Shown here: positions 1-36,725 of the stretch, one piece after another | How the letters are laid out: each line of letters opens with the position of its first letter | Numbering within the stretch: position 1 is the stretch's first letter | Virus record (IMG/VR): IMGVR_UViG_3300032676_001346 | Location: 1 to 36,725 of that record | DNA length: 36,725 nt | Reading direction: 5' to 3' (one strand) | Origin: a virus | Program-made: the position numbers and the translations under genes | The notes under the pieces: model-generated | What the model was told of the DNA's origin: nothing | The model's database searches: none | Seen by the model: only the letters and a program-made list of their open reading frames with translations

Positions 1-409
1 GGGGCACCAGGCGATCCCCGAACCGCTGGCAAAGGTTCGTAAACCGCTCCGCAAAGAACGGGGTCACAAGGAAGCCGTTGGTCGAGGCCGACAGGATGCC
101 GGAATTGGCCACGCCGTTGTCGAGGGACGGCCCGCCAGGCGTCACAATGGGCGGGGCGATGGTGCAGCCCACCAGAGCGCACAGGAGCGCCAGGGAGGCG
201 CACAGGACGCGCAGCGCGGCCAAAGCGGACGTGTTCCCAGCCTCGGCGGCGTCCACCAGGGCGAGCACGGCATCCTTGTGGGTCTGGAGTTGTCGCGCCT
301 GCTTGGCCTGGACCTGGGCGGGGGTGTTTTCCTCGGCCTGCAGCTGGAGGCCCACCTTGAGCGCGTCGTCAGCCAGGGAGACTGCGGCGGTGGCAATGTC
401 AGCGGCCAT
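1..409 (-). CDS. membrane-anchored / lipobox-containing protein, 3' end cut by window edge
   Basis: Not in the ORF track (no stop in window). Manual minus-strand translation from ATG 409: MAADIATAAVSLADDALKVGLQLQAEENTPAQVQAKQARQLQTHKDAVLALVDAAEAGNTSALAALRVLCASLALLCALVGCTIAPPIVTPGGPSLDNGVANSG... The hydrophobic stretch ends in a lipobox-like LVGC. An in-frame TTG at 223 would give a textbook lipoprotein signal MAALRVLCASLALLCALVGC. The start overlaps the upstream gene stop (399-401) by 11 nt. Confidence 0.45.
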   Translation of the reverse strand, partial: MAADIATAAVSLADDALKVGLQLQAEENTPAQVQAKQARQLQTHKDAVLALVDAAEAGNTSALAALRVLCASLALLCALVGCTIAPPIVTPGGPSLDNGVANSGILSASTNGFLVTPFFAERFTNLCQRFGDRLVP

Positions 410-992
410 AACCGGAAATGTTCGTGAGACCAATACTTCCTCCGTCTCCGATATAACCGATATGGTTGGCAAGCGCATACCGTTCAATCTCGACACCCCA
501 ATTCATCGCATGGGGCGAATTCGATCCCGCCAGCCCCGCCGTGATGCCGCTGTAGAGTGCGCGAGCGATTGCCAGAGAGATTTGCCCGGCGCCCCCCGCC
601 CCATACTTGGCGAGAAGCTGTTGCTCGAGCGCGGACGCCATGCCGATCAAGGGGGCGACTTCCTGCCCTAAGGTCGGATTGCTGGACGCCCCGATGAGTT
701 GCAACGCCTGGGCCGTGGTCGTGGCGTTGGCGCCGTTGAGCACGCCCCCCAGCGCCACTTGGACGTTTTGGAGGATGGGGACCACGGTCGGATCTTTCTG
801 GACAGCGACCGAGGTTCCGATAGCGGCGGCGCTCTGGATGATCGCGCAATCCAGCGCGAGGTTGTTGGTGTTGACGATGGTCGCTCCGGTAGCGGTTTTG
901 CTCGTCATGCAGCCAGCCGGCAGGGCGAGCAATGCGCCAACGAGGGCGCCGAAGGCCACGAGCGCGAGTGCGTTCTTGAGATATTCTTTCAT
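399..992 (-). CDS. predicted lipoprotein (197 aa), function unknown
   Basis: ATG start. The N-terminus MKEYLKNALALVAFGALVGALLALPAGC has a basic n-region, a hydrophobic core and lipobox LPAGC. The mature part is Ala/Gly/Thr-rich. Tightly packed with same-strand neighbours. Confidence 0.6.
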   Translation of the reverse strand: MKEYLKNALALVAFGALVGALLALPAGCMTSKTATGATIVNTNNLALDCAIIQSAAAIGTSVAVQKDPTVVPILQNVQVALGGVLNGANATTTAQALQLIGASSNPTLGQEVAPLIGMASALEQQLLAKYGAGGAGQISLAIARALYSGITAGLAGSNSPHAMNWGVEIERYALANHIGYIGDGGSIGLTNISGYGR

Positions 993-1022
993 AATCCGAT
1001 AGATGTTGAGGTTGAAGTTGCC

Positions 1023-1307
1023 CTACAGCGATCCCATCGGGGGATGTCCGACATCCTTAACCTCCCCGTCACTATCGGATTCAGCGGGGGTGAAGTCCAC
1101 GAAGTACTCCTTGCCCTGTTTGAAAACGGCGGTGGCGGCGGGGTTAGTGCAGTAGAACATGATAGTTCCACCGGGACTTGAGGCGAAGAACGCCTTGTTT
1201 TCCTCGCTGCCGGTATAGACCGGGGAGAGCGAAATGAGGGATGCCCCGCCCGTTTGGGCGTCCGGCTGAACGAAGTTGCAAGCGAATTTTGCGCGTGTGG
1301 TTGGCAT
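1023..1307 (-). CDS. small hypothetical protein (94 aa)
   Basis: ATG start, ordinary globular composition (KFACNFVQ...SLSPVYTGSEENKAFFASSPGGTIMFYCTNP...KEYFVDFTPA), co-oriented in the operon. No family recognised with confidence. Confidence 0.55.
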   Translation of the reverse strand: MPTTRAKFACNFVQPDAQTGGASLISLSPVYTGSEENKAFFASSPGGTIMFYCTNPAATAVFKQGKEYFVDFTPAESDSDGEVKDVGHPPMGSL

Positions 1308-1364
1308 AATTATCCGAGAGATGCCGGCGGGTTGGTTGGTTCCCCGGTGCCGGCGGCCGGGAAA

Positions 1365-1751
1365 TCACTTGGCGAGCGGCGCGGGGGCCGAAGACGGCGG
1401 GGCGGCGGGCACAATCGGCGCGGGCGGGGGCGGCGGGGCCAGTGGCGCCGGGGCAACCGGAGGAGGCGGGGCGACGATGGCCGCATGGTCTCCCGTAAGC
1501 AAAGCGCCTCGCGTGGCCTGGGCGTAGTCGGCCACGGTCTGGACATTGCCCGTCACGGCGGTGCTGGTGTTGGTGCCCTGGAGCACCCCCGAGATCATGC
1601 CGGCCCCAGTCTGGAAGGCGTGCCAGGCCCGCCCGAGGATCATGGCGAGCATTACGATGGCGGTGCCATAGGCCGTAATTTGGGCGGCGATTTGGGTGGG
1701 GTCAACCTTGGCGGCTGCCTGGGTTGCGGACGTTAAGATATTGGTATCCAT
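1365..1751 (-). CDS. single-pass membrane protein with C-terminal polyproline-rich tail (128 aa)
   Basis: ATG start. One hydrophobic helix (ITAYGTAIVMLAMILGRAW) is followed by a Thr/Gly-rich segment and APPPPVAPAPLAPPPPPAPIVPAAPPSSAPAPLAK. Only a 9-nt gap to the upstream gene. Confidence 0.6.
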   Translation of the reverse strand: MDTNILTSATQAAAKVDPTQIAAQITAYGTAIVMLAMILGRAWHAFQTGAGMISGVLQGTNTSTAVTGNVQTVADYAQATRGALLTGDHAAIVAPPPPVAPAPLAPPPPPAPIVPAAPPSSAPAPLAK

Positions 1752-1760
1752 ACGACCGCA

Positions 1761-2204
1761 TTATACACCCGTGCCGGTGCGGGGGGCAACCTCAATCCCC
1801 CGCGCCGTCGCATCCGCCCCCCGAGGACGGGAGACGTGCGGGAACACCGCGGGGTGCCCATGGGCCGTCGTGACGTGGGTATCAAAGTGGATCTGGAGCT
1901 CACGGATCGCCATCGCGTCCGCCTCGAACTTGCGGTCCCCAATTTCCATGCGTTCGAGGATCTTCTCGATGCTCAACGTGAGGGCCTGCTGACCCTTGAT
2001 AATTCGGTTGGTCCACACGCCGCCGAAGAACAGGAGTGGGGAAACCGCACTGAGAATGGCGAAAAAGCTGTGCAGGTTGATCGTCCACTCGCCGCTGATT
2101 TGAGCGCCAGGCGTTAAAGCTTGCCCCAAGGACGCCCCCAGCGCGGACGCGGCGGCAATGAGAATGCCCACCACAGGAACAAGTTTTTTGGTAACGGGTT
2201 TCAT
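1761..2204 (-). CDS. two-TM membrane protein (147 aa), holin-like topology (speculative)
   Basis: ATG start. TM1 is VPVVGILIAAASALGASLG and TM2 is FFAILSAVSPLLFFGGVW, followed by a charged C-terminal domain. No sequence family recognised. Confidence 0.5.
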   Translation of the reverse strand: MKPVTKKLVPVVGILIAAASALGASLGQALTPGAQISGEWTINLHSFFAILSAVSPLLFFGGVWTNRIIKGQQALTLSIEKILERMEIGDRKFEADAMAIRELQIHFDTHVTTAHGHPAVFPHVSRPRGADATARGIEVAPRTGTGV

Positions 2205-2356
2205 TAGAATCCTGGAGTGGGCGCCAGCAGGCAGGCCGGGAGGATAGGGAGGTATTTCATGATTATTTCAGTTTGGTCGTGTCAATTAACGCGGCGGCCT
2301 GCTGGCACGCATACCCGGTCGGGTGAGTACCATCATTGCTGTAAATGGCGAGGATT

Positions 2357-2587
2357 TCATACGCATCCCGTGACGGCGAGCACGTTGTGGTAGGACGCCG
2401 CCTTGGGGCCAGGGCCAATCACGGGCGGAACCGTGGGCGTGACGGGTTGCGGCTGGCGGCCCGCGAGGGCCGCCGCGAGGAGGATGATGGTGAGGAGCTT
2501 CATGGTCACGCCGCGGCATTTCCGCCAGGCGACTTTGAAGGATATTACCCAAGCCCGGATTTCTGTTGGGATGTGTATTGTCGTCAT
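2357..2587 (-). CDS. small secreted/anchored peptide; start ambiguous (2587 or 2503)
   Basis: ATG 2587 overlaps the fibre-gene stop as ATGA. An internal ATG at 2503 gives MKLLTIILLAAALAG..., a clean signal peptide followed by a Pro-rich segment. Confidence 0.4.
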   Translation of the reverse strand: MTTIHIPTEIRAWVISFKVAWRKCRGVTMKLLTIILLAAALAGRQPQPVTPTVPPVIGPGPKAASYHNVLAVTGCV

Positions 2588-5500
2588 GGCATTATCCAGA
2601 ACGTGGCGTAGCCCGATCCATTGGTGGCTTGAATAAAAACCCCATCATCCCCAACCACCAAGCTTTGGAGGTTCACGTTGTAGTTTTCAGCCGGGACAAC
2701 CGTCCGACCTGACAGATGTTTCGGAAGTGCGACAGGCCCGGTGTAATTCGTTTGAATGTCAATGGCCGCGTAGTAATTCGCCCCGCAATTCCACCATGCG
2801 GCCACCCCCAGACAGTTAGAGACGCTGTAGGGGTTCAAGGGCGCCCGCAGCCCGACCACGTCCCACACCTCCCCCGGGGACACAACGCCAGAAGGGTAGT
2901 TAGTTGAACTTGTCGAGAGCGCATATGGATACATCTTCTCGCTCGAATAAACGTCTGCCGCCTGACTCGTGCGCCCAGCCCGGTTTGTCGAAATGCCAAG
3001 GGCCAGCGGGGCGTAGCCAACCTCGTATCCGTAGGAGTTGGTGCCCGCCGCTGAGGCGTGGTTCATCTCCAAAACCCTGCTGGGAGGGGTTGAAAGTGAA
3101 AGATAATAGTTCGTTGTAATGTTCAAATCGGTATTGCTGATGGCATACCAGTTCGTAAACGCGGTAGTGCCTGGGACACACAGCGAAATGCCGCTGCTTG
3201 GAGTTCCCGAGGGCGATGGCGCGGCGGCTTGAACGAAGCCAGCATAGGCCAAGCTGGCCGACCTCATCCATTTGATCGTTTGGAACACGGTGCAAGCGCC
3301 GTTGTGAGTAAATCGGTATCGCAGCACGATTCTGGCCAGTTGGCCGATTGCTGGATTGTTCAATGCGCTTGGCGAGGCACTCCCGACGTTGGCTTGTAAA
3401 TAGGCGGCCACTGATGCGGGGTCAACGATGGTATAGCTATTGACGATGTCCACAAACTGACAAGGGTAGGCTCCGTCCGATGTAACGGGGTAGTTACCAT
3501 TGAGGTAAACAAGGACGTTGTCGTTACTAGCGCACGGCAGCATCTGCGTGCGTGCCGTGTCAGAGACAACGGTAATGGTGGTCGTGTGCGTCGCCCCCGA
3601 GACGTGCGTCAGGCTGCTACCGCTCATTGTGTGATTGGCCGTCCAGTTCGCGCCAGAGCCGCCGAAAGCCTGTAGCATCCAAACCGTGTTCACGTCTGGT
3701 ATGCTGATGAGTGTGTAATTGACAGCGCCATCCGTCCAGATGCTCCCCACGTCAACCGCCGTTTTTCCGTGGCCTGTCGCGGTCACAGCGTCAACATAAT
3801 TCGCCCCGTGATTCGCACCGATATAGGTCTGTGTGAGGTCAATGGGCGCGATGTCGTCCGGGTCGAATTTCAGCGCTCCATAGGATGCGCCGGGAACGCT
3901 CGAATCGGGAAGGCTGGCGGGCAAGAGGTATTCGGCAATCATGCCTACTGCCACATTGGCAACGCTGTTGTTCGCGGGCGTGAGGCTCAACTTTTGAATC
4001 CAATTGCTACCATTTCCCCACTGGCAGCGAGCGTAAGCGAATCCAGAGTTTTGGATATAGGTCATGTTACTGACTGCGGGGTTGTTCGTCAGCGGCCACA
4101 ACGTAGCGAGGTTCGTTCCTACTTGGTCAATCGCCCCTTGCACGTTGGGTGATACCAGCCCTGAGAGATTGGTTGAATACGGCATCCATAGTGCATTTGT
4201 CGGCGCAACGGCGAGTGCGGTTGAAAGGTTTGTTGCTGGGATGGAATAGTAGCCGTCCAACTCAAAACCGGGACAGCCATAATATTGAACCTCCGATTGG
4301 TCGTAGGCTCCGTTGTCGTTTGCGTGAGAGATTATGCCGCTTGGAACTATCACCCCGCCCTCTGCCCTACGTGGCCTACTGAGGTTCTCGGAGTCACTAA
4401 ACCAGATCGTTCCGTTGATGGTTGAGGCATTAGAGTTTGCGAAAACTACCCAAAGCATGTTGTTACTTATGACGGGAAGCGATGGCAACGCGAGGTTTGT
4501 CAGCCATCCTGTATGGCCATATCCCGACAGTGTCATTTTGTTCGAGTAGAGCGGGGTTGTCGTGAAAACGTTAGGCACTGAGGCCGCAGCGGTGGAAAAT
4601 AGCCAGAACATTGCATTGGTGTTTCCAGTGCTCGCAGAATTGTAAGGCACATAAACGCGAAGATTGGTGATGACGAAAGGATATTGATTCGTCATGAGTT
4701 GACTCAGCGCGAAACCATAGTGCCCGTTGAAATTGTGGTTGTTTCCTCCAAGCTCCGTATCTCCAGTTTTTGGAACCGTGGCAACATCTGGATACGGAAA
4801 CACTCCGGTCCACTGGTTGGTTAGGCTGTTAGCGTTCAGATTCGTCAGGCCCGAGCCGTTGCCGATTTGCGTTCCAATGTAGTTCGATGTGGACAGTCCA
4901 GCGGGCAAATTTGTTGCAGATAACAGTCCCCAAAAGTTGGTTGCGTTGATAGCATTGGTCGCGCTCGGGACATTGGTTAGGCCGGAGGCGTTGCCGGTGA
5001 AGGATTGTGCTACCATTGGGCCGGCGTTCGTCGTCGCCCCGTTCACGAAGCTGGAATAAATATTGGTGACACCATTGGTCCCCTGGGCCTTGTAGGTGCT
5101 CGCAAAGGTCTCAAAACCGTATGGCGAAGTGAACCAGTTGGTCAGTTGCAGTCCGTGCGTTCTGTCCCAGTAGAGAATCCGGTGAGACCCATCCGTGAAC
5201 ACGAAGCCGTTGCTCGCCACCAGCGAACCGTTGGTGACGGTTACGAGAGGACTCCCTACAGCGTCCGCAATCGTCAGGTTCCCGTTCGATCCAGTGAACA
5301 AATACATCCGCCCCAACACTGTGTTAATGCTGGGATTGGTCCAGTCGCCGTAATAAGGACCTGGGGGGAACGTCGGAACTGGCCATGTGTCAATCCCCAC
5401 CCTCCCAAGCAGACCGTGCAGCCCGGCTTCGTTGCCGGGAAAGAACTCCCACCCATTAGTGAACGGGATGAGCGTGGCGTTGTTGGTGCCCTGAATTGAG

Positions 5501-5703
5501 GACAGTCCCCAGAGCAGGTTTGGCCCGTCGAAGAACAGGTTTTGGCCAGTCCACGCATTCGTGCCGGCCAGGAGGTTCCCACTTGGAACGTTCGTCAGCC
5601 CAGAGCCGTCCCCCGCGAACCGACCGACGTAGAGGGTGCTACCGGCCGCGATGGAGAAAATCGCCAGCGCGACGCCGATTGGGAAAAAAAAGGATTTCTT
5701 CAT
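2584..5703 (-). CDS. tail-fibre-like protein (1039 aa) with N-terminal signal peptide / anchor
   Basis: ATG start. There are three copies of the G(D/N)(G/A)SGLTN(V/L) motif (FAGDGSGLTNVPSGNL, FTGNASGLTNVPSATNA, IGNGSGLTNLNANSL), which I know from 'tail fiber domain' proteins. Asn/Thr/Ser/Gly-rich beta-type composition. The N-terminus MKKSFFFPIGVALAIFSIAAGSTLYVG is hydrophobic. Confidence 0.7.
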   Translation of the reverse strand: MKKSFFFPIGVALAIFSIAAGSTLYVGRFAGDGSGLTNVPSGNLLAGTNAWTGQNLFFDGPNLLWGLSSIQGTNNATLIPFTNGWEFFPGNEAGLHGLLGRVGIDTWPVPTFPPGPYYGDWTNPSINTVLGRMYLFTGSNGNLTIADAVGSPLVTVTNGSLVASNGFVFTDGSHRILYWDRTHGLQLTNWFTSPYGFETFASTYKAQGTNGVTNIYSSFVNGATTNAGPMVAQSFTGNASGLTNVPSATNAINATNFWGLLSATNLPAGLSTSNYIGTQIGNGSGLTNLNANSLTNQWTGVFPYPDVATVPKTGDTELGGNNHNFNGHYGFALSQLMTNQYPFVITNLRVYVPYNSASTGNTNAMFWLFSTAAASVPNVFTTTPLYSNKMTLSGYGHTGWLTNLALPSLPVISNNMLWVVFANSNASTINGTIWFSDSENLSRPRRAEGGVIVPSGIISHANDNGAYDQSEVQYYGCPGFELDGYYSIPATNLSTALAVAPTNALWMPYSTNLSGLVSPNVQGAIDQVGTNLATLWPLTNNPAVSNMTYIQNSGFAYARCQWGNGSNWIQKLSLTPANNSVANVAVGMIAEYLLPASLPDSSVPGASYGALKFDPDDIAPIDLTQTYIGANHGANYVDAVTATGHGKTAVDVGSIWTDGAVNYTLISIPDVNTVWMLQAFGGSGANWTANHTMSGSSLTHVSGATHTTTITVVSDTARTQMLPCASNDNVLVYLNGNYPVTSDGAYPCQFVDIVNSYTIVDPASVAAYLQANVGSASPSALNNPAIGQLARIVLRYRFTHNGACTVFQTIKWMRSASLAYAGFVQAAAPSPSGTPSSGISLCVPGTTAFTNWYAISNTDLNITTNYYLSLSTPPSRVLEMNHASAAGTNSYGYEVGYAPLALGISTNRAGRTSQAADVYSSEKMYPYALSTSSTNYPSGVVSPGEVWDVVGLRAPLNPYSVSNCLGVAAWWNCGANYYAAIDIQTNYTGPVALPKHLSGRTVVPAENYNVNLQSLVVGDDGVFIQATNGSGYATFWIMP

Positions 5704-5739
5704 ATCATTCTGTAGTCCAAATTGTTGTATCTGACAAAA

Positions 5740-5970
5740 TTACTGCCAACCGTTGGTGGGGTCCCACCACCAGACCTCGCCCGAGTCCACGTCCTTGTAA
5801 ACCGCCGCCGTCACCAGCGGCGTGTAGGTCGGTGCCCCGTTCCCGCTGGCGACCTGAGTAAACGGAAGAAGTCCGGTTGGCGTAAGCTGCCCCACCCCAT
5901 ACCCGCCAAACGGGTTTCCGGGATTCGGTGCGTAGGCCCCCGTAGAATCGAGCGAAATCGTGTCGTTCAT
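5740..5970 (-). CDS. small hypothetical protein (76 aa), Gly/Pro/Trp-rich
   Basis: ATG start, lies just upstream of the fibre gene on the same strand, ends ...GEVWWWDPTNGWQ. No family recognised. Confidence 0.45.
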   Translation of the reverse strand: MNDTISLDSTGAYAPNPGNPFGGYGVGQLTPTGLLPFTQVASGNGAPTYTPLVTAAVYKDVDSGEVWWWDPTNGWQ

Positions 5971-5990
5971 ACGGGTACTAACGTACCCGT
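5971..5990 (-). promoter_or_regulatory. perfect 8-bp hairpin abutting the start codon of the 76-aa gene
   Basis: ACGGGTAC (5971-5978), loop taac, GTACCCGT (5983-5990). On the minus strand the stem ends at the base directly before ATG 5970. No U-tract follows it. Confidence 0.45.
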
Positions 5991-6017
5991 TTCCCGACCG
6001 CGTTTCAATATTGGCCT

Positions 6018-6746
6018 TTAGGGGGAATCCCCCCTAGATCCAGAAACCGGGAAGCTGCCCGATTGGGCAGTTGCCGGGGGGCCGATTGAGATGGATGCAC
6101 CGGCCCCCACGTTCACTTGCATCATTTGGGAAGGAATGGGCGGGGGCTTGTTCAGCGGGCGCCGGACGTTCGTTGAGGTTGCCGTGGCCGGGGAGACCTC
6201 CAATATCTGCCGGCTGATCTCGCTGAGTTCCCGCGTGAGCTTGGCGATCGTCATGGCGCACCCGGACAATTCCTCCGCCGTTAACGGGGTGTCCTGATAG
6301 TCAGCCGGGTATTTCATCCGGGAGATCCGCTTCCGGTGCCCGTGGTTGAGCATGTACCGCATGTCCGCGATGCTCCGCCGCACCGCCCGCTTGCTCTCGT
6401 CCAGTTGCAGGAGTTCAAGTCGGGCCATCGTCACCGAGTCGGGCGGTTCCTCCAGCACGGCGCGGATCTGCGTGATGTTCCATGAGCCGGGGACCATGCC
6501 CAACTGCCGGAGCTTGTGGGCTTCGATGTTCTGCGCCGGGGTGAGCGGGACGCTACGCGGTCGGGGTGGCGCCTGGGGGACTGCTGGCGATGGCGTGGCC
6601 GGCGGCGGCGTCTCCGCAGCCGTTTCGGTTCCATCCGTGACCGAGGAAAGAATCAACTCGGCCATCTCCGGCGTCATGTCGTTCGTCGATCCAGCATCGC
6701 TTGGCGGTGAATCGGGCGGCGACACGCTGGTAGCAATAGCAGCCAT
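6018..6746 (-). CDS. hypothetical protein (242 aa if ATG 6746; about 160 aa if ATG 6500)
   Basis: GC-rich third positions from ATG 6746. The N-terminal third is low-complexity and Pro/Ser/Thr-rich. The globular-looking part begins near MVPGSWNITQIRAVLEE. The first ~190 nt overlap ORF 6553-7074 in another frame, so the start is unresolved. Confidence 0.5.
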   Translation of the reverse strand: MAAIATSVSPPDSPPSDAGSTNDMTPEMAELILSSVTDGTETAAETPPPATPSPAVPQAPPRPRSVPLTPAQNIEAHKLRQLGMVPGSWNITQIRAVLEEPPDSVTMARLELLQLDESKRAVRRSIADMRYMLNHGHRKRISRMKYPADYQDTPLTAEELSGCAMTIAKLTRELSEISRQILEVSPATATSTNVRRPLNKPPPIPSQMMQVNVGAGASISIGPPATAQSGSFPVSGSRGDSP

Positions 6747-7074
6747 ACTCCACCATACCCTTTCTCAAGGGGCTGCCGCAAGTGCCTAATTGGGCAGCAA
6801 AGAACGGGCAGGCCGCGCAGCATTTCAGGCGTGCTTGGTACACTTCCTCCGGGACGTGCTCTCCCCGGTTCTTGGCGATCCTGAACCAAACCCGCACCGC
6901 GCCAGCCAGGCGCGAGACCGATTCCGTCAACGGCTGATCGTTGAACAGGCCGAAGAAACCGGCGATGAACAGGGCACGGGCCAGCCCCCAACGCTCAGAA
7001 CCCGATAGAGACCAAGTTGTTTCTTTTCCGTCGCTCACGTCGAACCTCCTGGACCACGGCCTTGTGCATTTCAT
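6553..7074 (-). CDS. Cys-rich small membrane protein; both ends uncertain
   Basis: TM helix WGLARALFIAGFFGLF, then RLKCCAACPFFAAQLGTCGSPLRKGMVEYGCYCYQRVAARFTAKRCW (CxxCP...C...GCxC...C pattern, as in small phage/bacterial Cys-rich proteins). The ATG at 7074 overlaps terL by 80 nt. The C-terminal ~45 aa look like non-coding-frame sequence and overlap the next ORF. Confidence 0.4.
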   Translation of the reverse strand: MKCTRPWSRRFDVSDGKETTWSLSGSERWGLARALFIAGFFGLFNDQPLTESVSRLAGAVRVWFRIAKNRGEHVPEEVYQARLKCCAACPFFAAQLGTCGSPLRKGMVEYGCYCYQRVAARFTAKRCWIDERHDAGDGRVDSFLGHGWNRNGCGDAAAGHAIASSPPGATPTA

Positions 7075-8710
7075 CGTAGCATTCCTCAGACAGCGCGTAG
7101 GAGGCCGCGTCCCACGGGTGTTTGTGAATGCTCCCCTTCTGAATCAGGGCGCTCCCGGTGGCAGGCTTCCTCAAGCTCCGGTTCGCCTCGATGAGCTTGG
7201 GGCAGAGGTCGCGGGAGAAGAACGATCGCCCCTCGAAAAGCATCCGCTTCCACAGGTCAATGCGGCCGGAAAGCGTCCCCGGCCCCCGCCCGGCCGCCTG
7301 AAGCACGATCGGGGATGCCAACGTCACCGGCACGATGAGCCTGCTCTTGAGGCCCCGCTTCAACGCCGGGTTGGTGATTTCGACTTCGCCCCGCTGAATG
7401 GCCAAGGTGCTCGCCTCATAAATCAACTGGGCAAGGAACCGCTCGCTGTCCCCAGACTGGCGCCGCTCGAATACGCTCCGGTCGCTCCAGTAGGTCCACG
7501 CGACGTGCTTTGGCGGAACTTCAAGGACGTTCATCCACCAGCACATCCGCCAAATCAACGCCCATGTGAATTCCTGTAGATCGTGGGACTTCCCCACCAC
7601 CACGACTTCATCGAGGAACTTGATGATCGGTTTGGTGATCTCCTTCACCGTGCCGTCGGCCAGCGGGGTCCGCTCCACGACCTTCAACACCTTCTCGTAG
7701 ATGACCGCTGCGGAGTTGACGGAGTCGCCAGGGTCCATCCCCACCCCCAAGGCCCGGCACCCTTCCTCGGGCATCAGCAACACGGGATCAGGGTCCGATG
7801 GCGGGTTGGGGTCCTCCGGGATGACGTGGAACTTTGGCCGGAACTGCTCGTAGAACAGGGCATCGGTGGATGCCGTCACCCATTCCCCGCGCCAGTAGCG
7901 GGCAACCAGGTCATGATCGTGGGCCAGGGACGCCAGCAGGTTGTCCTTCTGCTCTTGGCTGAGGTAAACATTATCGTCGATGCCGACTTCGATCAGCCGG
8001 AGTGAGTTGCGGAGGGGTAGCAGGATCTTGGGGTCCTCAATGTCAGGGAACAGCTTGAGGATGTCGTCCAGCGTTTCGCAGTTCGGGAGTTCGTACCAGA
8101 GCTTGTAGATCCAACTAGACGATCCTGCGTCGGCCGGGTTCGTGTCCCCCAGGAACAGGCAATCGTTCGCCGGGCGGCCGCGGAAGCACAGTTTCAACGT
8201 GTCGAACGTCTTGCGGTTCTCAAACTTTGAAAGCTCGTTTACCCAGATGCAGGAATACTCCTTGCCCTTGAATTTGTCCTCAACCTCACCCTCCACCTTG
8301 AGGGATTCCAGGCTGATCTTCGTTTCATTCCCGAAACGGTTGCTGACTACGCAGGTTGGCTTTTTCGAGTTGTTGGCGATGAACGGTTTTCGCACCCACT
8401 CCATGCCGAAGTTGCCACCTTCGCCGGTTACGGGGTCCCCAATCCACTCCGGGATGTACTTGGTGGTTAGGTGCTCCCACGGGCCGCTATCGGTGCCGGC
8501 TGATTGCGTGATGGTCAGCAGGCACATGTTCCCGTGGTCGGTGTTCCAGGCGTGCTGCACAAACGCCTCCTGACACCCCACGGTTTTCCCGCTGAGGCGC
8601 GGGCCAGAGACCAACACCATGTTTCGAGACCCCGGCAAACACGCCTCCATGATCTCGCGCTGCTTGGCGCAGACGGCGGGATACCAGAATCCGTTTTGGT
8701 CAACCGGCAT
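6995..8710 (-). CDS. terL: terminase large subunit
   Basis: ATG start. Walker A is VLVSGPRLSGKTVGC. A Walker-B-like CIWVNELS follows, then LFLGDTNP. The C-terminal half carries a nuclease-type acidic motif (LGVGMDPGDSVNSAAVIY). 571 aa. Sits opposite the portal operon across a divergent region. Confidence 0.85.
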   Translation of the reverse strand: MPVDQNGFWYPAVCAKQREIMEACLPGSRNMVLVSGPRLSGKTVGCQEAFVQHAWNTDHGNMCLLTITQSAGTDSGPWEHLTTKYIPEWIGDPVTGEGGNFGMEWVRKPFIANNSKKPTCVVSNRFGNETKISLESLKVEGEVEDKFKGKEYSCIWVNELSKFENRKTFDTLKLCFRGRPANDCLFLGDTNPADAGSSSWIYKLWYELPNCETLDDILKLFPDIEDPKILLPLRNSLRLIEVGIDDNVYLSQEQKDNLLASLAHDHDLVARYWRGEWVTASTDALFYEQFRPKFHVIPEDPNPPSDPDPVLLMPEEGCRALGVGMDPGDSVNSAAVIYEKVLKVVERTPLADGTVKEITKPIIKFLDEVVVVGKSHDLQEFTWALIWRMCWWMNVLEVPPKHVAWTYWSDRSVFERRQSGDSERFLAQLIYEASTLAIQRGEVEITNPALKRGLKSRLIVPVTLASPIVLQAAGRGPGTLSGRIDLWKRMLFEGRSFFSRDLCPKLIEANRSLRKPATGSALIQKGSIHKHPWDAASYALSEECYDEMHKAVVQEVRRERRKRNNLVSIGF

Positions 8711-8830
8711 GGGGATTTAGGATTTTGCTTGCATTATCATGGCAGCCACGATTAGGGTACAGCATATCGCCCGGCGCGTCGGGTTGCAAGCCCGACCGGA
8801 GGGCATCCAATACGAAAGCACGACGATGTT
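8711..8830. promoter_or_regulatory. divergent intergenic control region between terL (-) and the portal/head operon (+)
   Basis: 120 nt with no ORF, lower GC than its flanks. Contains hairpin GTCGGG (8777-8782) / CCCGAC (8790-8795) with flanking CCG/CGG. No promoter consensus can be assigned without knowing the host. Confidence 0.4.
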
Positions 8831-9175
8831 ATGACCGGAAACCAGCAACCGATGCTCGATGAGGAACAAGGCGCTTCCGACAATGTCCTGTCCCTCGCCA
8901 TCGGGGATCATCCTGAAACCCGCGATTGGGAGGACGGCAAGGAATACGTCTTCACGGAAGTCCGTGTTCGCCAGCAGTCCCCTGGCCAGTTCATGGTGAT
9001 CTCCGCCGAGGCACAGACCCCCGAGCAATCGGCCGGCGAGAAGCCCTACGGCAACGAAGGCAACACGGAGGACGGCGGGGGCAATGCACCGCAGGGAACC
9101 GAGGAAGACGACGCCATGCCGGGTGAAACCGGGAACCCCGCCATTGACCGACTCATGCGGAAAAAGAGGGCGTGA
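8831..9175 (+). CDS. strongly acidic small protein (114 aa), first gene of the plus-strand operon
   Basis: ATG start, GC-rich third positions on the plus frame. By my count 23 Asp/Glu versus 10 Lys/Arg, with a basic tail RLMRKKRA. The 268-aa antisense ORF is rejected. Confidence 0.55.
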   Translation: MTGNQQPMLDEEQGASDNVLSLAIGDHPETRDWEDGKEYVFTEVRVRQQSPGQFMVISAEAQTPEQSAGEKPYGNEGNTEDGGGNAPQGTEEDDAMPGETGNPAIDRLMRKKRA

Positions 9176-9178
9176 CCT

Positions 9179-9412
9179 ATGCCCGAAGACACCGGCGAAC
9201 TGGTAAAGAAGGCTGCTGCTGATCTTGGCGAGTACTACGACAGCGTTCAAATCTTCGCCACGCGCCACGAATCCGGCGAGCGGGAAGGCACCGTCCACGC
9301 CGCCTGGGGCATCGGGAACTTCTACGCCCGCTATGGCCAGGTGAGGGAGTGGCTCGTCACCCAGGAGGAAGGTACCCGCCAGCAGGTCCGAAAAGAAAGC
9401 GGGGAAGGTTGA
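9179..9412 (+). CDS. small hypothetical protein (77 aa) preceding the portal
   Basis: ATG start 3 nt after the previous stop, ends 1 nt before the portal ATG. Globular composition (YYDSVQIFATRHESGEREGTVHAAWGIGNFYARYGQVREWL). Confidence 0.55.
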   Translation: MPEDTGELVKKAAADLGEYYDSVQIFATRHESGEREGTVHAAWGIGNFYARYGQVREWLVTQEEGTRQQVRKESGEG

Positions 9413-9413
9413 T

Positions 9414-11960
9414 ATGCTCGACATGAAATTCCTCGCCTCCCGCGGCGTATCTTCCGCCGCGTGGAAGCGCATTTTCAGCGATAGCCCCGAGAACTGGCCC
9501 CCGAAGATAAAGCGCCTCATCAATCAGGTGACGGCCCGCATCCGGGACGGGCGCGTGGGCAACCTGGACCCCAAGGAGTGGCGGGCCATCGGCGCCATCG
9601 ACCGCGCTTACAGCGTCCCCTACAACCAGTCAACCCCGACCCTCATCCGGGACATCCTTGATCGCAACCTCGATCACGACGGCACCGTGGAAGCCCTCAA
9701 GGCATGGGGCTTGAACGAGGAAGAACTGTTCATGACGGTCAGGAACCCGGAGACCGGCCGGGACTGCCAGGTGCCCAACCCCCCGGTTTTCTTCCGCGTC
9801 ATCCCCAATCTGGTGAAGGCGTACACCACCGCCGTTTGCGAAAAGCTGTTCAACGCCCGCAACCAGCGCCCTCTGCTTGAGTTCAAACCCAGGAAGCAGG
9901 TTGAGCGCGACGTGGTGGAGTGCGACATCGTAACCGACCTGGTGGACGACATGGCCATGAAGATGGGCTACGCCCCCGTGCTCCGGGCCGCCATCGACCA
10001 GATGCTCAAGTACGGCGTCTGCATCGCGTTCACGAAGGAGGAATGGTACTGCGAATACCAGCGCGAGTTCGGCGGTGCCCTCGATAAGGAGGGAAAGGAC
10101 AAGGGTAAGAAACGCACCGTTAAGGAGGGCCTGCGCTACTTCATCCCGCACCCCACCCGGATGTATTACGACCTCAAGTGCCCCCTCACCAGCCTCAATA
10201 CGAACACCGGCTGCGAGTATATCGGCCACTGGCACGTCCTGAGCTACGGTCAAATCCTCGACAACCCCCAGTATTGGAACCGGAAGCACATCTTCGCCGG
10301 AACGAACTGGTTCGAGGCCCCCGAGTCCAAGTATTTCTGGCAGGAAATATACCCCTGCAAGATGAACTTCCTGCCCGGCATCGGGTACGATGGCCCGCGC
10401 CAGAGGGAGGACAAATCGGCCTTCTACAACAGCGCCGACCGGGACAAATCGATCTTCGTTGCCGAGCATTTCGAGCGGCTTATCCCTCAGGATTGGGGAT
10501 TGGGCGAGTACGACGGCCCGGTCTGGTGCCGATTCACGATGGCCGCGGACAACACGCCGATCTGGGTAGAGCCTTGCGCTGTGACCCCCGGCTTCTTCAT
10601 GGGCTACGACTACTCGGAGAATGCCGAGCGAAACCCGTCGTTCTCTCTGGAGGTAATGCCGTGGCAAGACTGGATCGGGAACATCCTCTCCCAAATCCTC
10701 CTGACCGCGAAGCAGAACCTCGTCAACGTCCTGTTTGTGGACAACCAGCAGGTGGACGCCACGATCATCAAGGAGTTCAAAAATCTTGGTGAGGGCATGT
10801 TCCGGGGTATCCAGATAATCCCCTTCGACTCCCTGAGCAACCGAGCCGGCCAGTTGGACACCCGTCAGGCGTTCATGGGGGTCAACCTCCCCAAAGCCAA
10901 CATCCAGGAGTTGTTCCAAATCCTCTCCCCGTTCCTCAACATGATGGAGCGGGTACTCCGCATCGCCGCGCAGCAGGCCGGCGGCGCCGGGCCGCACCAG
11001 CAGGGCAAGAAGGAAATCGAAATGCTGGCTGCCAGCGGGGACGAGCGGCTCAATTACATCGGGGCGGGCGTGGACGAGGGCTTGGACGCCTGGGCGATCC
11101 AACTGGTCGACGCCGCCGTGAACTACGCCGATGCCGAATTCCTCGCCCAAGTGGACGTGGACACGGAGAACCTGGAGGAACTCGCGGAGGAAATGGGATT
11201 CACCGTGGAGTCCAAAGGCAAGGACAAGGCCCTGATCAAAGGGTCGTGGCGGAAGCTCCAACTCCGGGACTTCGCCCGGACCATCGAGGGGAAGGAACAG
11301 AGCAACGACAAGGAAGCCGGGCAGGCCATCCTCAGTTGCGTTACCGCCATCAGCGGCCAGGAGGACTTGAAGAAGAAGATCGGCCCGGTGAACCTCCTGA
11401 CCATGATGGAACTGGCCACTCGGTTGATGGGCGCCCCGCGGGGCTGGCGGCTCCGGGCGTCTCAGGAGAAGGACGACGGCGGGGTCGAGCCGAAAGTCCT
11501 TGAAGCCATCCAGGCCGGGATCAAGGCTTGTATGCAGGCCATCGAAGAAAAGCTCGGCAAGCCTCTTGGTCAGGAAATGGCGCAGGTCCAGGGAGAAGTT
11601 AAGCAGATCCAGGAGGCATTGAAGCAGTTTCAAGGGGTTTTCCAGAAGGTGTCTCAGTTGGCCGACGCTCAGACGATCAAGGCGCAGGAGACGCAATCGA
11701 AGATTCAGACCCGCACCGCCGAGGTCCAGGCCGAGCAGCAGCGCAAGGACGCCGCCGCCGCCGCCGATAAGGCGCGGAAGGATGCCGAAGCGCAAGCCGA
11801 CATCGCCCGCAAGGACCAAGAGGCTCAGGCGGCCATCCGGCGCGACGAGGAAAAGCTCAAGGCCGACATCGCCGTGCAAACTCACGAAGCGGCGAGGGGA
11901 ACCGCCATCGCCCTGCACGAAGCCAAGGAGAAGGCCAAGAATTCTCCAAGTTCCTCTTGA
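9414..11960 (+). CDS. portal protein (848 aa) with long C-terminal coiled coil
   Basis: Largest gene opposite terL and upstream of the scaffold/capsid candidates. The last ~130 aa are a continuous heptad-like helix (QEMAQVQGEVKQIQEALKQFQ...KDAEAQADIARKDQEAQAAIRRDEEKLKADIAVQ), reminiscent of the P22 portal barrel. Call rests on position and size, with no motif-level proof. Confidence 0.65.
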   Translation: MLDMKFLASRGVSSAAWKRIFSDSPENWPPKIKRLINQVTARIRDGRVGNLDPKEWRAIGAIDRAYSVPYNQSTPTLIRDILDRNLDHDGTVEALKAWGLNEEELFMTVRNPETGRDCQVPNPPVFFRVIPNLVKAYTTAVCEKLFNARNQRPLLEFKPRKQVERDVVECDIVTDLVDDMAMKMGYAPVLRAAIDQMLKYGVCIAFTKEEWYCEYQREFGGALDKEGKDKGKKRTVKEGLRYFIPHPTRMYYDLKCPLTSLNTNTGCEYIGHWHVLSYGQILDNPQYWNRKHIFAGTNWFEAPESKYFWQEIYPCKMNFLPGIGYDGPRQREDKSAFYNSADRDKSIFVAEHFERLIPQDWGLGEYDGPVWCRFTMAADNTPIWVEPCAVTPGFFMGYDYSENAERNPSFSLEVMPWQDWIGNILSQILLTAKQNLVNVLFVDNQQVDATIIKEFKNLGEGMFRGIQIIPFDSLSNRAGQLDTRQAFMGVNLPKANIQELFQILSPFLNMMERVLRIAAQQAGGAGPHQQGKKEIEMLAASGDERLNYIGAGVDEGLDAWAIQLVDAAVNYADAEFLAQVDVDTENLEELAEEMGFTVESKGKDKALIKGSWRKLQLRDFARTIEGKEQSNDKEAGQAILSCVTAISGQEDLKKKIGPVNLLTMMELATRLMGAPRGWRLRASQEKDDGGVEPKVLEAIQAGIKACMQAIEEKLGKPLGQEMAQVQGEVKQIQEALKQFQGVFQKVSQLADAQTIKAQETQSKIQTRTAEVQAEQQRKDAAAAADKARKDAEAQADIARKDQEAQAAIRRDEEKLKADIAVQTHEAARGTAIALHEAKEKAKNSPSSS

Positions 11961-11964
11961 CCTT

Positions 11965-11980
11965 CTGCCCAATGCGGCAG
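11965..11980 (+). repeat. 16-nt motif CTGCCCAATGCGGCAG, copy 1 (intergenic, 15 nt upstream of ATG 11995)
   Basis: Exact match to 15140-15155. It matches the reverse complement of 23760-23775 at 15 of 16 positions. Can fold as CTGCC/GGCAG with a 6-nt loop. Confidence 0.6.
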
Positions 11981-11994
11981 TAATCTAGGGCGGT

Positions 11995-12234
11995 ATGGTA
12001 AGCCGCCGATCATTCTTCTCCCGCGTGGCCGCGTTTGTGGCGGTGATCGCGCTCGCCCCGGAGATCGCGTTCGGGAGGAAGCTGGAGATGCCATCTGTGG
12101 GGTTCCCCGATGTTCCGGGTTTGACATCGATCCCAATTTGGTTGAGATCGACCGAGGAATGGCAGCATTACACCGTGAAGTGTAAGGCATGGAGATTAGC
12201 CGTGATGCGTGAGATCGTAGATAAAATACCATGA
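11995..12234 (+). CDS. small protein (79 aa) with twin-arginine (Tat)-type signal peptide
   Basis: MVSRRSFFSRVAAFVAVIALAPEIAFG contains SRRxFF followed by a hydrophobic h-region and an A-x-G cleavage-like site. ATG start. ATGA overlap with the next gene. Confidence 0.5.
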   Translation: MVSRRSFFSRVAAFVAVIALAPEIAFGRKLEMPSVGFPDVPGLTSIPIWLRSTEEWQHYTVKCKAWRLAVMREIVDKIP

Positions 12235-12512
12235 TCACCGTCGAACCAGTCCCCCTGACCGCCGCCCAGACCAAAGACCTTTCGGCGTGGCTGGCCCGAC
12301 CCGAAGCATCCCTGCTGGTCAAAGTTCTGGAAGCGCGTGCCAAAGAGTTTGGGGTAAAAGCCCTCAACGACGCCGCGCAAACGGACGATTCCCCCATGAA
12401 GATCGACCCCGCCAACGCGGAGTTGAAGAAGGCGCAGCGGTATTCATGGGCGGCAAAAACCATCGAAGCCATGCGGGACCAAACCTCCTTTACCACGGTT
12501 AAATTATCATGA
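12231..12512 (+). CDS. hypothetical protein (93 aa)
   Basis: ATG start in ATGA overlap with the previous stop. Helical-looking, ordinary composition. Confidence 0.55.
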   Translation: MITVEPVPLTAAQTKDLSAWLARPEASLLVKVLEARAKEFGVKALNDAAQTDDSPMKIDPANAELKKAQRYSWAAKTIEAMRDQTSFTTVKLS

Positions 12513-12550
12513 AAAGAGAATCGTCCTACTTCCGAAACCTATCCTGATCT

Positions 12551-12688
12551 ATGGGACAAGCCAAAAAACGCGGGACCTTTGAGCAACGGGTAGCTCAGGC
12601 CAAATCTCGGCATCGGGAAGAGTTGAAACGGCAGACTGTAGCCAATGCTGAAAAAAGGCGGCGGTGGCAAGAAAAATCAGATGCCTAA
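12551..12688 (+). CDS. very basic 45-aa micro-protein (below the ORF-track cutoff)
   Basis: Manual translation: MGQAKKRGTFEQRVAQAKSRHREELKRQTVANAEKRRRWQEKSDA. The MGQAKKRGTFEQR-type N-terminus resembles small conserved proteins I have seen annotated as hypothetical. Lies in a low-GC spacer. Confidence 0.35.
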   Translation: MGQAKKRGTFEQRVAQAKSRHREELKRQTVANAEKRRRWQEKSDA

Positions 12689-12802
12689 AGCCCTAAATAT
12701 TCCACGCCGCACCGGCATAGTGGACTTCGCGGAAGTCCGGTTATGGCAGCAGCCTTGGTAGCCGCGTCAGCGATGTCCGACACACCAAATTACCGATAAT
12801 TT

Positions 12803-13729
12803 ATGACTACCGTTATTTACCATAGCGCCGATTTCGACGGCATATTCTGCCGCGAGATCGCACTCAAATTCCTTGGCGACAAGGATGTCAACTACATCGG
12901 GTGGAACTTTGGAGATCCTCCGTTGCAAATTCCCACCGGACCGATCTATGTTATGGACCTGCCGCTTGATGCGCCTTTTGGGTTCGACTATCACACGGCG
13001 GGCAAGGAGCGTGGCCCGCAACATCCCGCCGGTCTGGTTTGGATCGACCACCACGCGAGCAGCATCGCATCGCACCCGACCGACATCCCCGGCTACCGCA
13101 TTGACGGCGTGGCGGCGTGCCGGTTGGCGTGGGCGTGGTTTCAATCCTGCAAACAGGCAGGGAGGGACACCGCTTACGACCTTCCAACCAAGGAGCAGTT
13201 CGTCAACCGTCAAGTGCAAGAGCCGCTGGCCGTTCGCCTCGCTGGCGAATACGACGTGTGGGACAAGCGGGACCCAAACGCCGACCTGTTCCAATACGGG
13301 CTACGATCCCAGATGGTTGGACTGGATGGGCAGATCTCGCCGCGCATTTGGGGTGAACTGCTGCATCCGCGCTTAGTATCGGCGGCGATGGATATTTGCC
13401 AGACGGGGCGATCCAGCCGAACCTACGCCCAGATCGTTGACGCCAACAACATGCAGGCATCGTTCCTTACCAAGTGGGAGGGCCTGACGTTCCTGTGCCT
13501 GAACGGGCGCGGAAACAGCCTCACGTTCGCCAGTCTGGACGTGCCTGAGACCGGCCACGACGCACTGCTGATGTTCTACCTGAACGCCCATCGAGAGTGG
13601 GTGGTGAGTCTCTACCACGCCCGGCACCGGATCGACCTGGACTTGAGCAAGATCGCCGTGGCGCATGGCGGCGGGGGGCACTTGGGCGCTTGCGGTTTCA
13701 CCGTCAAAAACTTCCCATTCCCACTCTAA
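12803..13729 (+). CDS. DHH/DHHA1-family phosphoesterase (NrnA-like, 308 aa)
   Basis: Motif I is YHSADFDG (DxD). Motif II is YVMDLPLD. Motif III is VWIDHHASS (DHH). The C-terminal DHHA1 signature is AHGGGGHLGACGF (GGGH). Length is typical of stand-alone NrnA-type enzymes. Confidence 0.8.
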   Translation: MTTVIYHSADFDGIFCREIALKFLGDKDVNYIGWNFGDPPLQIPTGPIYVMDLPLDAPFGFDYHTAGKERGPQHPAGLVWIDHHASSIASHPTDIPGYRIDGVAACRLAWAWFQSCKQAGRDTAYDLPTKEQFVNRQVQEPLAVRLAGEYDVWDKRDPNADLFQYGLRSQMVGLDGQISPRIWGELLHPRLVSAAMDICQTGRSSRTYAQIVDANNMQASFLTKWEGLTFLCLNGRGNSLTFASLDVPETGHDALLMFYLNAHREWVVSLYHARHRIDLDLSKIAVAHGGGGHLGACGFTVKNFPFPL

Positions 13730-13732
13730 ACT

Positions 13733-15223
13733 ATGTTCCCCGACTTCCTCGACTCCCCCGGTCAGCCCGCCGTAACGCCCACTCCCGCCCCCGGTTCTGC
13801 CCCACCGGCCCCCGCCGACGTGCTGGAAAAGGCCAACGTCGCCCCATCTGGGGAAGCGGGTGCGGCCAAGCCTGCCGCCAAGCCACCCTCGAAGGAGGCT
13901 CTGGCCAACCTACAGGATTTCGTCGGTGAGTTCCTGGATGGCGTGGCTCCCGAGACGAAGCCCGGCGCCAAGCCCGCTTCGAAGCCGGCCGCCGGGAAGC
14001 CCGCAGGGCAGAAGCCCCCGGCGAAGCCCAAGGCCGCGCCCCGCGCCGCGACACCACCGCCAGCACCAACCGCCACGGAGATTGCCACCGCCACCGCCAA
14101 GGCTGTCACCGAGGCGCTGAGGCCCCCGGCCCCCGCCGGCCCCGCTACGCCCCCCCCCGTCGAACTGGACAAGACCGACACCCGCACCTTCACCGTCCTC
14201 CAGCACTTGGAAAAGACCAACCCCACCGAGTATAAGGGCGTGGCCGACAAATTCCGCGCCGCCCAGGTCAAATCCTACGCGTACCAAGAGAAGTGGGAGA
14301 AGGACAATCCCGGTCGAGATTTCGATCCCGAGTCCCCCGAGCATGAGGATTTCCGCAAGTCGGTGGAAGTTCCCTTCGATCAGGATGACTTCGAAGAAGC
14401 CCGCGTGGCCCTCGCCGCGGAGCGCATCGTGGCCGAGCGCATGAAGCCGCTGAACCAGCGCCAGGCCGAGGTTGACCGGGCCGAGGCTCTGCGCCAGGCC
14501 CAACCCGTCATCGCGCAGCACATCGGCACGTCCCGGAAGTCATTCTGGGGGATGATGGGGGATGAATTCAAGGAAGTCGTCACCGACGCCGGCGCTGTGG
14601 ACGGCGAAAAGCTCAAGGCGCTCGTGGAGTCCGACCCGATTAACGGCATCCGCCTGCAATCCGCCGTCGCCCTCGATAAAGAGGTTCCCGAGATCGTGAA
14701 GCTCCTGAATGACCTCGCCCCGGTGGCCAAGCCCACGGACGCGGTTTACGGCATCCACAAGGCGATCAACGATTTTGGTTTCCGCGTGGAACAATCGATT
14801 GCGGCGGAGGCCCCCGAAAACCAACTGGACGGCCGGGGACGGCCATTCCTGCCCACGGCGAAATATTACGCCCTTCCCGCCAATCAGCGCGAGAGCTATT
14901 GGACGCTGACCCCGGAAGTGCTGATCCCGCTCCGCGCCAAGCACTGGGCTGACCAAGCCGCCGCCGGGGTCGCCGCCAAGCAGACCGAGTTCGACGCCAT
15001 GCTGCGGGCGCGGGGCATCACGCCGCCCGCCCGCCCCCAAGCGGCCGCCGCGCCAGCCGCCCGCAACGGTGGCACCGCCCCGCCGCCTGAGCCTGACGAC
15101 GAGCCATCCGGCAAACCCGCCTCCCCGTCCACCGGCGCACTGCCCAATGCGGCAGCACGTCACGCGGCACATGCTCCGGGCAACGCAAATCCGATTGTAG
15201 CTTCCCTTTTGGATACCTTCTGA
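13733..15223 (+). CDS. scaffolding-protein candidate (496 aa)
   Basis: Lies between the portal module and the capsid candidate. Has Ala/Pro/Lys-rich disordered N- and C-terminal thirds and a helical, charged centre. Positional inference only. Confidence 0.5.
   Translation: MFPDFLDSPGQPAVTPTPAPGSAPPAPADVLEKANVAPSGEAGAAKPAAKPPSKEALANLQDFVGEFLDGVAPETKPGAKPASKPAAGKPAGQKPPAKPKAAPRAATPPPAPTATEIATATAKAVTEALRPPAPAGPATPPPVELDKTDTRTFTVLQHLEKTNPTEYKGVADKFRAAQVKSYAYQEKWEKDNPGRDFDPESPEHEDFRKSVEVPFDQDDFEEARVALAAERIVAERMKPLNQRQAEVDRAEALRQAQPVIAQHIGTSRKSFWGMMGDEFKEVVTDAGAVDGEKLKALVESDPINGIRLQSAVALDKEVPEIVKLLNDLAPVAKPTDAVYGIHKAINDFGFRVEQSIAAEAPENQLDGRGRPFLPTAKYYALPANQRESYWTLTPEVLIPLRAKHWADQAAAGVAAKQTEFDAMLRARGITPPARPQAAAAPAARNGGTAPPPEPDDEPSGKPASPSTGALPNAAARHAAHAPGNANPIVASLLDTF
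15140..15155 (+). repeat. 16-nt motif CTGCCCAATGCGGCAG, copy 2 (inside the scaffold gene 3' end)
   Basis: Exact duplicate of 11965-11980. A shorter relative, CCAATGCGGCA, lies at 15430-15440. Confidence 0.6.
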
Positions 15224-15336
15224 GCGATCTTTAGTGTGATGGCTTGAGAGGCTGCCACGCGGCCCCATTACACTTAGTCGGAGCGTGTCCGCCCTGACGG
15301 TCGCCGGCGGCATCGAGAGCCAAAACATTATTGTTT

Positions 15337-17448
15337 ATGGCTGCTCCCGCACCCGATGTCGCAATCTCGTGGCAACTGAATTCCAATTCCTTTGCCAAAT
15401 GCGCCCCCGCCATTGGCACCAACATTCGCCAATGCGGCACGGTCACAATCTGCAACATGAAGCCCCTGACGGCGGACGATCTCACGTCCGTTTACCAGAA
15501 GTCGGGGCAATTCCGCGTGATGAAGGCCCTCCTTCAGCACGACATGGAGTTGAAGATGTGCGCCCCGGTCCAAAACGGGCTGTACGACTTCCTCATGGCC
15601 AACAAGGTGGACCTGCACGGCAAGGTCGAGACCCGCGGGGAGCGCGGCATCGACAAGCTGGACATCATCCCCTTCGTGCTGGCGAAACGCTATCACCCGA
15701 TCAACAACGAGTATTGGATCATCACCAACGGCACGGCTGGCACGTCCGGCGCCGGTGAAAACCCCTCGGATCTGTGGTCGGTTCAGGTGTCCAGCCAAAC
15801 GGGCATCCCCGCCGACGTTCGCTCGTTCCCGCCCCGCCTCGCCGTTTACTGTGAAGGCATGGGCACCGGCGGCACGGCCACGCGCACGGCCTGGACCATC
15901 GTTTCGAGCACCCTGTCCAGCGACGGGACCTACGTCACGCTCGTTTTGGAGGACATGAACCGCGGCGCCCACTTGGCGTCCGCCAAGTCCGCTGCACCCG
16001 TCAACGGCCTGCTCGTTCGCGGCACGCCCAACGTCCACGACGCCGAGCAATGGTGCGCCGAGGCTCCGGCCTACCGGAACTGGACCAAGTTCCCGTTCTT
16101 CTTCCAGACAATCCGCAATTCGTTTTGCTGGTCCGAGCACTACCAGAAGTGGCGGAAGATCGCCCTCGAAAACGACTTCTACCGCGAGTGGTTCGACATG
16201 GACGAAGTCGAGGTCAACAAACAGTTGGCGGTGGATCACCGGAAGCGGTTTGTCCAGTCGTTCTTCCGGCAGACCCCCATCAGCAACTTCCAGACCGCCT
16301 GGGACTACGACAAGCTCGACCCGATCCCGAGCTTCAACCCCGCCGACGAAGGTTTGGCCGGCCTGGGGGTTGACGGCGGCCGATGCGTTGGCTATCGGGC
16401 GAATGCCACCGGCGTGTACGACCAGTTGGCCGAGTGCCATCGGGTGTGGGATATGCAGGGCAGCGTCCCGAGCATCGCGGACCTGGCGATCCTGCTCTAC
16501 AACATGATGCGCGTCCGGGAAGGCCGGGGCCATCCCAAGCCCAAGACCTTCGACCTGTTCACGGACAGCGTTCAGGCCGACGCGATCAACACCGCGTTCC
16601 TGGGATACTACAAGAGCCGCGGCCAGGACATGCTTCGCATCAACGTCGAGGCGGGGAAGTTCTCGAACACCAAGACCGCCGAGTTCGGGTTCCAGTACAC
16701 GACCTTCCAACTGTTCTGGCCACAGGGCGTCACCATCAACGTGATCACCCACGAGTTCTTCGACGACTGGAACACCGCCACCGCCGCCGCCGCCGCGGTA
16801 GGGGGCGCGGGATTCGCTAATTTCGCCAACACCAGCCGCGTTTGGTGGATCTTGGACTGGACCGGCATCTACCCCGGTATCATCGCCAGCAACCGCGTGG
16901 TGAACAAGACCGGCGACCTCAAGAACCTGGCGTCGATCAACCCGTCCTACGCTTGCGTGATGAAGGTTTACACGCAGGAACAGACCCTTACCTCGATGAC
17001 CTACACCGTCATCGTGGACTGCCCGGCGTCCAACGCCATCATCGAGAACATCGGCCCCGGCAGCGGCACGCCCGGCAGCGGCGGTGGCAATACCTGGCTG
17101 TCCGGCCAAGTGGTTGCCGACCCCGTGTGCGCTCCCGTCGGCTACTTCGGCGCCCTTGGTGCCCCGCAGGACGCCAGCAATGCTTGGACGACCACGACCA
17201 GCCAGCACGTTTATACGAACGCGCAGCAGACCGCCACTTGGAGCGACGGCGTGAATACTCACACCGTCACCATCCCGGCTGGCGAATTCCATTCGAGCCG
17301 AGGCCCTGACATCAGCGGCAATGGCTCCCTCATCAGCGCCGACGCCAACGCGCTGGCATTGGAAGCCGCCACCGCCCTGGCCGCCGAACAACAGTTGGCC
17401 GCCAGCCAGACCGTGGGCGGGGCCGAGCCTTCTCAGACGACTGCGTAA
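15337..17448 (+). CDS. major capsid protein candidate (about 700 aa) with C-terminal add-on module; start ambiguous
   Basis: Follows the scaffold candidate and is followed by the strongest terminator in the window. Track start 15331 is TTG, the first ATG is 15337, and another ATG at 15457 (MKPLTADDL...) follows the 11-nt motif. The C-terminal ~70 aa (TVTIPAGEF...SLISADANALALEAATALAAEQQL) match the repeat found in downstream virion proteins. HK97-fold not verifiable by eye. Confidence 0.55.
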   Translation: MAAPAPDVAISWQLNSNSFAKCAPAIGTNIRQCGTVTICNMKPLTADDLTSVYQKSGQFRVMKALLQHDMELKMCAPVQNGLYDFLMANKVDLHGKVETRGERGIDKLDIIPFVLAKRYHPINNEYWIITNGTAGTSGAGENPSDLWSVQVSSQTGIPADVRSFPPRLAVYCEGMGTGGTATRTAWTIVSSTLSSDGTYVTLVLEDMNRGAHLASAKSAAPVNGLLVRGTPNVHDAEQWCAEAPAYRNWTKFPFFFQTIRNSFCWSEHYQKWRKIALENDFYREWFDMDEVEVNKQLAVDHRKRFVQSFFRQTPISNFQTAWDYDKLDPIPSFNPADEGLAGLGVDGGRCVGYRANATGVYDQLAECHRVWDMQGSVPSIADLAILLYNMMRVREGRGHPKPKTFDLFTDSVQADAINTAFLGYYKSRGQDMLRINVEAGKFSNTKTAEFGFQYTTFQLFWPQGVTINVITHEFFDDWNTATAAAAAVGGAGFANFANTSRVWWILDWTGIYPGIIASNRVVNKTGDLKNLASINPSYACVMKVYTQEQTLTSMTYTVIVDCPASNAIIENIGPGSGTPGSGGGNTWLSGQVVADPVCAPVGYFGALGAPQDASNAWTTTTSQHVYTNAQQTATWSDGVNTHTVTIPAGEFHSSRGPDISGNGSLISADANALALEAATALAAEQQLAASQTVGGAEPSQTTA

Positions 17449-17483
17449 GCAACGTCCGGCCTTGAATTGAGGCTTGCAGTTTC

Positions 17484-17518
17484 AAGGCCGGTGCGGTATT
17501 AACCGTACCGGCCTTTTT
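17484..17518 (+). terminator. intrinsic terminator downstream of the capsid gene
   Basis: AAGGCCGGTGCGGT (17484-17497), loop atta, ACCGTACCGGCCTT (17502-17515). This is a 14-bp stem (13 Watson-Crick pairs plus one G-U) running into TTTTT (17514-17518). Confidence 0.7.
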
Positions 17519-17541
17519 GATAATGACCGTATGCTGATTCT

Positions 17542-18180
17542 ATGAGCAACCCCGTCACCGTTCTGTATTTCGTCAAGGAACTCGTTTCCGTACCCTTCAT
17601 GGCCGGCGGTTCCCCTATGTCCTGGGAAGCACTGGGCGACAACAAGGGCAGGGCCAAACTCCCGTCCAATGATCCCCGCGCCGCGGACCTCATCTCCGCT
17701 GCTCAAAAGCAAATCGGAGGCGTGATCCAAGTGAATGCCCAACAATTCGAGGACGTAAAAAAAAACAACCCATACGTACCTCCGGTGCGGCGAGAAAACC
17801 CAGTCCAGCCAATCCCACGCCACGGGGACCTTTTCCCAACTATACCAAAAAAGCGTCCGGGTGTTCCTCCTGCGGTGGGCGTTAATCCCAACCCCGCAGT
17901 TATGAGGCACCCGGCCCCGCCACAGCAACCGAGTTTCGCGGCCGCGGCTCGCTCTCCGTTCCCGCCCCCCGCGCCGAGCGGTGAAGTGCCGACGCCAACC
18001 GCCCCGGCATGGCAGCCCCAGACCGAGAACCCCATCGTGATCCCCGTCTCCGGGAACAAAGGCCCGACCGTGGATCTCAACCCCCCGCCGTTCAAACCCC
18101 GCCGCGGGCGCATCCCCAATGCCGTGAAAGCGGCGATGGCGTTGCAGGCGGAAGCGGCGGCGCAAGGAGTGGCGGCGTAA
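17542..18180 (+). CDS. proline-rich hypothetical virion-module protein (212 aa)
   Basis: ATG start after the terminator. Small globular N-terminal part, then a long Pro-rich region (PPVRRENPVQPIPRH...PPQQPSFAAAARSPFPPPAPSGEVPTPTAP). Ends 1 nt before the next ATG. Confidence 0.55.
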   Translation: MSNPVTVLYFVKELVSVPFMAGGSPMSWEALGDNKGRAKLPSNDPRAADLISAAQKQIGGVIQVNAQQFEDVKKNNPYVPPVRRENPVQPIPRHGDLFPTIPKKRPGVPPAVGVNPNPAVMRHPAPPQQPSFAAAARSPFPPPAPSGEVPTPTAPAWQPQTENPIVIPVSGNKGPTVDLNPPPFKPRRGRIPNAVKAAMALQAEAAAQGVAA

Positions 18181-18181
18181 T

Positions 18182-20182
18182 ATGGCCTCTACCTGGGGAC
18201 AACTGGTAAGCGAGATTACGGCCAACATCTGGCCGACCGGGGAACAACCCGAGCTCGTGCCCGCGCACGCCAAGGCGTTCGTTGACGCCATGAGCGACCT
18301 CCAGAAATTTGTCCCCTGCCTCCAGCAAGACCAGACGAGCCTTTTCCCGGCCTGCTCTACGTACTACCGCTGCGGGCTGTCCATGTTCACCGCCCCGAGG
18401 GGGAGGATTAAGAAGGTATCGGTCATCGTCACCCCCGCCGGATCGCTCTCGCCCAATTACTGCGCGGAAGTGGAGTATCACCAGGTAGCCTTTAAGGACA
18501 TGGAGCTTTGGCTTCGCCGCCTGGGTGAAGGGGCGTTGGGCGGTATGGGGTTCCCTTTTGCCGCGTTCTTTGGTCTGGACTCCTACTCGTGTCGGAAGCC
18601 TATAGCGCCGGTCCCCACTGACGAGGGCCTGCCTGCCGGGCTGCCGCCCTTGCCACTGGGCGTTCACTACGCCCAAGGGTCAACAGATCGTCCGCATTAC
18701 AGGTCGCGGGCGGGGGTGTGGGCCATCGAGCGCGGCACCATCTACATCGCCCCATGGCTCAACACCGTAAACCACCCGGAGACCGTCATCGTGAAATGGG
18801 ACGGCATCAAGCGGACGTGGGGCGCGAACGATCCGATCGACGCCGATCCCGACCTGGCCAGCGCCCTTGAGGAATACGTCCGGTGCGACCATGCCAGGAA
18901 GTTCGACCGCGATTTCACCGTCTCCGAAGTGGCGGGGGAGGCTTACAAGGACATGCTGGCGAAGCTCATGCGGGAATGCCGCGAGGAAAACCGCGTCCGG
19001 GACCGTGAACCTAGCTACGCTCGTCCGGCAACTGTGCTCTACTACAACGACACGGCGTACACAGCCAATGCAACCGCTACCTCCAGTGATTGTCCCTCCG
19101 GGCAAACTGCCCAGGGAACGACATCCGGCACCGCAACCGTACCCGTTGGGTCGGTGGGGTCTTCCATTTCCGTTGCTGATGCCAACGCGCAGGCCCAGGC
19201 GCAGGCGCAGCAACAGGCCAAGGCCAACGCCGTGAGCCTGCTGGTCTGCACCGGCGGCGTTATCACCCCCGGAGGGTGCGCCGGATTCAAATTCTGCAAT
19301 GATACCGGGTACACCCAGCAGGCCCAGCCTCAGTGCGCTTCGGGCCAAACCGGCACAGTGCAGAGCGCGACAGTTGCGGTCGGAACGGTCGGATCGAATG
19401 TTTCCGTTGCCGATGCGAATGCTCAGGCTCAAGCTCTCGCTCAGAGCAATGCCCAGGCTGCCGCGAATGGTACATGCACAGCTTCAACCCCCACCGGCCC
19501 CAAAGTGTGGAACACCGAGCAGCCAAACGTCATCGTCTCTTGTCCCGCCGGGTCATCCGGGAACACGGTCACGATGGCTGTCCCTGCTCACAGAGTCGGG
19601 GTCGTAGCCGCCAGTTCCAGCGCCGAGGACATCGCGCTGGCTCAGGACCAGGCCAACACCAACGCCATCGCGCTGGTGACTGCCCAGGCCAACGCCGCTT
19701 TGAAATGCTCGACGTGCAACCCCGAAACGCAGGTCGAAGTCGTTGTTGCGTGGGCAGGCACCCCTCCTCACATCCCGGTTCGACGGGTCGCCACCATCCC
19801 AGCAGGCACGATTTGCAGTCCCTACGGGATCGCGGTCGTCAACGCGCTTATGGGGCTGTTCACCCAGGCGATGAACATGCCGAACCCTCAGATCCATTCG
19901 GACATCGCCTCAACCACTCCGGGAGTGTCAACGGCCAGCCTGCCCGCCGCCTTCAACGGAGTTGCCGGCGCTGCCACCGTCATCGTCACGGTCACGGTTC
20001 CGGTTGGCGTGGTTACGGGGTCGACCGTCGGCGTTGCCAACGGGAGCGCACAGACCATCGCACAGCAACTCGCGTCCACCATCGCCGCGGCGATCGTTCC
20101 GGCTCAGGCCGGCAACAACACCTACACCTTCCGATGGGGCGGCACGGCTGGATGGTCCGGGGGACTGGAAGAACTCACATGA
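18182..20182 (+). CDS. virion protein: T7 gp11-like adaptor candidate N-domain fused to tandem Cys-framed repeats (666 aa)
   Basis: The N-terminal ~280 aa (LVSEITANIWPTGEQPEL ... LEEYVRCDHARKFDRDF...) loosely resemble tail tubular A/adaptor proteins. Residues ~286-512 are three ~65-70-aa repeats plus a degenerate fourth. ATGA overlap with the next gene. Confidence 0.55.
   Translation: MASTWGQLVSEITANIWPTGEQPELVPAHAKAFVDAMSDLQKFVPCLQQDQTSLFPACSTYYRCGLSMFTAPRGRIKKVSVIVTPAGSLSPNYCAEVEYHQVAFKDMELWLRRLGEGALGGMGFPFAAFFGLDSYSCRKPIAPVPTDEGLPAGLPPLPLGVHYAQGSTDRPHYRSRAGVWAIERGTIYIAPWLNTVNHPETVIVKWDGIKRTWGANDPIDADPDLASALEEYVRCDHARKFDRDFTVSEVAGEAYKDMLAKLMRECREENRVRDREPSYARPATVLYYNDTAYTANATATSSDCPSGQTAQGTTSGTATVPVGSVGSSISVADANAQAQAQAQQQAKANAVSLLVCTGGVITPGGCAGFKFCNDTGYTQQAQPQCASGQTGTVQSATVAVGTVGSNVSVADANAQAQALAQSNAQAAANGTCTASTPTGPKVWNTEQPNVIVSCPAGSSGNTVTMAVPAHRVGVVAASSSAEDIALAQDQANTNAIALVTAQANAALKCSTCNPETQVEVVVAWAGTPPHIPVRRVATIPAGTICSPYGIAVVNALMGLFTQAMNMPNPQIHSDIASTTPGVSTASLPAAFNGVAGAATVIVTVTVPVGVVTGSTVGVANGSAQTIAQQLASTIAAAIVPAQAGNNTYTFRWGGTAGWSGGLEELT
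19037..19717 (+). repeat. three tandem protein-level repeats (DUF5977-like, from memory)
   Basis: R1 (19037-19249) is YYNDTAYTANATATSSDCPSGQTAQGTTSGTATVPVGSVGSSISVADANAQAQAQAQQQAKANAVSLLVC. R2 (19286-19477) is FKFCNDTGYTQQAQPQCASGQTGTVQSATVAVGTVGSNVSVADANAQAQALAQSNAQAAANGTC. R3 (19502-19717) is KVWNTEQPNVIVSCPAGSSGNTVTMAVPAHRVGVVAASSSAEDIALAQDQANTNAIALVTAQANAALKCSTC. A degenerate fourth copy lies at ~19967-20101. Confidence 0.7.
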
Positions 20183-23100
20183 GCATCAACCTTGGATTTA
20201 TCACCGTGGCGCCGTGCGCGAACACGGTTCCGCCGCCCGACTCGCGTTGCTCCGATCCAGCATTCGCGCTGGCTAACCCGGACATTTGCAGCGCCCCGCA
20301 GCCTACCTTGGTCATCAAACCCGGCATGGCGATCGCCTGCACCCTTGGCAGCGTCCAGTTCAAGGCGTTCCTCCAGGACACCACCGGGGAGACCGACGTT
20401 ACGACCGATACCGTGTTTTCGTCTTCTGACCCCACGATTGCCGTGGTGGGGGCCACGTCCGGGAACTGCACCGGCGTGGGGTCCGGCGAGGCGCAGATTT
20501 CTGCCTCCTACCAGACCTACACGGCTTTTGCTTCCATCACCGTCATGGCGGGGAGCGATTGCTGCTCGTCCCGGACGGTGGCGTTCCTGCTGCTGGTGGA
20601 CGTGACCAAATCCATGTCGGCGTCGTTCGACGCCAATTATTCGACCCGCCTCAAGTTCGCCGCCGCCGCGGCCCGCCAGTTCATTACCAAGGTGCGGAGA
20701 AAGGATCGCGTCGGTCTGACCACGTTCACGGGAGTTTCCAGCACTTTCCTGGCTCCAATCGGGACGCAGGCCGCCGCGCTGGCGGCCATACCGAGCATCG
20801 CGCAGACTCAGGACACCACCGGATTCACTTCCGCCATTACTCAGGCGGTATCCGACCTCAACAACTCGGTCTCCGACCAGCGGGTGCTCGTCATTATCTC
20901 CGATGGCGAGGATGAGACATCAGCCGAGTCCGCCGATGCCGGGGTGGACCCCATCACTACGGCCGACAATTTCAAGCAGGCCGGCGGCATCGTTATCTGC
21001 CTCGGCGTGCGGGCCTCTGGCACCGCGAACGGCTACGCGCTCCTGTCCGAGCTTGCCACCGGGGGGTTCTTCCTCAACGCCCTTCCGGCCAACGAAACGA
21101 CCATCCTGGACTACCTCACGGGCCTCATGGGGTACATGTGCGCCGGTGACTGCACGCCCGAAGGTGACGTGATCGTCGGTCAAGGGGAACTCAACTTCAC
21201 CGCCTTCCAGAATTGGAGCGTCACTGGGGGCCGCGTTGACCTTTTGGGAAATGGCTTCTTCGATGTGCTGCCGGGCAACGGTCTGTACGTCAACCTGGCG
21301 GGCACGTCGGCCCCACACGACGGGGTGATGACCAGCAAATCCGCGTTCCCTATCGTCTCCGGCCACGACTATCGGCTGTCGGTCAAGCTGGCTGGAAATC
21401 AGGTCAACCCTGACTCGGGTGCCGCCGTTCAAGTCTCCGTGGTTGGGGCTTCTTCGGACCTGCTCCAGAGCATCGTTCTTTCGGATTACACGTCCGGGTT
21501 TCATACGTATAACTACACCTTCACCGCCACGGCGACGGACTCCGCCCATATCGTCATCCAGCAGAACGACACCGGCACTCCGCCTGATCCGCAATGGGGG
21601 TGCCTCCTGAAAGAAGTCACGCTGACGGACGTGACGGACGACGTTACGTTGTTCGACGACACCTTCTCCGGGGACAATCTCGTTTACGTCCCGCCGCGCT
21701 GCGGCACCGGAACGACCTACATCCAAGGCTACGGCTATTACACGGGCAGCGATTGCGCCTATCAGGATACGTGCCTCAGCACGCCGCCCCCGAGCCAGGC
21801 GGCGGACCCCAACGCCATTGCCGACATCGAATCCAGCGGAGGAGGGACCACGGGGCCGAGCGGGCCGCCGGCAACGTGCGGACCCACATCGCAGACCTAC
21901 ACGGCGACGTGCCCCGCCGGTCAGACACAACTCAACCCGACGCCGATCACGGCCAAGGCGTCGAGCACCGGGAACAACATCCAGGCCGCCCTCAACGGGC
22001 TGGTGTGGGCGCTTCCCCATGCCGCCTTCGAGACGGACCCCACGGACCAGGTGGAGAACATCGGAGGGGACCCCGGCACGCTTTACACGGCGAACCTGCT
22101 TATCCGCGGGTCCGTCGAACTAAAGGGGTATGGCGCACAGCCCCCCAACACACCCGGCGGCGTCACCATCGCTCCGATTGCTGGCACCGGCGGCATTGCC
22201 GCGCTGGCCACGTTGAACACGGGGAATAGCTTCCCCAATGGCGAACTGCTGGCGACAGACCCTCAGAACGAGTACCTGCTGATCATCTCAAATCCTCCCC
22301 AGATAATCGCCCTCAACAATTCCCCGTCGAACACCAGCCTGGCCGGCCAAAACAACGTCCAGGTGGTTCGATACCCGTTGGCGGTCCAAATGTACGGCGG
22401 AGCCACGGTTACGCTGACGGCCCGCACGATTGACGGCAAGGACTGGGGCGGCATCAACCCCGTCCCCCGGCAAACCCAAGACCCGCCGTTCATCCTGATC
22501 CAGAACCCGTTCTTCAATTCTCCCACGGGCGGGCAATGGCTCCAGATGGACGTGCTCTCCGTGCTCGGGGGGACTGGTGCCCAAACGTTCCCCTACAAAT
22601 ACACGCTCACGCTGGCTGCCGCGGCGACCGCCGCTTACTACTCGATCACCAACTCGACACTCGCGGCCAACTCCCCAACCGACTGGACACTGCAAGGGAG
22701 CAACGACGGTTCGACGTGGACGCTGATCGATGCCCGCGCCGGAATGAGCCTGAGCGCCGCCGCCACATACCGATTCCCCATCGAGACCCCCGCCGCATAC
22801 ATCTACTATCAGGTCGTGTTCACGGCTACCAGTAACAGCCTGTTCCCCACCTTGAGCGGGGTCAGCGTTTATCCGGCGGCCGTACCGGCGGTTGGGAACG
22901 GTTCGGCCAGCGGCGTGTCACCGGACTGCGGCACCGGCGCCGCGCTGGCCGCCGCCAAGCTCCAGGCCAATGCGGCCTTGGCCGGCCAGTGCTTCCCGCT
23001 GTTCACGGCGCAGGAGACCTACACGGCGAATTGCGCCGTTGGGTCCGGGAGCGCGGTGGGAAGCGGCACGGCCCAGTCCTACAATTCTCAGGCGGAGGCG

Positions 23101-23724
23101 AACGCCGCCGCCCTGGCCATCGCCAAACAGTCCGCGCTGGCGGCGCTGGTGTGCGGCGCGAACAACAACTCGGCGGTAGTCAGCGTGAACAACCTCGACC
23201 GCCTCGACGGCCCGTTCTCGCCCTACCCATCGCTGGCGGTGATTGCCGATCCCGGTTTCGTCATCGGCCCGACGCACGGCATCAAGGTGACGTTGAAGGG
23301 GTTCAATAACGTGTACGCCTCGGACGTGGGGATCGTGCTGATGGGGCCGGACGGCACTTGCGCGACCCTCATGGCCAACTGCTGGGGGTCTCGGAACGTG
23401 GCGGCGGTGGATGTCGTGGTCTGCGAGTACACTGGCATCCTGATGCCCTTCGGCTCCACGGCAAGCCCGACAATCCCGACACCGGGCCAGAAGTATCTCC
23501 CGACCGCCGGGTGGGCTGGCAATGTGAGCGTGTGGAACGCGGCATCGTGGGCGATGGCATCGGGCAAGACCGGCCCGACTGATCCTCTCCCGTGTGACCT
23601 TACGGTGTTCAACGGGAAGAACCCCGCCGGCAACTGGCAGCTATTCATGGCGCACTTCATCAACGAGCCGCCCGTGGGGGGATCTATATCCGGGTGGACA
23701 ATCGAGTTCACCGACACGCAGTAG
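20179..23724 (+). CDS. 1181-aa multidomain adhesin-like virion protein (Big_2 + vWA + jelly-roll + discoidin-like + P-domain)
   Basis: True start is taken as ATG 20179 (ATGA overlap with the upstream stop). The track's 19333 start is an out-of-frame overlap artefact. Big_2-like segment: SVQFKAFLQDTTGETDVTTDTVFSSSDPTIAVV...ISASYQTYTAFASITV. vWA segment: VAFLLLVDVTKSMS...GLTTFTG...DTTGFTS...VIISDGED. Jelly-roll segment: ELNFTAFQNWSVTGGRVDLLGNGF...YRLSVKLAG. Discoidin-like segment: PTDWTLQGSNDGSTWTLIDA. P-domain-like C-terminus: IKVTLKGFNNVYASDVGIVLMGPDGTCATLM...FNGKNPAGNWQLFMAHF...GGSISGWTIEF. Confidence 0.75.
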   Translation: MSINLGFITVAPCANTVPPPDSRCSDPAFALANPDICSAPQPTLVIKPGMAIACTLGSVQFKAFLQDTTGETDVTTDTVFSSSDPTIAVVGATSGNCTGVGSGEAQISASYQTYTAFASITVMAGSDCCSSRTVAFLLLVDVTKSMSASFDANYSTRLKFAAAAARQFITKVRRKDRVGLTTFTGVSSTFLAPIGTQAAALAAIPSIAQTQDTTGFTSAITQAVSDLNNSVSDQRVLVIISDGEDETSAESADAGVDPITTADNFKQAGGIVICLGVRASGTANGYALLSELATGGFFLNALPANETTILDYLTGLMGYMCAGDCTPEGDVIVGQGELNFTAFQNWSVTGGRVDLLGNGFFDVLPGNGLYVNLAGTSAPHDGVMTSKSAFPIVSGHDYRLSVKLAGNQVNPDSGAAVQVSVVGASSDLLQSIVLSDYTSGFHTYNYTFTATATDSAHIVIQQNDTGTPPDPQWGCLLKEVTLTDVTDDVTLFDDTFSGDNLVYVPPRCGTGTTYIQGYGYYTGSDCAYQDTCLSTPPPSQAADPNAIADIESSGGGTTGPSGPPATCGPTSQTYTATCPAGQTQLNPTPITAKASSTGNNIQAALNGLVWALPHAAFETDPTDQVENIGGDPGTLYTANLLIRGSVELKGYGAQPPNTPGGVTIAPIAGTGGIAALATLNTGNSFPNGELLATDPQNEYLLIISNPPQIIALNNSPSNTSLAGQNNVQVVRYPLAVQMYGGATVTLTARTIDGKDWGGINPVPRQTQDPPFILIQNPFFNSPTGGQWLQMDVLSVLGGTGAQTFPYKYTLTLAAAATAAYYSITNSTLAANSPTDWTLQGSNDGSTWTLIDARAGMSLSAAATYRFPIETPAAYIYYQVVFTATSNSLFPTLSGVSVYPAAVPAVGNGSASGVSPDCGTGAALAAAKLQANAALAGQCFPLFTAQETYTANCAVGSGSAVGSGTAQSYNSQAEANAAALAIAKQSALAALVCGANNNSAVVSVNNLDRLDGPFSPYPSLAVIADPGFVIGPTHGIKVTLKGFNNVYASDVGIVLMGPDGTCATLMANCWGSRNVAAVDVVVCEYTGILMPFGSTASPTIPTPGQKYLPTAGWAGNVSVWNAASWAMASGKTGPTDPLPCDLTVFNGKNPAGNWQLFMAHFINEPPVGGSISGWTIEFTDTQ

Positions 23725-23759
23725 GTCGTTGAAAGATTCTTCGTTTTCGTTCTTGCCAA

Positions 23760-23775
23760 CTGCCGCATTGGGCGG
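23760..23775 (-). repeat. 16-nt motif, inverted copy (CTGCCGCATTGGGCGG; reverse complement CCGCCCAATGCGGCAG)
   Basis: Intergenic, 36 nt after the giant gene's stop and 13 nt before GTG 23788. Its reverse complement matches copies 1 and 2 at 15 of 16 positions. Confidence 0.55.
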
Positions 23776-23787
23776 TAAAGTGACGGC

Positions 23788-23997
23788 GTGAAACAAGCGT
23801 TGCAGGATGGCGGAAGGGCATTCCCGGTCACTGGTGGATGCGGCGGAGACCGCGGCATGACTCTCCGAGACTGGTTCGCTGGCATGGCCATTTCCGGAAT
23901 TCTTTCCGATCCGAACGTTACAAGCCCAAGAGACGCTGTTGAAACTGCTTTCGCCGTTGCCGACATGATGATTAAAACAAGGACTTCCGATGAGTGA
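23788..23997 (+). CDS. small conserved phage protein with GMTLRDWFAGMA motif (69 aa from GTG; 46 aa from ATG 23857)
   Basis: The G-M-T-L-R-D-(Y/W)-F-A-x-x-A motif recurs in many small hypothetical phage proteins (recalled from memory). The track start is GTG. Confidence 0.5.
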   Translation: MKQALQDGGRAFPVTGGCGGDRGMTLRDWFAGMAISGILSDPNVTSPRDAVETAFAVADMMIKTRTSDE

Positions 23998-24505
23998 ACC
24001 ACGCGACCCAAACGCTCCCGACTTCTCGACGCTTCTACGTCTCCGGGCCAGCCTGCCCGGCATGGTCAAGGGCATCCAGCAGGGGAAGATCGGCGGCGCC
24101 AAGGCCAAGGGTATGCCCACGGTGCGGGTGCCCCGAACCTTCTGTTTGCTTTGCGACGCCGTGTTCAACTGGACCTACGCCAAGAAAGGCCAGTACCAGA
24201 GCATTGCCGAGGGCTTCTGTGAGAAGTGCGAGAAGAAGCTCAAGGACCATATCGCCGTAAAGGACGACGAGGGGCGGTGCGTGTTCGTGAAGATCACCGA
24301 TGAGTTGCGCGAGACCCTTCACGACATCACCGACGGCAAGGCCGACGGAGTAACCGGCCGGGTCGTGCTCGAACTGGACAAGACCCGGTTCCAGATGATC
24401 CTCGCCGCGCACGCCTTCGAGCTTCCCGAATTGCCCAACAACAACCCGCCTCCCGATGAACCAGCCAATCCCCAGCCCGGCGCCGCCGGCCCCGCGCTCA
24501 ATTAA
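23990..24505 (+). CDS. hypothetical protein with CxxC...CxxC zinc-ribbon-like pair (171 aa)
   Basis: ATG start overlapping the previous gene by 8 nt. Contains FCLLCDAVF...FCEKCEKKL and a Pro/Asn-rich tail. Confidence 0.55.
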   Translation: MSEPRDPNAPDFSTLLRLRASLPGMVKGIQQGKIGGAKAKGMPTVRVPRTFCLLCDAVFNWTYAKKGQYQSIAEGFCEKCEKKLKDHIAVKDDEGRCVFVKITDELRETLHDITDGKADGVTGRVVLELDKTRFQMILAAHAFELPELPNNNPPPDEPANPQPGAAGPALN

Positions 24506-24533
24506 GCAGTTCACCGCTGCGGATTACCGCGGC

Positions 24534-24776
24534 ATGAAGGCGTTGCCCTGCCCGATCTGTAAAACGGATAGGTGGTCTGGCTTAAGGACTGCCATCATCA
24601 GGCAAGGATGCTGCCAAATGAAACAGTATCATTGGCTTTACTGCTCTGGCTGCGGTCTAAACGCTCCGCCCTCTCCAAACAGTTGGGCTGTCACGGCCCT
24701 GTGGAACGACCTCTGCCAACGCATCCTCACCATGAACCCCGAGGCCCATTATGAACCCCCTTCTGCAACACCTTGA
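24534..24776 (+). CDS. Lar-like (restriction-alleviation family) zinc-ribbon protein, ~80 aa
   Basis: MKALPCPICKTDRW...YHWLYCSGCGLNAPPSPNSWAVTALWNDL fits the Lar-family pattern M-x-LxPCPFCG...C-x-x-CG...A-x-x-x-WN. An upstream ATG at 24456 would overlap the previous gene by 50 nt. Locally lower GC. Confidence 0.45.
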   Translation: MKALPCPICKTDRWSGLRTAIIRQGCCQMKQYHWLYCSGCGLNAPPSPNSWAVTALWNDLCQRILTMNPEAHYEPPSATP

Positions 24777-25107
24777 CCGCCTGCCCCCGTTGCTGGTGTA
24801 CGCCATCGCCCTGGGCAGCGGCAAGACCTACGCAGGACTCGGGGAAGCCTCGGGCCTGCCCATGCGGACGTTCACCAAGATCGCCAAGTGCCAGTCCTGG
24901 GGCACCGACAATGCCGTGATGCAGATTTCCGTCGCTCAGATGGGGTCCTTCTGCGCGGCGTGCGAAGTGGACATAATCGATCAGCGCAAGGCGCTCCGGC
25001 AGTTGAGAGACCCCAAGTTTTGGGCCAAAGCCAAAGCCACGCTAAAGCCCGTCCAGGTGGAACGGTTCATGCGGGGAATGGCGGAGTTGAAGGCACAGCA
25101 ATCATGA
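24751..25107 (+). CDS. putative helix-turn-helix DNA-binding protein (118 aa)
   Basis: KTYAGLGEASGLPMRTFTKIAK looks like an HTH. ATG start. ATGA overlap with the next gene. Confidence 0.5.
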   Translation: MNPLLQHLDRLPPLLVYAIALGSGKTYAGLGEASGLPMRTFTKIAKCQSWGTDNAVMQISVAQMGSFCAACEVDIIDQRKALRQLRDPKFWAKAKATLKPVQVERFMRGMAELKAQQS

Positions 25108-25301
25108 AAACCATAAGCGGAGCAGTTTACGTCGGTAAATGTAAGAATTGTGGCAAGGTATGGGAGTCTCAGTTTCTTACCAGGATGCGGGACGGCCTAG
25201 GTGTGATGCCACCACATGTAATCAAAGCGGGATGTACCTGTGGATGCACCCCCCCCCCAGAACAGGTTGATTTGATCTACTTCCGAGAAATCGGTGGCTA
25301 A
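25104..25301 (+). CDS. 65-aa Cys-rich zinc-ribbon protein
   Basis: The ATG at 25104 overlaps the upstream stop (ATGA). Sequence MKTISGAVYVGKCKNCGKVWESQF...KAGCTCGCTPPP. The longer track ORF (from 24888) is an out-of-frame extension over the previous gene. Low GC. Confidence 0.45.
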   Translation: MKTISGAVYVGKCKNCGKVWESQFLTRMRDGLGVMPPHVIKAGCTCGCTPPPEQVDLIYFREIGG

Positions 25302-27229
25302 GGTTTGGCCAAGGGCTGAATTTCGAAAGCGACCATGTTGAAGCACACGTCCGCGTACGAGTTGTTCCCGGTCGGCACTATCCCCACTTCAAAGTAGAGC
25401 ATCCTCCCGGTCTGAAACACAGGGTAGTCGTTGGCTCTCGACGGCCTGAATCCCCCCGCCTTCAACTGCGCCATCGTCTGGGCGTTCGCACACGCCAGCG
25501 GTTTCGTCGAAATCTCCCCCCAGGCCACCGCGCACACGTTTGAACCCGCCCCGGCCATGTCACCCGGCCCGGTGAGCAGCGAGCCTTCCAGGGGGTCTTG
25601 GAGCGAGTAGGTGTTGCCGATCCTGACCGTCAGCCCGGCGGGGTGAGCCTCAGGTGTCACGTCCGCTTCAATGTGGGTAAGCCGGATGATCTTGTCCCTG
25701 TCCGTGAGGCCCGTGGGGATAAGCCCGCGCAGCACGGAGTTGTAGGGCATCAGTACCGGCACGGTCGCCAGGTCCAAGTCATCGGTGATGTCCCCGGTGA
25801 TGACGTAGGTCGACCGCACGAAGATCCCCCCGATCGTCTTGAGCGCGTAATCGTCCGTGGAGCACCCGACGAAAAGCTGGTCCTGATTGCACTGCTGGCC
25901 GGACACCGGGGTACGCCGGAAGTTGAACAGGACGGAGTAACCCATGTCGATCATGTCCGCCGTTTTCTGGTCAAGCTGTGCGACCATCGTGTAATTGTTG
26001 TGGCCGTATGGGTTGGTGATTGGGTCGGTGTGGGGCCACGACCACCACAATTCCCGCGAGTTGGGCACCCAGGCCCCCACCGGCCCGTTGCAAATGGTCT
26101 CGTCGATCTGGATGTTGGCCGATGATTTGTAGATGTAGCCGCTGGCCTTGTACAGCCAGTCCTCGGACTCGGGCACCAGCACATAGGGGTTCCAGTGGTA
26201 CGGCGCTTCCCGGCCGAGCCAGTAGAGGTCCAGCCCCGTGGAAATGAGCGACCGGGGATAGGCCAGGCAGCCGGTCTGCTGCATCGGCTCCGAGTAAATC
26301 TTCTGGAATGAGAACACGGCGGCGGGGTCTGCGGTGTTGCCGACGCTCATTCTCCAAATCGCCCGTTGGGTGAAGATGTACACGTTGCCGAGAAGCTGGA
26401 TCGCGGCGAGGATGGGGTCTCCGGCGTCGAGGTCCTGGTATCCAGCCACGGAGTTTTGAGACGTGTAGGGGTTGTAGGCCCCCCAGGCATCCGGTTGCGG
26501 GCTGTTCATATCCCCCCACCCGACGCGGGCAGGGAACGAACCCTGGTCGTCGTCGGTCAGGTTCATCAGCAAGATGAATCCCGAGAAGGAAATCACTACC
26601 TGGGCGGTGAGCAGGTTGCTCCCGATGGTCAGGTTGAGCATCCCGCCGGACACGAAGCTCCCGCTCGAACTGGACAGGCCGCCCGGCTGGTACGCTGGAA
26701 GCGGGTTGCCCGGAGTCCAGGTTGTCCCGCTGGCGTCCGCATAGACCGGGCGCTTCACCCCGTTGGTGAACACCACGATGTCTTGGGAGGCGGCAGCCCG
26801 CCAGTAAGCCCCGGTGGCGCCGTAGCCAGACATGACCGTTTCCCAGGTCCCCGCCGCGCCGGCAATGACGGTTCCGGGGTGCGGGCCGTCGTTGAGGATG
26901 AACAGGCTGTCCTGCGTCCCGGCGAACAGATAGCGCACGCCGTTCGACCGGGTGAACTCGAATCCGAAGTTGATCGGCTCGCGGGTGATGCCCTGGTGGT
27001 GGAGATCGAAGTTGGCCGGGTCCGCCAACAGGTCAGCGAACGTGTCGTTGATGGATGCGTGGCCCCCGCGACGGCAGAGCTTCCCGTCGCGGGACATGGA
27101 CATGTTGAGCTTGTGGCGGAAAGCCCCGGCGGCGATGTCGGCGGGGCGGGAGCGGCTGTCGAGGCCACCGCTGAGGGGATGGATCTGAACCTGTGAAAAC
27201 GGGTTGGCGCTGCTGGGTCTTTTAGCCAT
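25298..27229 (-). CDS. virion beta-propeller protein, T7 gp12 (tail tubular B / nozzle)-like candidate (643 aa)
   Basis: ATG start. The N-terminus QIHPLSGGLDSRSRPADI...HKLNMSMSRDGKLCRRGG parallels the gp12 N-terminal pattern LKGGISQQPDI...N.....GL.KRP (recalled from memory). Repeated blade-like segments are present (FAGTQDSLFILNDG, VVFTNGVKRPVY, GNVYIFTQRAIWRM, DLYWLGREAPYHW). The CDS is confident, the function is tentative. Confidence 0.55.
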   Translation of the reverse strand: MAKRPSSANPFSQVQIHPLSGGLDSRSRPADIAAGAFRHKLNMSMSRDGKLCRRGGHASINDTFADLLADPANFDLHHQGITREPINFGFEFTRSNGVRYLFAGTQDSLFILNDGPHPGTVIAGAAGTWETVMSGYGATGAYWRAAASQDIVVFTNGVKRPVYADASGTTWTPGNPLPAYQPGGLSSSSGSFVSGGMLNLTIGSNLLTAQVVISFSGFILLMNLTDDDQGSFPARVGWGDMNSPQPDAWGAYNPYTSQNSVAGYQDLDAGDPILAAIQLLGNVYIFTQRAIWRMSVGNTADPAAVFSFQKIYSEPMQQTGCLAYPRSLISTGLDLYWLGREAPYHWNPYVLVPESEDWLYKASGYIYKSSANIQIDETICNGPVGAWVPNSRELWWSWPHTDPITNPYGHNNYTMVAQLDQKTADMIDMGYSVLFNFRRTPVSGQQCNQDQLFVGCSTDDYALKTIGGIFVRSTYVITGDITDDLDLATVPVLMPYNSVLRGLIPTGLTDRDKIIRLTHIEADVTPEAHPAGLTVRIGNTYSLQDPLEGSLLTGPGDMAGAGSNVCAVAWGEISTKPLACANAQTMAQLKAGGFRPSRANDYPVFQTGRMLYFEVGIVPTGNNSYADVCFNMVAFEIQPLAKP

Positions 27230-27255
27230 ACCCCATAAGTGTAACAGGGCGGGGG

Positions 27256-27294
27256 AGAAAAGAAAGCCCCGGACGGGTAAGTTCCGTCCGGGGC
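27256..27294 (-). terminator. intrinsic terminator (minus strand) between the coiled-coil gene and the nozzle-like gene
   Basis: GCCCCGGACGG (27266-27276) pairs with CCGTCCGGGGC (27284-27294) as a perfect 11-bp GC-rich stem with a 7-nt loop. On the minus strand it is followed by TTTCTTTTCTC (complement of 27255-27265). Confidence 0.75.
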
Positions 27295-27320
27295 GGTGTG
27301 ACCGCGACCAAAATCAAGGG

Positions 27321-28163
27321 CTAAAACGGTGGGACGCCGCCCCACCGGAGCGCCGTCAGCGGATGGGGTGCCGGGTTGCCGTGATGCCCGATGGGGTCGC
27401 CGCCGCACGTGGTCGGCTCGGGGCGTGGGGGGCGGTTTTCTTTCACCGGCTGTTGGCAGTGGGCTTCATAGTCGGACACAGGTCCGGTATAGTTTGGTCC
27501 GAACAATCCGGGCATCGGAGGGTTTAGGGCATCCCTCGCTAACTGCATGGATCGGTTGTGGTGAACGTCGCCCAGGTTGTTCACCCGGATGTAGTCGCAG
27601 GTCTCGGAGTAAAGGAGTTGCAGTGCTTCCCGAAGCTTCCTGGAAATGTGGGCTTCCTCCCCGGCGGCCTTGATCCATGAATCTCGCTCGCCCCGGAGCT
27701 TGTTCATCTCGGCCAAGTGCTGCTGCTCCATCCTGATTTTGATGTCGAGTTGCTGCCGCAGAGTCTTGATGTCGGCCTGGAACTGGACGTTTGCCAGCCG
27801 GGTGGATTCCTCCCGTCGCCACACCGCCGCTTCCGAATTCGCCATCTCTGTGTTCGCGGACTCAAGCTCCCGGACCTTCCGGGAAAGGCGGTCGGACTCG
27901 GCCTTTTCTTTACCGAGTTTGATGGAAAGGTCGGCCACATTCCCGCAAAGGCCCCTGATGTTCGCTCGTAGGCCATTGGTATCGGCCTTCTCCCGTTGCT
28001 CCGGGGCGGGTTCTGTCTTACTGCAACAACACTCTCGTCCAAGGCGAGTGGGTGCGCTGTGCGCGTTAATCCATTCCTCCAGGACCGTCTTGCCGATCAC
28101 CCGCGCCAGCCGTTCCTCAAATCCGGGAGCCGCCGGGCCGGGGTCTTTTTGGGCTTTGTCCAT
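27321..28163 (-). CDS. coiled-coil protein (280 aa), function unknown
   Basis: ATG start. The central ~150 aa have heptad-like charged helices (KLGKEKAESDRLSRKVRELESANTEMANSEAAVWRREE...QQLDIKIRMEQQHLAEMNKLRGERD). Contains a CCC cluster (GRECCCSK) and a Pro-rich C-terminus. Confidence 0.6.
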   Translation of the reverse strand: MDKAQKDPGPAAPGFEERLARVIGKTVLEEWINAHSAPTRLGRECCCSKTEPAPEQREKADTNGLRANIRGLCGNVADLSIKLGKEKAESDRLSRKVRELESANTEMANSEAAVWRREESTRLANVQFQADIKTLRQQLDIKIRMEQQHLAEMNKLRGERDSWIKAAGEEAHISRKLREALQLLYSETCDYIRVNNLGDVHHNRSMQLARDALNPPMPGLFGPNYTGPVSDYEAHCQQPVKENRPPRPEPTTCGGDPIGHHGNPAPHPLTALRWGGVPPF

Positions 28164-28166
28164 AAT

Positions 28167-28508
28167 CTACACTTTCAATGGTGAGTCCGTCCACGTATAA
28201 ACGGCTTCCTCAGTTTGTGGTTGTGGTTTCTCAATCGAAGGCAATTCATCGAGCGGGCGGAACCGCTCCGGTTTGAAGCCGCGCTCCACGCCGGGGCGGC
28301 CAACGGCATCCGGGTTCCTCAATCCGACCAGCAGCACGCGGCCGGTGCCCACGCTCTGCCCGTTGCGCTGGTAAGGCTCCTGGCCGATGAGCAGGTCGCG
28401 GATGACGTAAACCTTCCCCTTGACCGGCAGAGTCGTGTACAGGGCCGCTATGGGCGGATCAAAGGTATCGTCAACGCATGCGACGTGCTGGCCAACGGTA
28501 AAGCTCAT
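28167..28508 (-). CDS. hypothetical protein (113 aa)
   Basis: The ATG at 28508 overlaps the GT2 stop (ATGA). Sequence MSFTVGQHVACVDDTFDPPIAALYTTLPVKGKVYVIRDLLIGQ... looks like a small beta-barrel. The longer track ORF (to 28841) is an out-of-frame extension over the GT2 gene. Confidence 0.5.
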   Translation of the reverse strand: MSFTVGQHVACVDDTFDPPIAALYTTLPVKGKVYVIRDLLIGQEPYQRNGQSVGTGRVLLVGLRNPDAVGRPGVERGFKPERFRPLDELPSIEKPQPQTEEAVYTWTDSPLKV

Positions 28509-29470
28509 AACGGCAACCCGAATTTCCCGCAGAACCACGCCATGTCCCGCTTGAACCGCTTCCGGTTCTCCGCCCTCGTGGTCTCGATGGTGTGAAGGTG
28601 GTTCCTCAACAGGATCATTAGGCGGTTCTGAATGTCGGCGGTGGTGTGCGCCCACAGCAGCCGCTCGTACTTCTCCGAAACGGTGTCCGGGAAAAGCAGG
28701 GTCTTGATCCCGAACAGCTTGTTCCACACCGGCCAGTGAGGATCGATCCCGAACTGCTGCCACATCGGCACCTTCCCGGAGTTGAACTTGTGCCCGATCC
28801 TCACGTTCCTCATGAACCGAACGTCGCCCCCGGATAGCCACGCGGACAGGGAAAGGCTTAGCTCGTCACAACCCCAAGCTCGGAGGTTCTTCAACGGCGC
28901 CAGTTCCAAATACCACAGCCTCGGCATGAAGTAGCAAGCGCCCATGATGGCCGGAAGTTCGCAGTCATCTACCTTCGGTTCCGTCCGGCCATTCTTGAGA
29001 TGCCACACCACTTCGAGCACCTGCATCGCCCCCCGGCCTCCGAGGTCCGGCCCGAACATGTTGATCGTGGCCCCTTCGTAAACGGCCTGGGGCTGGAGTG
29101 GGTCCATGTGCCGTTCGTCCAGCCCGAGGCAGGTAGCGCAATGGAGGGTGTGCGGACGGCCTTCAACGCGCCGCATGGCGTTCTCGTACCAGCCCTCGGT
29201 GAAGCGCATGTGGCTGTCCACAAAGAGCAGCACGTCGCTCGAGGCGTTTACCGCCCCGATGTGCCGCGATGCCCCCACGCCAATCCTGGCGCGGTTGGTG
29301 ACGAGGGTGATGCCGTCAAGGTGGGTGAGATACCTCTCAACCGAGGTATCGGAGAGGTCGTCCACCACGACGATTTCAGGATGGAACCCCGCCGTCGCCC
29401 GGATGCTCCTGACAGTGGCGATAAGCTCCTGCGTGTCGTTGTGGGTGGGGATGACGATGGAGAGGGTCAT
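28505..29470 (-). CDS. family-2-type (GT-A) glycosyltransferase (321 aa)
   Basis: MTLSIVIPTHNDTQELIATVRSI...EIVVVDDLSD...LLFVDSHMRF has the classic GT2 N-terminal signature, an acidic DD(x)D motif and a D-x-H motif, as in GalNAc-transferase-like GT-A enzymes. Confidence 0.8.
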   Translation of the reverse strand: MTLSIVIPTHNDTQELIATVRSIRATAGFHPEIVVVDDLSDTSVERYLTHLDGITLVTNRARIGVGASRHIGAVNASSDVLLFVDSHMRFTEGWYENAMRRVEGRPHTLHCATCLGLDERHMDPLQPQAVYEGATINMFGPDLGGRGAMQVLEVVWHLKNGRTEPKVDDCELPAIMGACYFMPRLWYLELAPLKNLRAWGCDELSLSLSAWLSGGDVRFMRNVRIGHKFNSGKVPMWQQFGIDPHWPVWNKLFGIKTLLFPDTVSEKYERLLWAHTTADIQNRLMILLRNHLHTIETTRAENRKRFKRDMAWFCGKFGLPL

Positions 29471-29757
29471 TTCGTTTCGTTCTGTTTTGATGCCATGTAA
29501 TCCGCTGTCTTCGGGTCAACGGCGGCGATTTCATCAAGGGTTATCCCCAAGTCAATCAGAAGACGATCCCCGCACTGCCTGAATATGGAAGGATCGAAAG
29601 ACCGTCTAAGGTCGTTTTGCTGAATCAGCCGGCCTAGCCCACGTAGAAAGTTCACGCAAGCTTTTACTTGGATGATCTTGGCCTCTTTGATTCGGGCGTC
29701 CGTCTCCTTCGGGGTAAGCCTGGACTTGAATTCTTCTTCTGTCAGTAGGTATTTCAT
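29467..29757 (-). CDS. hypothetical protein (96 aa), lower GC
   Basis: ATG start. ATGA overlaps at both ends (29754-57 and 29467-70). Helical, charged composition. Confidence 0.5.
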   Translation of the reverse strand: MKYLLTEEEFKSRLTPKETDARIKEAKIIQVKACVNFLRGLGRLIQQNDLRRSFDPSIFRQCGDRLLIDLGITLDEIAAVDPKTADYMASKQNETK

Positions 29758-29981
29758 TGGACTTGGAATGGGGATACGGGCGTAGTGGCTGCGCTGAACG
29801 TAGCCAGCATATTCAACCTGTCCATGCTAACCTCACCTGACAAGATAGCCGCGCAAACGAGATGCCGAATGGCTCCTTCAAGTTCGTCGGCGCGGAGCAT
29901 GGGTTTACCTTCAAACCTCTTACTGTGCAGTATCTCGATTGCGGCAGCGTCGTGGGCCTCGATGAGTTCTTTATCGGTCAT
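29754..29981 (-). CDS. hypothetical protein (75 aa)
   Basis: ATG start, ATGA overlap with the downstream gene, helical composition. Confidence 0.5.
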   Translation of the reverse strand: MTDKELIEAHDAAAIEILHSKRFEGKPMLRADELEGAIRHLVCAAILSGEVSMDRLNMLATFSAATTPVSPFQVQ

Positions 29982-30314
29982 AGTTCAAAGCTCTCCAGCC
30001 CGCGCAATATATCCCCCAAAGGCCAGGTCACCAGTCAGATAGTGGGCCTTACTAGAATGGGGTTTAGAAAGATCAGTTCGCGGGCTGGAAATCATAAAAT
30101 CAGTTGCAGCCGAAAGCCCAACAGAAGGCTTTCCCTTTGAATCCCACTTGGTAGATCATGCTATGGAATGGCATATACCGATCCTCCAATCCAGATACCT
30201 GCATGATCATCATGGACGGTAGGACTTTGACTTAGGACTCCCCCTCCTTCATGGGGATTACCGGAGTGCCTTCCGCCTTGGCTTCATCGAATACCTTTTG
30301 CGTGATGGGGTCCA

Positions 30315-31094
30315 TTACGCCGTCCTCCCCTTGGGCCTCACGTCGGCCAGCGCCCCGCCCCATCCGTTAAGTTCGGCGGTCCACTGCCCGTGCCATCCGA
30401 ACTGCCCGGAGTAGGGAAGATTCTCGCAACTGAACCGGGCGGCGATTTTCTCCGGCGCGAACTTGATCCCGTGTTCCTTTTCGAGCCACGATCGCCACGT
30501 CCGGCATGGGTGCATGTCCGAGGAAATCTGTCCGGCTTTGACCATCGGGTCGTCCTTGAAGTGCGCCAGGGCGTCGGCGGTGCCACAGCAATACTTCACG
30601 CTGCGGAGTGAGAACCCGCCGTTGCCTACGTTGTTGGTCTCCCCGTCGCACGCCGGCCAGCCCGGTTCGTGGTGCGGCGGCCAAGGAGATCCGATGTAGT
30701 CGTAGCTCATCCAGATGTCGCCCCAGATGTGGCCGGTAACGCCGTCCCGTTCCTGCCACGCCCACGGGTTGGCTATTCCCGAGTCCCATTCCATGAACAG
30801 GACGTGGCTGGTCTTGACGCCGTTGCCATGGCGCCCCGGCTCAACCAGCGCGGCGAACTCGTAATCCACCGGCAGGGGGTAATGGTCCGCACGGGGGCAC
30901 TTCACCTTCCGGTCACTCTCGGTGTGATGCACGGTGCGGATGTTGGACGCGCCGATGCGCCAACGCTGCGTGTCGGTCAGGAGGACCGCCTCCGCGAACT
31001 CAACGTGACGCATGGCGTCCCGCATGGCCCGCAGCGTCCGGTCAGGGTGAACTGTGTCTATGGCGAACAGGGTTACTTGGGGCAGATGGATCAT
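30315..31094 (-). CDS. DUF5672-like putative glycosyltransferase (~259 aa)
   Basis: VTLFAIDTVHPDRTL..., YIGSPWPP... and VGNGGFSLRSVKY match my recollection of DUF5672 (IGAPW / GNGGFSLR). The ATG at 31094 forms an ATGA overlap with the upstream stop. An alternative ATG lies at 31118. Confidence 0.6.
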   Translation of the reverse strand: MIHLPQVTLFAIDTVHPDRTLRAMRDAMRHVEFAEAVLLTDTQRWRIGASNIRTVHHTESDRKVKCPRADHYPLPVDYEFAALVEPGRHGNGVKTSHVLFMEWDSGIANPWAWQERDGVTGHIWGDIWMSYDYIGSPWPPHHEPGWPACDGETNNVGNGGFSLRSVKYCCGTADALAHFKDDPMVKAGQISSDMHPCRTWRSWLEKEHGIKFAPEKIAARFSCENLPYSGQFGWHGQWTAELNGWGGALADVRPKGRTA

Positions 31095-32413
31095 TTTCTC
31101 TCGCACCTTTCTTTCCATGCATCCAGGGCCACGTCGAGGGAGTCTTTATCCTTCAACCCGTGAATCCAAGCGGCATCGTGTTTGATGATGGCATCCCGTA
31201 GCGGTTCGTAATCCCGCTTCGTGATGGTGTTTTGGGCGTAGGTGCCAGGCAGGTTCCCCGAGATCGGGACGCCAGAAATGTGCGCCAGCCCGCTCAGGAA
31301 CCTGTCGTCGAACCCGCCCTCCAGAATCTCTGGGTAGCGGGCATGGGCCGCCAGCATGGCCTTGGCGCTCGCCCGGTCGAACACCAGCGGGGGAACGGCG
31401 TAGCGCGGCGAGATGAAGCGCAACGGCTCCGTATTCTGCGCCAGGCAACCCCATAGGCCCGACGCGGGCGAAATCGTTTGGTGCAGGCAGATCGAATCGT
31501 ACTCGAACCAGACCGCGTGAGCATACTGCGAGGCGCAGAACATCTTGAGGATGGCGACGATCTTCTGTGCCTTCCGGGCGCCCGCGTAGCTGTCCAGCCC
31601 CAGATGGAACGTCTGATGATCACCGGGCAGAGCCAAGGGGTGATCCGTGGGGGAGATCATCCAGATTGGAAACCCGTGGTTGCGCCAGAAAGACATGTGC
31701 CGTTCCGTGGTTTCCTTCGCCTCGGCGTGGGTAAGGACAATAGCCACCATGCCTTCGGGCGCAATGCGCTCTTGGGGGCAGGCGTAATTCGTGGCTCGCT
31801 CGATGCGGTGAGCCTCGACCGCTTTCCACCGATGCTCATACAGCCATTTATTTTTTACCAACCCGTTGGGGAAGTGGACGCATTGGCTGTGAAGGTGTCC
31901 GGCGTGGGTGACGAGCTTTGAAAGAGCAATCGGCGGCCCTTTGTGCCACGCCTGAAACACCATCAAGTCGGATGTGTGCTGCCTGCCATCGATCAGCGTG
32001 GCGCACTGATTCCCGAGCTTGAAGGCATCCAGGAACCCGGCCAGCCCCTCCCGTGTCGCGTAGATGCAGCACGGGGACGCAGGGCTTTCCAGGCAAACCA
32101 CATTGCCCGTGGGCACGTCCTCCGGTCGCAGGGAGAAGTTGATCACGTCGTAGTCAGTGAACACGCCAGGGGCAACCTGCTGGAACGCCAGCCACCGAAG
32201 CCAGCAGGACATTTCAAACCGGCGGTCGTTGACCGTGGGGAGTGCCTTGCACGTCGCCTCAATTTCGGTAAACCGGGGGTTCGCCCTAGCGTCCGCTTCG
32301 GTCATTACCCTTGGAGTGAACCCGTTGGCCTCCCACGACTCGCGCCAGCATTCAATCAGCCGGTCGGGGTAGTTTGGGGCCTTCGGGTTATCGAAGTAGC
32401 AAAAGACGTTCAT
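31091..32413 (-). CDS. two-domain putative glycosyltransferase (GT32/Gly_transf_sug-like DXD domain + second GT-A-like half)
   Basis: N-terminal half: MNVFCYFDNPKAP...CWRESWEANGF...SCWLRWLAFQQVAPGVFTDYDVIN, which follows the capsule-type DXD pattern. C-terminal half: VAIVLTHAEAKE...AVWFEYDSICL. The ATG at 32413 is in an ATGA overlap. The track start at 32449 is GTG. Confidence 0.6.
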   Translation of the reverse strand: MNVFCYFDNPKAPNYPDRLIECWRESWEANGFTPRVMTEADARANPRFTEIEATCKALPTVNDRRFEMSCWLRWLAFQQVAPGVFTDYDVINFSLRPEDVPTGNVVCLESPASPCCIYATREGLAGFLDAFKLGNQCATLIDGRQHTSDLMVFQAWHKGPPIALSKLVTHAGHLHSQCVHFPNGLVKNKWLYEHRWKAVEAHRIERATNYACPQERIAPEGMVAIVLTHAEAKETTERHMSFWRNHGFPIWMISPTDHPLALPGDHQTFHLGLDSYAGARKAQKIVAILKMFCASQYAHAVWFEYDSICLHQTISPASGLWGCLAQNTEPLRFISPRYAVPPLVFDRASAKAMLAAHARYPEILEGGFDDRFLSGLAHISGVPISGNLPGTYAQNTITKRDYEPLRDAIIKHDAAWIHGLKDKDSLDVALDAWKERCERK

Positions 32414-33108
32414 CGTATGCGTTTCCCCACGACGCAGAACAGTTTGCACGCGCCGTGCTTCGGGCTTGTGGCGGTGAACATGAATGACTTTGGAACGGTG
32501 GCTCTGAACCCCAAAGAAACCAGCATGTCACTGATGGCGTCAGGGGGGAGATACCACCATACGAGGTAGTCGTTCCCTTTGGTCATCAGAGGACGGAAGG
32601 ACGTGTACATTCCCGCCCGCAGCACTTCCGTCACCACAACGGTATCGGCCACGCGGCACGCCTCGCGCAATGCCCCGAACGGGTTTTCCAGGTGCAGCAG
32701 CACGCTCCCGAGGATGGCGATATCGACCCCGCCGTGGGCGGGGGGATGGAAGGGAAGGTCATAGATGTCCCCATAGATCGGAACGGCAGACGACCCTAGC
32801 CGCTCATGGCAGTAGCGGTATCCGTTCTTCATCCTATCAATATCCAGGAGGGACTGATCCCAGCATGGCAGCAGGTTCAACGGGTGATCCGGCGACTGGT
32901 CAAACGACGTGACAGCCTCGGCCCCCATCTTCTCCGCGTAGAAGCTCAGCGCCCCGGTCGCAGTGCCGATGTCGATCACGCGCTTCCTCTTGAAGTCCAC
33001 GCCCCCCGTGTATTCTTTCAGCACCGGGCGCAAGTCCCAATCCCCTTCCACGGTCTCGCCGCCGGGGAGGTCCATCGTGTGGTAAAAGTAGCAGTCTTGT
33101 TTTTCCAT
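32410..33108 (-). CDS. class I SAM-dependent methyltransferase (232 aa)
   Basis: Motif I is RVIDIGTATGALSFYAEKMGA. The acidic loop is VTSFDQS. The motif III/IV region is VDIAILGSVLLHLENP. The N-terminal FYHTMDLPGGETVEGDWDLR resembles CmoB/DUF1698-type methyltransferases. Confidence 0.8.
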   Translation of the reverse strand: MEKQDCYFYHTMDLPGGETVEGDWDLRPVLKEYTGGVDFKRKRVIDIGTATGALSFYAEKMGAEAVTSFDQSPDHPLNLLPCWDQSLLDIDRMKNGYRYCHERLGSSAVPIYGDIYDLPFHPPAHGGVDIAILGSVLLHLENPFGALREACRVADTVVVTEVLRAGMYTSFRPLMTKGNDYLVWWYLPPDAISDMLVSLGFRATVPKSFMFTATSPKHGACKLFCVVGKRIR

Positions 33109-33110
33109 AA

Positions 33111-34700
33111 TTATACCAGTCCAGTTATCGGATCGATGGCCTTAATCACCTTTGAAGGATTGTCCAATACCTCAGAGTATGTCAGCCGCGTAGTGCAGTT
33201 GAACCGCGGCATGGAGCCCTCCCACCCATCCCGAACGAGGGCCACTAGCGGGGCTTTGCACGCCTGTGCCAGATGCAGGGTCAGGGTGTCAATCGAGACG
33301 ATCACTTGCGCGGCGTCCATGATGCCGAGCACGTCGTAGGGGTGTAGGCAATGGAACTGGCCGATGTCAACCACATGGAAATCGGGGAACGCATCCACAA
33401 TCTTTTTGAGGATGTCCCGCCCCTGGGGGAGTGGCGCCGAGACCGCCGCGGTCAGGTTGGTGACGATCTTCGGGCGTGGGTCAATGCTAAAGGCCCGCTC
33501 CCGCATCACCCGTTCCTTGTCCCAGTCCCGGTTGTCGAACACCAGCGGCCATTTGAAATCGTGGAAGTGAGCCAGGAACCCGGCCATCCGCCAGGATTCT
33601 TCATTGAACGTGGCACACCGCCGGTCCTGGGTATAGTTCCAACCCCATATCTGGCAGTTGATGACGTTGGCGAACTTGCTGCGGGCTTCCAGCAAGGCGT
33701 CGTTGATCTCCCCGAAGCTCCGCCGCATCAGCCACGGTTTGACGTAGGACACTCCATCCAGGATGTCCCGGAACTCTCGGGAGATGGCCAGCCGGGGCTT
33801 TACCCCGGTCGCCAGGAAGTCCTTGTAGATGAACGGCAGGGCGTTCACGATGTCGCCGTTTCGGCCCAGGATGACGTAGCACCGATCCGACAGGGTCGGG
33901 GCATCCGCCCTGCTCTTGGCCAGGAACTCGGCCGCCATGCGCTCGTAATCGTGCTTGAGCGCGGGCTTGATGAGCACGTTGCCCACCGGCTCGCTTCCGG
34001 CCCGGATGCGGTTCTCAAGGTCTGCCCCGATACGGTCGTGGATCTTCACCCCGCCGGGCACGTCGTCGCCGCTTCCGCTGGCGTGGAAACTACCCTGTGA
34101 CCAGCAATAGACGTACTGCGGCTTCGCCGGGGTGATCTTCTTCCCGGTGAACCGCTCCTGTAGGGCGGAAACGAACCCCCGGTCCTCGCCGCAGGTCAGC
34201 GCCGGGTATCCGCCCACAGCCTGCCACGACTCCTTTGTGAAGGCGAACTGGTGCATTGCCCCCGGCGAGATGGCCTTGATGGTGTCGCGCTCCATGTAGA
34301 ACTGCGAGTTTATCAGTATCCAGGCGCAATCGGGGTTCTGCGCGAAGGCGTCGGCGTAGAGGCGGAGGTCCCCGCTGAGAACGAAGTCGTCATCGTCCAC
34401 GACCCTGATCACCCGACCGTCGCACGCAGCCACGCCGATGTTTCGGGCCTCGCCCAAGCAGGCTGGGCGGCGGTCCAGGTTCACGACCTTGACGTTTGGG
34501 AAGCCGAGGTTATCCGAAAAAACCGTCAACCTCTGTTGCGGGCAGGTATTGAGGATCACGATCTGGTAAGGCACCGGGCAGTCTTGGTGATTCAGTCCGT
34601 ACAGCGCGTTCTTGAGGAAGGCCGTTCGACCGTAAGTGACCGTGAGGGTTGAAATGGGGAAGGATGTCACGGTTTCTTTTCTTTCATTGCGGCATCCCAA
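33111..34700 (-). CDS. bifunctional glycosyltransferase: GT2-like N-domain fused to GT9 (heptosyltransferase)-like C-domain
   Basis: N-domain: FPISTLTVTYGRTAFLKNAL...VIRVVDDDDF...GEDRGF. C-domain: CYVILGRNGDIVNALPFIYKDF...VDIGQFH...VIVSIDTLTLHLAQACKAPLVALV, matching the GT9 pattern lGDvv.alP ... DsG..HLAaA.g.P. The track start at 34700 is TTG. GTG at 34670 (VTSFPIST...) is the more natural GT2 N-terminus. Confidence 0.75.
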   Translation of the reverse strand: MGCRNERKETVTSFPISTLTVTYGRTAFLKNALYGLNHQDCPVPYQIVILNTCPQQRLTVFSDNLGFPNVKVVNLDRRPACLGEARNIGVAACDGRVIRVVDDDDFVLSGDLRLYADAFAQNPDCAWILINSQFYMERDTIKAISPGAMHQFAFTKESWQAVGGYPALTCGEDRGFVSALQERFTGKKITPAKPQYVYCWSQGSFHASGSGDDVPGGVKIHDRIGADLENRIRAGSEPVGNVLIKPALKHDYERMAAEFLAKSRADAPTLSDRCYVILGRNGDIVNALPFIYKDFLATGVKPRLAISREFRDILDGVSYVKPWLMRRSFGEINDALLEARSKFANVINCQIWGWNYTQDRRCATFNEESWRMAGFLAHFHDFKWPLVFDNRDWDKERVMRERAFSIDPRPKIVTNLTAAVSAPLPQGRDILKKIVDAFPDFHVVDIGQFHCLHPYDVLGIMDAAQVIVSIDTLTLHLAQACKAPLVALVRDGWEGSMPRFNCTTRLTYSEVLDNPSKVIKAIDPITGLV

Positions 34701-35011
34701 CCGTCTTCGCGAACGGAACAGGAAATTGTTTTTGAGAGGGCCGGGCGCACGCGGATCGTTGGTGGTTCACCCTATACAGCCGGTCGCTGTTACCGGAATA
34801 TGCTTCCGTTGATCGGTTACATGGCCTAACCGCGCCTCCTCTCAAGATGGTTGCGGAGCCGAGGAGTCTAACCTCGTTCAATGACAGTTTATGAGGCTGC
34901 CTCAGATACGACCTGCCGCCCGCATTAAAACGCACCGTCTTAGATCCCCGACAAGGGACCGCGCAAACCCTGAGATATATTGAGAACTGGTTCACGGACG
35001 GTGTAAATTGG

Positions 35012-35413
35012 TTATTTCTTCTGGTACGTGGCCGCGATCGCTTCCGCCTGTTGCCGCGTCTCACCGAAGCCGAGCAGGTGGAAGATGGCGTCCAGCCTGG
35101 ATTGGCAGCGGAGGCCGGTATAAGCGCCCGACGGGGTGTACTCAGGGTCGAATCCGTGTCGCTTTTCCCACCGGCCAACCTGGACGCGGAGGAATGGGCA
35201 TCGAGCGTCGGGACGCTCCCTCACGAACACGCCGCCGAGGGTTTGCGTCGTCGAGGCGTTCTGCGGGGCCTGTCCCAGTATGGGGACTTGCACTTGCCGC
35301 AGCGTTTCGGTTTGGGGTTCTTCGACGTGAACCACCGTTTGCACCGGCTGCACTGGTGTTCCGTCACCCGGATGATTCTGGAATTCTTGCTCATTCACAA
35401 GAGCACTATACAC
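35012..35413 (-). CDS. hypothetical protein (133 aa, GTG start, no internal Met)
   Basis: Co-oriented between the ATP-grasp gene and the 310-nt gap. The C-terminal half looks globular (CPFLRVQVGRWEKRHGFDPEYTPSGAYTGLRCQSRLDAIFHLLGFGETRQQAEAIA). The two plus-strand ORFs over it look antisense. Confidence 0.4.
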   Translation of the reverse strand: MYSALVNEQEFQNHPGDGTPVQPVQTVVHVEEPQTETLRQVQVPILGQAPQNASTTQTLGGVFVRERPDARCPFLRVQVGRWEKRHGFDPEYTPSGAYTGLRCQSRLDAIFHLLGFGETRQQAEAIAATYQKK

Positions 35414-35461
35414 CGTCCGTGCATGTTGGCAATAGTTTTTTTCAAGTTTTTTTTCGGGGCG

Positions 35462-36724
35462 TCAAACTGCCGCCGGTTCGACGTTCATCTTTCGGTCTGC
35501 CATCGACTCGAATTCGTCCAGTGCCTTTTCCAGCGACTCGACCTTGACCGTGATGTTCCCCTTGAGTTGGTCGGCCATTTCCTTGCAGCCTTCAATGGCT
35601 TTGTCTGCGGTGTCCCCAGTGCAGATCACGCTACCCATTTCATCAAAAGCATTCATCTGAGGAACCACGTAATCTTCTTCCCCTTTCCGCATCCCGAAGT
35701 AGAGGTTCACCGAGTCTCGGACTTCGGGCGGGATGGAAATGCCGGACCAATGATCTTCATCTCCGGCGTTATAGATCATGGCCTGGGCCACATATTTGGC
35801 CGACGGTTCCGGCTCGACCAGTTCGCCATGAGCTCCGGCCCAAACGACTTCCGGCAGGTTTCCCCAAATCGCCAACTGCGATTCACCAGAGGGGGAACCT
35901 TGGCGGCAGCAGGGATCGATCAGATACGGCGTTCCATCCTTTGCCAGCCGGATTTCCGTGGACCAGAAGTTGGCGTAGCCGTACCCGGCCAGAACCGCTG
36001 CCAAAGCGTTGTTGGTCCTTGTGATTTCCTTGGGCATCTTCGCGTATTCCTGAACCACGCCCACGTATCCGCAGTCCTTAATTTCAACACCGTTGATCGC
36101 CATTTTGGGGAACCGCCCGACGAACAATCCATCGTAACCAACCTCGATGTCGGACTCGATGGGGTTCTCGACGATGAACTCCTGATCTTCCGCCAGCGGG
36201 CCGAGCTTGAACTCCAGTTCGTCCAGGCGGGGCTTCGATAGCCAGTAGGTTTCGTGGTGCCAGCTTTCCATCAGGCCGCGAAGGAAGCTGATTTTGATGT
36301 ACCTATCGTCCACCTTTTGAAGCAGTTCCCGGAGCGCGGGAACGCCGGCAACGACTTGGTATTTGCCCACTGGCAGGCCAACTGACTTGATGACTTCCTT
36401 GGAGAATATTCGGTAAAGCTCGATGTCCTCACCCTTTCCGCTACCCCAGACTTTGTAGCCCCTTCCCCGAAGCCACTTTTGCATGTCCCCGCCAAGCACG
36501 TCCGGGCACGCGACGATGTCCACCGAGTCGATCACGTCGAACATGTCCTTCACGACCTCGATACCATCGTAGCCCTTGCCTACCGTGATTTCGTGAAAAG
36601 ACGGGCGCCCCCGCCGCCAGTCGTTGTAGTAGAGCACGCGACCGAACCCCTCGGCCATTTTCAGAGCGAAGCTGAGGAAAAGGCCGTGGTCAAGGACGAG
36701 GACGCTCTTGGACTTGAGGTTCAT
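35462..36724 (-). CDS. ATP-grasp-fold ligase (PurD/carboxylate-amine ligase-like, 420 aa)
   Basis: ATG at 36724. N-terminal Rossmann-like KSVLVLDHGLFLSFALKMAEGFGRVLYY. Central segment YIKISFLRG....HHETY...EFIVE. C-terminal STEIRLAKDGTPYLIDPCCRQGSP resembles the Mg/ATP-binding E-x-N/R strand region of ATP-grasp enzymes. Fold call by pattern only. Confidence 0.55.
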   Translation of the reverse strand: MNLKSKSVLVLDHGLFLSFALKMAEGFGRVLYYNDWRRGRPSFHEITVGKGYDGIEVVKDMFDVIDSVDIVACPDVLGGDMQKWLRGRGYKVWGSGKGEDIELYRIFSKEVIKSVGLPVGKYQVVAGVPALRELLQKVDDRYIKISFLRGLMESWHHETYWLSKPRLDELEFKLGPLAEDQEFIVENPIESDIEVGYDGLFVGRFPKMAINGVEIKDCGYVGVVQEYAKMPKEITRTNNALAAVLAGYGYANFWSTEIRLAKDGTPYLIDPCCRQGSPSGESQLAIWGNLPEVVWAGAHGELVEPEPSAKYVAQAMIYNAGDEDHWSGISIPPEVRDSVNLYFGMRKGEEDYVVPQMNAFDEMGSVICTGDTADKAIEGCKEMADQLKGNITVKVESLEKALDEFESMADRKMNVEPAAV

Positions 36725-36725
36725 T

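Follow-up and report, generated by a model that had tools for sequence, protein, structure and literature searches.

Viral genes for stand-alone DHH/DHHA1 phosphoesterases have been catalogued before, and both a turnover and an immune reading of such genes are in print, so that a further example is not surprising. The closest viral systems comprise PHROG 4771, the proteins of Pseudomonas phage PaBG, Klosneuvirus, Marseillevirus, Erwinia phage PhiEaH1 and Ralstonia phage RP12, the ‘NrnB’ of Bacillus phage AR9, and the ‘group 4/5’ viral DHH phosphodiesterases, for which an ordered inter-lobe helix was reported (Profeta et al. 2026, bioRxiv 10.64898/2026.07.21.739742). In the same work, 3'3'-cGAMP was degraded in vitro by a mimivirus DHH enzyme, as were many other messengers, and 3'3'-cGAMP-STING signalling was blocked by a phage DHH enzyme in a reporter assay. 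For the DHH phosphodiesterases of jumbo phages, a role against SMODS and type III signals has been predicted (Iyer et al. 2021, PMC7824862).

The cellular proteins considered here are NrnA, CnpB (Rv2837c), Pde2, DhhP, PggH, NrnB, GdpP, RecJ, the archaeal MAD and the CRISPR-associated NrN. RecJ surrounds ssDNA with an OB-fold or further C-terminal domains and exceeds 550 aa, GdpP carries N-terminal transmembrane helices together with PAS and degenerate GGDEF domains, and MAD is membrane-anchored. NrN is encoded in type III CRISPR loci, adjoining or fused with CorA. Phages also encode the anti-CBASS nuclease Acb1 and the anti-Pycsar nuclease Apyc1, both validated in vivo. NrN has the same fold and cleaves SAM-AMP only (PMC10600005), and for NrnB a reported rule ties a C-terminal extension to substrate length, i.e. 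short versus long RNA (PMC12709177).

The gene described here lies in a window of 36,725 nt, the whole stretch of viral DNA that was analysed (IMG/VR record IMGVR_UViG_3300032676_001346). It is part of a head operon. The features of the region are as follows, the evidence for each being given in brackets.

6995-8710, minus strand: large terminase subunit TerL (phrog_2, 1.8e-16; Terminase_3, 6.7e-5)
9414-11960, plus strand: portal protein, 848 aa (VP1 portal match, homologues, position beside TerL)
11995-12512, plus strand: two small ORFs of 79 and 93 aa between portal gene and spacer (ORF calls, relatives)
12513-12802, no strand: low-GC spacer of 290 nt upstream of the DHH gene (gap length, GC 0.514)
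12551-12688, plus strand: basic micro-ORF of 45 codons (small phage proteins share its N-terminal motif MGQAKKRGTFEQR)
12722-12738, plus strand: perfect 7-bp hairpin GGACTTC-gcg-GAAGTCC, loop of 3 nt, T-tract absent (found in the sequence)
12797-12805, plus strand: TAATTTATG, the usual stop-TTT-ATG intercistronic junction of the phage family (matches junctions in the related contigs L007 and L008)
12803-13729, plus strand: stand-alone DHH/DHHA1 phosphoesterase gene, 308 aa (ORF, phrog_4771, AF2, Foldseek, invariant motifs)
13733-15223, plus strand: scaffold-like protein of 496 aa, rich in Pro/Ala at its ends (position, composition)
15331-17448, plus strand: major capsid protein with HK97 fold, 703/705-aa ORF (Foldseek PDB)

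The encoded protein and known DHH/DHHA1 families

The product of 12803-13729 is an active-looking, soluble, two-lobed, predicted metal-dependent DHH/DHHA1 phosphodiesterase that is matched by phrog_4771 (‘DHH phosphoesterase’, 3.1e-12) and has no transmembrane segment, N-terminal domain or C-terminal extension. All three motif strings quoted in the first-pass annotation of this DNA are present in the ORF, i.e. YHSADFDG (residues 6-13), WIDHHASS (residues 80-87) and HGGGGHLGACGF (residues 288-299). The GGGH aligns with GGGGH of DhhP and Rv2837c, and the start codon fits the N-termini of homologues (MKTTVIYHSADFDG). In an alignment of 61 relatives that are 35-57% identical (30% mean identity per column), H7, D10, D12, G13, D82, H83, H84, D151, G290, G292 and H293 are invariant, with D151 assigned to motif IV by spacing, and D52 is retained in at least 90% of the relatives. 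The annotation had named poorly conserved catalytic residues as an argument against its own proposal. Instead, the motifs proved invariant or nearly so, and their persistence down to 35% identity, along with the matching predicted fold, upholds a catalytically intact-looking enzyme. Very probably, the gene encodes a real DHH/DHHA1 enzyme that is predicted to be catalytically competent.

The AF2 model (pLDDT 86.6) consists of a DHH lobe, a long helix (residues 192-219) and a DHHA1 lobe. In a Foldseek search of the PDB, all best matches are stand-alone DHH/DHHA1 enzymes or RecJ cores (1e-11 to 1e-7), led by 6mtz from H. pylori. Matches to NrnA, GdpP, PggH, DhhP and RecJ reach a probability of 1.00, and CnpB is also among them; in BFVD, DHH/DHHA1 enzymes likewise reach this probability. 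The predicted fold fits viral DHH proteins better than cellular DHH cores, with BFVD matches to the proteins of phage PaBG, Klosneuvirus and Marseillevirus at TM 0.67-0.73. With the viral set as a whole, the protein shares the two-lobe fold including the ordered inter-lobe helix (TM 0.6-0.73), a length of about 300 aa, the motifs, and the virus-encoded, horizontally spread nature. It differs from this set in an identity of only 14-19%, and it belongs to a clade that holds no cultured-phage member above 30% identity and seems linked with Verrucomicrobiota and Planctomycetota phages.

This clade is divergent and recognized only by PHROG 4771 and by structure. For the 308-aa protein, Pfam PF01368 (DHH) gave no match, PF02272 (DHHA1) scored 13.8 bits and thus fell below the gathering cutoff of 25.9 bits, and neither the NCBIfam models including NrnA and NrnB nor the PADLOC models including defence-associated DHH proteins matched. 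In a PDB sequence search, the GGGH segment alone aligned. The longer family members (409-476 aa) carry no additional Pfam domain. The assignment to a subfamily by HMM that had been proposed in the first-pass annotation hence led as far as PHROG 4771, while Pfam, NCBIfam and PADLOC gave nothing usable. Given the missing Pfam DHH match, the sub-threshold DHHA1 score and the blank NCBIfam search, membership of the characterized nanoRNase families is not established.

With NrnA, CnpB, Pde2, DhhP and PggH, the protein has fold, DxD, DHH and GGGH motifs and length in common (Foldseek PDB 1e-11 to 1e-8). Yet, identity is 12-18%, the Pfam DHH and NCBIfam models fail to match, motif I lies at residues 7-13 with no N-terminal helix ahead of it, and A105, C106 and E140 are family-specific invariant residues. 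In addition, the DHHA1 arginine position is occupied by Tyr271, as the VS-x-R strand of Rv2837c (‘VSMR’) aligns with ‘VSLY’. NrnA membership was dismissed, since the NCBIfam model does not match and the arginine of the substrate-binding strand is replaced; the likeness is structural only. NrnB/PDE (COG2404) is the JGI label of two homologues and the AR9 ‘NrnB’ is among the structural matches, but NCBIfam and profile searches for NrnB returned nothing. Like NrnB-B as well as NrnB-C clade members, the protein has no long C-terminal extension (PMC12709177).

Further families were discarded on architecture and context. A membrane anchor of the GdpP or MAD type is incompatible with a motif I that begins at residue 7 of 308 aa, as this leaves no room for transmembrane, PAS or degenerate GGDEF domains. 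RecJ is excluded by the length of 308 aa, a C-terminus 15 residues past GGGH and matches confined to the RecJ core (TMt 0.22-0.24). The DHH/DHHA1 core is likewise shared with type III NrN and archaeal MAD, which act on SAM-AMP and cA4, respectively. In contrast to these, the gene is virus- rather than host-encoded and has no CRISPR or CorA context, membrane anchor or PADLOC match; the phage head operon around it and the blank PADLOC search speak against NrN itself.

The slot between portal and scaffold genes

TerL is transcribed divergently from the head operon, and the position of the portal gene adjoining it is conserved. The portal protein has a weak PDB match to the VP1 portal 8zkm (E = 0.046) and 178 homologues, one of which carries PF16510 (P22_portal); an exact-peptide-pattern search of IMG/VR for portal relatives found none. 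Of the two small ORFs that follow, that for the 93-aa protein (C-terminus ...KLS) is conserved in relatives. The capsid model is of low confidence (pLDDT 61) and matches the VP1 capsid (2.6e-9), the phicrAss001 capsid (5e-9) and then many HK97 capsids. Capsid and portal proteins thus resemble those of phage VP1 and crAss001. The scaffold-like gene lies upstream of the capsid gene and is kept in relatives at 31-45% identity, while family searches with its 496-aa product gave no matches. From the order of portal, small genes, scaffold and capsid described in the first-pass annotation, portal and capsid (HK97 fold) are supported, as is TerL, and the scaffold label was assigned from position and composition only.

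The same annotation had regarded the DHH gene as a moron inserted into this order and suggested a survey of its position in related phages. In L007-L010 and L103, phages of the same family whose portals are 39-62% identical, the order runs from portal via small ORFs to scaffold without a DHH gene in the slot. In L007, an unrelated 285-aa ORF takes its place, and the contig containing L103 has a DHH gene about 33 kb away from its portal. Hence, the absence from the slot in close relatives agrees with a moron. Other attributes do not: the DHH stop codon precedes the scaffold ATG by 3 nt, and between 11900 and 14000 neither a sigma-70-like promoter nor an intrinsic terminator able to flank the gene was found, although this consensus may not be that of the host. 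In GC content, the gene (0.600) is close to the window (0.609), with the spacer alone deviating. Moreover, the more distant phages L076, L015, L018 and L038 have their DHH gene beside or near the portal, so that ‘inserted here’ may mean ‘kept here and lost or moved elsewhere’. The DHH gene forms an accessory module of one gene, behind the small genes near the portal and ahead of the scaffold gene; that it is accessory and not part of the conserved head module is supported by these comparisons, and it is probably mobile as well, in a slot that varies.

The spacer ahead of the gene is, as first described, the longest gap in the plus-strand operon (the next longest has 107 nt) and lower in GC than the window (0.514 vs 0.609). 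A structured RNA or riboswitch was rejected, as an Rfam search of the spacer was blank and folding was no better than that of shuffled sequences (z = 0.09). The spacer was likewise rejected as a remnant of a gene of the relatives, since DNA and translated comparison with related loci revealed no similarity. The only hint of a remnant gene is that the frame of the micro-ORF is open beyond its own stop codon and runs in-frame to the TAA of the TAATTTATG junction.

The micro-ORF noted in the first-pass annotation exists, but its coding capacity is doubtful because of a GC3 of only 0.457, compared with 0.68-0.84 in neighbouring genes. Residues 1-24 are matched by phrog_35223 (E = 5.4e-4), and weak tblastn matches occur in the contig L022, Stenotrophomonas phage Bhz59 and Acinetobacter phage MD-2021a. 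Four near-identical contigs are nearly clonal, with no differences in the micro-ORF region, which renders a SNP-based coding test uninformative. The hairpin is likewise real, but not above chance: the window contains 20 perfect hairpins with stems of 7 bp or more, versus 20.9 +/- 7.3 in Markov simulations. With this frequency and no T-tract, it was discounted as a regulatory element or terminator. Junctions of the type T(A/G)ATTTATG separate the homologues of the 93-aa protein from the next gene in L007 and L008. In the window, TAATTTATG stands at the DHH start though the preceding gene ends 290 nt upstream.

Distribution of the clade and its neighbours

At E <= 1e-3, the clade comprises 6,830 clusters (50% identity), and members are found on 108 IMG/VR contigs. 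In 185,579 species genomes, merely 10 matches were obtained. Nine of these are on MAG contigs, eight below 20 kb and one of 42 kb, and the tenth comes from the isolate Geminisphaera colitermitum, where it lies on a contig of 137 kb among the neighbours also seen in the IMG/VR viral contig L069. The clade looks almost purely phage-borne, and its carriers are probably phages of Verrucomicrobiota and Planctomycetota. DHH proteins are 50-70% identical between phages whose portals share 24-35%.

Neighbours were surveyed at 75 non-redundant loci with a crude ORF caller that overlooked the DHH gene at about a dozen of them, so that counts are approximate. HNH (seven loci), DnaB and minimal PolX (six each) were found, together with ParB, ThyX, dUTPase, dCMP deaminase, SSB, UvrD, PD-(D/E)XK and methylases; glycosyltransferase and portal genes occur as well. 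No neighbour exceeds seven of the 75 loci, i.e. there is no fixed partner gene, and at about 70 loci the DHH gene lies outside any structural module. The genomic setting is largely one of DNA and nucleotide metabolism.

Possible roles of the enzyme

As the main role we tentatively favour housekeeping turnover of oligonucleotides. The gene would be transcribed along with the late head operon, as may be deduced from the 3 nt between DHH stop and scaffold start, the lack of a detectable terminator and the same tight spacing in other phages. The enzyme would most likely cleave very short substrates, i.e. di- to penta-nucleotides and 3'-phosphorylated nucleotides, into mononucleotides, judging from its nearest cellular structural relatives (NrnA/CnpB, NrnB-type enzymes, PggH, DhhP and pAp phosphatases). 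By analogy with the NrnB rule, the missing C-terminal extension also favours short substrates over long RNA (PMC12709177). In this way, nanoRNA and oligonucleotides from host and phage nucleic acid turnover could be finished off and the nucleotide pool fed. The same site may also hydrolyse linear or cyclic signalling nucleotides, either as a side activity or even as the role under selection. The neighbours in other phages suggest DNA and nucleotide metabolism at least as much as a sink for immune signals. Several observations do not fit turnover. The location in a late structural operon, and not with replication genes, is odd for a salvage enzyme, and no salvage model accounts for the placement beside the portal in five lineages. 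High conservation with frequent relocation would be equally expected of a counter-defence cargo gene. The blank Pfam DHH and NCBIfam searches and the Tyr271 in place of the DHHA1 arginine count against it as well. In addition, the SAM-AMP specificity of NrN (PMC10600005) exemplifies that the substrate range of a DHH/DHHA1 enzyme is not revealed by its sequence.

Less likely, though plausible, is that the enzyme destroys second messengers of host defence and thereby blocks effector activation. Candidate messengers are cyclic di- and trinucleotides of CBASS, cOA or SAM-AMP of type III systems, and c-di-AMP or its linear product. The first-pass annotation knew of no established DHH-family anti-defence protein, a statement partly outdated by the jumbo-phage prediction (PMC7824862) and the activity of viral enzymes on 3'3'-cGAMP in vitro and in the reporter assay (bioRxiv 10.64898/2026.07.21.739742). 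Both lend weight to such a role, as does the type III-associated NrN, a DHH phosphodiesterase specific for SAM-AMP (PMC10600005). The ordered inter-lobe helix of the AF2 model, like that of viral groups 4/5, is a further point in its favour. The clade also looks near-purely phage-borne, is strongly conserved and moves as a single gene through variable contexts, often beside homing HNH genes, as is usual for genes of cargo or counter-defence type. Against this, knockout of the mimivirus enzyme had no phenotype in the native host (bioRxiv 10.64898/2026.07.21.739742). Here, no sequence feature marks a cyclic-nucleotide substrate, no known anti-defence genes were seen adjoining the DHH gene, PADLOC models including defence-associated DHH proteins do not match, and most of the recognizable neighbours belong to replication, repair and nucleotide metabolism. 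Only if signals are indeed removed would the protein resemble Acb1 and Apyc1 as a phage-encoded signal-removing phosphodiesterase; these are a 2H phosphoesterase and a metallo-beta-lactamase of unrelated folds with in vivo validation, whereas the activity here is predicted. A more far-reaching version, which we consider unlikely, would make the clade a broad-spectrum eraser of CBASS, type III cOA/SAM-AMP and c-di-AMP signals. As a one-gene counter-defence cassette, it would be traded among phages of Verrucomicrobiota and Planctomycetota and perhaps be packaged with the DNA where it is welded to portal or scaffold genes.

Improbable, in our view, is a role in end healing or repair, in which a 3'-phosphatase, 2',3'-cyclic phosphodiesterase or RecJ-like exonuclease/dRPase would clean up damaged ends of RNA or DNA so that a polymerase or ligase can use them, e.g. 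after tRNA-cleaving or nicking defences. P0004 (64% identity) is among the closest DHH homologues and, of those with a recognizable domain in the neighbourhood, the nearest; it is followed after 3 nt by a PF09414 RNA-ligase gene. In the crAss-like phage csAssE-Sib, the DHH gene lies beside a tRNA cluster and overlaps the gene upstream of it, which encodes a polynucleotide kinase/3'-phosphatase. Each of these associations is, however, a single case, and for one the identity is only 29%. Minimal PolX (PF14791, 3.9e-12) lies at most three genes away at six of the 75 loci, and PD-(D/E)XK, Pyr_excise and UvrD neighbours occur too, but in the window there is no ligase, polynucleotide kinase or PolX near the DHH gene. 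Both NrnA-type enzymes, which have pAp 3'-phosphatase activity, and RecJ of the same fold are Foldseek matches; yet, the protein does not have the OB-fold and extra domains by which RecJ holds long ssDNA. Highly improbable is an enzyme packaged in the capsid, delivered with the DNA and acting at the onset of infection: in the window, L015, L018, L038 and L076, portal or scaffold genes adjoin the gene and are translationally coupled to it, and crAss001, which capsid and portal resemble besides VP1, packages cargo proteins, but there is no evident capsid-targeting sequence or portal-binding domain, the gene lies outside structural modules at about 70 of the 75 loci, and the slot also accepts unrelated genes (L007).

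As the clade is large and strongly conserved and has no characterized member, one biochemical study would provide an annotation for thousands of metagenomic proteins. If the enzyme is a nanoRNase, many environmental phages supply the final step in the recycling of RNA and DNA themselves. If it degrades defence signals instead, it would add a third fold to the anti-signalling set of phages, after 2H (Acb1) and metallo-beta-lactamase (Apyc1). The setting would then be poorly studied environmental phages, and the reporter-assay findings of 2026 would become testable in a bacterial host.

The head operon and its DHH/DHHA1 enzyme

The window is a fragment of a phage genome in which the large terminase gene is divergent from a long plus-strand operon. 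The features referred to below are, in order:

6995-8710, minus: large terminase (phrog_2, 1.8e-16)
plus: two small ORFs, then the 848-aa portal
11995-12512, plus: ORFs of 79 and 93 aa
12513-12802: 290-nt spacer
12551-12688, plus: 45-codon micro-ORF
12803-13729, plus: DHH gene, 308 aa
plus, beginning 3 nt past the DHH gene: 496-aa scaffold-like protein with Pro/Ala-rich ends
15331-17448, plus: 703/705-aa capsid protein
plus, further downstream: DUF5977, VWA and structural genes
28505-34700, minus: cluster of two GT2 glycosyltransferases, a DUF5672 protein and a methyltransferase

The DHH gene encodes a real DHH/DHHA1 enzyme. The DxD, DHH and GGGH motifs quoted in the first-pass annotation are all found in the ORF. 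Alignments of 17 homologues (57-71% identity) and then of 60 more distant ones (35-57%; mean column identity 30%) show H7, D10, D12, G13, D82, H83, H84, D151, G290, G292 and H293 to be invariant, and D52 is conserved in at least 90% of the aligned homologues. The AlphaFold model (pLDDT 86.6) has an alpha/beta lobe at the N-terminus and the DHHA1 lobe at the C-terminus, with a helical region in between that finishes in a long helix (192-219). In a Foldseek search of the PDB, only DHH/DHHA1 proteins were matched at probability 1.00, including an uncharacterised Helicobacter pylori protein (6mtz), an archaeal pAp phosphatase, mycobacterial NrnA/CnpB, Borrelia DhhP, Vibrio PggH, TM1595, the GdpP catalytic domain and RecJ cores. 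Sequence identity to these is 12-18%, and the global TM-scores are low (0.3-0.5), as expected for two lobes set at different hinge angles. Predicted viral structures match better (TM 0.6-0.73), namely the annotated DHH phosphohydrolases of PaBG, Klosneuvirus, Marseillevirus, PhiEaH1, RP12 and AR9. The sole curated sequence model to match is PHROG 4771 'DHH phosphoesterase' (3e-12); Pfam DHH and the NCBIfam models gave no match, and Pfam DHHA1 stayed below threshold. Unlike GdpP, MAD and RecJ, the protein is too short for their extra domains, terminating 15 residues past GGGH. Sequence and model together show a soluble protein of about 300 aa with an intact binuclear-metal DHH site opposite the GGGH-bearing DHHA1 lobe.

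The portal and capsid labels given earlier to the surrounding genes are borne out as well. The portal has a weak PDB match to the portal of Vibrio phage VP1 and 178 homologues, one of them with PF16510. For the model of the 703-aa protein, predicted from 25 homologues (pLDDT 61), the two best PDB matches are the VP1 capsid (2.6e-9) and that of phicrAss001 (5e-9), with many more HK97-fold capsids behind them. The 496-aa protein is taken as a scaffold from its position and composition. At about 560-705 aa in the window and in homologues P0395-P0487, the capsid protein is of unusual length; in a subset of the homologues its C-terminus bears a DUF5977 repeat, a domain also present in the 666-aa protein encoded two genes further downstream. 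Over up to 21 kb, the window differs by 0-2 bases from contigs of four independent samples (L001-L004; two JGI metagenomes, two SRA runs), so that this phage is nearly clonal across samples; the exception is L003, whose 15 mismatches cluster at its cut end.

Insertion or retention between portal and scaffold

In four phages of the same family, found via the portal (42-62% identity), the gene order is the same and no DHH gene lies between portal and scaffold. In one of them (L008), the scaffold gene begins 3 nt after the homologue of the 93-aa ORF. In the closest relative (L007, portal 62% identical), the slot holds an unrelated, Cys/Trp/His-rich 285-aa ORF (L007:12672-13529) with no Pfam or PADLOC match, which makes the portal-scaffold gap a hot spot for cargo. 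A fifth relative, with a 39% identical portal, likewise has no DHH gene in the slot, and its 78,085-nt contig encodes a homologue (L044, 50% identity) about 33 kb away; in two further relatives (L016, L021) the gene lies just past the VWA gene. Portal-adjoining DHH genes recur in more distant phages (portal 24-33% identical): directly after the portal in L018 and L038, overlapping the end of the portal gene in L015, and in L076 in the order portal, 65-aa ORF, DHH, 3-nt gap, scaffold. A frameshift with a short overlap breaks the L076 copy (L076:6001-6805) in two, making it either a pseudogene or an assembly error. Being missing from the slot in close relatives and placed elsewhere or beside the portal in others, the DHH gene is accessory and mobile within this phage family. 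The window copy may have been inserted at the slot, or it may have stayed there as relatives lost theirs or came to carry it elsewhere.

The description of the gene as a moron holds for its variable presence in the slot, but not in the strict sense of a separate cistron with its own promoter and terminator. Neither a sigma-70-like promoter (the host's promoter type may differ) nor an intrinsic terminator able to flank the gene was found, its GC is 0.600 versus 0.609 for the genome, and it is joined to the downstream cistron across a 3-nt gap. Only the low-GC spacer, confirmed at 290 nt, deviates (GC 0.514). It has no Rfam family, no excess folding (z = 0.09) and no similarity to any related locus. 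The 7-bp hairpin reported there is present, but such hairpins occur at chance level (20 observed versus 20.9 +/- 7.3).

Right at the start of the DHH gene stands TAATTTATG, the stop-TTT-ATG junction used between cistrons by this phage family. The recurrent T(A/G)A-TTT-ATG form (window 12797-12805; L007:12663-12674 and 13527-13535; L008:12840-12848) probably couples translation, and no Shine-Dalgarno-like sequence lies upstream of two inspected gene starts. The low GC3 of the micro-ORF (0.457) argues against coding. Its first 13-24 residues weakly resemble small phage proteins (phrog_35223, 5e-4); the opening MGQAKKRGTFEQR recurs weakly at the N-termini of phrog_35223, L022:9095-9169, a hypothetical protein of Stenotrophomonas phage Bhz59, and in Acinetobacter phage MD-2021a. 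Past the micro-ORF's TAA, the frame stays open for 36 more codons, up to the TAA of the TAATTTATG junction (12551-12799), and hence the two could form a split 82-codon gene.

Distribution and gene neighbours

A profile search of 1.84 billion representatives retrieved 6,830 clusters with E <= 1e-3, of which 747 had E <= 1e-30; a length of about 300 aa predominates. Pattern scans, which require exact peptide words and hence count close relatives only, found homologues on 108 IMG/VR viral contigs and gave only 10 prokaryotic matches (one genome per species, 185,579 species). Nine of these are MAG contigs (eight <20 kb, one 42 kb) from Planctomycetota, Verrucomicrobiota (Opitutaceae, Limisphaerales) and a few other phyla. 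The tenth, in the isolate Geminisphaera colitermitum TAV2, is probably a prophage, since its gene neighbours are those of an IMG/VR viral contig (L069). Among cultured phages in GenBank, no homologue exceeds 29% identity.

ORFs were called in about 100 loci and clustered, recurrent clusters were annotated, and 75 non-redundant loci were counted. Even the commonest partner lies within three genes of the DHH gene in only seven of them.

Recurrent neighbours of the DHH gene (loci of 75)
Homing HNH endonuclease: 7
DnaB helicase: 6
Minimal 189-aa PolX (PF14791, 3.9e-12): 6
GT2 glycosyltransferase related to window ORF 33111-34700: 6
Portal: 4, plus L076

ParB, ThyX, dUTPase, dCMP deaminase, SSB, UvrD, PD-(D/E)XK, DUF2800 and DNA methylases are among the neighbours seen once. 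One of the closest homologues, and the closest with a recognisable domain among its neighbours (P0004, 64% identity; ENA ERZ1426827), has a PF09414 RNA-ligase gene 3 nt downstream. In the crAss-like phage csAssE-Sib (OR575929; L102:4148-5942), there is an overlap between a distant DHH gene and a polynucleotide kinase/3'-phosphatase gene, and the pair adjoins four tRNA genes. Most neighbours that can be recognised thus serve the metabolism or repair of DNA, RNA and nucleotides, and a minority sit in structural modules; no known defence or anti-defence gene was recognised among them, and PADLOC gave no match.

The minimal PolX (e.g. L026:5655-6224, and five other loci) has the PF14791 thumb domain and a GS...DxE/D motif, and since it lies close to DHH genes, the two may make up a small repair module. 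In at least six other phages (loci L013, L016, L021, L037, L049, L063 and L101), a homologue of the 529-aa GT2 is the immediate neighbour of the DHH gene, the L101 cluster also holding an epimerase; virion, DNA and host-glycan modification are candidate roles for the glycosyltransferase cluster. The L101 contig, which has structural and glycosyltransferase genes in common with the window, encodes upstream of its DHH homologue (62% identity) a giant ORF (at least 2,801 aa; L101:1-5414) that could be a virion-packaged RNA polymerase of crAss or N4 type.

Substrate and role

By analogy with characterised stand-alone members (NrnA, NrnB, PggH, DhhP, CnpB, pAp phosphatases), the enzyme would hydrolyse very short nucleotides held between its two lobes. 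With no C-terminal extension, the protein would be expected to act on short and not on long RNA, on the pattern described for NrnB (PMC12709177).

Clearance of oligonucleotides or nanoRNA at the final step, together with salvage, is tentatively favoured as the main role, as this is what the fold does by default, and the neighbouring nucleotide-metabolism genes are in keeping with it. A sink for immune signals is possible but rather doubtful. It would fit the mobility of the gene, its apparent restriction to phages and its strong conservation. Direct precedent comes from a mimivirus DHH enzyme that breaks down 3'3'-cGAMP along with other messengers, and from a phage DHH enzyme that stops cGAMP signalling (bioRxiv 10.64898/2026.07.21.739742). 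CRISPR NrN, in turn, degrades SAM-AMP (PMC10600005). That the enzyme works with PolX, ligase or polynucleotide kinase in end healing or repair seems improbable, and a packaged head cargo very improbable indeed. The four readings are not mutually exclusive, since the last concerns the place of action and not the substrate, and sequence alone does not suffice to separate them; NrN illustrates that an enzyme of this fold may be exquisitely specific.

A PHROG family for viral DHH phosphohydrolases exists already, and many jumbo phages and giant viruses have genes annotated as such. A role against SMODS and type III signalling was predicted for them in 2021 (PMC7824862), and experimental tests followed in 2026 (bioRxiv 10.64898/2026.07.21.739742). 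The novelty is hence modest and lies in a very large, uncharacterised clade of DHH enzymes in environmental phages, in its repeated position beside the portal, and in its having no fixed partner gene.

Follow-up and report, generated by a model that had tools for sequence, protein, structure and literature searches.

DUF5977 (Pfam PF19404) is a repeat of large bacterial surface proteins. In its canonical form it is present as 10–25 tandem copies in proteins of 1300–2700 aa, which also have SprB, BACON, RHS and fn3 matches, and it has been listed among the stalk domains of fibrillar-adhesin-like proteins (PMC8286594). The literature we searched describes no role for DUF5977 in phages, and neither an experiment nor a solved structure was found for it, so a spacer function, an adhesive function and a disulfide bond of this module are all things that we infer. 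Fraser et al. 2006 (J Mol Biol) reportedly describe Ig-like accessory domains (I-set, FN3 and BIG2) on phage structural proteins. The BIG2 domain of phi29 gp8 and the extension of T7 gp10B are displayed at the C-terminus of HK97-fold capsid proteins, outside the shell. T4 Hoc is a comparison case for Ig-like accessory domains on virion proteins (PMC10385173). Mycobacteriophage Che8 is known to encode the O-glycosylation of its own capsid protein (Freeman et al. 2023, as cited in PMC13445384).

The window analyzed here is the whole 36,725-nt stretch of viral DNA (IMG/VR record IMGVR_UViG_3300032676_001346, positions 1 to 36,725), which belongs to a probably podovirus-like phage lineage with genomes of about 72–76 kb. 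A first-pass annotation had proposed that one module, resembling DUF5977, is shared by a capsid candidate, an adaptor candidate and a giant protein, and the peptides it quoted are all encoded where it placed them. A lineage profile (modC4) was compiled from 462 modules that homologous proteins on other contigs carry, without any sequence of the window, and every one of the window's 406 six-frame ORFs was searched with it. The matches were confined to the major capsid protein (MCP), the adaptor and the giant protein, with the next ORF at E >= 0.9, as the proposal had it. The Pfam model detected the module directly only in the adaptor: a six-frame genome scan with PF19404 gave the same three places as the protein search, and neither the capsid tail nor any giant-protein segment nor the fourth adaptor copy was matched, even at E <= 10. 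That the capsid and giant-protein segments are DUF5977 too is supported by relatives that pass Pfam at homologous positions and by profile-profile comparison. We further mapped 446 homologue modules by position onto the window proteins, and scored 2000 composition-preserving shuffles of each segment. For the capsid tail, the fourth adaptor copy and the giant-protein segments A (21886–21969) and B2 (23005–23154), all 2000 stayed below the real score, whereas for segment B1 (22909–22980) one shuffle attained it.

The module consensus is Y-x-N...C-P-x-G...V-T-V...S-x-x-S-Q-A-D-A-[DN]...A-x3-A-x3-A...L-x-C. The structure prediction that the first-pass annotation had suggested was run with AF2 and gave strand-strand-helix in the adaptor (pLDDT about 87–96) and the capsid (about 88–90), that is, a predicted beta-hairpin followed by a helix of 22–25 residues. 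Among the 462 modules, the helix has invariant Ala at every fourth position (i, i+4, i+8, i+12) and a Ser-x-x-Ser-Gln cap, and conserved Ser and Thr are abundant. Conserved Ser32 and Ser35 lie at the expected helix N-cap in the model and are expected to have a structural role there, while the strong conservation of the helix face could mark a binding surface. One Cys follows strand 1 and another stands just past the helix end, both being present in 416 of the 462 modules. The description as Cys-framed does not apply to the capsid copy, which has no Cys. A disulfide may join the two conserved Cys; virion assembly takes place in the reducing cytoplasm, and any such bond would therefore have to form after release. 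At the DNA level the copies have a mean column identity of 54% and share just short imperfect repeats. This divergence excludes that the copies arose by recent duplication or through faulty assembly, in agreement with the earlier reading.

The adaptor protein carries three tandem copies and possibly a fourth:
18182–19015, plus strand: N-terminal adaptor domain, aa 1–278, pLDDT > 90
19037–19249, plus strand: DUF5977 module 1 (Cys304...Cys356), Pfam 37.9 bits, modC4 40.3 bits
19313–19477, plus strand: DUF5977 module 2 (Cys385...Cys432), Pfam 44.5 bits, modC4 36.5 bits
19508–19711, plus strand: DUF5977 module 3 (Cys454...Cys509), Pfam 17.2 bits (E 0.008), modC4 27.8 bits (i-E 5e-8)
19964–20095, plus strand: possible degenerate fourth module, weak (modC4, shuffles, homologues, AF2)

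In Foldseek searches, the adaptor domain matched portal-tail adaptor chains of cyanophage A4 (E 3e-6), SU10, GP4 and VP1, further chains of phicrAss001, Pa223, KHP30 and N4, and weakly T7 gp11. Its BFVD matches, of 200–250 aa, carry the names 'head to tail adaptor' or 'tail tubular protein A'. Judged by its predicted fold, the N-terminal part of ~280 residues is thus of the podophage portal-tail adaptor type (tail tubular protein A, T7 gp11-type), which bears out the 'neck' label. As in podophages, the gene comes after the MCP gene, from which a 212-aa ORF alone separates it. Typical podophage adaptors have about 200–250 aa, whereas the window adaptor adds a C-terminal DUF5977 extension of ~380 aa.

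PF19404 matched the adaptor protein with E 3.7e-18 and 66.3 bits in total over three stretches, two copies lying over the cut-off and the third being weaker, and modC4 likewise found all three tandem copies that had been noticed. Both Cys are invariant in 54 homologues in module 1 and also invariant among homologues in module 2. AF2 places strands at 293–299 and 314–320 and a helix at 331–353 in module 1 (pLDDT about 90), and module 3, which has an insertion ahead of the helix, is also predicted with high confidence. For the degenerate fourth copy, the modC4 match (19964–20077) reaches just 5.4 bits (i-E 0.56), but the segment alone scores 11.9 bits vs a shuffle maximum of 8.3, a fourth module is present in 46 of 63 adaptor homologues, some of which map to this place, and AF2 predicts a strand at 599–605 and a helix at 616–638 (pLDDT 73–84). 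These observations weakly support a genuine copy.

The giant protein is encoded directly downstream, its ATG and the adaptor's TGA overlapping as ATGA at 20179–20182, a junction that marks the two adjacent genes as translationally coupled:
20179–23724, plus strand: 1181-aa appendage protein with Big_2-like, VWA, split module with discoidin-like insert, intact module and C-terminal beta-rich domain
21886–21969, plus strand: split DUF5977 module, N-terminal half (TSQTYTATCPAGQT...), modC4 columns 6–35 only, 10.7 bits, i-E 0.012
21970–22908, plus strand: insertion of ~313 aa within the split module, holding a discoidin/F5-8C-like domain at about 22588–22836
22909–22992, plus strand: split module, C-terminal half (SPDCGTGAALAAAKLQANAALAGQC), modC4 columns 34–57, complementary to the N-terminal half
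23005–23154, plus strand: intact DUF5977-type module (ETYTANC...ALVC), modC4 35.5 bits, i-E 2.2e-10

Pfam finds VWA_2 at aa 137–244 (E 1.3e-11) and weak F5/8 type C matches at 804–886, and PHROG 'tail protein' matches at 818–884 (E 1e-9); domains of the homologues include Big_2, VWA, F5_F8_type_C, DUF5977 and P_proprotein. The giant-protein segments had been read as copies of the module. They do belong to the module, but the three pieces are one split and one intact copy. The N-terminal half is conserved in position across the homologues, and in three short ones (P0130, P0182 and P0188) the two halves adjoin and make up a full module of 38–53 bits. The alignment with these unsplit homologues shows a clean insertion between the halves. 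Across 60 homologues the insert has 95–357 aa (median 134), and in homologues P0128 and P0129 Pfam F5_F8_type_C is situated between the halves. The C-terminal half by itself scores 6.3 bits (22909–22980, i-E 0.28); 96 homologue modules map to it at aa 900–939, with a short 'C-x-ATATS-x-ISQADAD...LNC' form. The order N-terminal half, C-terminal half, full module is the commonest pattern among 120 giant proteins, and from these alignments segments A and B1 are evidently two halves of one module. To the intact module map 112 homologue modules, and when its clade profile was compared with adaptor-type modules in hhalign, the probability was 97.1% (E 5.3e-11).

The capsid copy stands at the end of the MCP:
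15337–17448, plus strand: MCP gene, encoding 703 aa if it starts with the ATG at 15337, analyzed as 663 aa from 15457
17149–17208, plus strand: disordered Thr-rich linker from the MCP core to the module (...NAWTTTTSQ), residues 565–584, pLDDT < 50
17209–17415, plus strand: C-terminal DUF5977-type module without Cys (modC4, hhalign, orthologues, AF2)

The ATG at 15337 is most likely the start, the conserved N-terminus of the homologues beginning upstream of 15457. The AF2 model (pLDDT 76.4) matched the Vibrio phage VP1 capsid (Foldseek vs PDB, E 3.7e-14), the phicrAss001 MCP (E about 1e-11) and many further HK97-fold capsids, and on this predicted fold the candidate is an HK97-type MCP, in accord with the 'head' label. 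The module was matched by modC4 at 17209–17391 (17.1 bits, i-E 1.2e-4, profile columns 2–56). The HMM-HMM comparison set beforehand as a refutation test gave, for the capsid-tail clade profile against adaptor-type modules, 97.8% probability (E 9.9e-13); with the giant-protein value above, it leaves the claim of relatedness standing. At the homologous position, C-terminal modules of capsid orthologues score 30–50 Pfam bits, above the cut-off, and those of the nearest clade 19–24 bits. The window copy has Trp at the first Cys position, no terminal Cys and a 9–10-residue insertion (RGPDISGNG), and the nearest clade, of three members, also lacks both Cys. AF2 predicts two strands and a helix at 623–653.

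As in phi29 gp8 and T7 gp10B, the MCP is extended C-terminally of its HK97 core, but here by another module on a disordered poly-Thr tether, and its exposure on the shell is assumed by analogy with other HK97-fold capsids. Only 15 of 119 MCP homologues have it, vs 62 of 63 adaptors and 114 of 119 giant proteins, and the MCP-core tree needs at least four gains or losses. The capsid module is thus, from its distribution, patchy and accessory. Among five near-complete relatives searched, all PF19404 matches fall in MCP, adaptor or giant frames in four (three at 95–100% completeness, one at 88%). A distant complete relative searched with PF19404 has no copy at all.

The similarity beyond the adaptor might be thought mere Ala/Gln/Thr-rich low complexity, with Pfam silent on capsid and giant protein and high bias terms in the HMMER output. 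The shuffles, the hhalign values, the positional homology with relatives that pass Pfam and the silence of all other window ORFs with modC4 make this very improbable, and for the capsid tail and segment B2 it is effectively refuted; it is a possible explanation of the fourth adaptor copy alone. The capsid copy, the most degenerate of all, could be a decaying remnant, acquired once or more and now functionless or trimmed at maturation. Its lost Cys, its insertion, the Pfam scores falling to none in the window and the patchy distribution would agree. However, strand-strand-helix is still confidently predicted, neither the D-A-N motif nor any of the four invariant Ala has been lost from the helix, and four clade members retain the module at 47–60% tail-segment identity, so we regard a pure vestige as rather unlikely.

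A shared docking role, in which modules bind each other or a common partner and the giant protein attaches to the adaptor collar, possibly also to the capsid, through the Ala-faced helix, would suit the nearly constant presence of modules on both adaptor and giant protein, their coupled genes, and an Ala spacing of the type seen in tight helix packing. We consider it unlikely: the predicted module is self-contained at high confidence, its Ala face is most simply explained by intramolecular packing, 10–25 copies in single bacterial chains are typical of stalks and not of docks, and the 104 of 119 capsids without module count against an essential docking role for the capsid copy. Quite unlikely, too, is that the Ser/Thr-rich module serves as substrate of the glycosyltransferase island (28167–34700), putting glycans on head, neck and appendage. 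GT2-family enzymes are encoded nearby, Ser and Thr are plentiful, and Che8 offers a precedent, with which the window phage shares glycosyltransferases encoded near virion genes and a Ser/Thr-rich MCP C-tail as potential O-glycan acceptor. Against this stands the structural place of Ser32 and Ser35. Mucin-type transferases favour Thr/Pro-rich stretches that are disordered, a preference that suits the poly-Thr linker better than the module. The linker, unlike in Che8, would be the better candidate acceptor on the capsid; 81 of 119 MCP homologues, with or without module, have its TTTT run in their C-tail, and the adaptor and giant-protein modules have no comparable flanking Thr tract.

These analyses show that the segments are homologous, if only weakly for the fourth adaptor copy, and they establish the protein identities, the split-module architecture and the patchy distribution. 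We think it probable, with some reserve, that all these old, divergent copies represent a single small autonomous fold, DUF5977, which domain shuffling spread to three neighbouring structural genes in an uncultured phage lineage, and which would serve as a surface-exposed spacer, display or weakly adhesive unit and not as a part required for assembly. On the adaptor, three to four tandem modules would lengthen the protein. On the giant protein, a discoidin-type lectin-like domain is grafted into the hairpin loop of one module, with the second, intact module connecting to the C-terminal domain. On the capsid, a single module without Cys on its tether would be an optional decoration. The family, the motif and the tandem arrangement on the adaptor are shared with the bacterial repeat, but here just 1–4 copies sit on virion proteins, one copy lacking Cys and one split by a domain. 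Like Ig-like accessory domains and T4 Hoc, the module is small, dispensable and promiscuous, occurs on several virion protein classes, often C-terminally, and is patchy among relatives; both may be exposed at the surface and adhere weakly. Unlike them, it is predicted as hairpin and helix, a fold unrelated to the beta-sandwich, is fused in frame without frameshift, and hosts a nested discoidin-like domain. A bacterial surface-protein repeat would thus have been reused by phages as an add-on to the particle exterior, and the case would belong with the accessory-domain theme familiar from phage Ig-like domains.

The first-pass annotation had placed one module of about 65 amino acids on three virion-protein candidates, and all the peptides it quoted are encoded where it located them. 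The genes concerned lie in a 36.7-kb viral contig whose completeness is about 49% (CheckV).

Features of the window (coordinates, strand, description)
6995-8710, terminase-like gene
upstream of the capsid candidate, +, 496-aa ORF, candidate head gene
15337-17448, +, capsid candidate (major capsid protein, MCP)
17542-18180, +, Pro-rich 212-aa ORF between the MCP and adaptor genes
18182-20182, +, adaptor candidate, 666 aa
20179-23724, +, giant protein, 1181 aa, its start overlapping the adaptor stop codon

By position, the ORFs of 848 aa and 496 aa upstream of the MCP gene are portal and scaffold candidates, and two GT2 glycosyltransferases are also encoded in the window, away from the module genes. 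The start of the MCP is most likely the ATG at 15337 (window 15331-15460), which gives 703 aa, because the Met at 15457 is preceded by an N-terminal motif common to all homologues, 'FAKCAPAI.TNI.QCGTVT.CN'. The Pro-rich ORF has no family match in Pfam or PHROG and is kept in all copies of the phage recovered from other samples. The adaptor stop and the giant start overlap at 20179-20182 (ATGA), which suggests translational coupling of these two module-bearing genes. An exact-protein look-up of the giant protein returned copies of the same phage only.

The adaptor modules were confirmed as DUF5977 by the Pfam profile PF19404, which gives the protein as a whole 66.3 bits against a gathering cut-off of 25 bits. 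Taken singly, copy 1 (37.9 bits) and copy 2 (44.5 bits) exceed the cut-off, and copy 3 reaches 17.2 bits. When all six frames of the record were scanned with PF19404, the matches were confined to these three places in the adaptor. The capsid C-terminus of the window has no PF19404 match even at E <= 10, and neither the A and B segments of the giant protein nor the isolated segment of a proposed fourth adaptor copy is matched by this profile. Since PF19404 is blind to these regions, a more sensitive and independent test was needed. Homologue searches in metagenomic contigs, the longest about 83 kb, yielded at least 119 proteins like the capsid candidate, at least 119 like the giant protein and 63 like the adaptor. 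Precomputed PF19404 annotation is present on a subset of the capsid homologues, on many giant homologues and, with a single exception, on those of the adaptor. From the relatives' proteins a lineage profile (modC4) was built iteratively with 462 modules, the window's own proteins being excluded. Run against the complete set of 406 six-frame ORFs from the window, it matches only the three proteins named in the first-pass annotation, the best-scoring other ORF having an E of at least 0.9.

Module copies in the window scored with the lineage profile (copy, coordinates, bits, i-E)
adaptor copy 1, 19037-19228, 40.3 bits, 6.8e-12
adaptor copy 2, 19313-19468, 36.5 bits, 1.1e-10
adaptor copy 3, 19508-19711, 27.8 bits, 5.3e-8
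adaptor copy 4, 19964-20077, 5.4 bits, 0.56
capsid tail, 17209-17391, 17.1 bits, 1.2e-4
giant A, 21886-21969, 10.7 bits, 0.012
giant B1, 22909-22980, 6.3 bits, 0.28
giant B2, 23005-23154, 35.5 bits, 2.2e-10

The capsid tail aligns with the lineage profile end to end (columns 2-56). Of 2000 composition-preserving shuffles per segment, one reached the real score of giant B1, and none did so for giant A and B2, the capsid tail or adaptor copy 4. Moreover, the HMM-HMM comparison that the first-pass annotation had named as its own refutation test relates both the capsid tail and giant B2 to the adaptor-type modules: against the modules of the adaptor homologues, a capsid-tail profile (the window copy and three relatives) gave 97.8% probability, E 9.9e-13 over 51 columns in hhalign, and a giant-B2 profile gave 97.1%, E 5.3e-11. 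Capsid orthologues carry PF19404 at the same C-terminal position (P0014 49.9, P0008 46.3, P0102 41.6 and P0043 30.2 bits), the closest clade of the window MCP scores lower (P0005 24.3, P0006 23.5 and P0007 19.3 bits), and the series declines in steps to the window copy, which Pfam misses. In giant homologues, PF19404 scores 30.8 bits (P0128) and 42.4 bits (P0129) at the corresponding place. The lineage profile, the shuffles, hhalign and the graded orthologue scores together show that the homology is real and no effect of composition; low complexity behind the similarity, against which the shuffles and hhalign speak, is rejected and deserves hardly any credence. Judged from profile-profile evidence and not from the Pfam threshold, the window capsid copy is a divergent DUF5977 member. 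The window copies share 32-60% protein identity and, as the first-pass annotation had stated, have diverged at the DNA level (about 54% identity over aligned columns).

The structural models bear out the identities proposed for two of the proteins. The AF2 model of the capsid candidate (pLDDT 76.4) matches solved capsid proteins of the HK97 fold, with 30 Foldseek matches at E <= 1e-3, nearly all of them phage capsid proteins plus one encapsulin; the best is the Vibrio phage VP1 capsid (E 3.7e-14, TMt 0.59), and the phicrAss001 MCP is found at E about 1e-11. At the sequence level the MCP has no match in Pfam, PHROGs or PDB, and tblastn against GenBank phages gave none, which indicates that no cultured phage there has a related MCP. 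PHROGs gave nothing useful for the adaptor either, and the MCP, adaptor and module profiles found nothing significant among PDB sequences. The N-terminal 280 or so residues of the adaptor candidate (pLDDT > 90) match podophage portal-tail adaptor chains: all 13 Foldseek matches to PDB at E <= 1e-3 are podophage portal/tail complexes (TMt 0.27-0.48), including those of A4, SU10, GP4, VP1, phicrAss001, Pa223, KHP30 and N4, with T7 gp11 matching weakly. In BFVD the same region matches viral proteins of 200-250 aa named 'head-to-tail adaptor' or 'tail tubular protein A'. As matching adaptors are normally of this length, the DUF5977 region is a C-terminal extension of about 380 aa. The fourth copy proposed in this extension is statistically weak (5.4 bits, i-E 0.56) but has positional support, for a fourth module is present in 46 of 63 adaptor homologues, some mapping onto the window region 19964-20077, where the AF2 model has a strand and a helix.

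The consensus of the 462 modules is yyNstQsyTAtCppgptGspVTvtvpAgtvtStiSQADADakAlAaAqaqAqAaLnCt, in which Cys12, Gly18, Ser32, Ser35, Gln36, Ala39, Ala43, Ala47, Ala51, Leu55 and Cys57 are nearly invariant. The core motif tested, S-x-x-S-[QV]-x-[DE]-A-[DN] with Ala at i+4, i+8 and i+12 and then L-x-C, occurs in giant B2 and in the first three adaptor copies; the capsid copy keeps it save the Gln and the final Cys, and giant B1 retains only the Ala-helix and the final Cys. According to AF2 models based on family alignments, the module consists of two short strands and then a helix of 22-25 residues, with pLDDT of about 87-96 for adaptor modules 1-3 and about 88-90 for the capsid copy, which has an insertion of 9-10 residues (RGPDISGNG) before the helix. 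The description of the module as Cys-framed is right for adaptor copies 1-3 and giant B2 but not for the capsid copy, where Trp replaces the first Cys and the terminal Cys is missing. Both cysteines occur in 416 of the 462 modules, the six of the adaptor modules, in the pairs Cys304-Cys356, Cys385-Cys432 and Cys454-Cys509, are invariant or nearly so in 54 homologues, and both are lost in the window capsid copy and the three relatives nearest to the window MCP. This pattern fits a putative disulfide pair. A PDB profile search found no solved structure that contains the module; its sole match, 9mt4_I (E 0.66), was rejected as chance.

In the giant protein, segments A and B1 are the halves of a single split module; a reading as two independent degenerate copies was rejected on complementary columns, unsplit homologues and a clean insertion. 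A matches columns 6-35 of the lineage profile and B1 columns 34-57; the first module is unsplit at the same position in the short homologues P0130, P0182 and P0188 (856-871 aa, 38-53 bits); and in a five-way alignment a discoidin-type domain (...W.FEGSNDG..WT.LD...) cleanly interrupts the module between '...CPxGxxN...' and '...C.TATATSxISQxDAD...'. The giant protein thus carries one split and one intact module, in keeping with the family norm of two, and the most frequent arrangement among the 120 giant proteins listed is an N-half followed by a C-half and then a full module. The insert measures 95-357 aa in 60 homologues (median 134) and about 313 aa in the window, where it includes an F5/8C-like region (aa 804-886). 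A discoidin-like domain nested in a split module is an unusual arrangement. In split-module homologues, e.g. P0128 (aa 575-745), extra cysteines flank the insert on both sides (...LVPC[insert]PVCATATATS...); a putative second disulfide could clamp the base of the insertion. The giant protein has VWA and discoidin-like domains, to which homologues add Big_2 and proprotein-convertase P-domain matches, and from its gene position and a PHROG 'tail protein' match we infer that it is a virion appendage.

The module is near-universal in adaptor and giant homologues and present in 15 of the 119 MCP homologues listed (at least 119 exist); a FastTree phylogeny of the MCP core, computed without the module columns, requires at least four changes to account for its presence on the capsid. 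Five near-complete relatives of 72-76 kb were searched, two of them recorded with terminal repeats; in four of the five, every PF19404 match falls within the MCP, adaptor or giant frames. The complete 81.5-kb genome of a distant relative (G004, found via L068; MCP about 29% identical) lacks any DUF5977 match, so the module is not universal in the wider lineage. Beyond the lineage, a search of 1.84 billion proteins with a thin profile of four window module sequences gave 396 cluster representatives at E <= 1e-3. The long ones contain 7-25 DUF5977 repeats with SprB, BACON, RHS, fn3 or pectate-lyase-like matches, and DUF5977 is listed among the stalk domains of fibrillar-adhesin-like proteins (PMC8286594). 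The non-window protein closest to the window modules in this search, P0306 (1232 aa), combines 7 repeats with a pectate-lyase-like domain (PF12708) and has the make-up of a putative tailspike or depolymerase on a DUF5977 stalk. An adaptor homologue, P0300, is named 'MAG TPA: DUF5977 domain-containing protein, partial [Terriglobales bacterium]' at NCBI, which may hint at an Acidobacteriota host or at a phage contig binned into a MAG.

We consider it probable that the module is an accessory, surface-exposed spacer or display unit. In favour are its autonomous folding in the AF2 models, its use in tandem strings by stalk-like bacterial proteins, its dispensability on capsids, the lengthening of the adaptor and, in the appendage, the lectin-like domain that it holds and flanks. 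DUF5977 might also go beyond a passive spacer and be a recognition tag common to head, neck and appendage, an idea we regard as unlikely. Such a tag could be a shared substrate or landing pad of the phage's own glycosylation island, leading to a uniform glycan coat, or an element that binds to itself and so connects the giant protein, with its lectin-like domain, to the adaptor collar and, in certain lineages, to the surface of the capsid. Rather improbable, too, is that the capsid copy is a decaying remnant, and module-module docking is about as improbable. The module as a glycosylation acceptor is slightly less likely still, and the poly-Thr tether of the capsid tail suits this role better.

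A Thr run (TTTT or longer) occurs in the MCP C-tail of 81 of the 119 homologues listed, with or without a module behind it. Where a capsid module exists, the run precedes it; in the window it lies within 17149-17208, a segment disordered in the AF2 model. The tether is a candidate O-glycan acceptor for the glycosyltransferase (GT) island at 28167-34700, and a better candidate than the module itself.

By sequence, the window copies are divergent members of Pfam DUF5977. Ig-like domains reportedly serve as accessory display domains on phage structural proteins (Fraser 2006). The present module acts alike in being patchy and dispensable on capsid proteins, whereas its fold, predicted as two strands and a long helix and not as a beta-sandwich, excludes it from that group. 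Promiscuous accessory domains on phage particles would extend beyond Ig-like folds. DUF5977 is found here in a defined setting, the capsid, adaptor and appendage of one phage lineage, whose natural variants with, without or with a split module offer a tractable route to its role. The split module with its grafted discoidin-like domain is a natural domain insertion that points to a cargo-tolerant hairpin loop, and the conserved poly-Thr tether together with the GT island provides a concrete acceptor candidate for phage self-glycosylation.

Follow-up and report, generated by a model that had tools for sequence, protein, structure and literature searches.

In mycobacteriophages, phage glycosyltransferases make the O-glycans borne by the capsid and tail-tube subunits (Freeman et al. 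2023, as cited in PMC12619734 and PMC13313380). Pelagimyophages have hypervariable regions rich in glycosyltransferases beside their tail genes, and these have been read as modifying the host O-chain (PMC7029224). In other phages, GT-A and GT-B enzymes with kinship to LPS enzymes (GT8- and WaaJ-like, heptose-transferring) attach mono- to trisaccharides to the 5hmC of DNA (bioRxiv 10.1101/2023.12.21.572611). The phage DNA studied here, a stretch of 36,725 nucleotides that we call the window, carries a block of ~7 kb of glycan-enzyme genes (27321-34670). All the features given below lie on the minus strand. As the preliminary description had proposed, this phage-borne island combines six glycosyltransferase-type domains with a SAM methyltransferase; Pfam and structure searches gave matches of both kinds, and the genes and domains were located where they had first been placed, by Pfam or, for the 440-aa protein, by a structural model. 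Virion proteins, lipid A-core and DNA had been named as possible acceptors. The first of these gains most support, because the terminal GT2 enzyme is ppGalNAc-T-like and is linked to a virion gene in relatives; the acceptor itself we infer. The explanation that we favour, and to which we would give about an even chance, is that the island carries out cytoplasmic O-glycosylation of the phage's own virion proteins.

The first glycosyltransferase gene encodes a fusion protein. It had been placed at 33111-34700, and its start is more likely the GTG at 34670, the one chosen in public assemblies (519 aa), than 34700. The GT2 domain (GT-A, inverting-type; residues 1-240, 33951..34670) matches Glycos_transf_2 (PF00535, E 1.3e-10) and, in a profile search against the PDB, chondroitin and heparosan synthases (1e-10); DDDD 92-95 and G161-E162-D163 are invariant across the family alignment. 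Residues about 262-519 (33111..33887) are called GT9-like because the homologue family matches Glyco_transf_9 (PF01075; 20/22 homologues, best E 1.6e-7), the match of the protein itself being weak (E about 0.037), and at this family level the fusion of GT2- and GT9-like domains is as it was first described. With its motifs LGRxGDIxNxLP and DTxTLHLA, a match to WaaC/WaaF at the nucleotide-sugar motif (E 0.06-0.15) and another to TIGR02193 (E 0.055), this second domain is heptosyltransferase-like and presumably has a GT-B fold. The adjoining gene (32410..33108) codes for a 232-aa class I SAM-dependent methyltransferase, as already recognised, whose Methyltransf_11 match lies above the Pfam cut-off (26.2 against 21.2 bits). 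Its similarity to PrmA and PRMTs is confined to SAM motif I, relatives have Methyltransf_11/24 or TylF genes at the same position, and we infer that it O-methylates a sugar.

The 440-aa protein (31091..32413) gave no sequence match in Pfam, NCBIfam or the PDB. Its AlphaFold (AF2) model, built from 47 sequences, has a pLDDT of 94.2, and in Foldseek searches both halves matched only GT-A glycosyltransferases; matches of the model also include multidomain glycosyltransferases and DUF5672 proteins of giant viruses, and unnamed UniProt proteins. This high-confidence model predicts two GT-A domains. The N-terminal module (residues 1-205, 31799..32413) resembles glycogenin, GT6, LARGE1 and LH3, has an invariant D87-x-D89 (DYDVIN) and an RWLA motif in the family alignment, and is widespread as a stand-alone protein of ~210 aa. 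The protein had been labelled GT32/DXD-like plus GT-A-like: the two GT-A halves stand, but GT32 gains no support, since the N-terminal half has no PF04488 match and its best structural matches are GT8, GT6 and LARGE1. The C-terminal module (residues 222-440, 31091..31750), a second GT-A fold in the AF2 model, has the family motifs E87-x-D89 (FEYDS), PPW, EEGxxDR and HGxK and appears distantly DUF5672-like (hhalign E 2.9e-4, probability 41%). The two modules are found alone and in either order. A 259-aa protein (30315..31094) matches DUF5672 itself (PF18922, E 8.2e-15), in agreement with the first reading, and is a probable GT-A-like transferase. DUF5672 is also the third domain of the GT2/GT9 protein in some relatives (GT2 + GT9-like + DUF5672 in ORF 3780-6056 of L021, with the same architecture in P0014 and P0023).

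The 321-aa soluble enzyme at 28505..29470 was correctly described as a GT2 (Glycos_transf_2, E 3.5e-16) and can be refined to GT27-like. When its single sequence was searched with phmmer, 15/15 PDB matches were ppGalNAc-Ts (E 7e-17 to 4e-10, residues 2-231). With a five-member family profile the best 15 were again ppGalNAc-Ts (1e-24 to 5e-19, residues 3-278), followed by 8uhv, a 563-aa glycosyltransferase chain (3.6e-15, mainly residues 165-261), and GT2 enzymes entered the ranking only from 1.6e-9. D85 and H87 (DxH) and H227 do not vary within the family and fall on the Mn ligands in the alignment, where WGxDE...GG (199-215) corresponds to the Gal/GalNAc-T motif. By these alignments, the enzyme is clearly related to the animal ppGalNAc-Ts that start mucin-type protein glycosylation, and we propose that it is an initiating protein O-glycosyltransferase. 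Unlike true ppGalNAc-Ts, it has no lectin domain and no membrane anchor, and the likeness as such shows a common predicted catalytic scaffold, not the acceptor.

Several smaller genes accompany these enzymes: a 75-aa protein (29754..29981) with a weak homologue in L019 (17208-17423; tblastn, 35% identity, E 9e-10), a 96-aa protein (29467..29757) and a 113-aa protein (28167..28508) that matched no family and whose gene is translationally coupled to the GT27-like gene by an ATGA overlap. The last gene of the unit (27321..28163) encodes a 280-aa protein with coiled-coil Pfam matches only; its residues 180-213 share 71% identity with the product of an 84-aa gene that precedes the island in L007. 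Beyond it lies the gene for a 643-aa virion structural protein (25298..27229), first described as nozzle-like, for which the sole match, PHROG 3287 'virion structural protein' (E 1.1e-16), supports no more than a virion role; its family has no conserved Ser/Thr-rich tract, and only this phage has the inserted SSSSGS loop. On the other side of the island are a 133-aa protein (35012..35413), called as an ORF in public assemblies and matching nothing in Pfam or NCBIfam, and a 420-aa weakly ATP-grasp-like protein (35462..36724; PurD / L-amino-acid-ligase region), all of whose matches are weak (TIGR00877, E 0.0074; PurD and L-amino-acid ligase in the PDB, E 0.3-0.8). Homologues of the latter adjoin the islands in L007/L008 (35% identity) and L040 (31%), and this conserved neighbour is possibly an accessory enzyme.

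The genes had been seen as a single chain of stop-start overlaps, in an operon running on into the virion gene. All five ATGA overlaps (32410-13, 31091-94, 29754-57, 29467-70 and 28505-08) can be read directly in the sequence, but the TAATG at 30315 enters a 27-codon mini-ORF (30232-30315) that is followed by a 250-nt non-coding gap (29982-30231). Because of this break (29982..30314), the chain divides into two coupled sub-blocks. Elsewhere in the window, too, genes often overlap stop to start (e.g. 12231-34 and 20179-82), so the overlaps of the island are not special in themselves. The continuation into the virion gene is also in doubt: a canonical intrinsic-terminator-like hairpin (27266..27294; GCCCCGGACGG-aacttac-CCGTCCGGGGC, then TTTCTTTTCT), with an 11-bp stem containing 10 G-C pairs, separates the coiled-coil gene from the 643-aa virion gene. 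At the other end, a sigma-70-like match (TTGCCA-16-TATAGT, 35405..35432, 10/12 consensus positions) just upstream of the 133-aa gene, the first gene after it, is a possible start of the transcription unit, as a consensus match only, promoter-like sites being no more numerous in this region than in shuffles. The non-coding leader of 341 nt that precedes the first glycosyltransferase gene (34671..35011) folds no more stably than shuffles (z = -0.66) and matched no Rfam family. Among the ~30 ORFs of the window, Pfam found no Wzx, Wzy, ABC transporter, priming transferase or sugar-nucleotide enzyme, and no island enzyme reaches 1.6 in any 19-residue Kyte-Doolittle window; by their sequences these enzymes are soluble, without a membrane segment. 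The lack of membrane and export components points to a cytoplasmic acceptor, as had been argued from the start.

Synteny searches found homologous islands at the same place in divergent relatives and, judged by gene content, an uncultured lineage of freshwater phages has the island as a fixed, core trait. It had been thought uncommon in a small phage genome; islands are universal in the lineage, and the genome is not small, since the longest contig gives at least 69 kb. Conservation is found at the two ends of the island, in the fusion gene and in the GT27-like gene, and between them the gene content is hypervariable, which would suit an exposed glycan: relatives have GT34, GT32, GT47, Glyco_transf_7C, DUF5672, TylF/Methyltransf_24, sulfotransferase-like and NAD epimerase/dehydratase genes there. 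In five relatives the island lies between VWA/DUF5977 tail-type genes and the 643-aa homologue, on the same strand. In its conservation the fusion enzyme (38-48% identity in relatives) roughly equals the structural proteins p705 (40-53%) and VWA (43-50%), and the GT27-like gene shows 32-49% identity. The latter is directly followed by the 643-aa homologue in 9/10 informative loci, that is, loci with a GT27-like identity of at least 37% and downstream sequence present (positive in the window, L007/8, L019, L021, L022, L023, L044, L046 and ENA ERZ1426851). These homologues share 29-40% identity in L007, L019, L021, L022, L023, L044 and L046, and the spacing is 33-60 nt in most relatives. In L022 the pair stands after the terminase gene with the remaining island not adjacent, and in L024, L009 and L025 the partner virion gene is absent nearby. 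The conserved place beside a virion gene is a hint, though no proof, that these phages cover their particles with strain-specific glycans.

We therefore describe the favoured explanation as a model. The block would be a late-expressed, wholly cytoplasmic glycan assembly line acting before or during virion assembly. First, the GT27-like enzyme would add a sugar, probably HexNAc, to Ser/Thr residues in a structural protein; the 643-aa protein encoded just downstream is the leading candidate, and the S/T-rich DUF5977-module proteins are alternatives. The bifunctional GT2 and GT9-like enzyme may then make a conserved inner glycan, and strain-specific enzymes (the 440-aa GT-A modules, the DUF5672 protein and the methyltransferase) would finish and cap it, so that the outer glycan would differ between related phages. 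Virion glycosylation is proposed here from homology and gene order. Against it, conserved adjacency inside one clade may simply be conserved gene order, the candidate acceptor lacks a conserved Ser/Thr-rich tract, and the strong terminator-like hairpin parts the enzymes from the virion gene in the window. Moreover, GT9-type domains classically act on lipid A-core. The comparable regions of pelagimyophages, read as acting on the host O-chain (PMC7029224), weigh on the same side.

These last points favour a rather unlikely alternative, in which the enzymes act at the inner membrane face on lipid A-core, a lipid-linked O-unit or another host glycoconjugate. Their product would be exported by flippases of the host and would alter the cell surface in infection or lysogeny, for superinfection exclusion or receptor masking. 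The GT9-like domain is in the family of LPS-core heptosyltransferases, the 28505-29470 enzyme weakly matches PHROG 841 'GtrB-like O-antigen conversion' (E 2.9e-5, N-terminal 86 residues only), and in L007 and L020 the island comes after small HTH genes, which would suit a moron under its own regulation. However, Pfam found no GtrA/GtrC, flippase or priming enzyme in the window, none of the enzymes has a transmembrane segment, and the 36.7 kb showed neither integrase nor repressor. Unlike a sporadic moron, the island is a core element, vertically conserved and placed within the structural module. Among relatives of the GT27-like enzyme, the best characterised act on polypeptides rather than lipids, and in L013, an unrelated phage contig, the same modules lie between portal and capsid genes.

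It is improbable that the acceptor is another cytoplasmic one, either host proteins during take-over or a small molecule or glycoconjugate, free or secreted. In its favour, the enzymes are soluble and their acceptor is so far a candidate one, the ATP-grasp-like neighbour could serve a small-molecule pathway, and the methyltransferase resembles protein methyltransferases, within the SAM motif. Yet location and conservation bind the island to virion genes and, to our knowledge, host take-over glycosylations involve single enzymes and single sugars, with no multi-step hypervariable line.

More improbable still, the glycosyltransferases would build an oligosaccharide on 5-hydroxymethyl-pyrimidines of the phage DNA, blocking restriction and CRISPR. 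Some known DNA-glycosylation clusters lie near structural genes (bioRxiv 10.1101/2023.12.21.572611), GT8 enzymes are among the best PDB matches of the 440-aa model, the island includes a methyltransferase gene, and ~20 kb of the 69-kb genome lie outside the sequence seen. But intact hypermodification pathways are usually clustered (Pyle et al., bioRxiv 10.1101/2023.12.21.572611), and Pfam found no thymidylate-synthase-like hydroxymethylase, TET/JBP (5mYOX) dioxygenase or C5-cytosine methyltransferase in the window or in 10 kb either side of the island in five relatives. The methyltransferase matches the small-molecule/protein-type Methyltransf_11/23/31, not DNA_methylase, the GT27-like PDB matches include no DNA-glycosyltransferase, and six transferase domains, with the sulfotransferase-, Stealth- and TylF-type tailoring of relatives, exceed the trisaccharides known on DNA. 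Finally, an artefact, whether non-coding shadow ORFs (the window has ~60% G+C and many long ones) or a misassembled host polysaccharide locus, can be practically discounted, the LPS-core version raised earlier being effectively refuted: several independent assemblies and samples show exactly this arrangement, flanked by phage genes at either end (JGI 3300032722, 3300031759, 3300032677, 3300032605; Logan SRR11285887, SRR11286067), the junctions recur in L002, L015 and L004-L006, base composition is even across them, homologous islands hold the same position in divergent relatives, and of the reference genomes with relatives of the C-terminal fusion domain the one contig examined (L013) is itself phage.

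Among 185,579 reference genomes, relatives (~30% identity) were found only for that C-terminal domain. In L013, a P22-type portal gene and a capsid gene enclose genes for a GT9-like + GT-A protein, an O-methyltransferase and a homologue of the C-terminal module of the 440-aa protein, together with a Stealth-like gene, an arrangement that, by its gene content, is a convergence and speaks for virion glycosylation. Against the favoured explanation, no island enzyme is detectably homologous to any glycosyltransferase of GenBank phages, mycobacteriophages included. What mycobacteriophages provide is a precedent for O-glycans on the virion.

The glycosylation island (27321-34670, minus strand) belongs to a longer minus-strand series of genes. 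The series is headed by a 420-aa gene (35462-36724) and a 133-aa gene, and a non-coding leader of 341 nt (34671-35011) is followed by a fusion gene encoding 519 or 529 aa (33111-34670/34700; Pfam Glycos_transf_2 and a weak Glyco_transf_9), a 232-aa methyltransferase gene (32410-33108), a 440-aa gene lacking any Pfam match (31091-32413) and a 259-aa gene of the DUF5672 type (30315-31094). Next come a 27-codon mini-ORF, a 250-nt gap, a 75-aa gene, a 96-aa gene, the 321-aa gene (28505-29470), a 113-aa gene, a 280-aa coiled-coil gene and finally the 643-aa virion gene (25298-27229; PHROG 3287, E 1.1e-16). A terminator-like hairpin of textbook form (27266-27294) lies between the last two. The five ATGA overlaps named in the preliminary description are all in the sequence. 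However, the TAATG at 30315, which it had counted as a further link, opens nothing but the mini-ORF, and the coupled chain is therefore interrupted at 29982-30314. The first glycosyltransferase gene has two possible in-frame starts, TTG at 34700 and GTG at 34670 (34667-34700, minus strand), and the end of a six-codon mini-ORF (MKEKKP, 34667-34687) overlaps this GTG start as GTGA. An antisense ORF of 92 aa within the 250-nt gap (29862-30140, plus strand) is annotated in public assemblies, on contigs L002 (2627-2905) and L015 (6586-6864); it has no family match and may be spurious. For the leader, neither a significant fold (z = -0.66) nor an Rfam family emerged, and a tRNA search found none.

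Elsewhere the window encodes a large terminase (PHROG 2, 1.8e-16) as well as DUF5977 and VWA tail-type proteins. Long antisense shadow ORFs mirror real genes in this DNA of about 60% G+C (780 aa at 9630-11972, minus strand, against the real 9414-11960, plus strand; 687 aa at 15328-17391, minus strand, against 15331-17448, plus strand), so ORF length alone is no coding evidence here. As had been claimed, a flippase, a polymerase, an ABC exporter, a priming transferase and a sugar-nucleotide enzyme are all missing, with no Pfam match among about 30 window ORFs. Moreover, a hydropathy scan found a membrane-spanning hydrophobic stretch in none of the island enzymes. The transferase set is soluble, and its acceptor must be cytoplasmic or lie at the inner leaflet.

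The first enzyme joins two glycosyltransferase-like halves. Its N-terminal domain (33951-34670) matches PF00535 (41.9 bits against a cut-off of 23.3, E 1.3e-10), as do 22/22 members of the fusion family, which bears out the GT2-like domain that had been described. In the family alignment, every sequence has D92 and D94 of a DDDD motif as well as G161-E162-D163, and 90% or more of them have D93 and D95. The GT9-like domain of the preliminary description fared less well in the window protein than in its family. Indeed, the C-terminal domain (33111-33887) falls under the PF01075 gathering score (13.8 bits against 22, E 0.037), whereas 20 of the 22 homologues match this family at E <= 1, the best at 1.6e-7. 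We therefore use only the label GT9-like: judged from its sequence, this half resembles GT9, presumably with a GT-B fold, and is not a demonstrated member. It carries the motifs LGRxGDIxNxLP and DTxTLHLA; in the stretch IDTLTLHLAQA, D461 and H466 are invariant, T462 is kept in at least 90% of sequences, and the stretch aligns weakly (E 0.06-0.15) with WaaC/WaaF residues 250-289, the nucleotide-sugar motif. About 30 full-length homologues of the fusion were found, many of them reaching 750-790 aa through an added third domain. On contig L021 this third domain is DUF5672, which places DUF5672 in the same pathway as the fusion.

The 440-aa protein consists of two joined modules of about 210 aa each, both widespread as stand-alone proteins and also found as N-C and C-N fusions. 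A word-indexed search returned only 2-3 homologues, whereas exhaustive HMMER searching brought the number of cluster representatives to 1,414 with a threshold of E <= 1e-3 and to 640 with one of 1e-10. Neither module has a relative by sequence in Pfam, NCBIfam or the PDB, or a member among GenBank phage records; they define two large GT-A families outside Pfam and NCBIfam (proteins P0038-P0186). The AlphaFold model built from a 47-sequence alignment reached a mean pLDDT of 94.2; a single-sequence model (pLDDT 34.6) was discarded. Alignment A9, used for the modelling, had fewer N-only rows than the MAFFT alignments A2 and A8, in which C-modules were mis-registered onto the N-domain. Foldseek found 112 matches in the PDB (E <= 1e-3), and GT-A enzymes make up most of the first 50 listed; LARGE1 and LH3 matched both halves, and glycogenin, GT6, GfsA and CpsY single halves. 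Both halves are thus predicted to adopt a GT-A fold with a DXD-type motif, which is an invariant DxD (D87xD89) in the N-module and a conserved ExD (E87xD89) at the same relative position in the C-module. The C-module also gives a weak profile match to DUF5672 (E 2.9e-4). Among viral models, the 440-aa model resembles multidomain glycosyltransferases of uncultured phages and giant viruses, DUF5672 proteins, and UniProt M1IF74 and M1HIA0, which we take to be chlorovirus proteins. The GT32 label earlier attached to the N-terminal half is not borne out by Pfam, PF04488 being matched by neither the window protein nor 30 homologues even at E <= 1; this label aside, the count of six glycosyltransferase-type domains holds. 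The two neighbouring genes were also correctly named. The DUF5672 protein scores 55.3 bits against a cut-off of 24.4 (E 8.2e-15), and the class I SAM methyltransferase exceeds the Methyltransf_11 gathering score (26.2 against 21.2) and has SAM motif I (VIDIGTATG) at residues 44-52. Its similarity is limited to this motif and does not narrow the substrate.

The 321-aa enzyme had been called GT2. Pfam supports this call (Glycos_transf_2, E 3.5e-16), but matches to polypeptide GalNAc-transferases (ppGalNAc-Ts) are far more specific. Searched alone against the PDB, the enzyme gave 15/15 matches to ppGalNAc-Ts (7e-17 to 4e-10, residues 2-231). With a profile of the five-member family, the top 15 were again ppGalNAc-Ts (1e-24 to 5e-19, residues 3-278), followed by a 563-aa glycosyltransferase chain, 8uhv (3.6e-15); GT2 enzymes appeared from 1.6e-9 (chondroitin synthase), over the first 100 residues only. 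At the level of sequence, the enzyme is thus homologous to GT27 over the whole GT-A catalytic domain, and fits this family better than other GT2-like families. Residues D85, H87 and H227, invariant in the family alignment, align with the Mn ligands in LDCHCE (D-x-H) and GHVF of GalNAc-T4, -T2 and -T9. The counterpart by alignment of the Gal/GalNAc-T motif (WGGENxExSFRxWxCGG) is WGCDELSLSLSAWLSGG, a non-canonical sequence in which G200, D202, E203, L206, S207, G214 and G215 are invariant; PF02709 is matched by one of the five family members (E 0.023). The enzyme has no lectin-domain Pfam match and no hydrophobic segment (maximum KD19 0.91). Few relatives are full-length: of the best 80 metagenome loci about 8 qualify, and the other loci share only the generic N-terminal 100 residues. 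We found no literature linking a ppGalNAc-T-like enzyme to a phage.

Five relatives with 40-53% identity in structural proteins (L007/L008, L009, L019, L020 and an ENA contig) give the island its context. In all five it has the VWA tail-type gene on one side and a gene encoding about 610 aa on the other, and only three elements are conserved by tblastn: the fusion (38-48%), the GT27-like gene (32-44%) and the counterpart of the 643-aa virion protein (33-38%). From one phage to the next, the interior changes. Its transferases are of GT47, GT34, GT32, Glyco_transf_7C and DUF5672 type, accompanied by Methyltransf_11/24 and TylF O-methyltransferases, a sulfotransferase-like gene and a SPASM protein; contig L023 adds an NAD-dependent sugar epimerase/dehydratase. 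The transferase set is therefore a core element of the structural region in this lineage, with invariant end enzymes and a fast-changing interior. Among the loci with at least 37% identity and downstream sequence, which include metagenome contigs L044 and L046, the 643-aa homologue directly follows the GT27-like gene in 9/10, the exception being L024. On contig L022, one of the nine, the GT27-like/virion pair follows the terminase gene and the rest of the island is not adjacent. Such conserved adjacency within one clade is suggestive and no proof.

Other features of the neighbourhood deserve mention. In the window, the whole block of island and virion gene is inverted with respect to the tail genes. 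Between its tail genes and its island, each of L007 (8499-8732) and L020 (8074-8325) has a small gene of the Xre-type HTH kind (HTH_3 / HTH_31), for which the window showed no counterpart. A 308-aa protein encoded amid head/structural genes (12803-13729, plus strand) matches PHROG 4771, 'DHH phosphoesterase' (E 3e-12), and no Pfam family; its homologue adjoins the virion-protein gene in L022. Beyond the window on the right, contig L014 (1-9958) carries a single giant gene, over 3,919 codons long, immediately upstream of the 420-aa gene and on the same strand; its domains are ResIII, AAA_34 and Helicase_C_4 (Strawberry-notch-type helicase). A similarly placed gene in the ENA relative exceeds 2,715 codons. 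The 420-aa protein (35462-36724, minus strand) itself gives faint ATP-grasp signals (PurD / L-amino-acid ligase region, residues 247-308). Its homologues travel with glycosylation genes, in L007/L008 (35%) and in IMG/VR contig L040, where the homologue adjoins homologues of the 440-aa C-module (41%) and of DUF5672 (49%). The protein may be part of the glycosylation pathway.

A comparable arrangement was found in an unrelated phage. The GTDB contig CAZCJF010000054.1 (L013), labelled as an Ignavibacteriaceae MAG, is phage and not cellular: positions 520-15794 encode in order a terminase, a P22-type portal (E 3e-67), a four-gene cassette, a Phage_capsid_3 capsid protein and two SU10 adaptors. The cassette consists of a GT9-like plus GT-A protein, a Methyltransf_24 O-methyltransferase, a homologue of the 440-aa C-module and a Stealth_CR2-like gene. 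Since portal and capsid genes flank it, this glycosylation cassette sits within the head module. Megablast and tblastn searches of the 50,697 GenBank phage records returned no nucleotide or protein relative of the window, and no match for the window as a whole, TerL, the fusion, the GT27-like enzyme, the 440-aa protein or the GT9-like protein of L013.

We propose that the island enzymes O-glycosylate virion proteins of the phage itself, a reading we hold to be evenly poised between right and wrong. The GT27-like enzyme would start O-glycosylation on Ser/Thr of a virion protein, the adjacent 643-aa protein being the first candidate acceptor; the GT2/GT9 enzyme would then make a conserved inner glycan, and the variable enzymes together with the methyltransferase would add a strain-specific outer part. 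No conserved Ser/Thr-rich acceptor tract was found in the 643-aa protein, its serine-rich loop being particular to this phage. Alternative acceptors would be the Ser/Thr-rich proteins with DUF5977 modules, including the C-terminal extension of p705, the conserved 705-aa structural protein (15331-17448, plus strand). This extension of about 120 residues (about 585-705) is absent from the relatives, which are 579-626 aa long, and by eye resembles the DUF5977 module (...PAGEF.S...IS.ADANA.A...). The module is repeated in a 666-aa protein (18182-20182) and recurs near the C-terminus of the VWA protein (20179-23724); modules of this type are rich in Ser, Thr and Gly (for example TTTTS and GTTSGTAT). 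PDB sequence searches with the 643-aa and 705-aa proteins were uninformative, also as to the nozzle-like character earlier suggested for the virion gene. On a wider view, which we regard as somewhat more doubtful than not, an uncultured freshwater phage lineage would possess cytoplasmic mucin-type-like O-glycosylation, reached convergently by other phages (L013), in which a GT27-like initiator and the conserved GT2/GT9 bifunctional enzyme would put a glycan core on virion proteins and rapid exchange of GT-A modules and of O-methyl-, sulfo- and phospho-transferases would give each strain a particle glycan of its own.

Alternatively, the enzymes might modify the host envelope. The GT9 flavour of the fusion points this way, as does the precedent of the pelagimyophages and other aquatic phages, whose GT-rich hypervariable regions beside tail-fibre genes have been interpreted, without experiments, as modifying the host O-chain (Zaragoza-Solas et al. 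2020, PMC7029224). Those T4-like myophages, with mainly GT8 enzymes, also have several glycosyltransferase and sugar-modifying genes in a variable structural region (PMC7029224), but the island differs in its fixed end enzymes (the GT2/GT9 fusion and the GT27-like enzyme) and fixed virion-gene partner. We consider envelope modification unlikely, because the set has no membrane or export component at all, is a core element placed in the structural module, and ends in an enzyme whose relatives are of polypeptide type. With the GtrABC systems of temperate phages the island shares a phage-borne GT2, which gives a weak match to PHROG 841; there is no GtrA flippase, no GtrC and no adjoining integrase or attachment site. 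A GtrB-like reading of this second GT2 was rejected, the PHROG match being limited to the first 86 residues and transmembrane helices being absent. Acceptors other than virion proteins, envelope or DNA have a low probability. Hypermodification of DNA is still less probable. Serial phage GT-A/GT-B enzymes related to LPS enzymes, sometimes near structural genes, provide a real precedent and a likeness to the island (Pyle et al., bioRxiv 10.1101/2023.12.21.572611). However, neither the window nor the 10 kb flanking each side of the islands in five relatives contains the partners expected from those clusters (ThyS-like hydroxymethylase, 5mYOX/TET or C5-methyltransferase). The 69-kb genome could be followed from about 3 kb left of the window to the giant gene on its right, all but about 20 kb, and a hydroxymethylase may be encoded further off. 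Proteins identical to those of the window occur on contigs of up to 69 kb. An artefact has a negligible chance: misassembly onto a host LPS locus is excluded by independent assemblies from several JGI and SRA samples, in all of which the block keeps its gene order and is flanked by phage genes left and right, in agreement with the phage-borne block first described.

DNA protection or O-antigen conversion is the role that phage glycosyltransferases are usually given by default. Glycan synthesis that phages encode in linkage with virion genes is of a known kind; what is new here is the defined architecture and a candidate initiator, the nearest characterised relatives of the GT27-like enzyme being those that start protein O-glycosylation. 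In the literature, we found no experimentally shown phage-particle glycosylation beyond actinobacteriophages, and the island offers a testable case in a completely different, uncultured lineage. If the wider view is true, this would be the first virion glycosylation beyond that group, and the eukaryotic ppGalNAc-transferases would have their first relative in a prokaryotic virus. The GT-rich 'hypervariable regions' known from aquatic phages would then be reinterpreted as serving the particle coat and not host LPS. The design of conserved ends and a variable middle looks like antigenic variation of the particle surface. Should virions be the target, glycans would form a general variable layer in phage-host and phage-grazer/-environment interactions (adsorption, aggregation, protease resistance), many 'LPS-like' auxiliary genes of aquatic viromes would need re-annotation, and there would be a functional context for the two widespread, un-annotated 210-aa GT-A families, which count more than 1,400 cluster representatives. 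For O-glycosylation in the bacterial cytoplasm, the soluble GT27-like enzyme might also make a useful tool.

GT27 ppGalNAc-transferases initiate mucin-type O-glycosylation. The catalytic domain of the 321-aa enzyme aligns with theirs over about 230-275 residues (E to 1e-24), keeps the DxH plus His metal site and has a WGxDE...GG counterpart of the Gal/GalNAc-T motif. In contrast, it is without the ricin-type lectin domain and signal anchor, its location would be cytoplasmic where theirs is the Golgi, and its C-terminal 90 or so residues are unrelated. Giant viruses use their own soluble multidomain glycosyltransferases and methyltransferases to place glycans on structural proteins without host secretory machinery, as in the A064R-type multidomain glycosyltransferase plus methyltransferase proteins of chlorovirus PBCV-1 and the fibril gene clusters of mimivirus, which serve capsid and fibril glycosylation. 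The 440-aa model matches their multidomain glycosyltransferases and DUF5672 proteins, although at fold level only (about 10% identity, TM 0.2-0.5), and giant viruses infect eukaryotes. For mycobacteriophages of the Che8, Corndog and Myrna type, papers citing the original study describe soluble phage glycosyltransferases, in many cases accompanied by a methyltransferase, which reportedly attach O-glycans to capsid and tail proteins of the phage itself while these are still in the cytoplasm. Exposed on the particle, the glycans are carried by capsid and tail-tube subunits at their C-terminal tails (Freeman et al. 2023, Cell Host Microbe 31:1216, via PMC12619734 and PMC13313380). As far as those accounts go, soluble phage-encoded glycosyltransferases plus a methyltransferase are common to both systems. 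The hosts there are Actinobacteria, whereas here the source is freshwater metagenomes and the DNA has 60% G+C. The conserved C-terminal acceptor tail described for mycobacteriophages was not found here. The island is also far larger (six GT domains), with conserved ends and a hypervariable middle, and by tblastn (E <= 1e-3 to 1e-5) none of the 50,697 GenBank phage records matched its fusion, its GT27-like enzyme or its 440-aa protein. Since there is no homology to the mycobacteriophage system and the likeness to giant viruses is confined to the fold, the island is a member of neither, and in function it is closest to these two: mycobacteriophage virion glycosylation and giant-virus capsid/fibril glycosylation.
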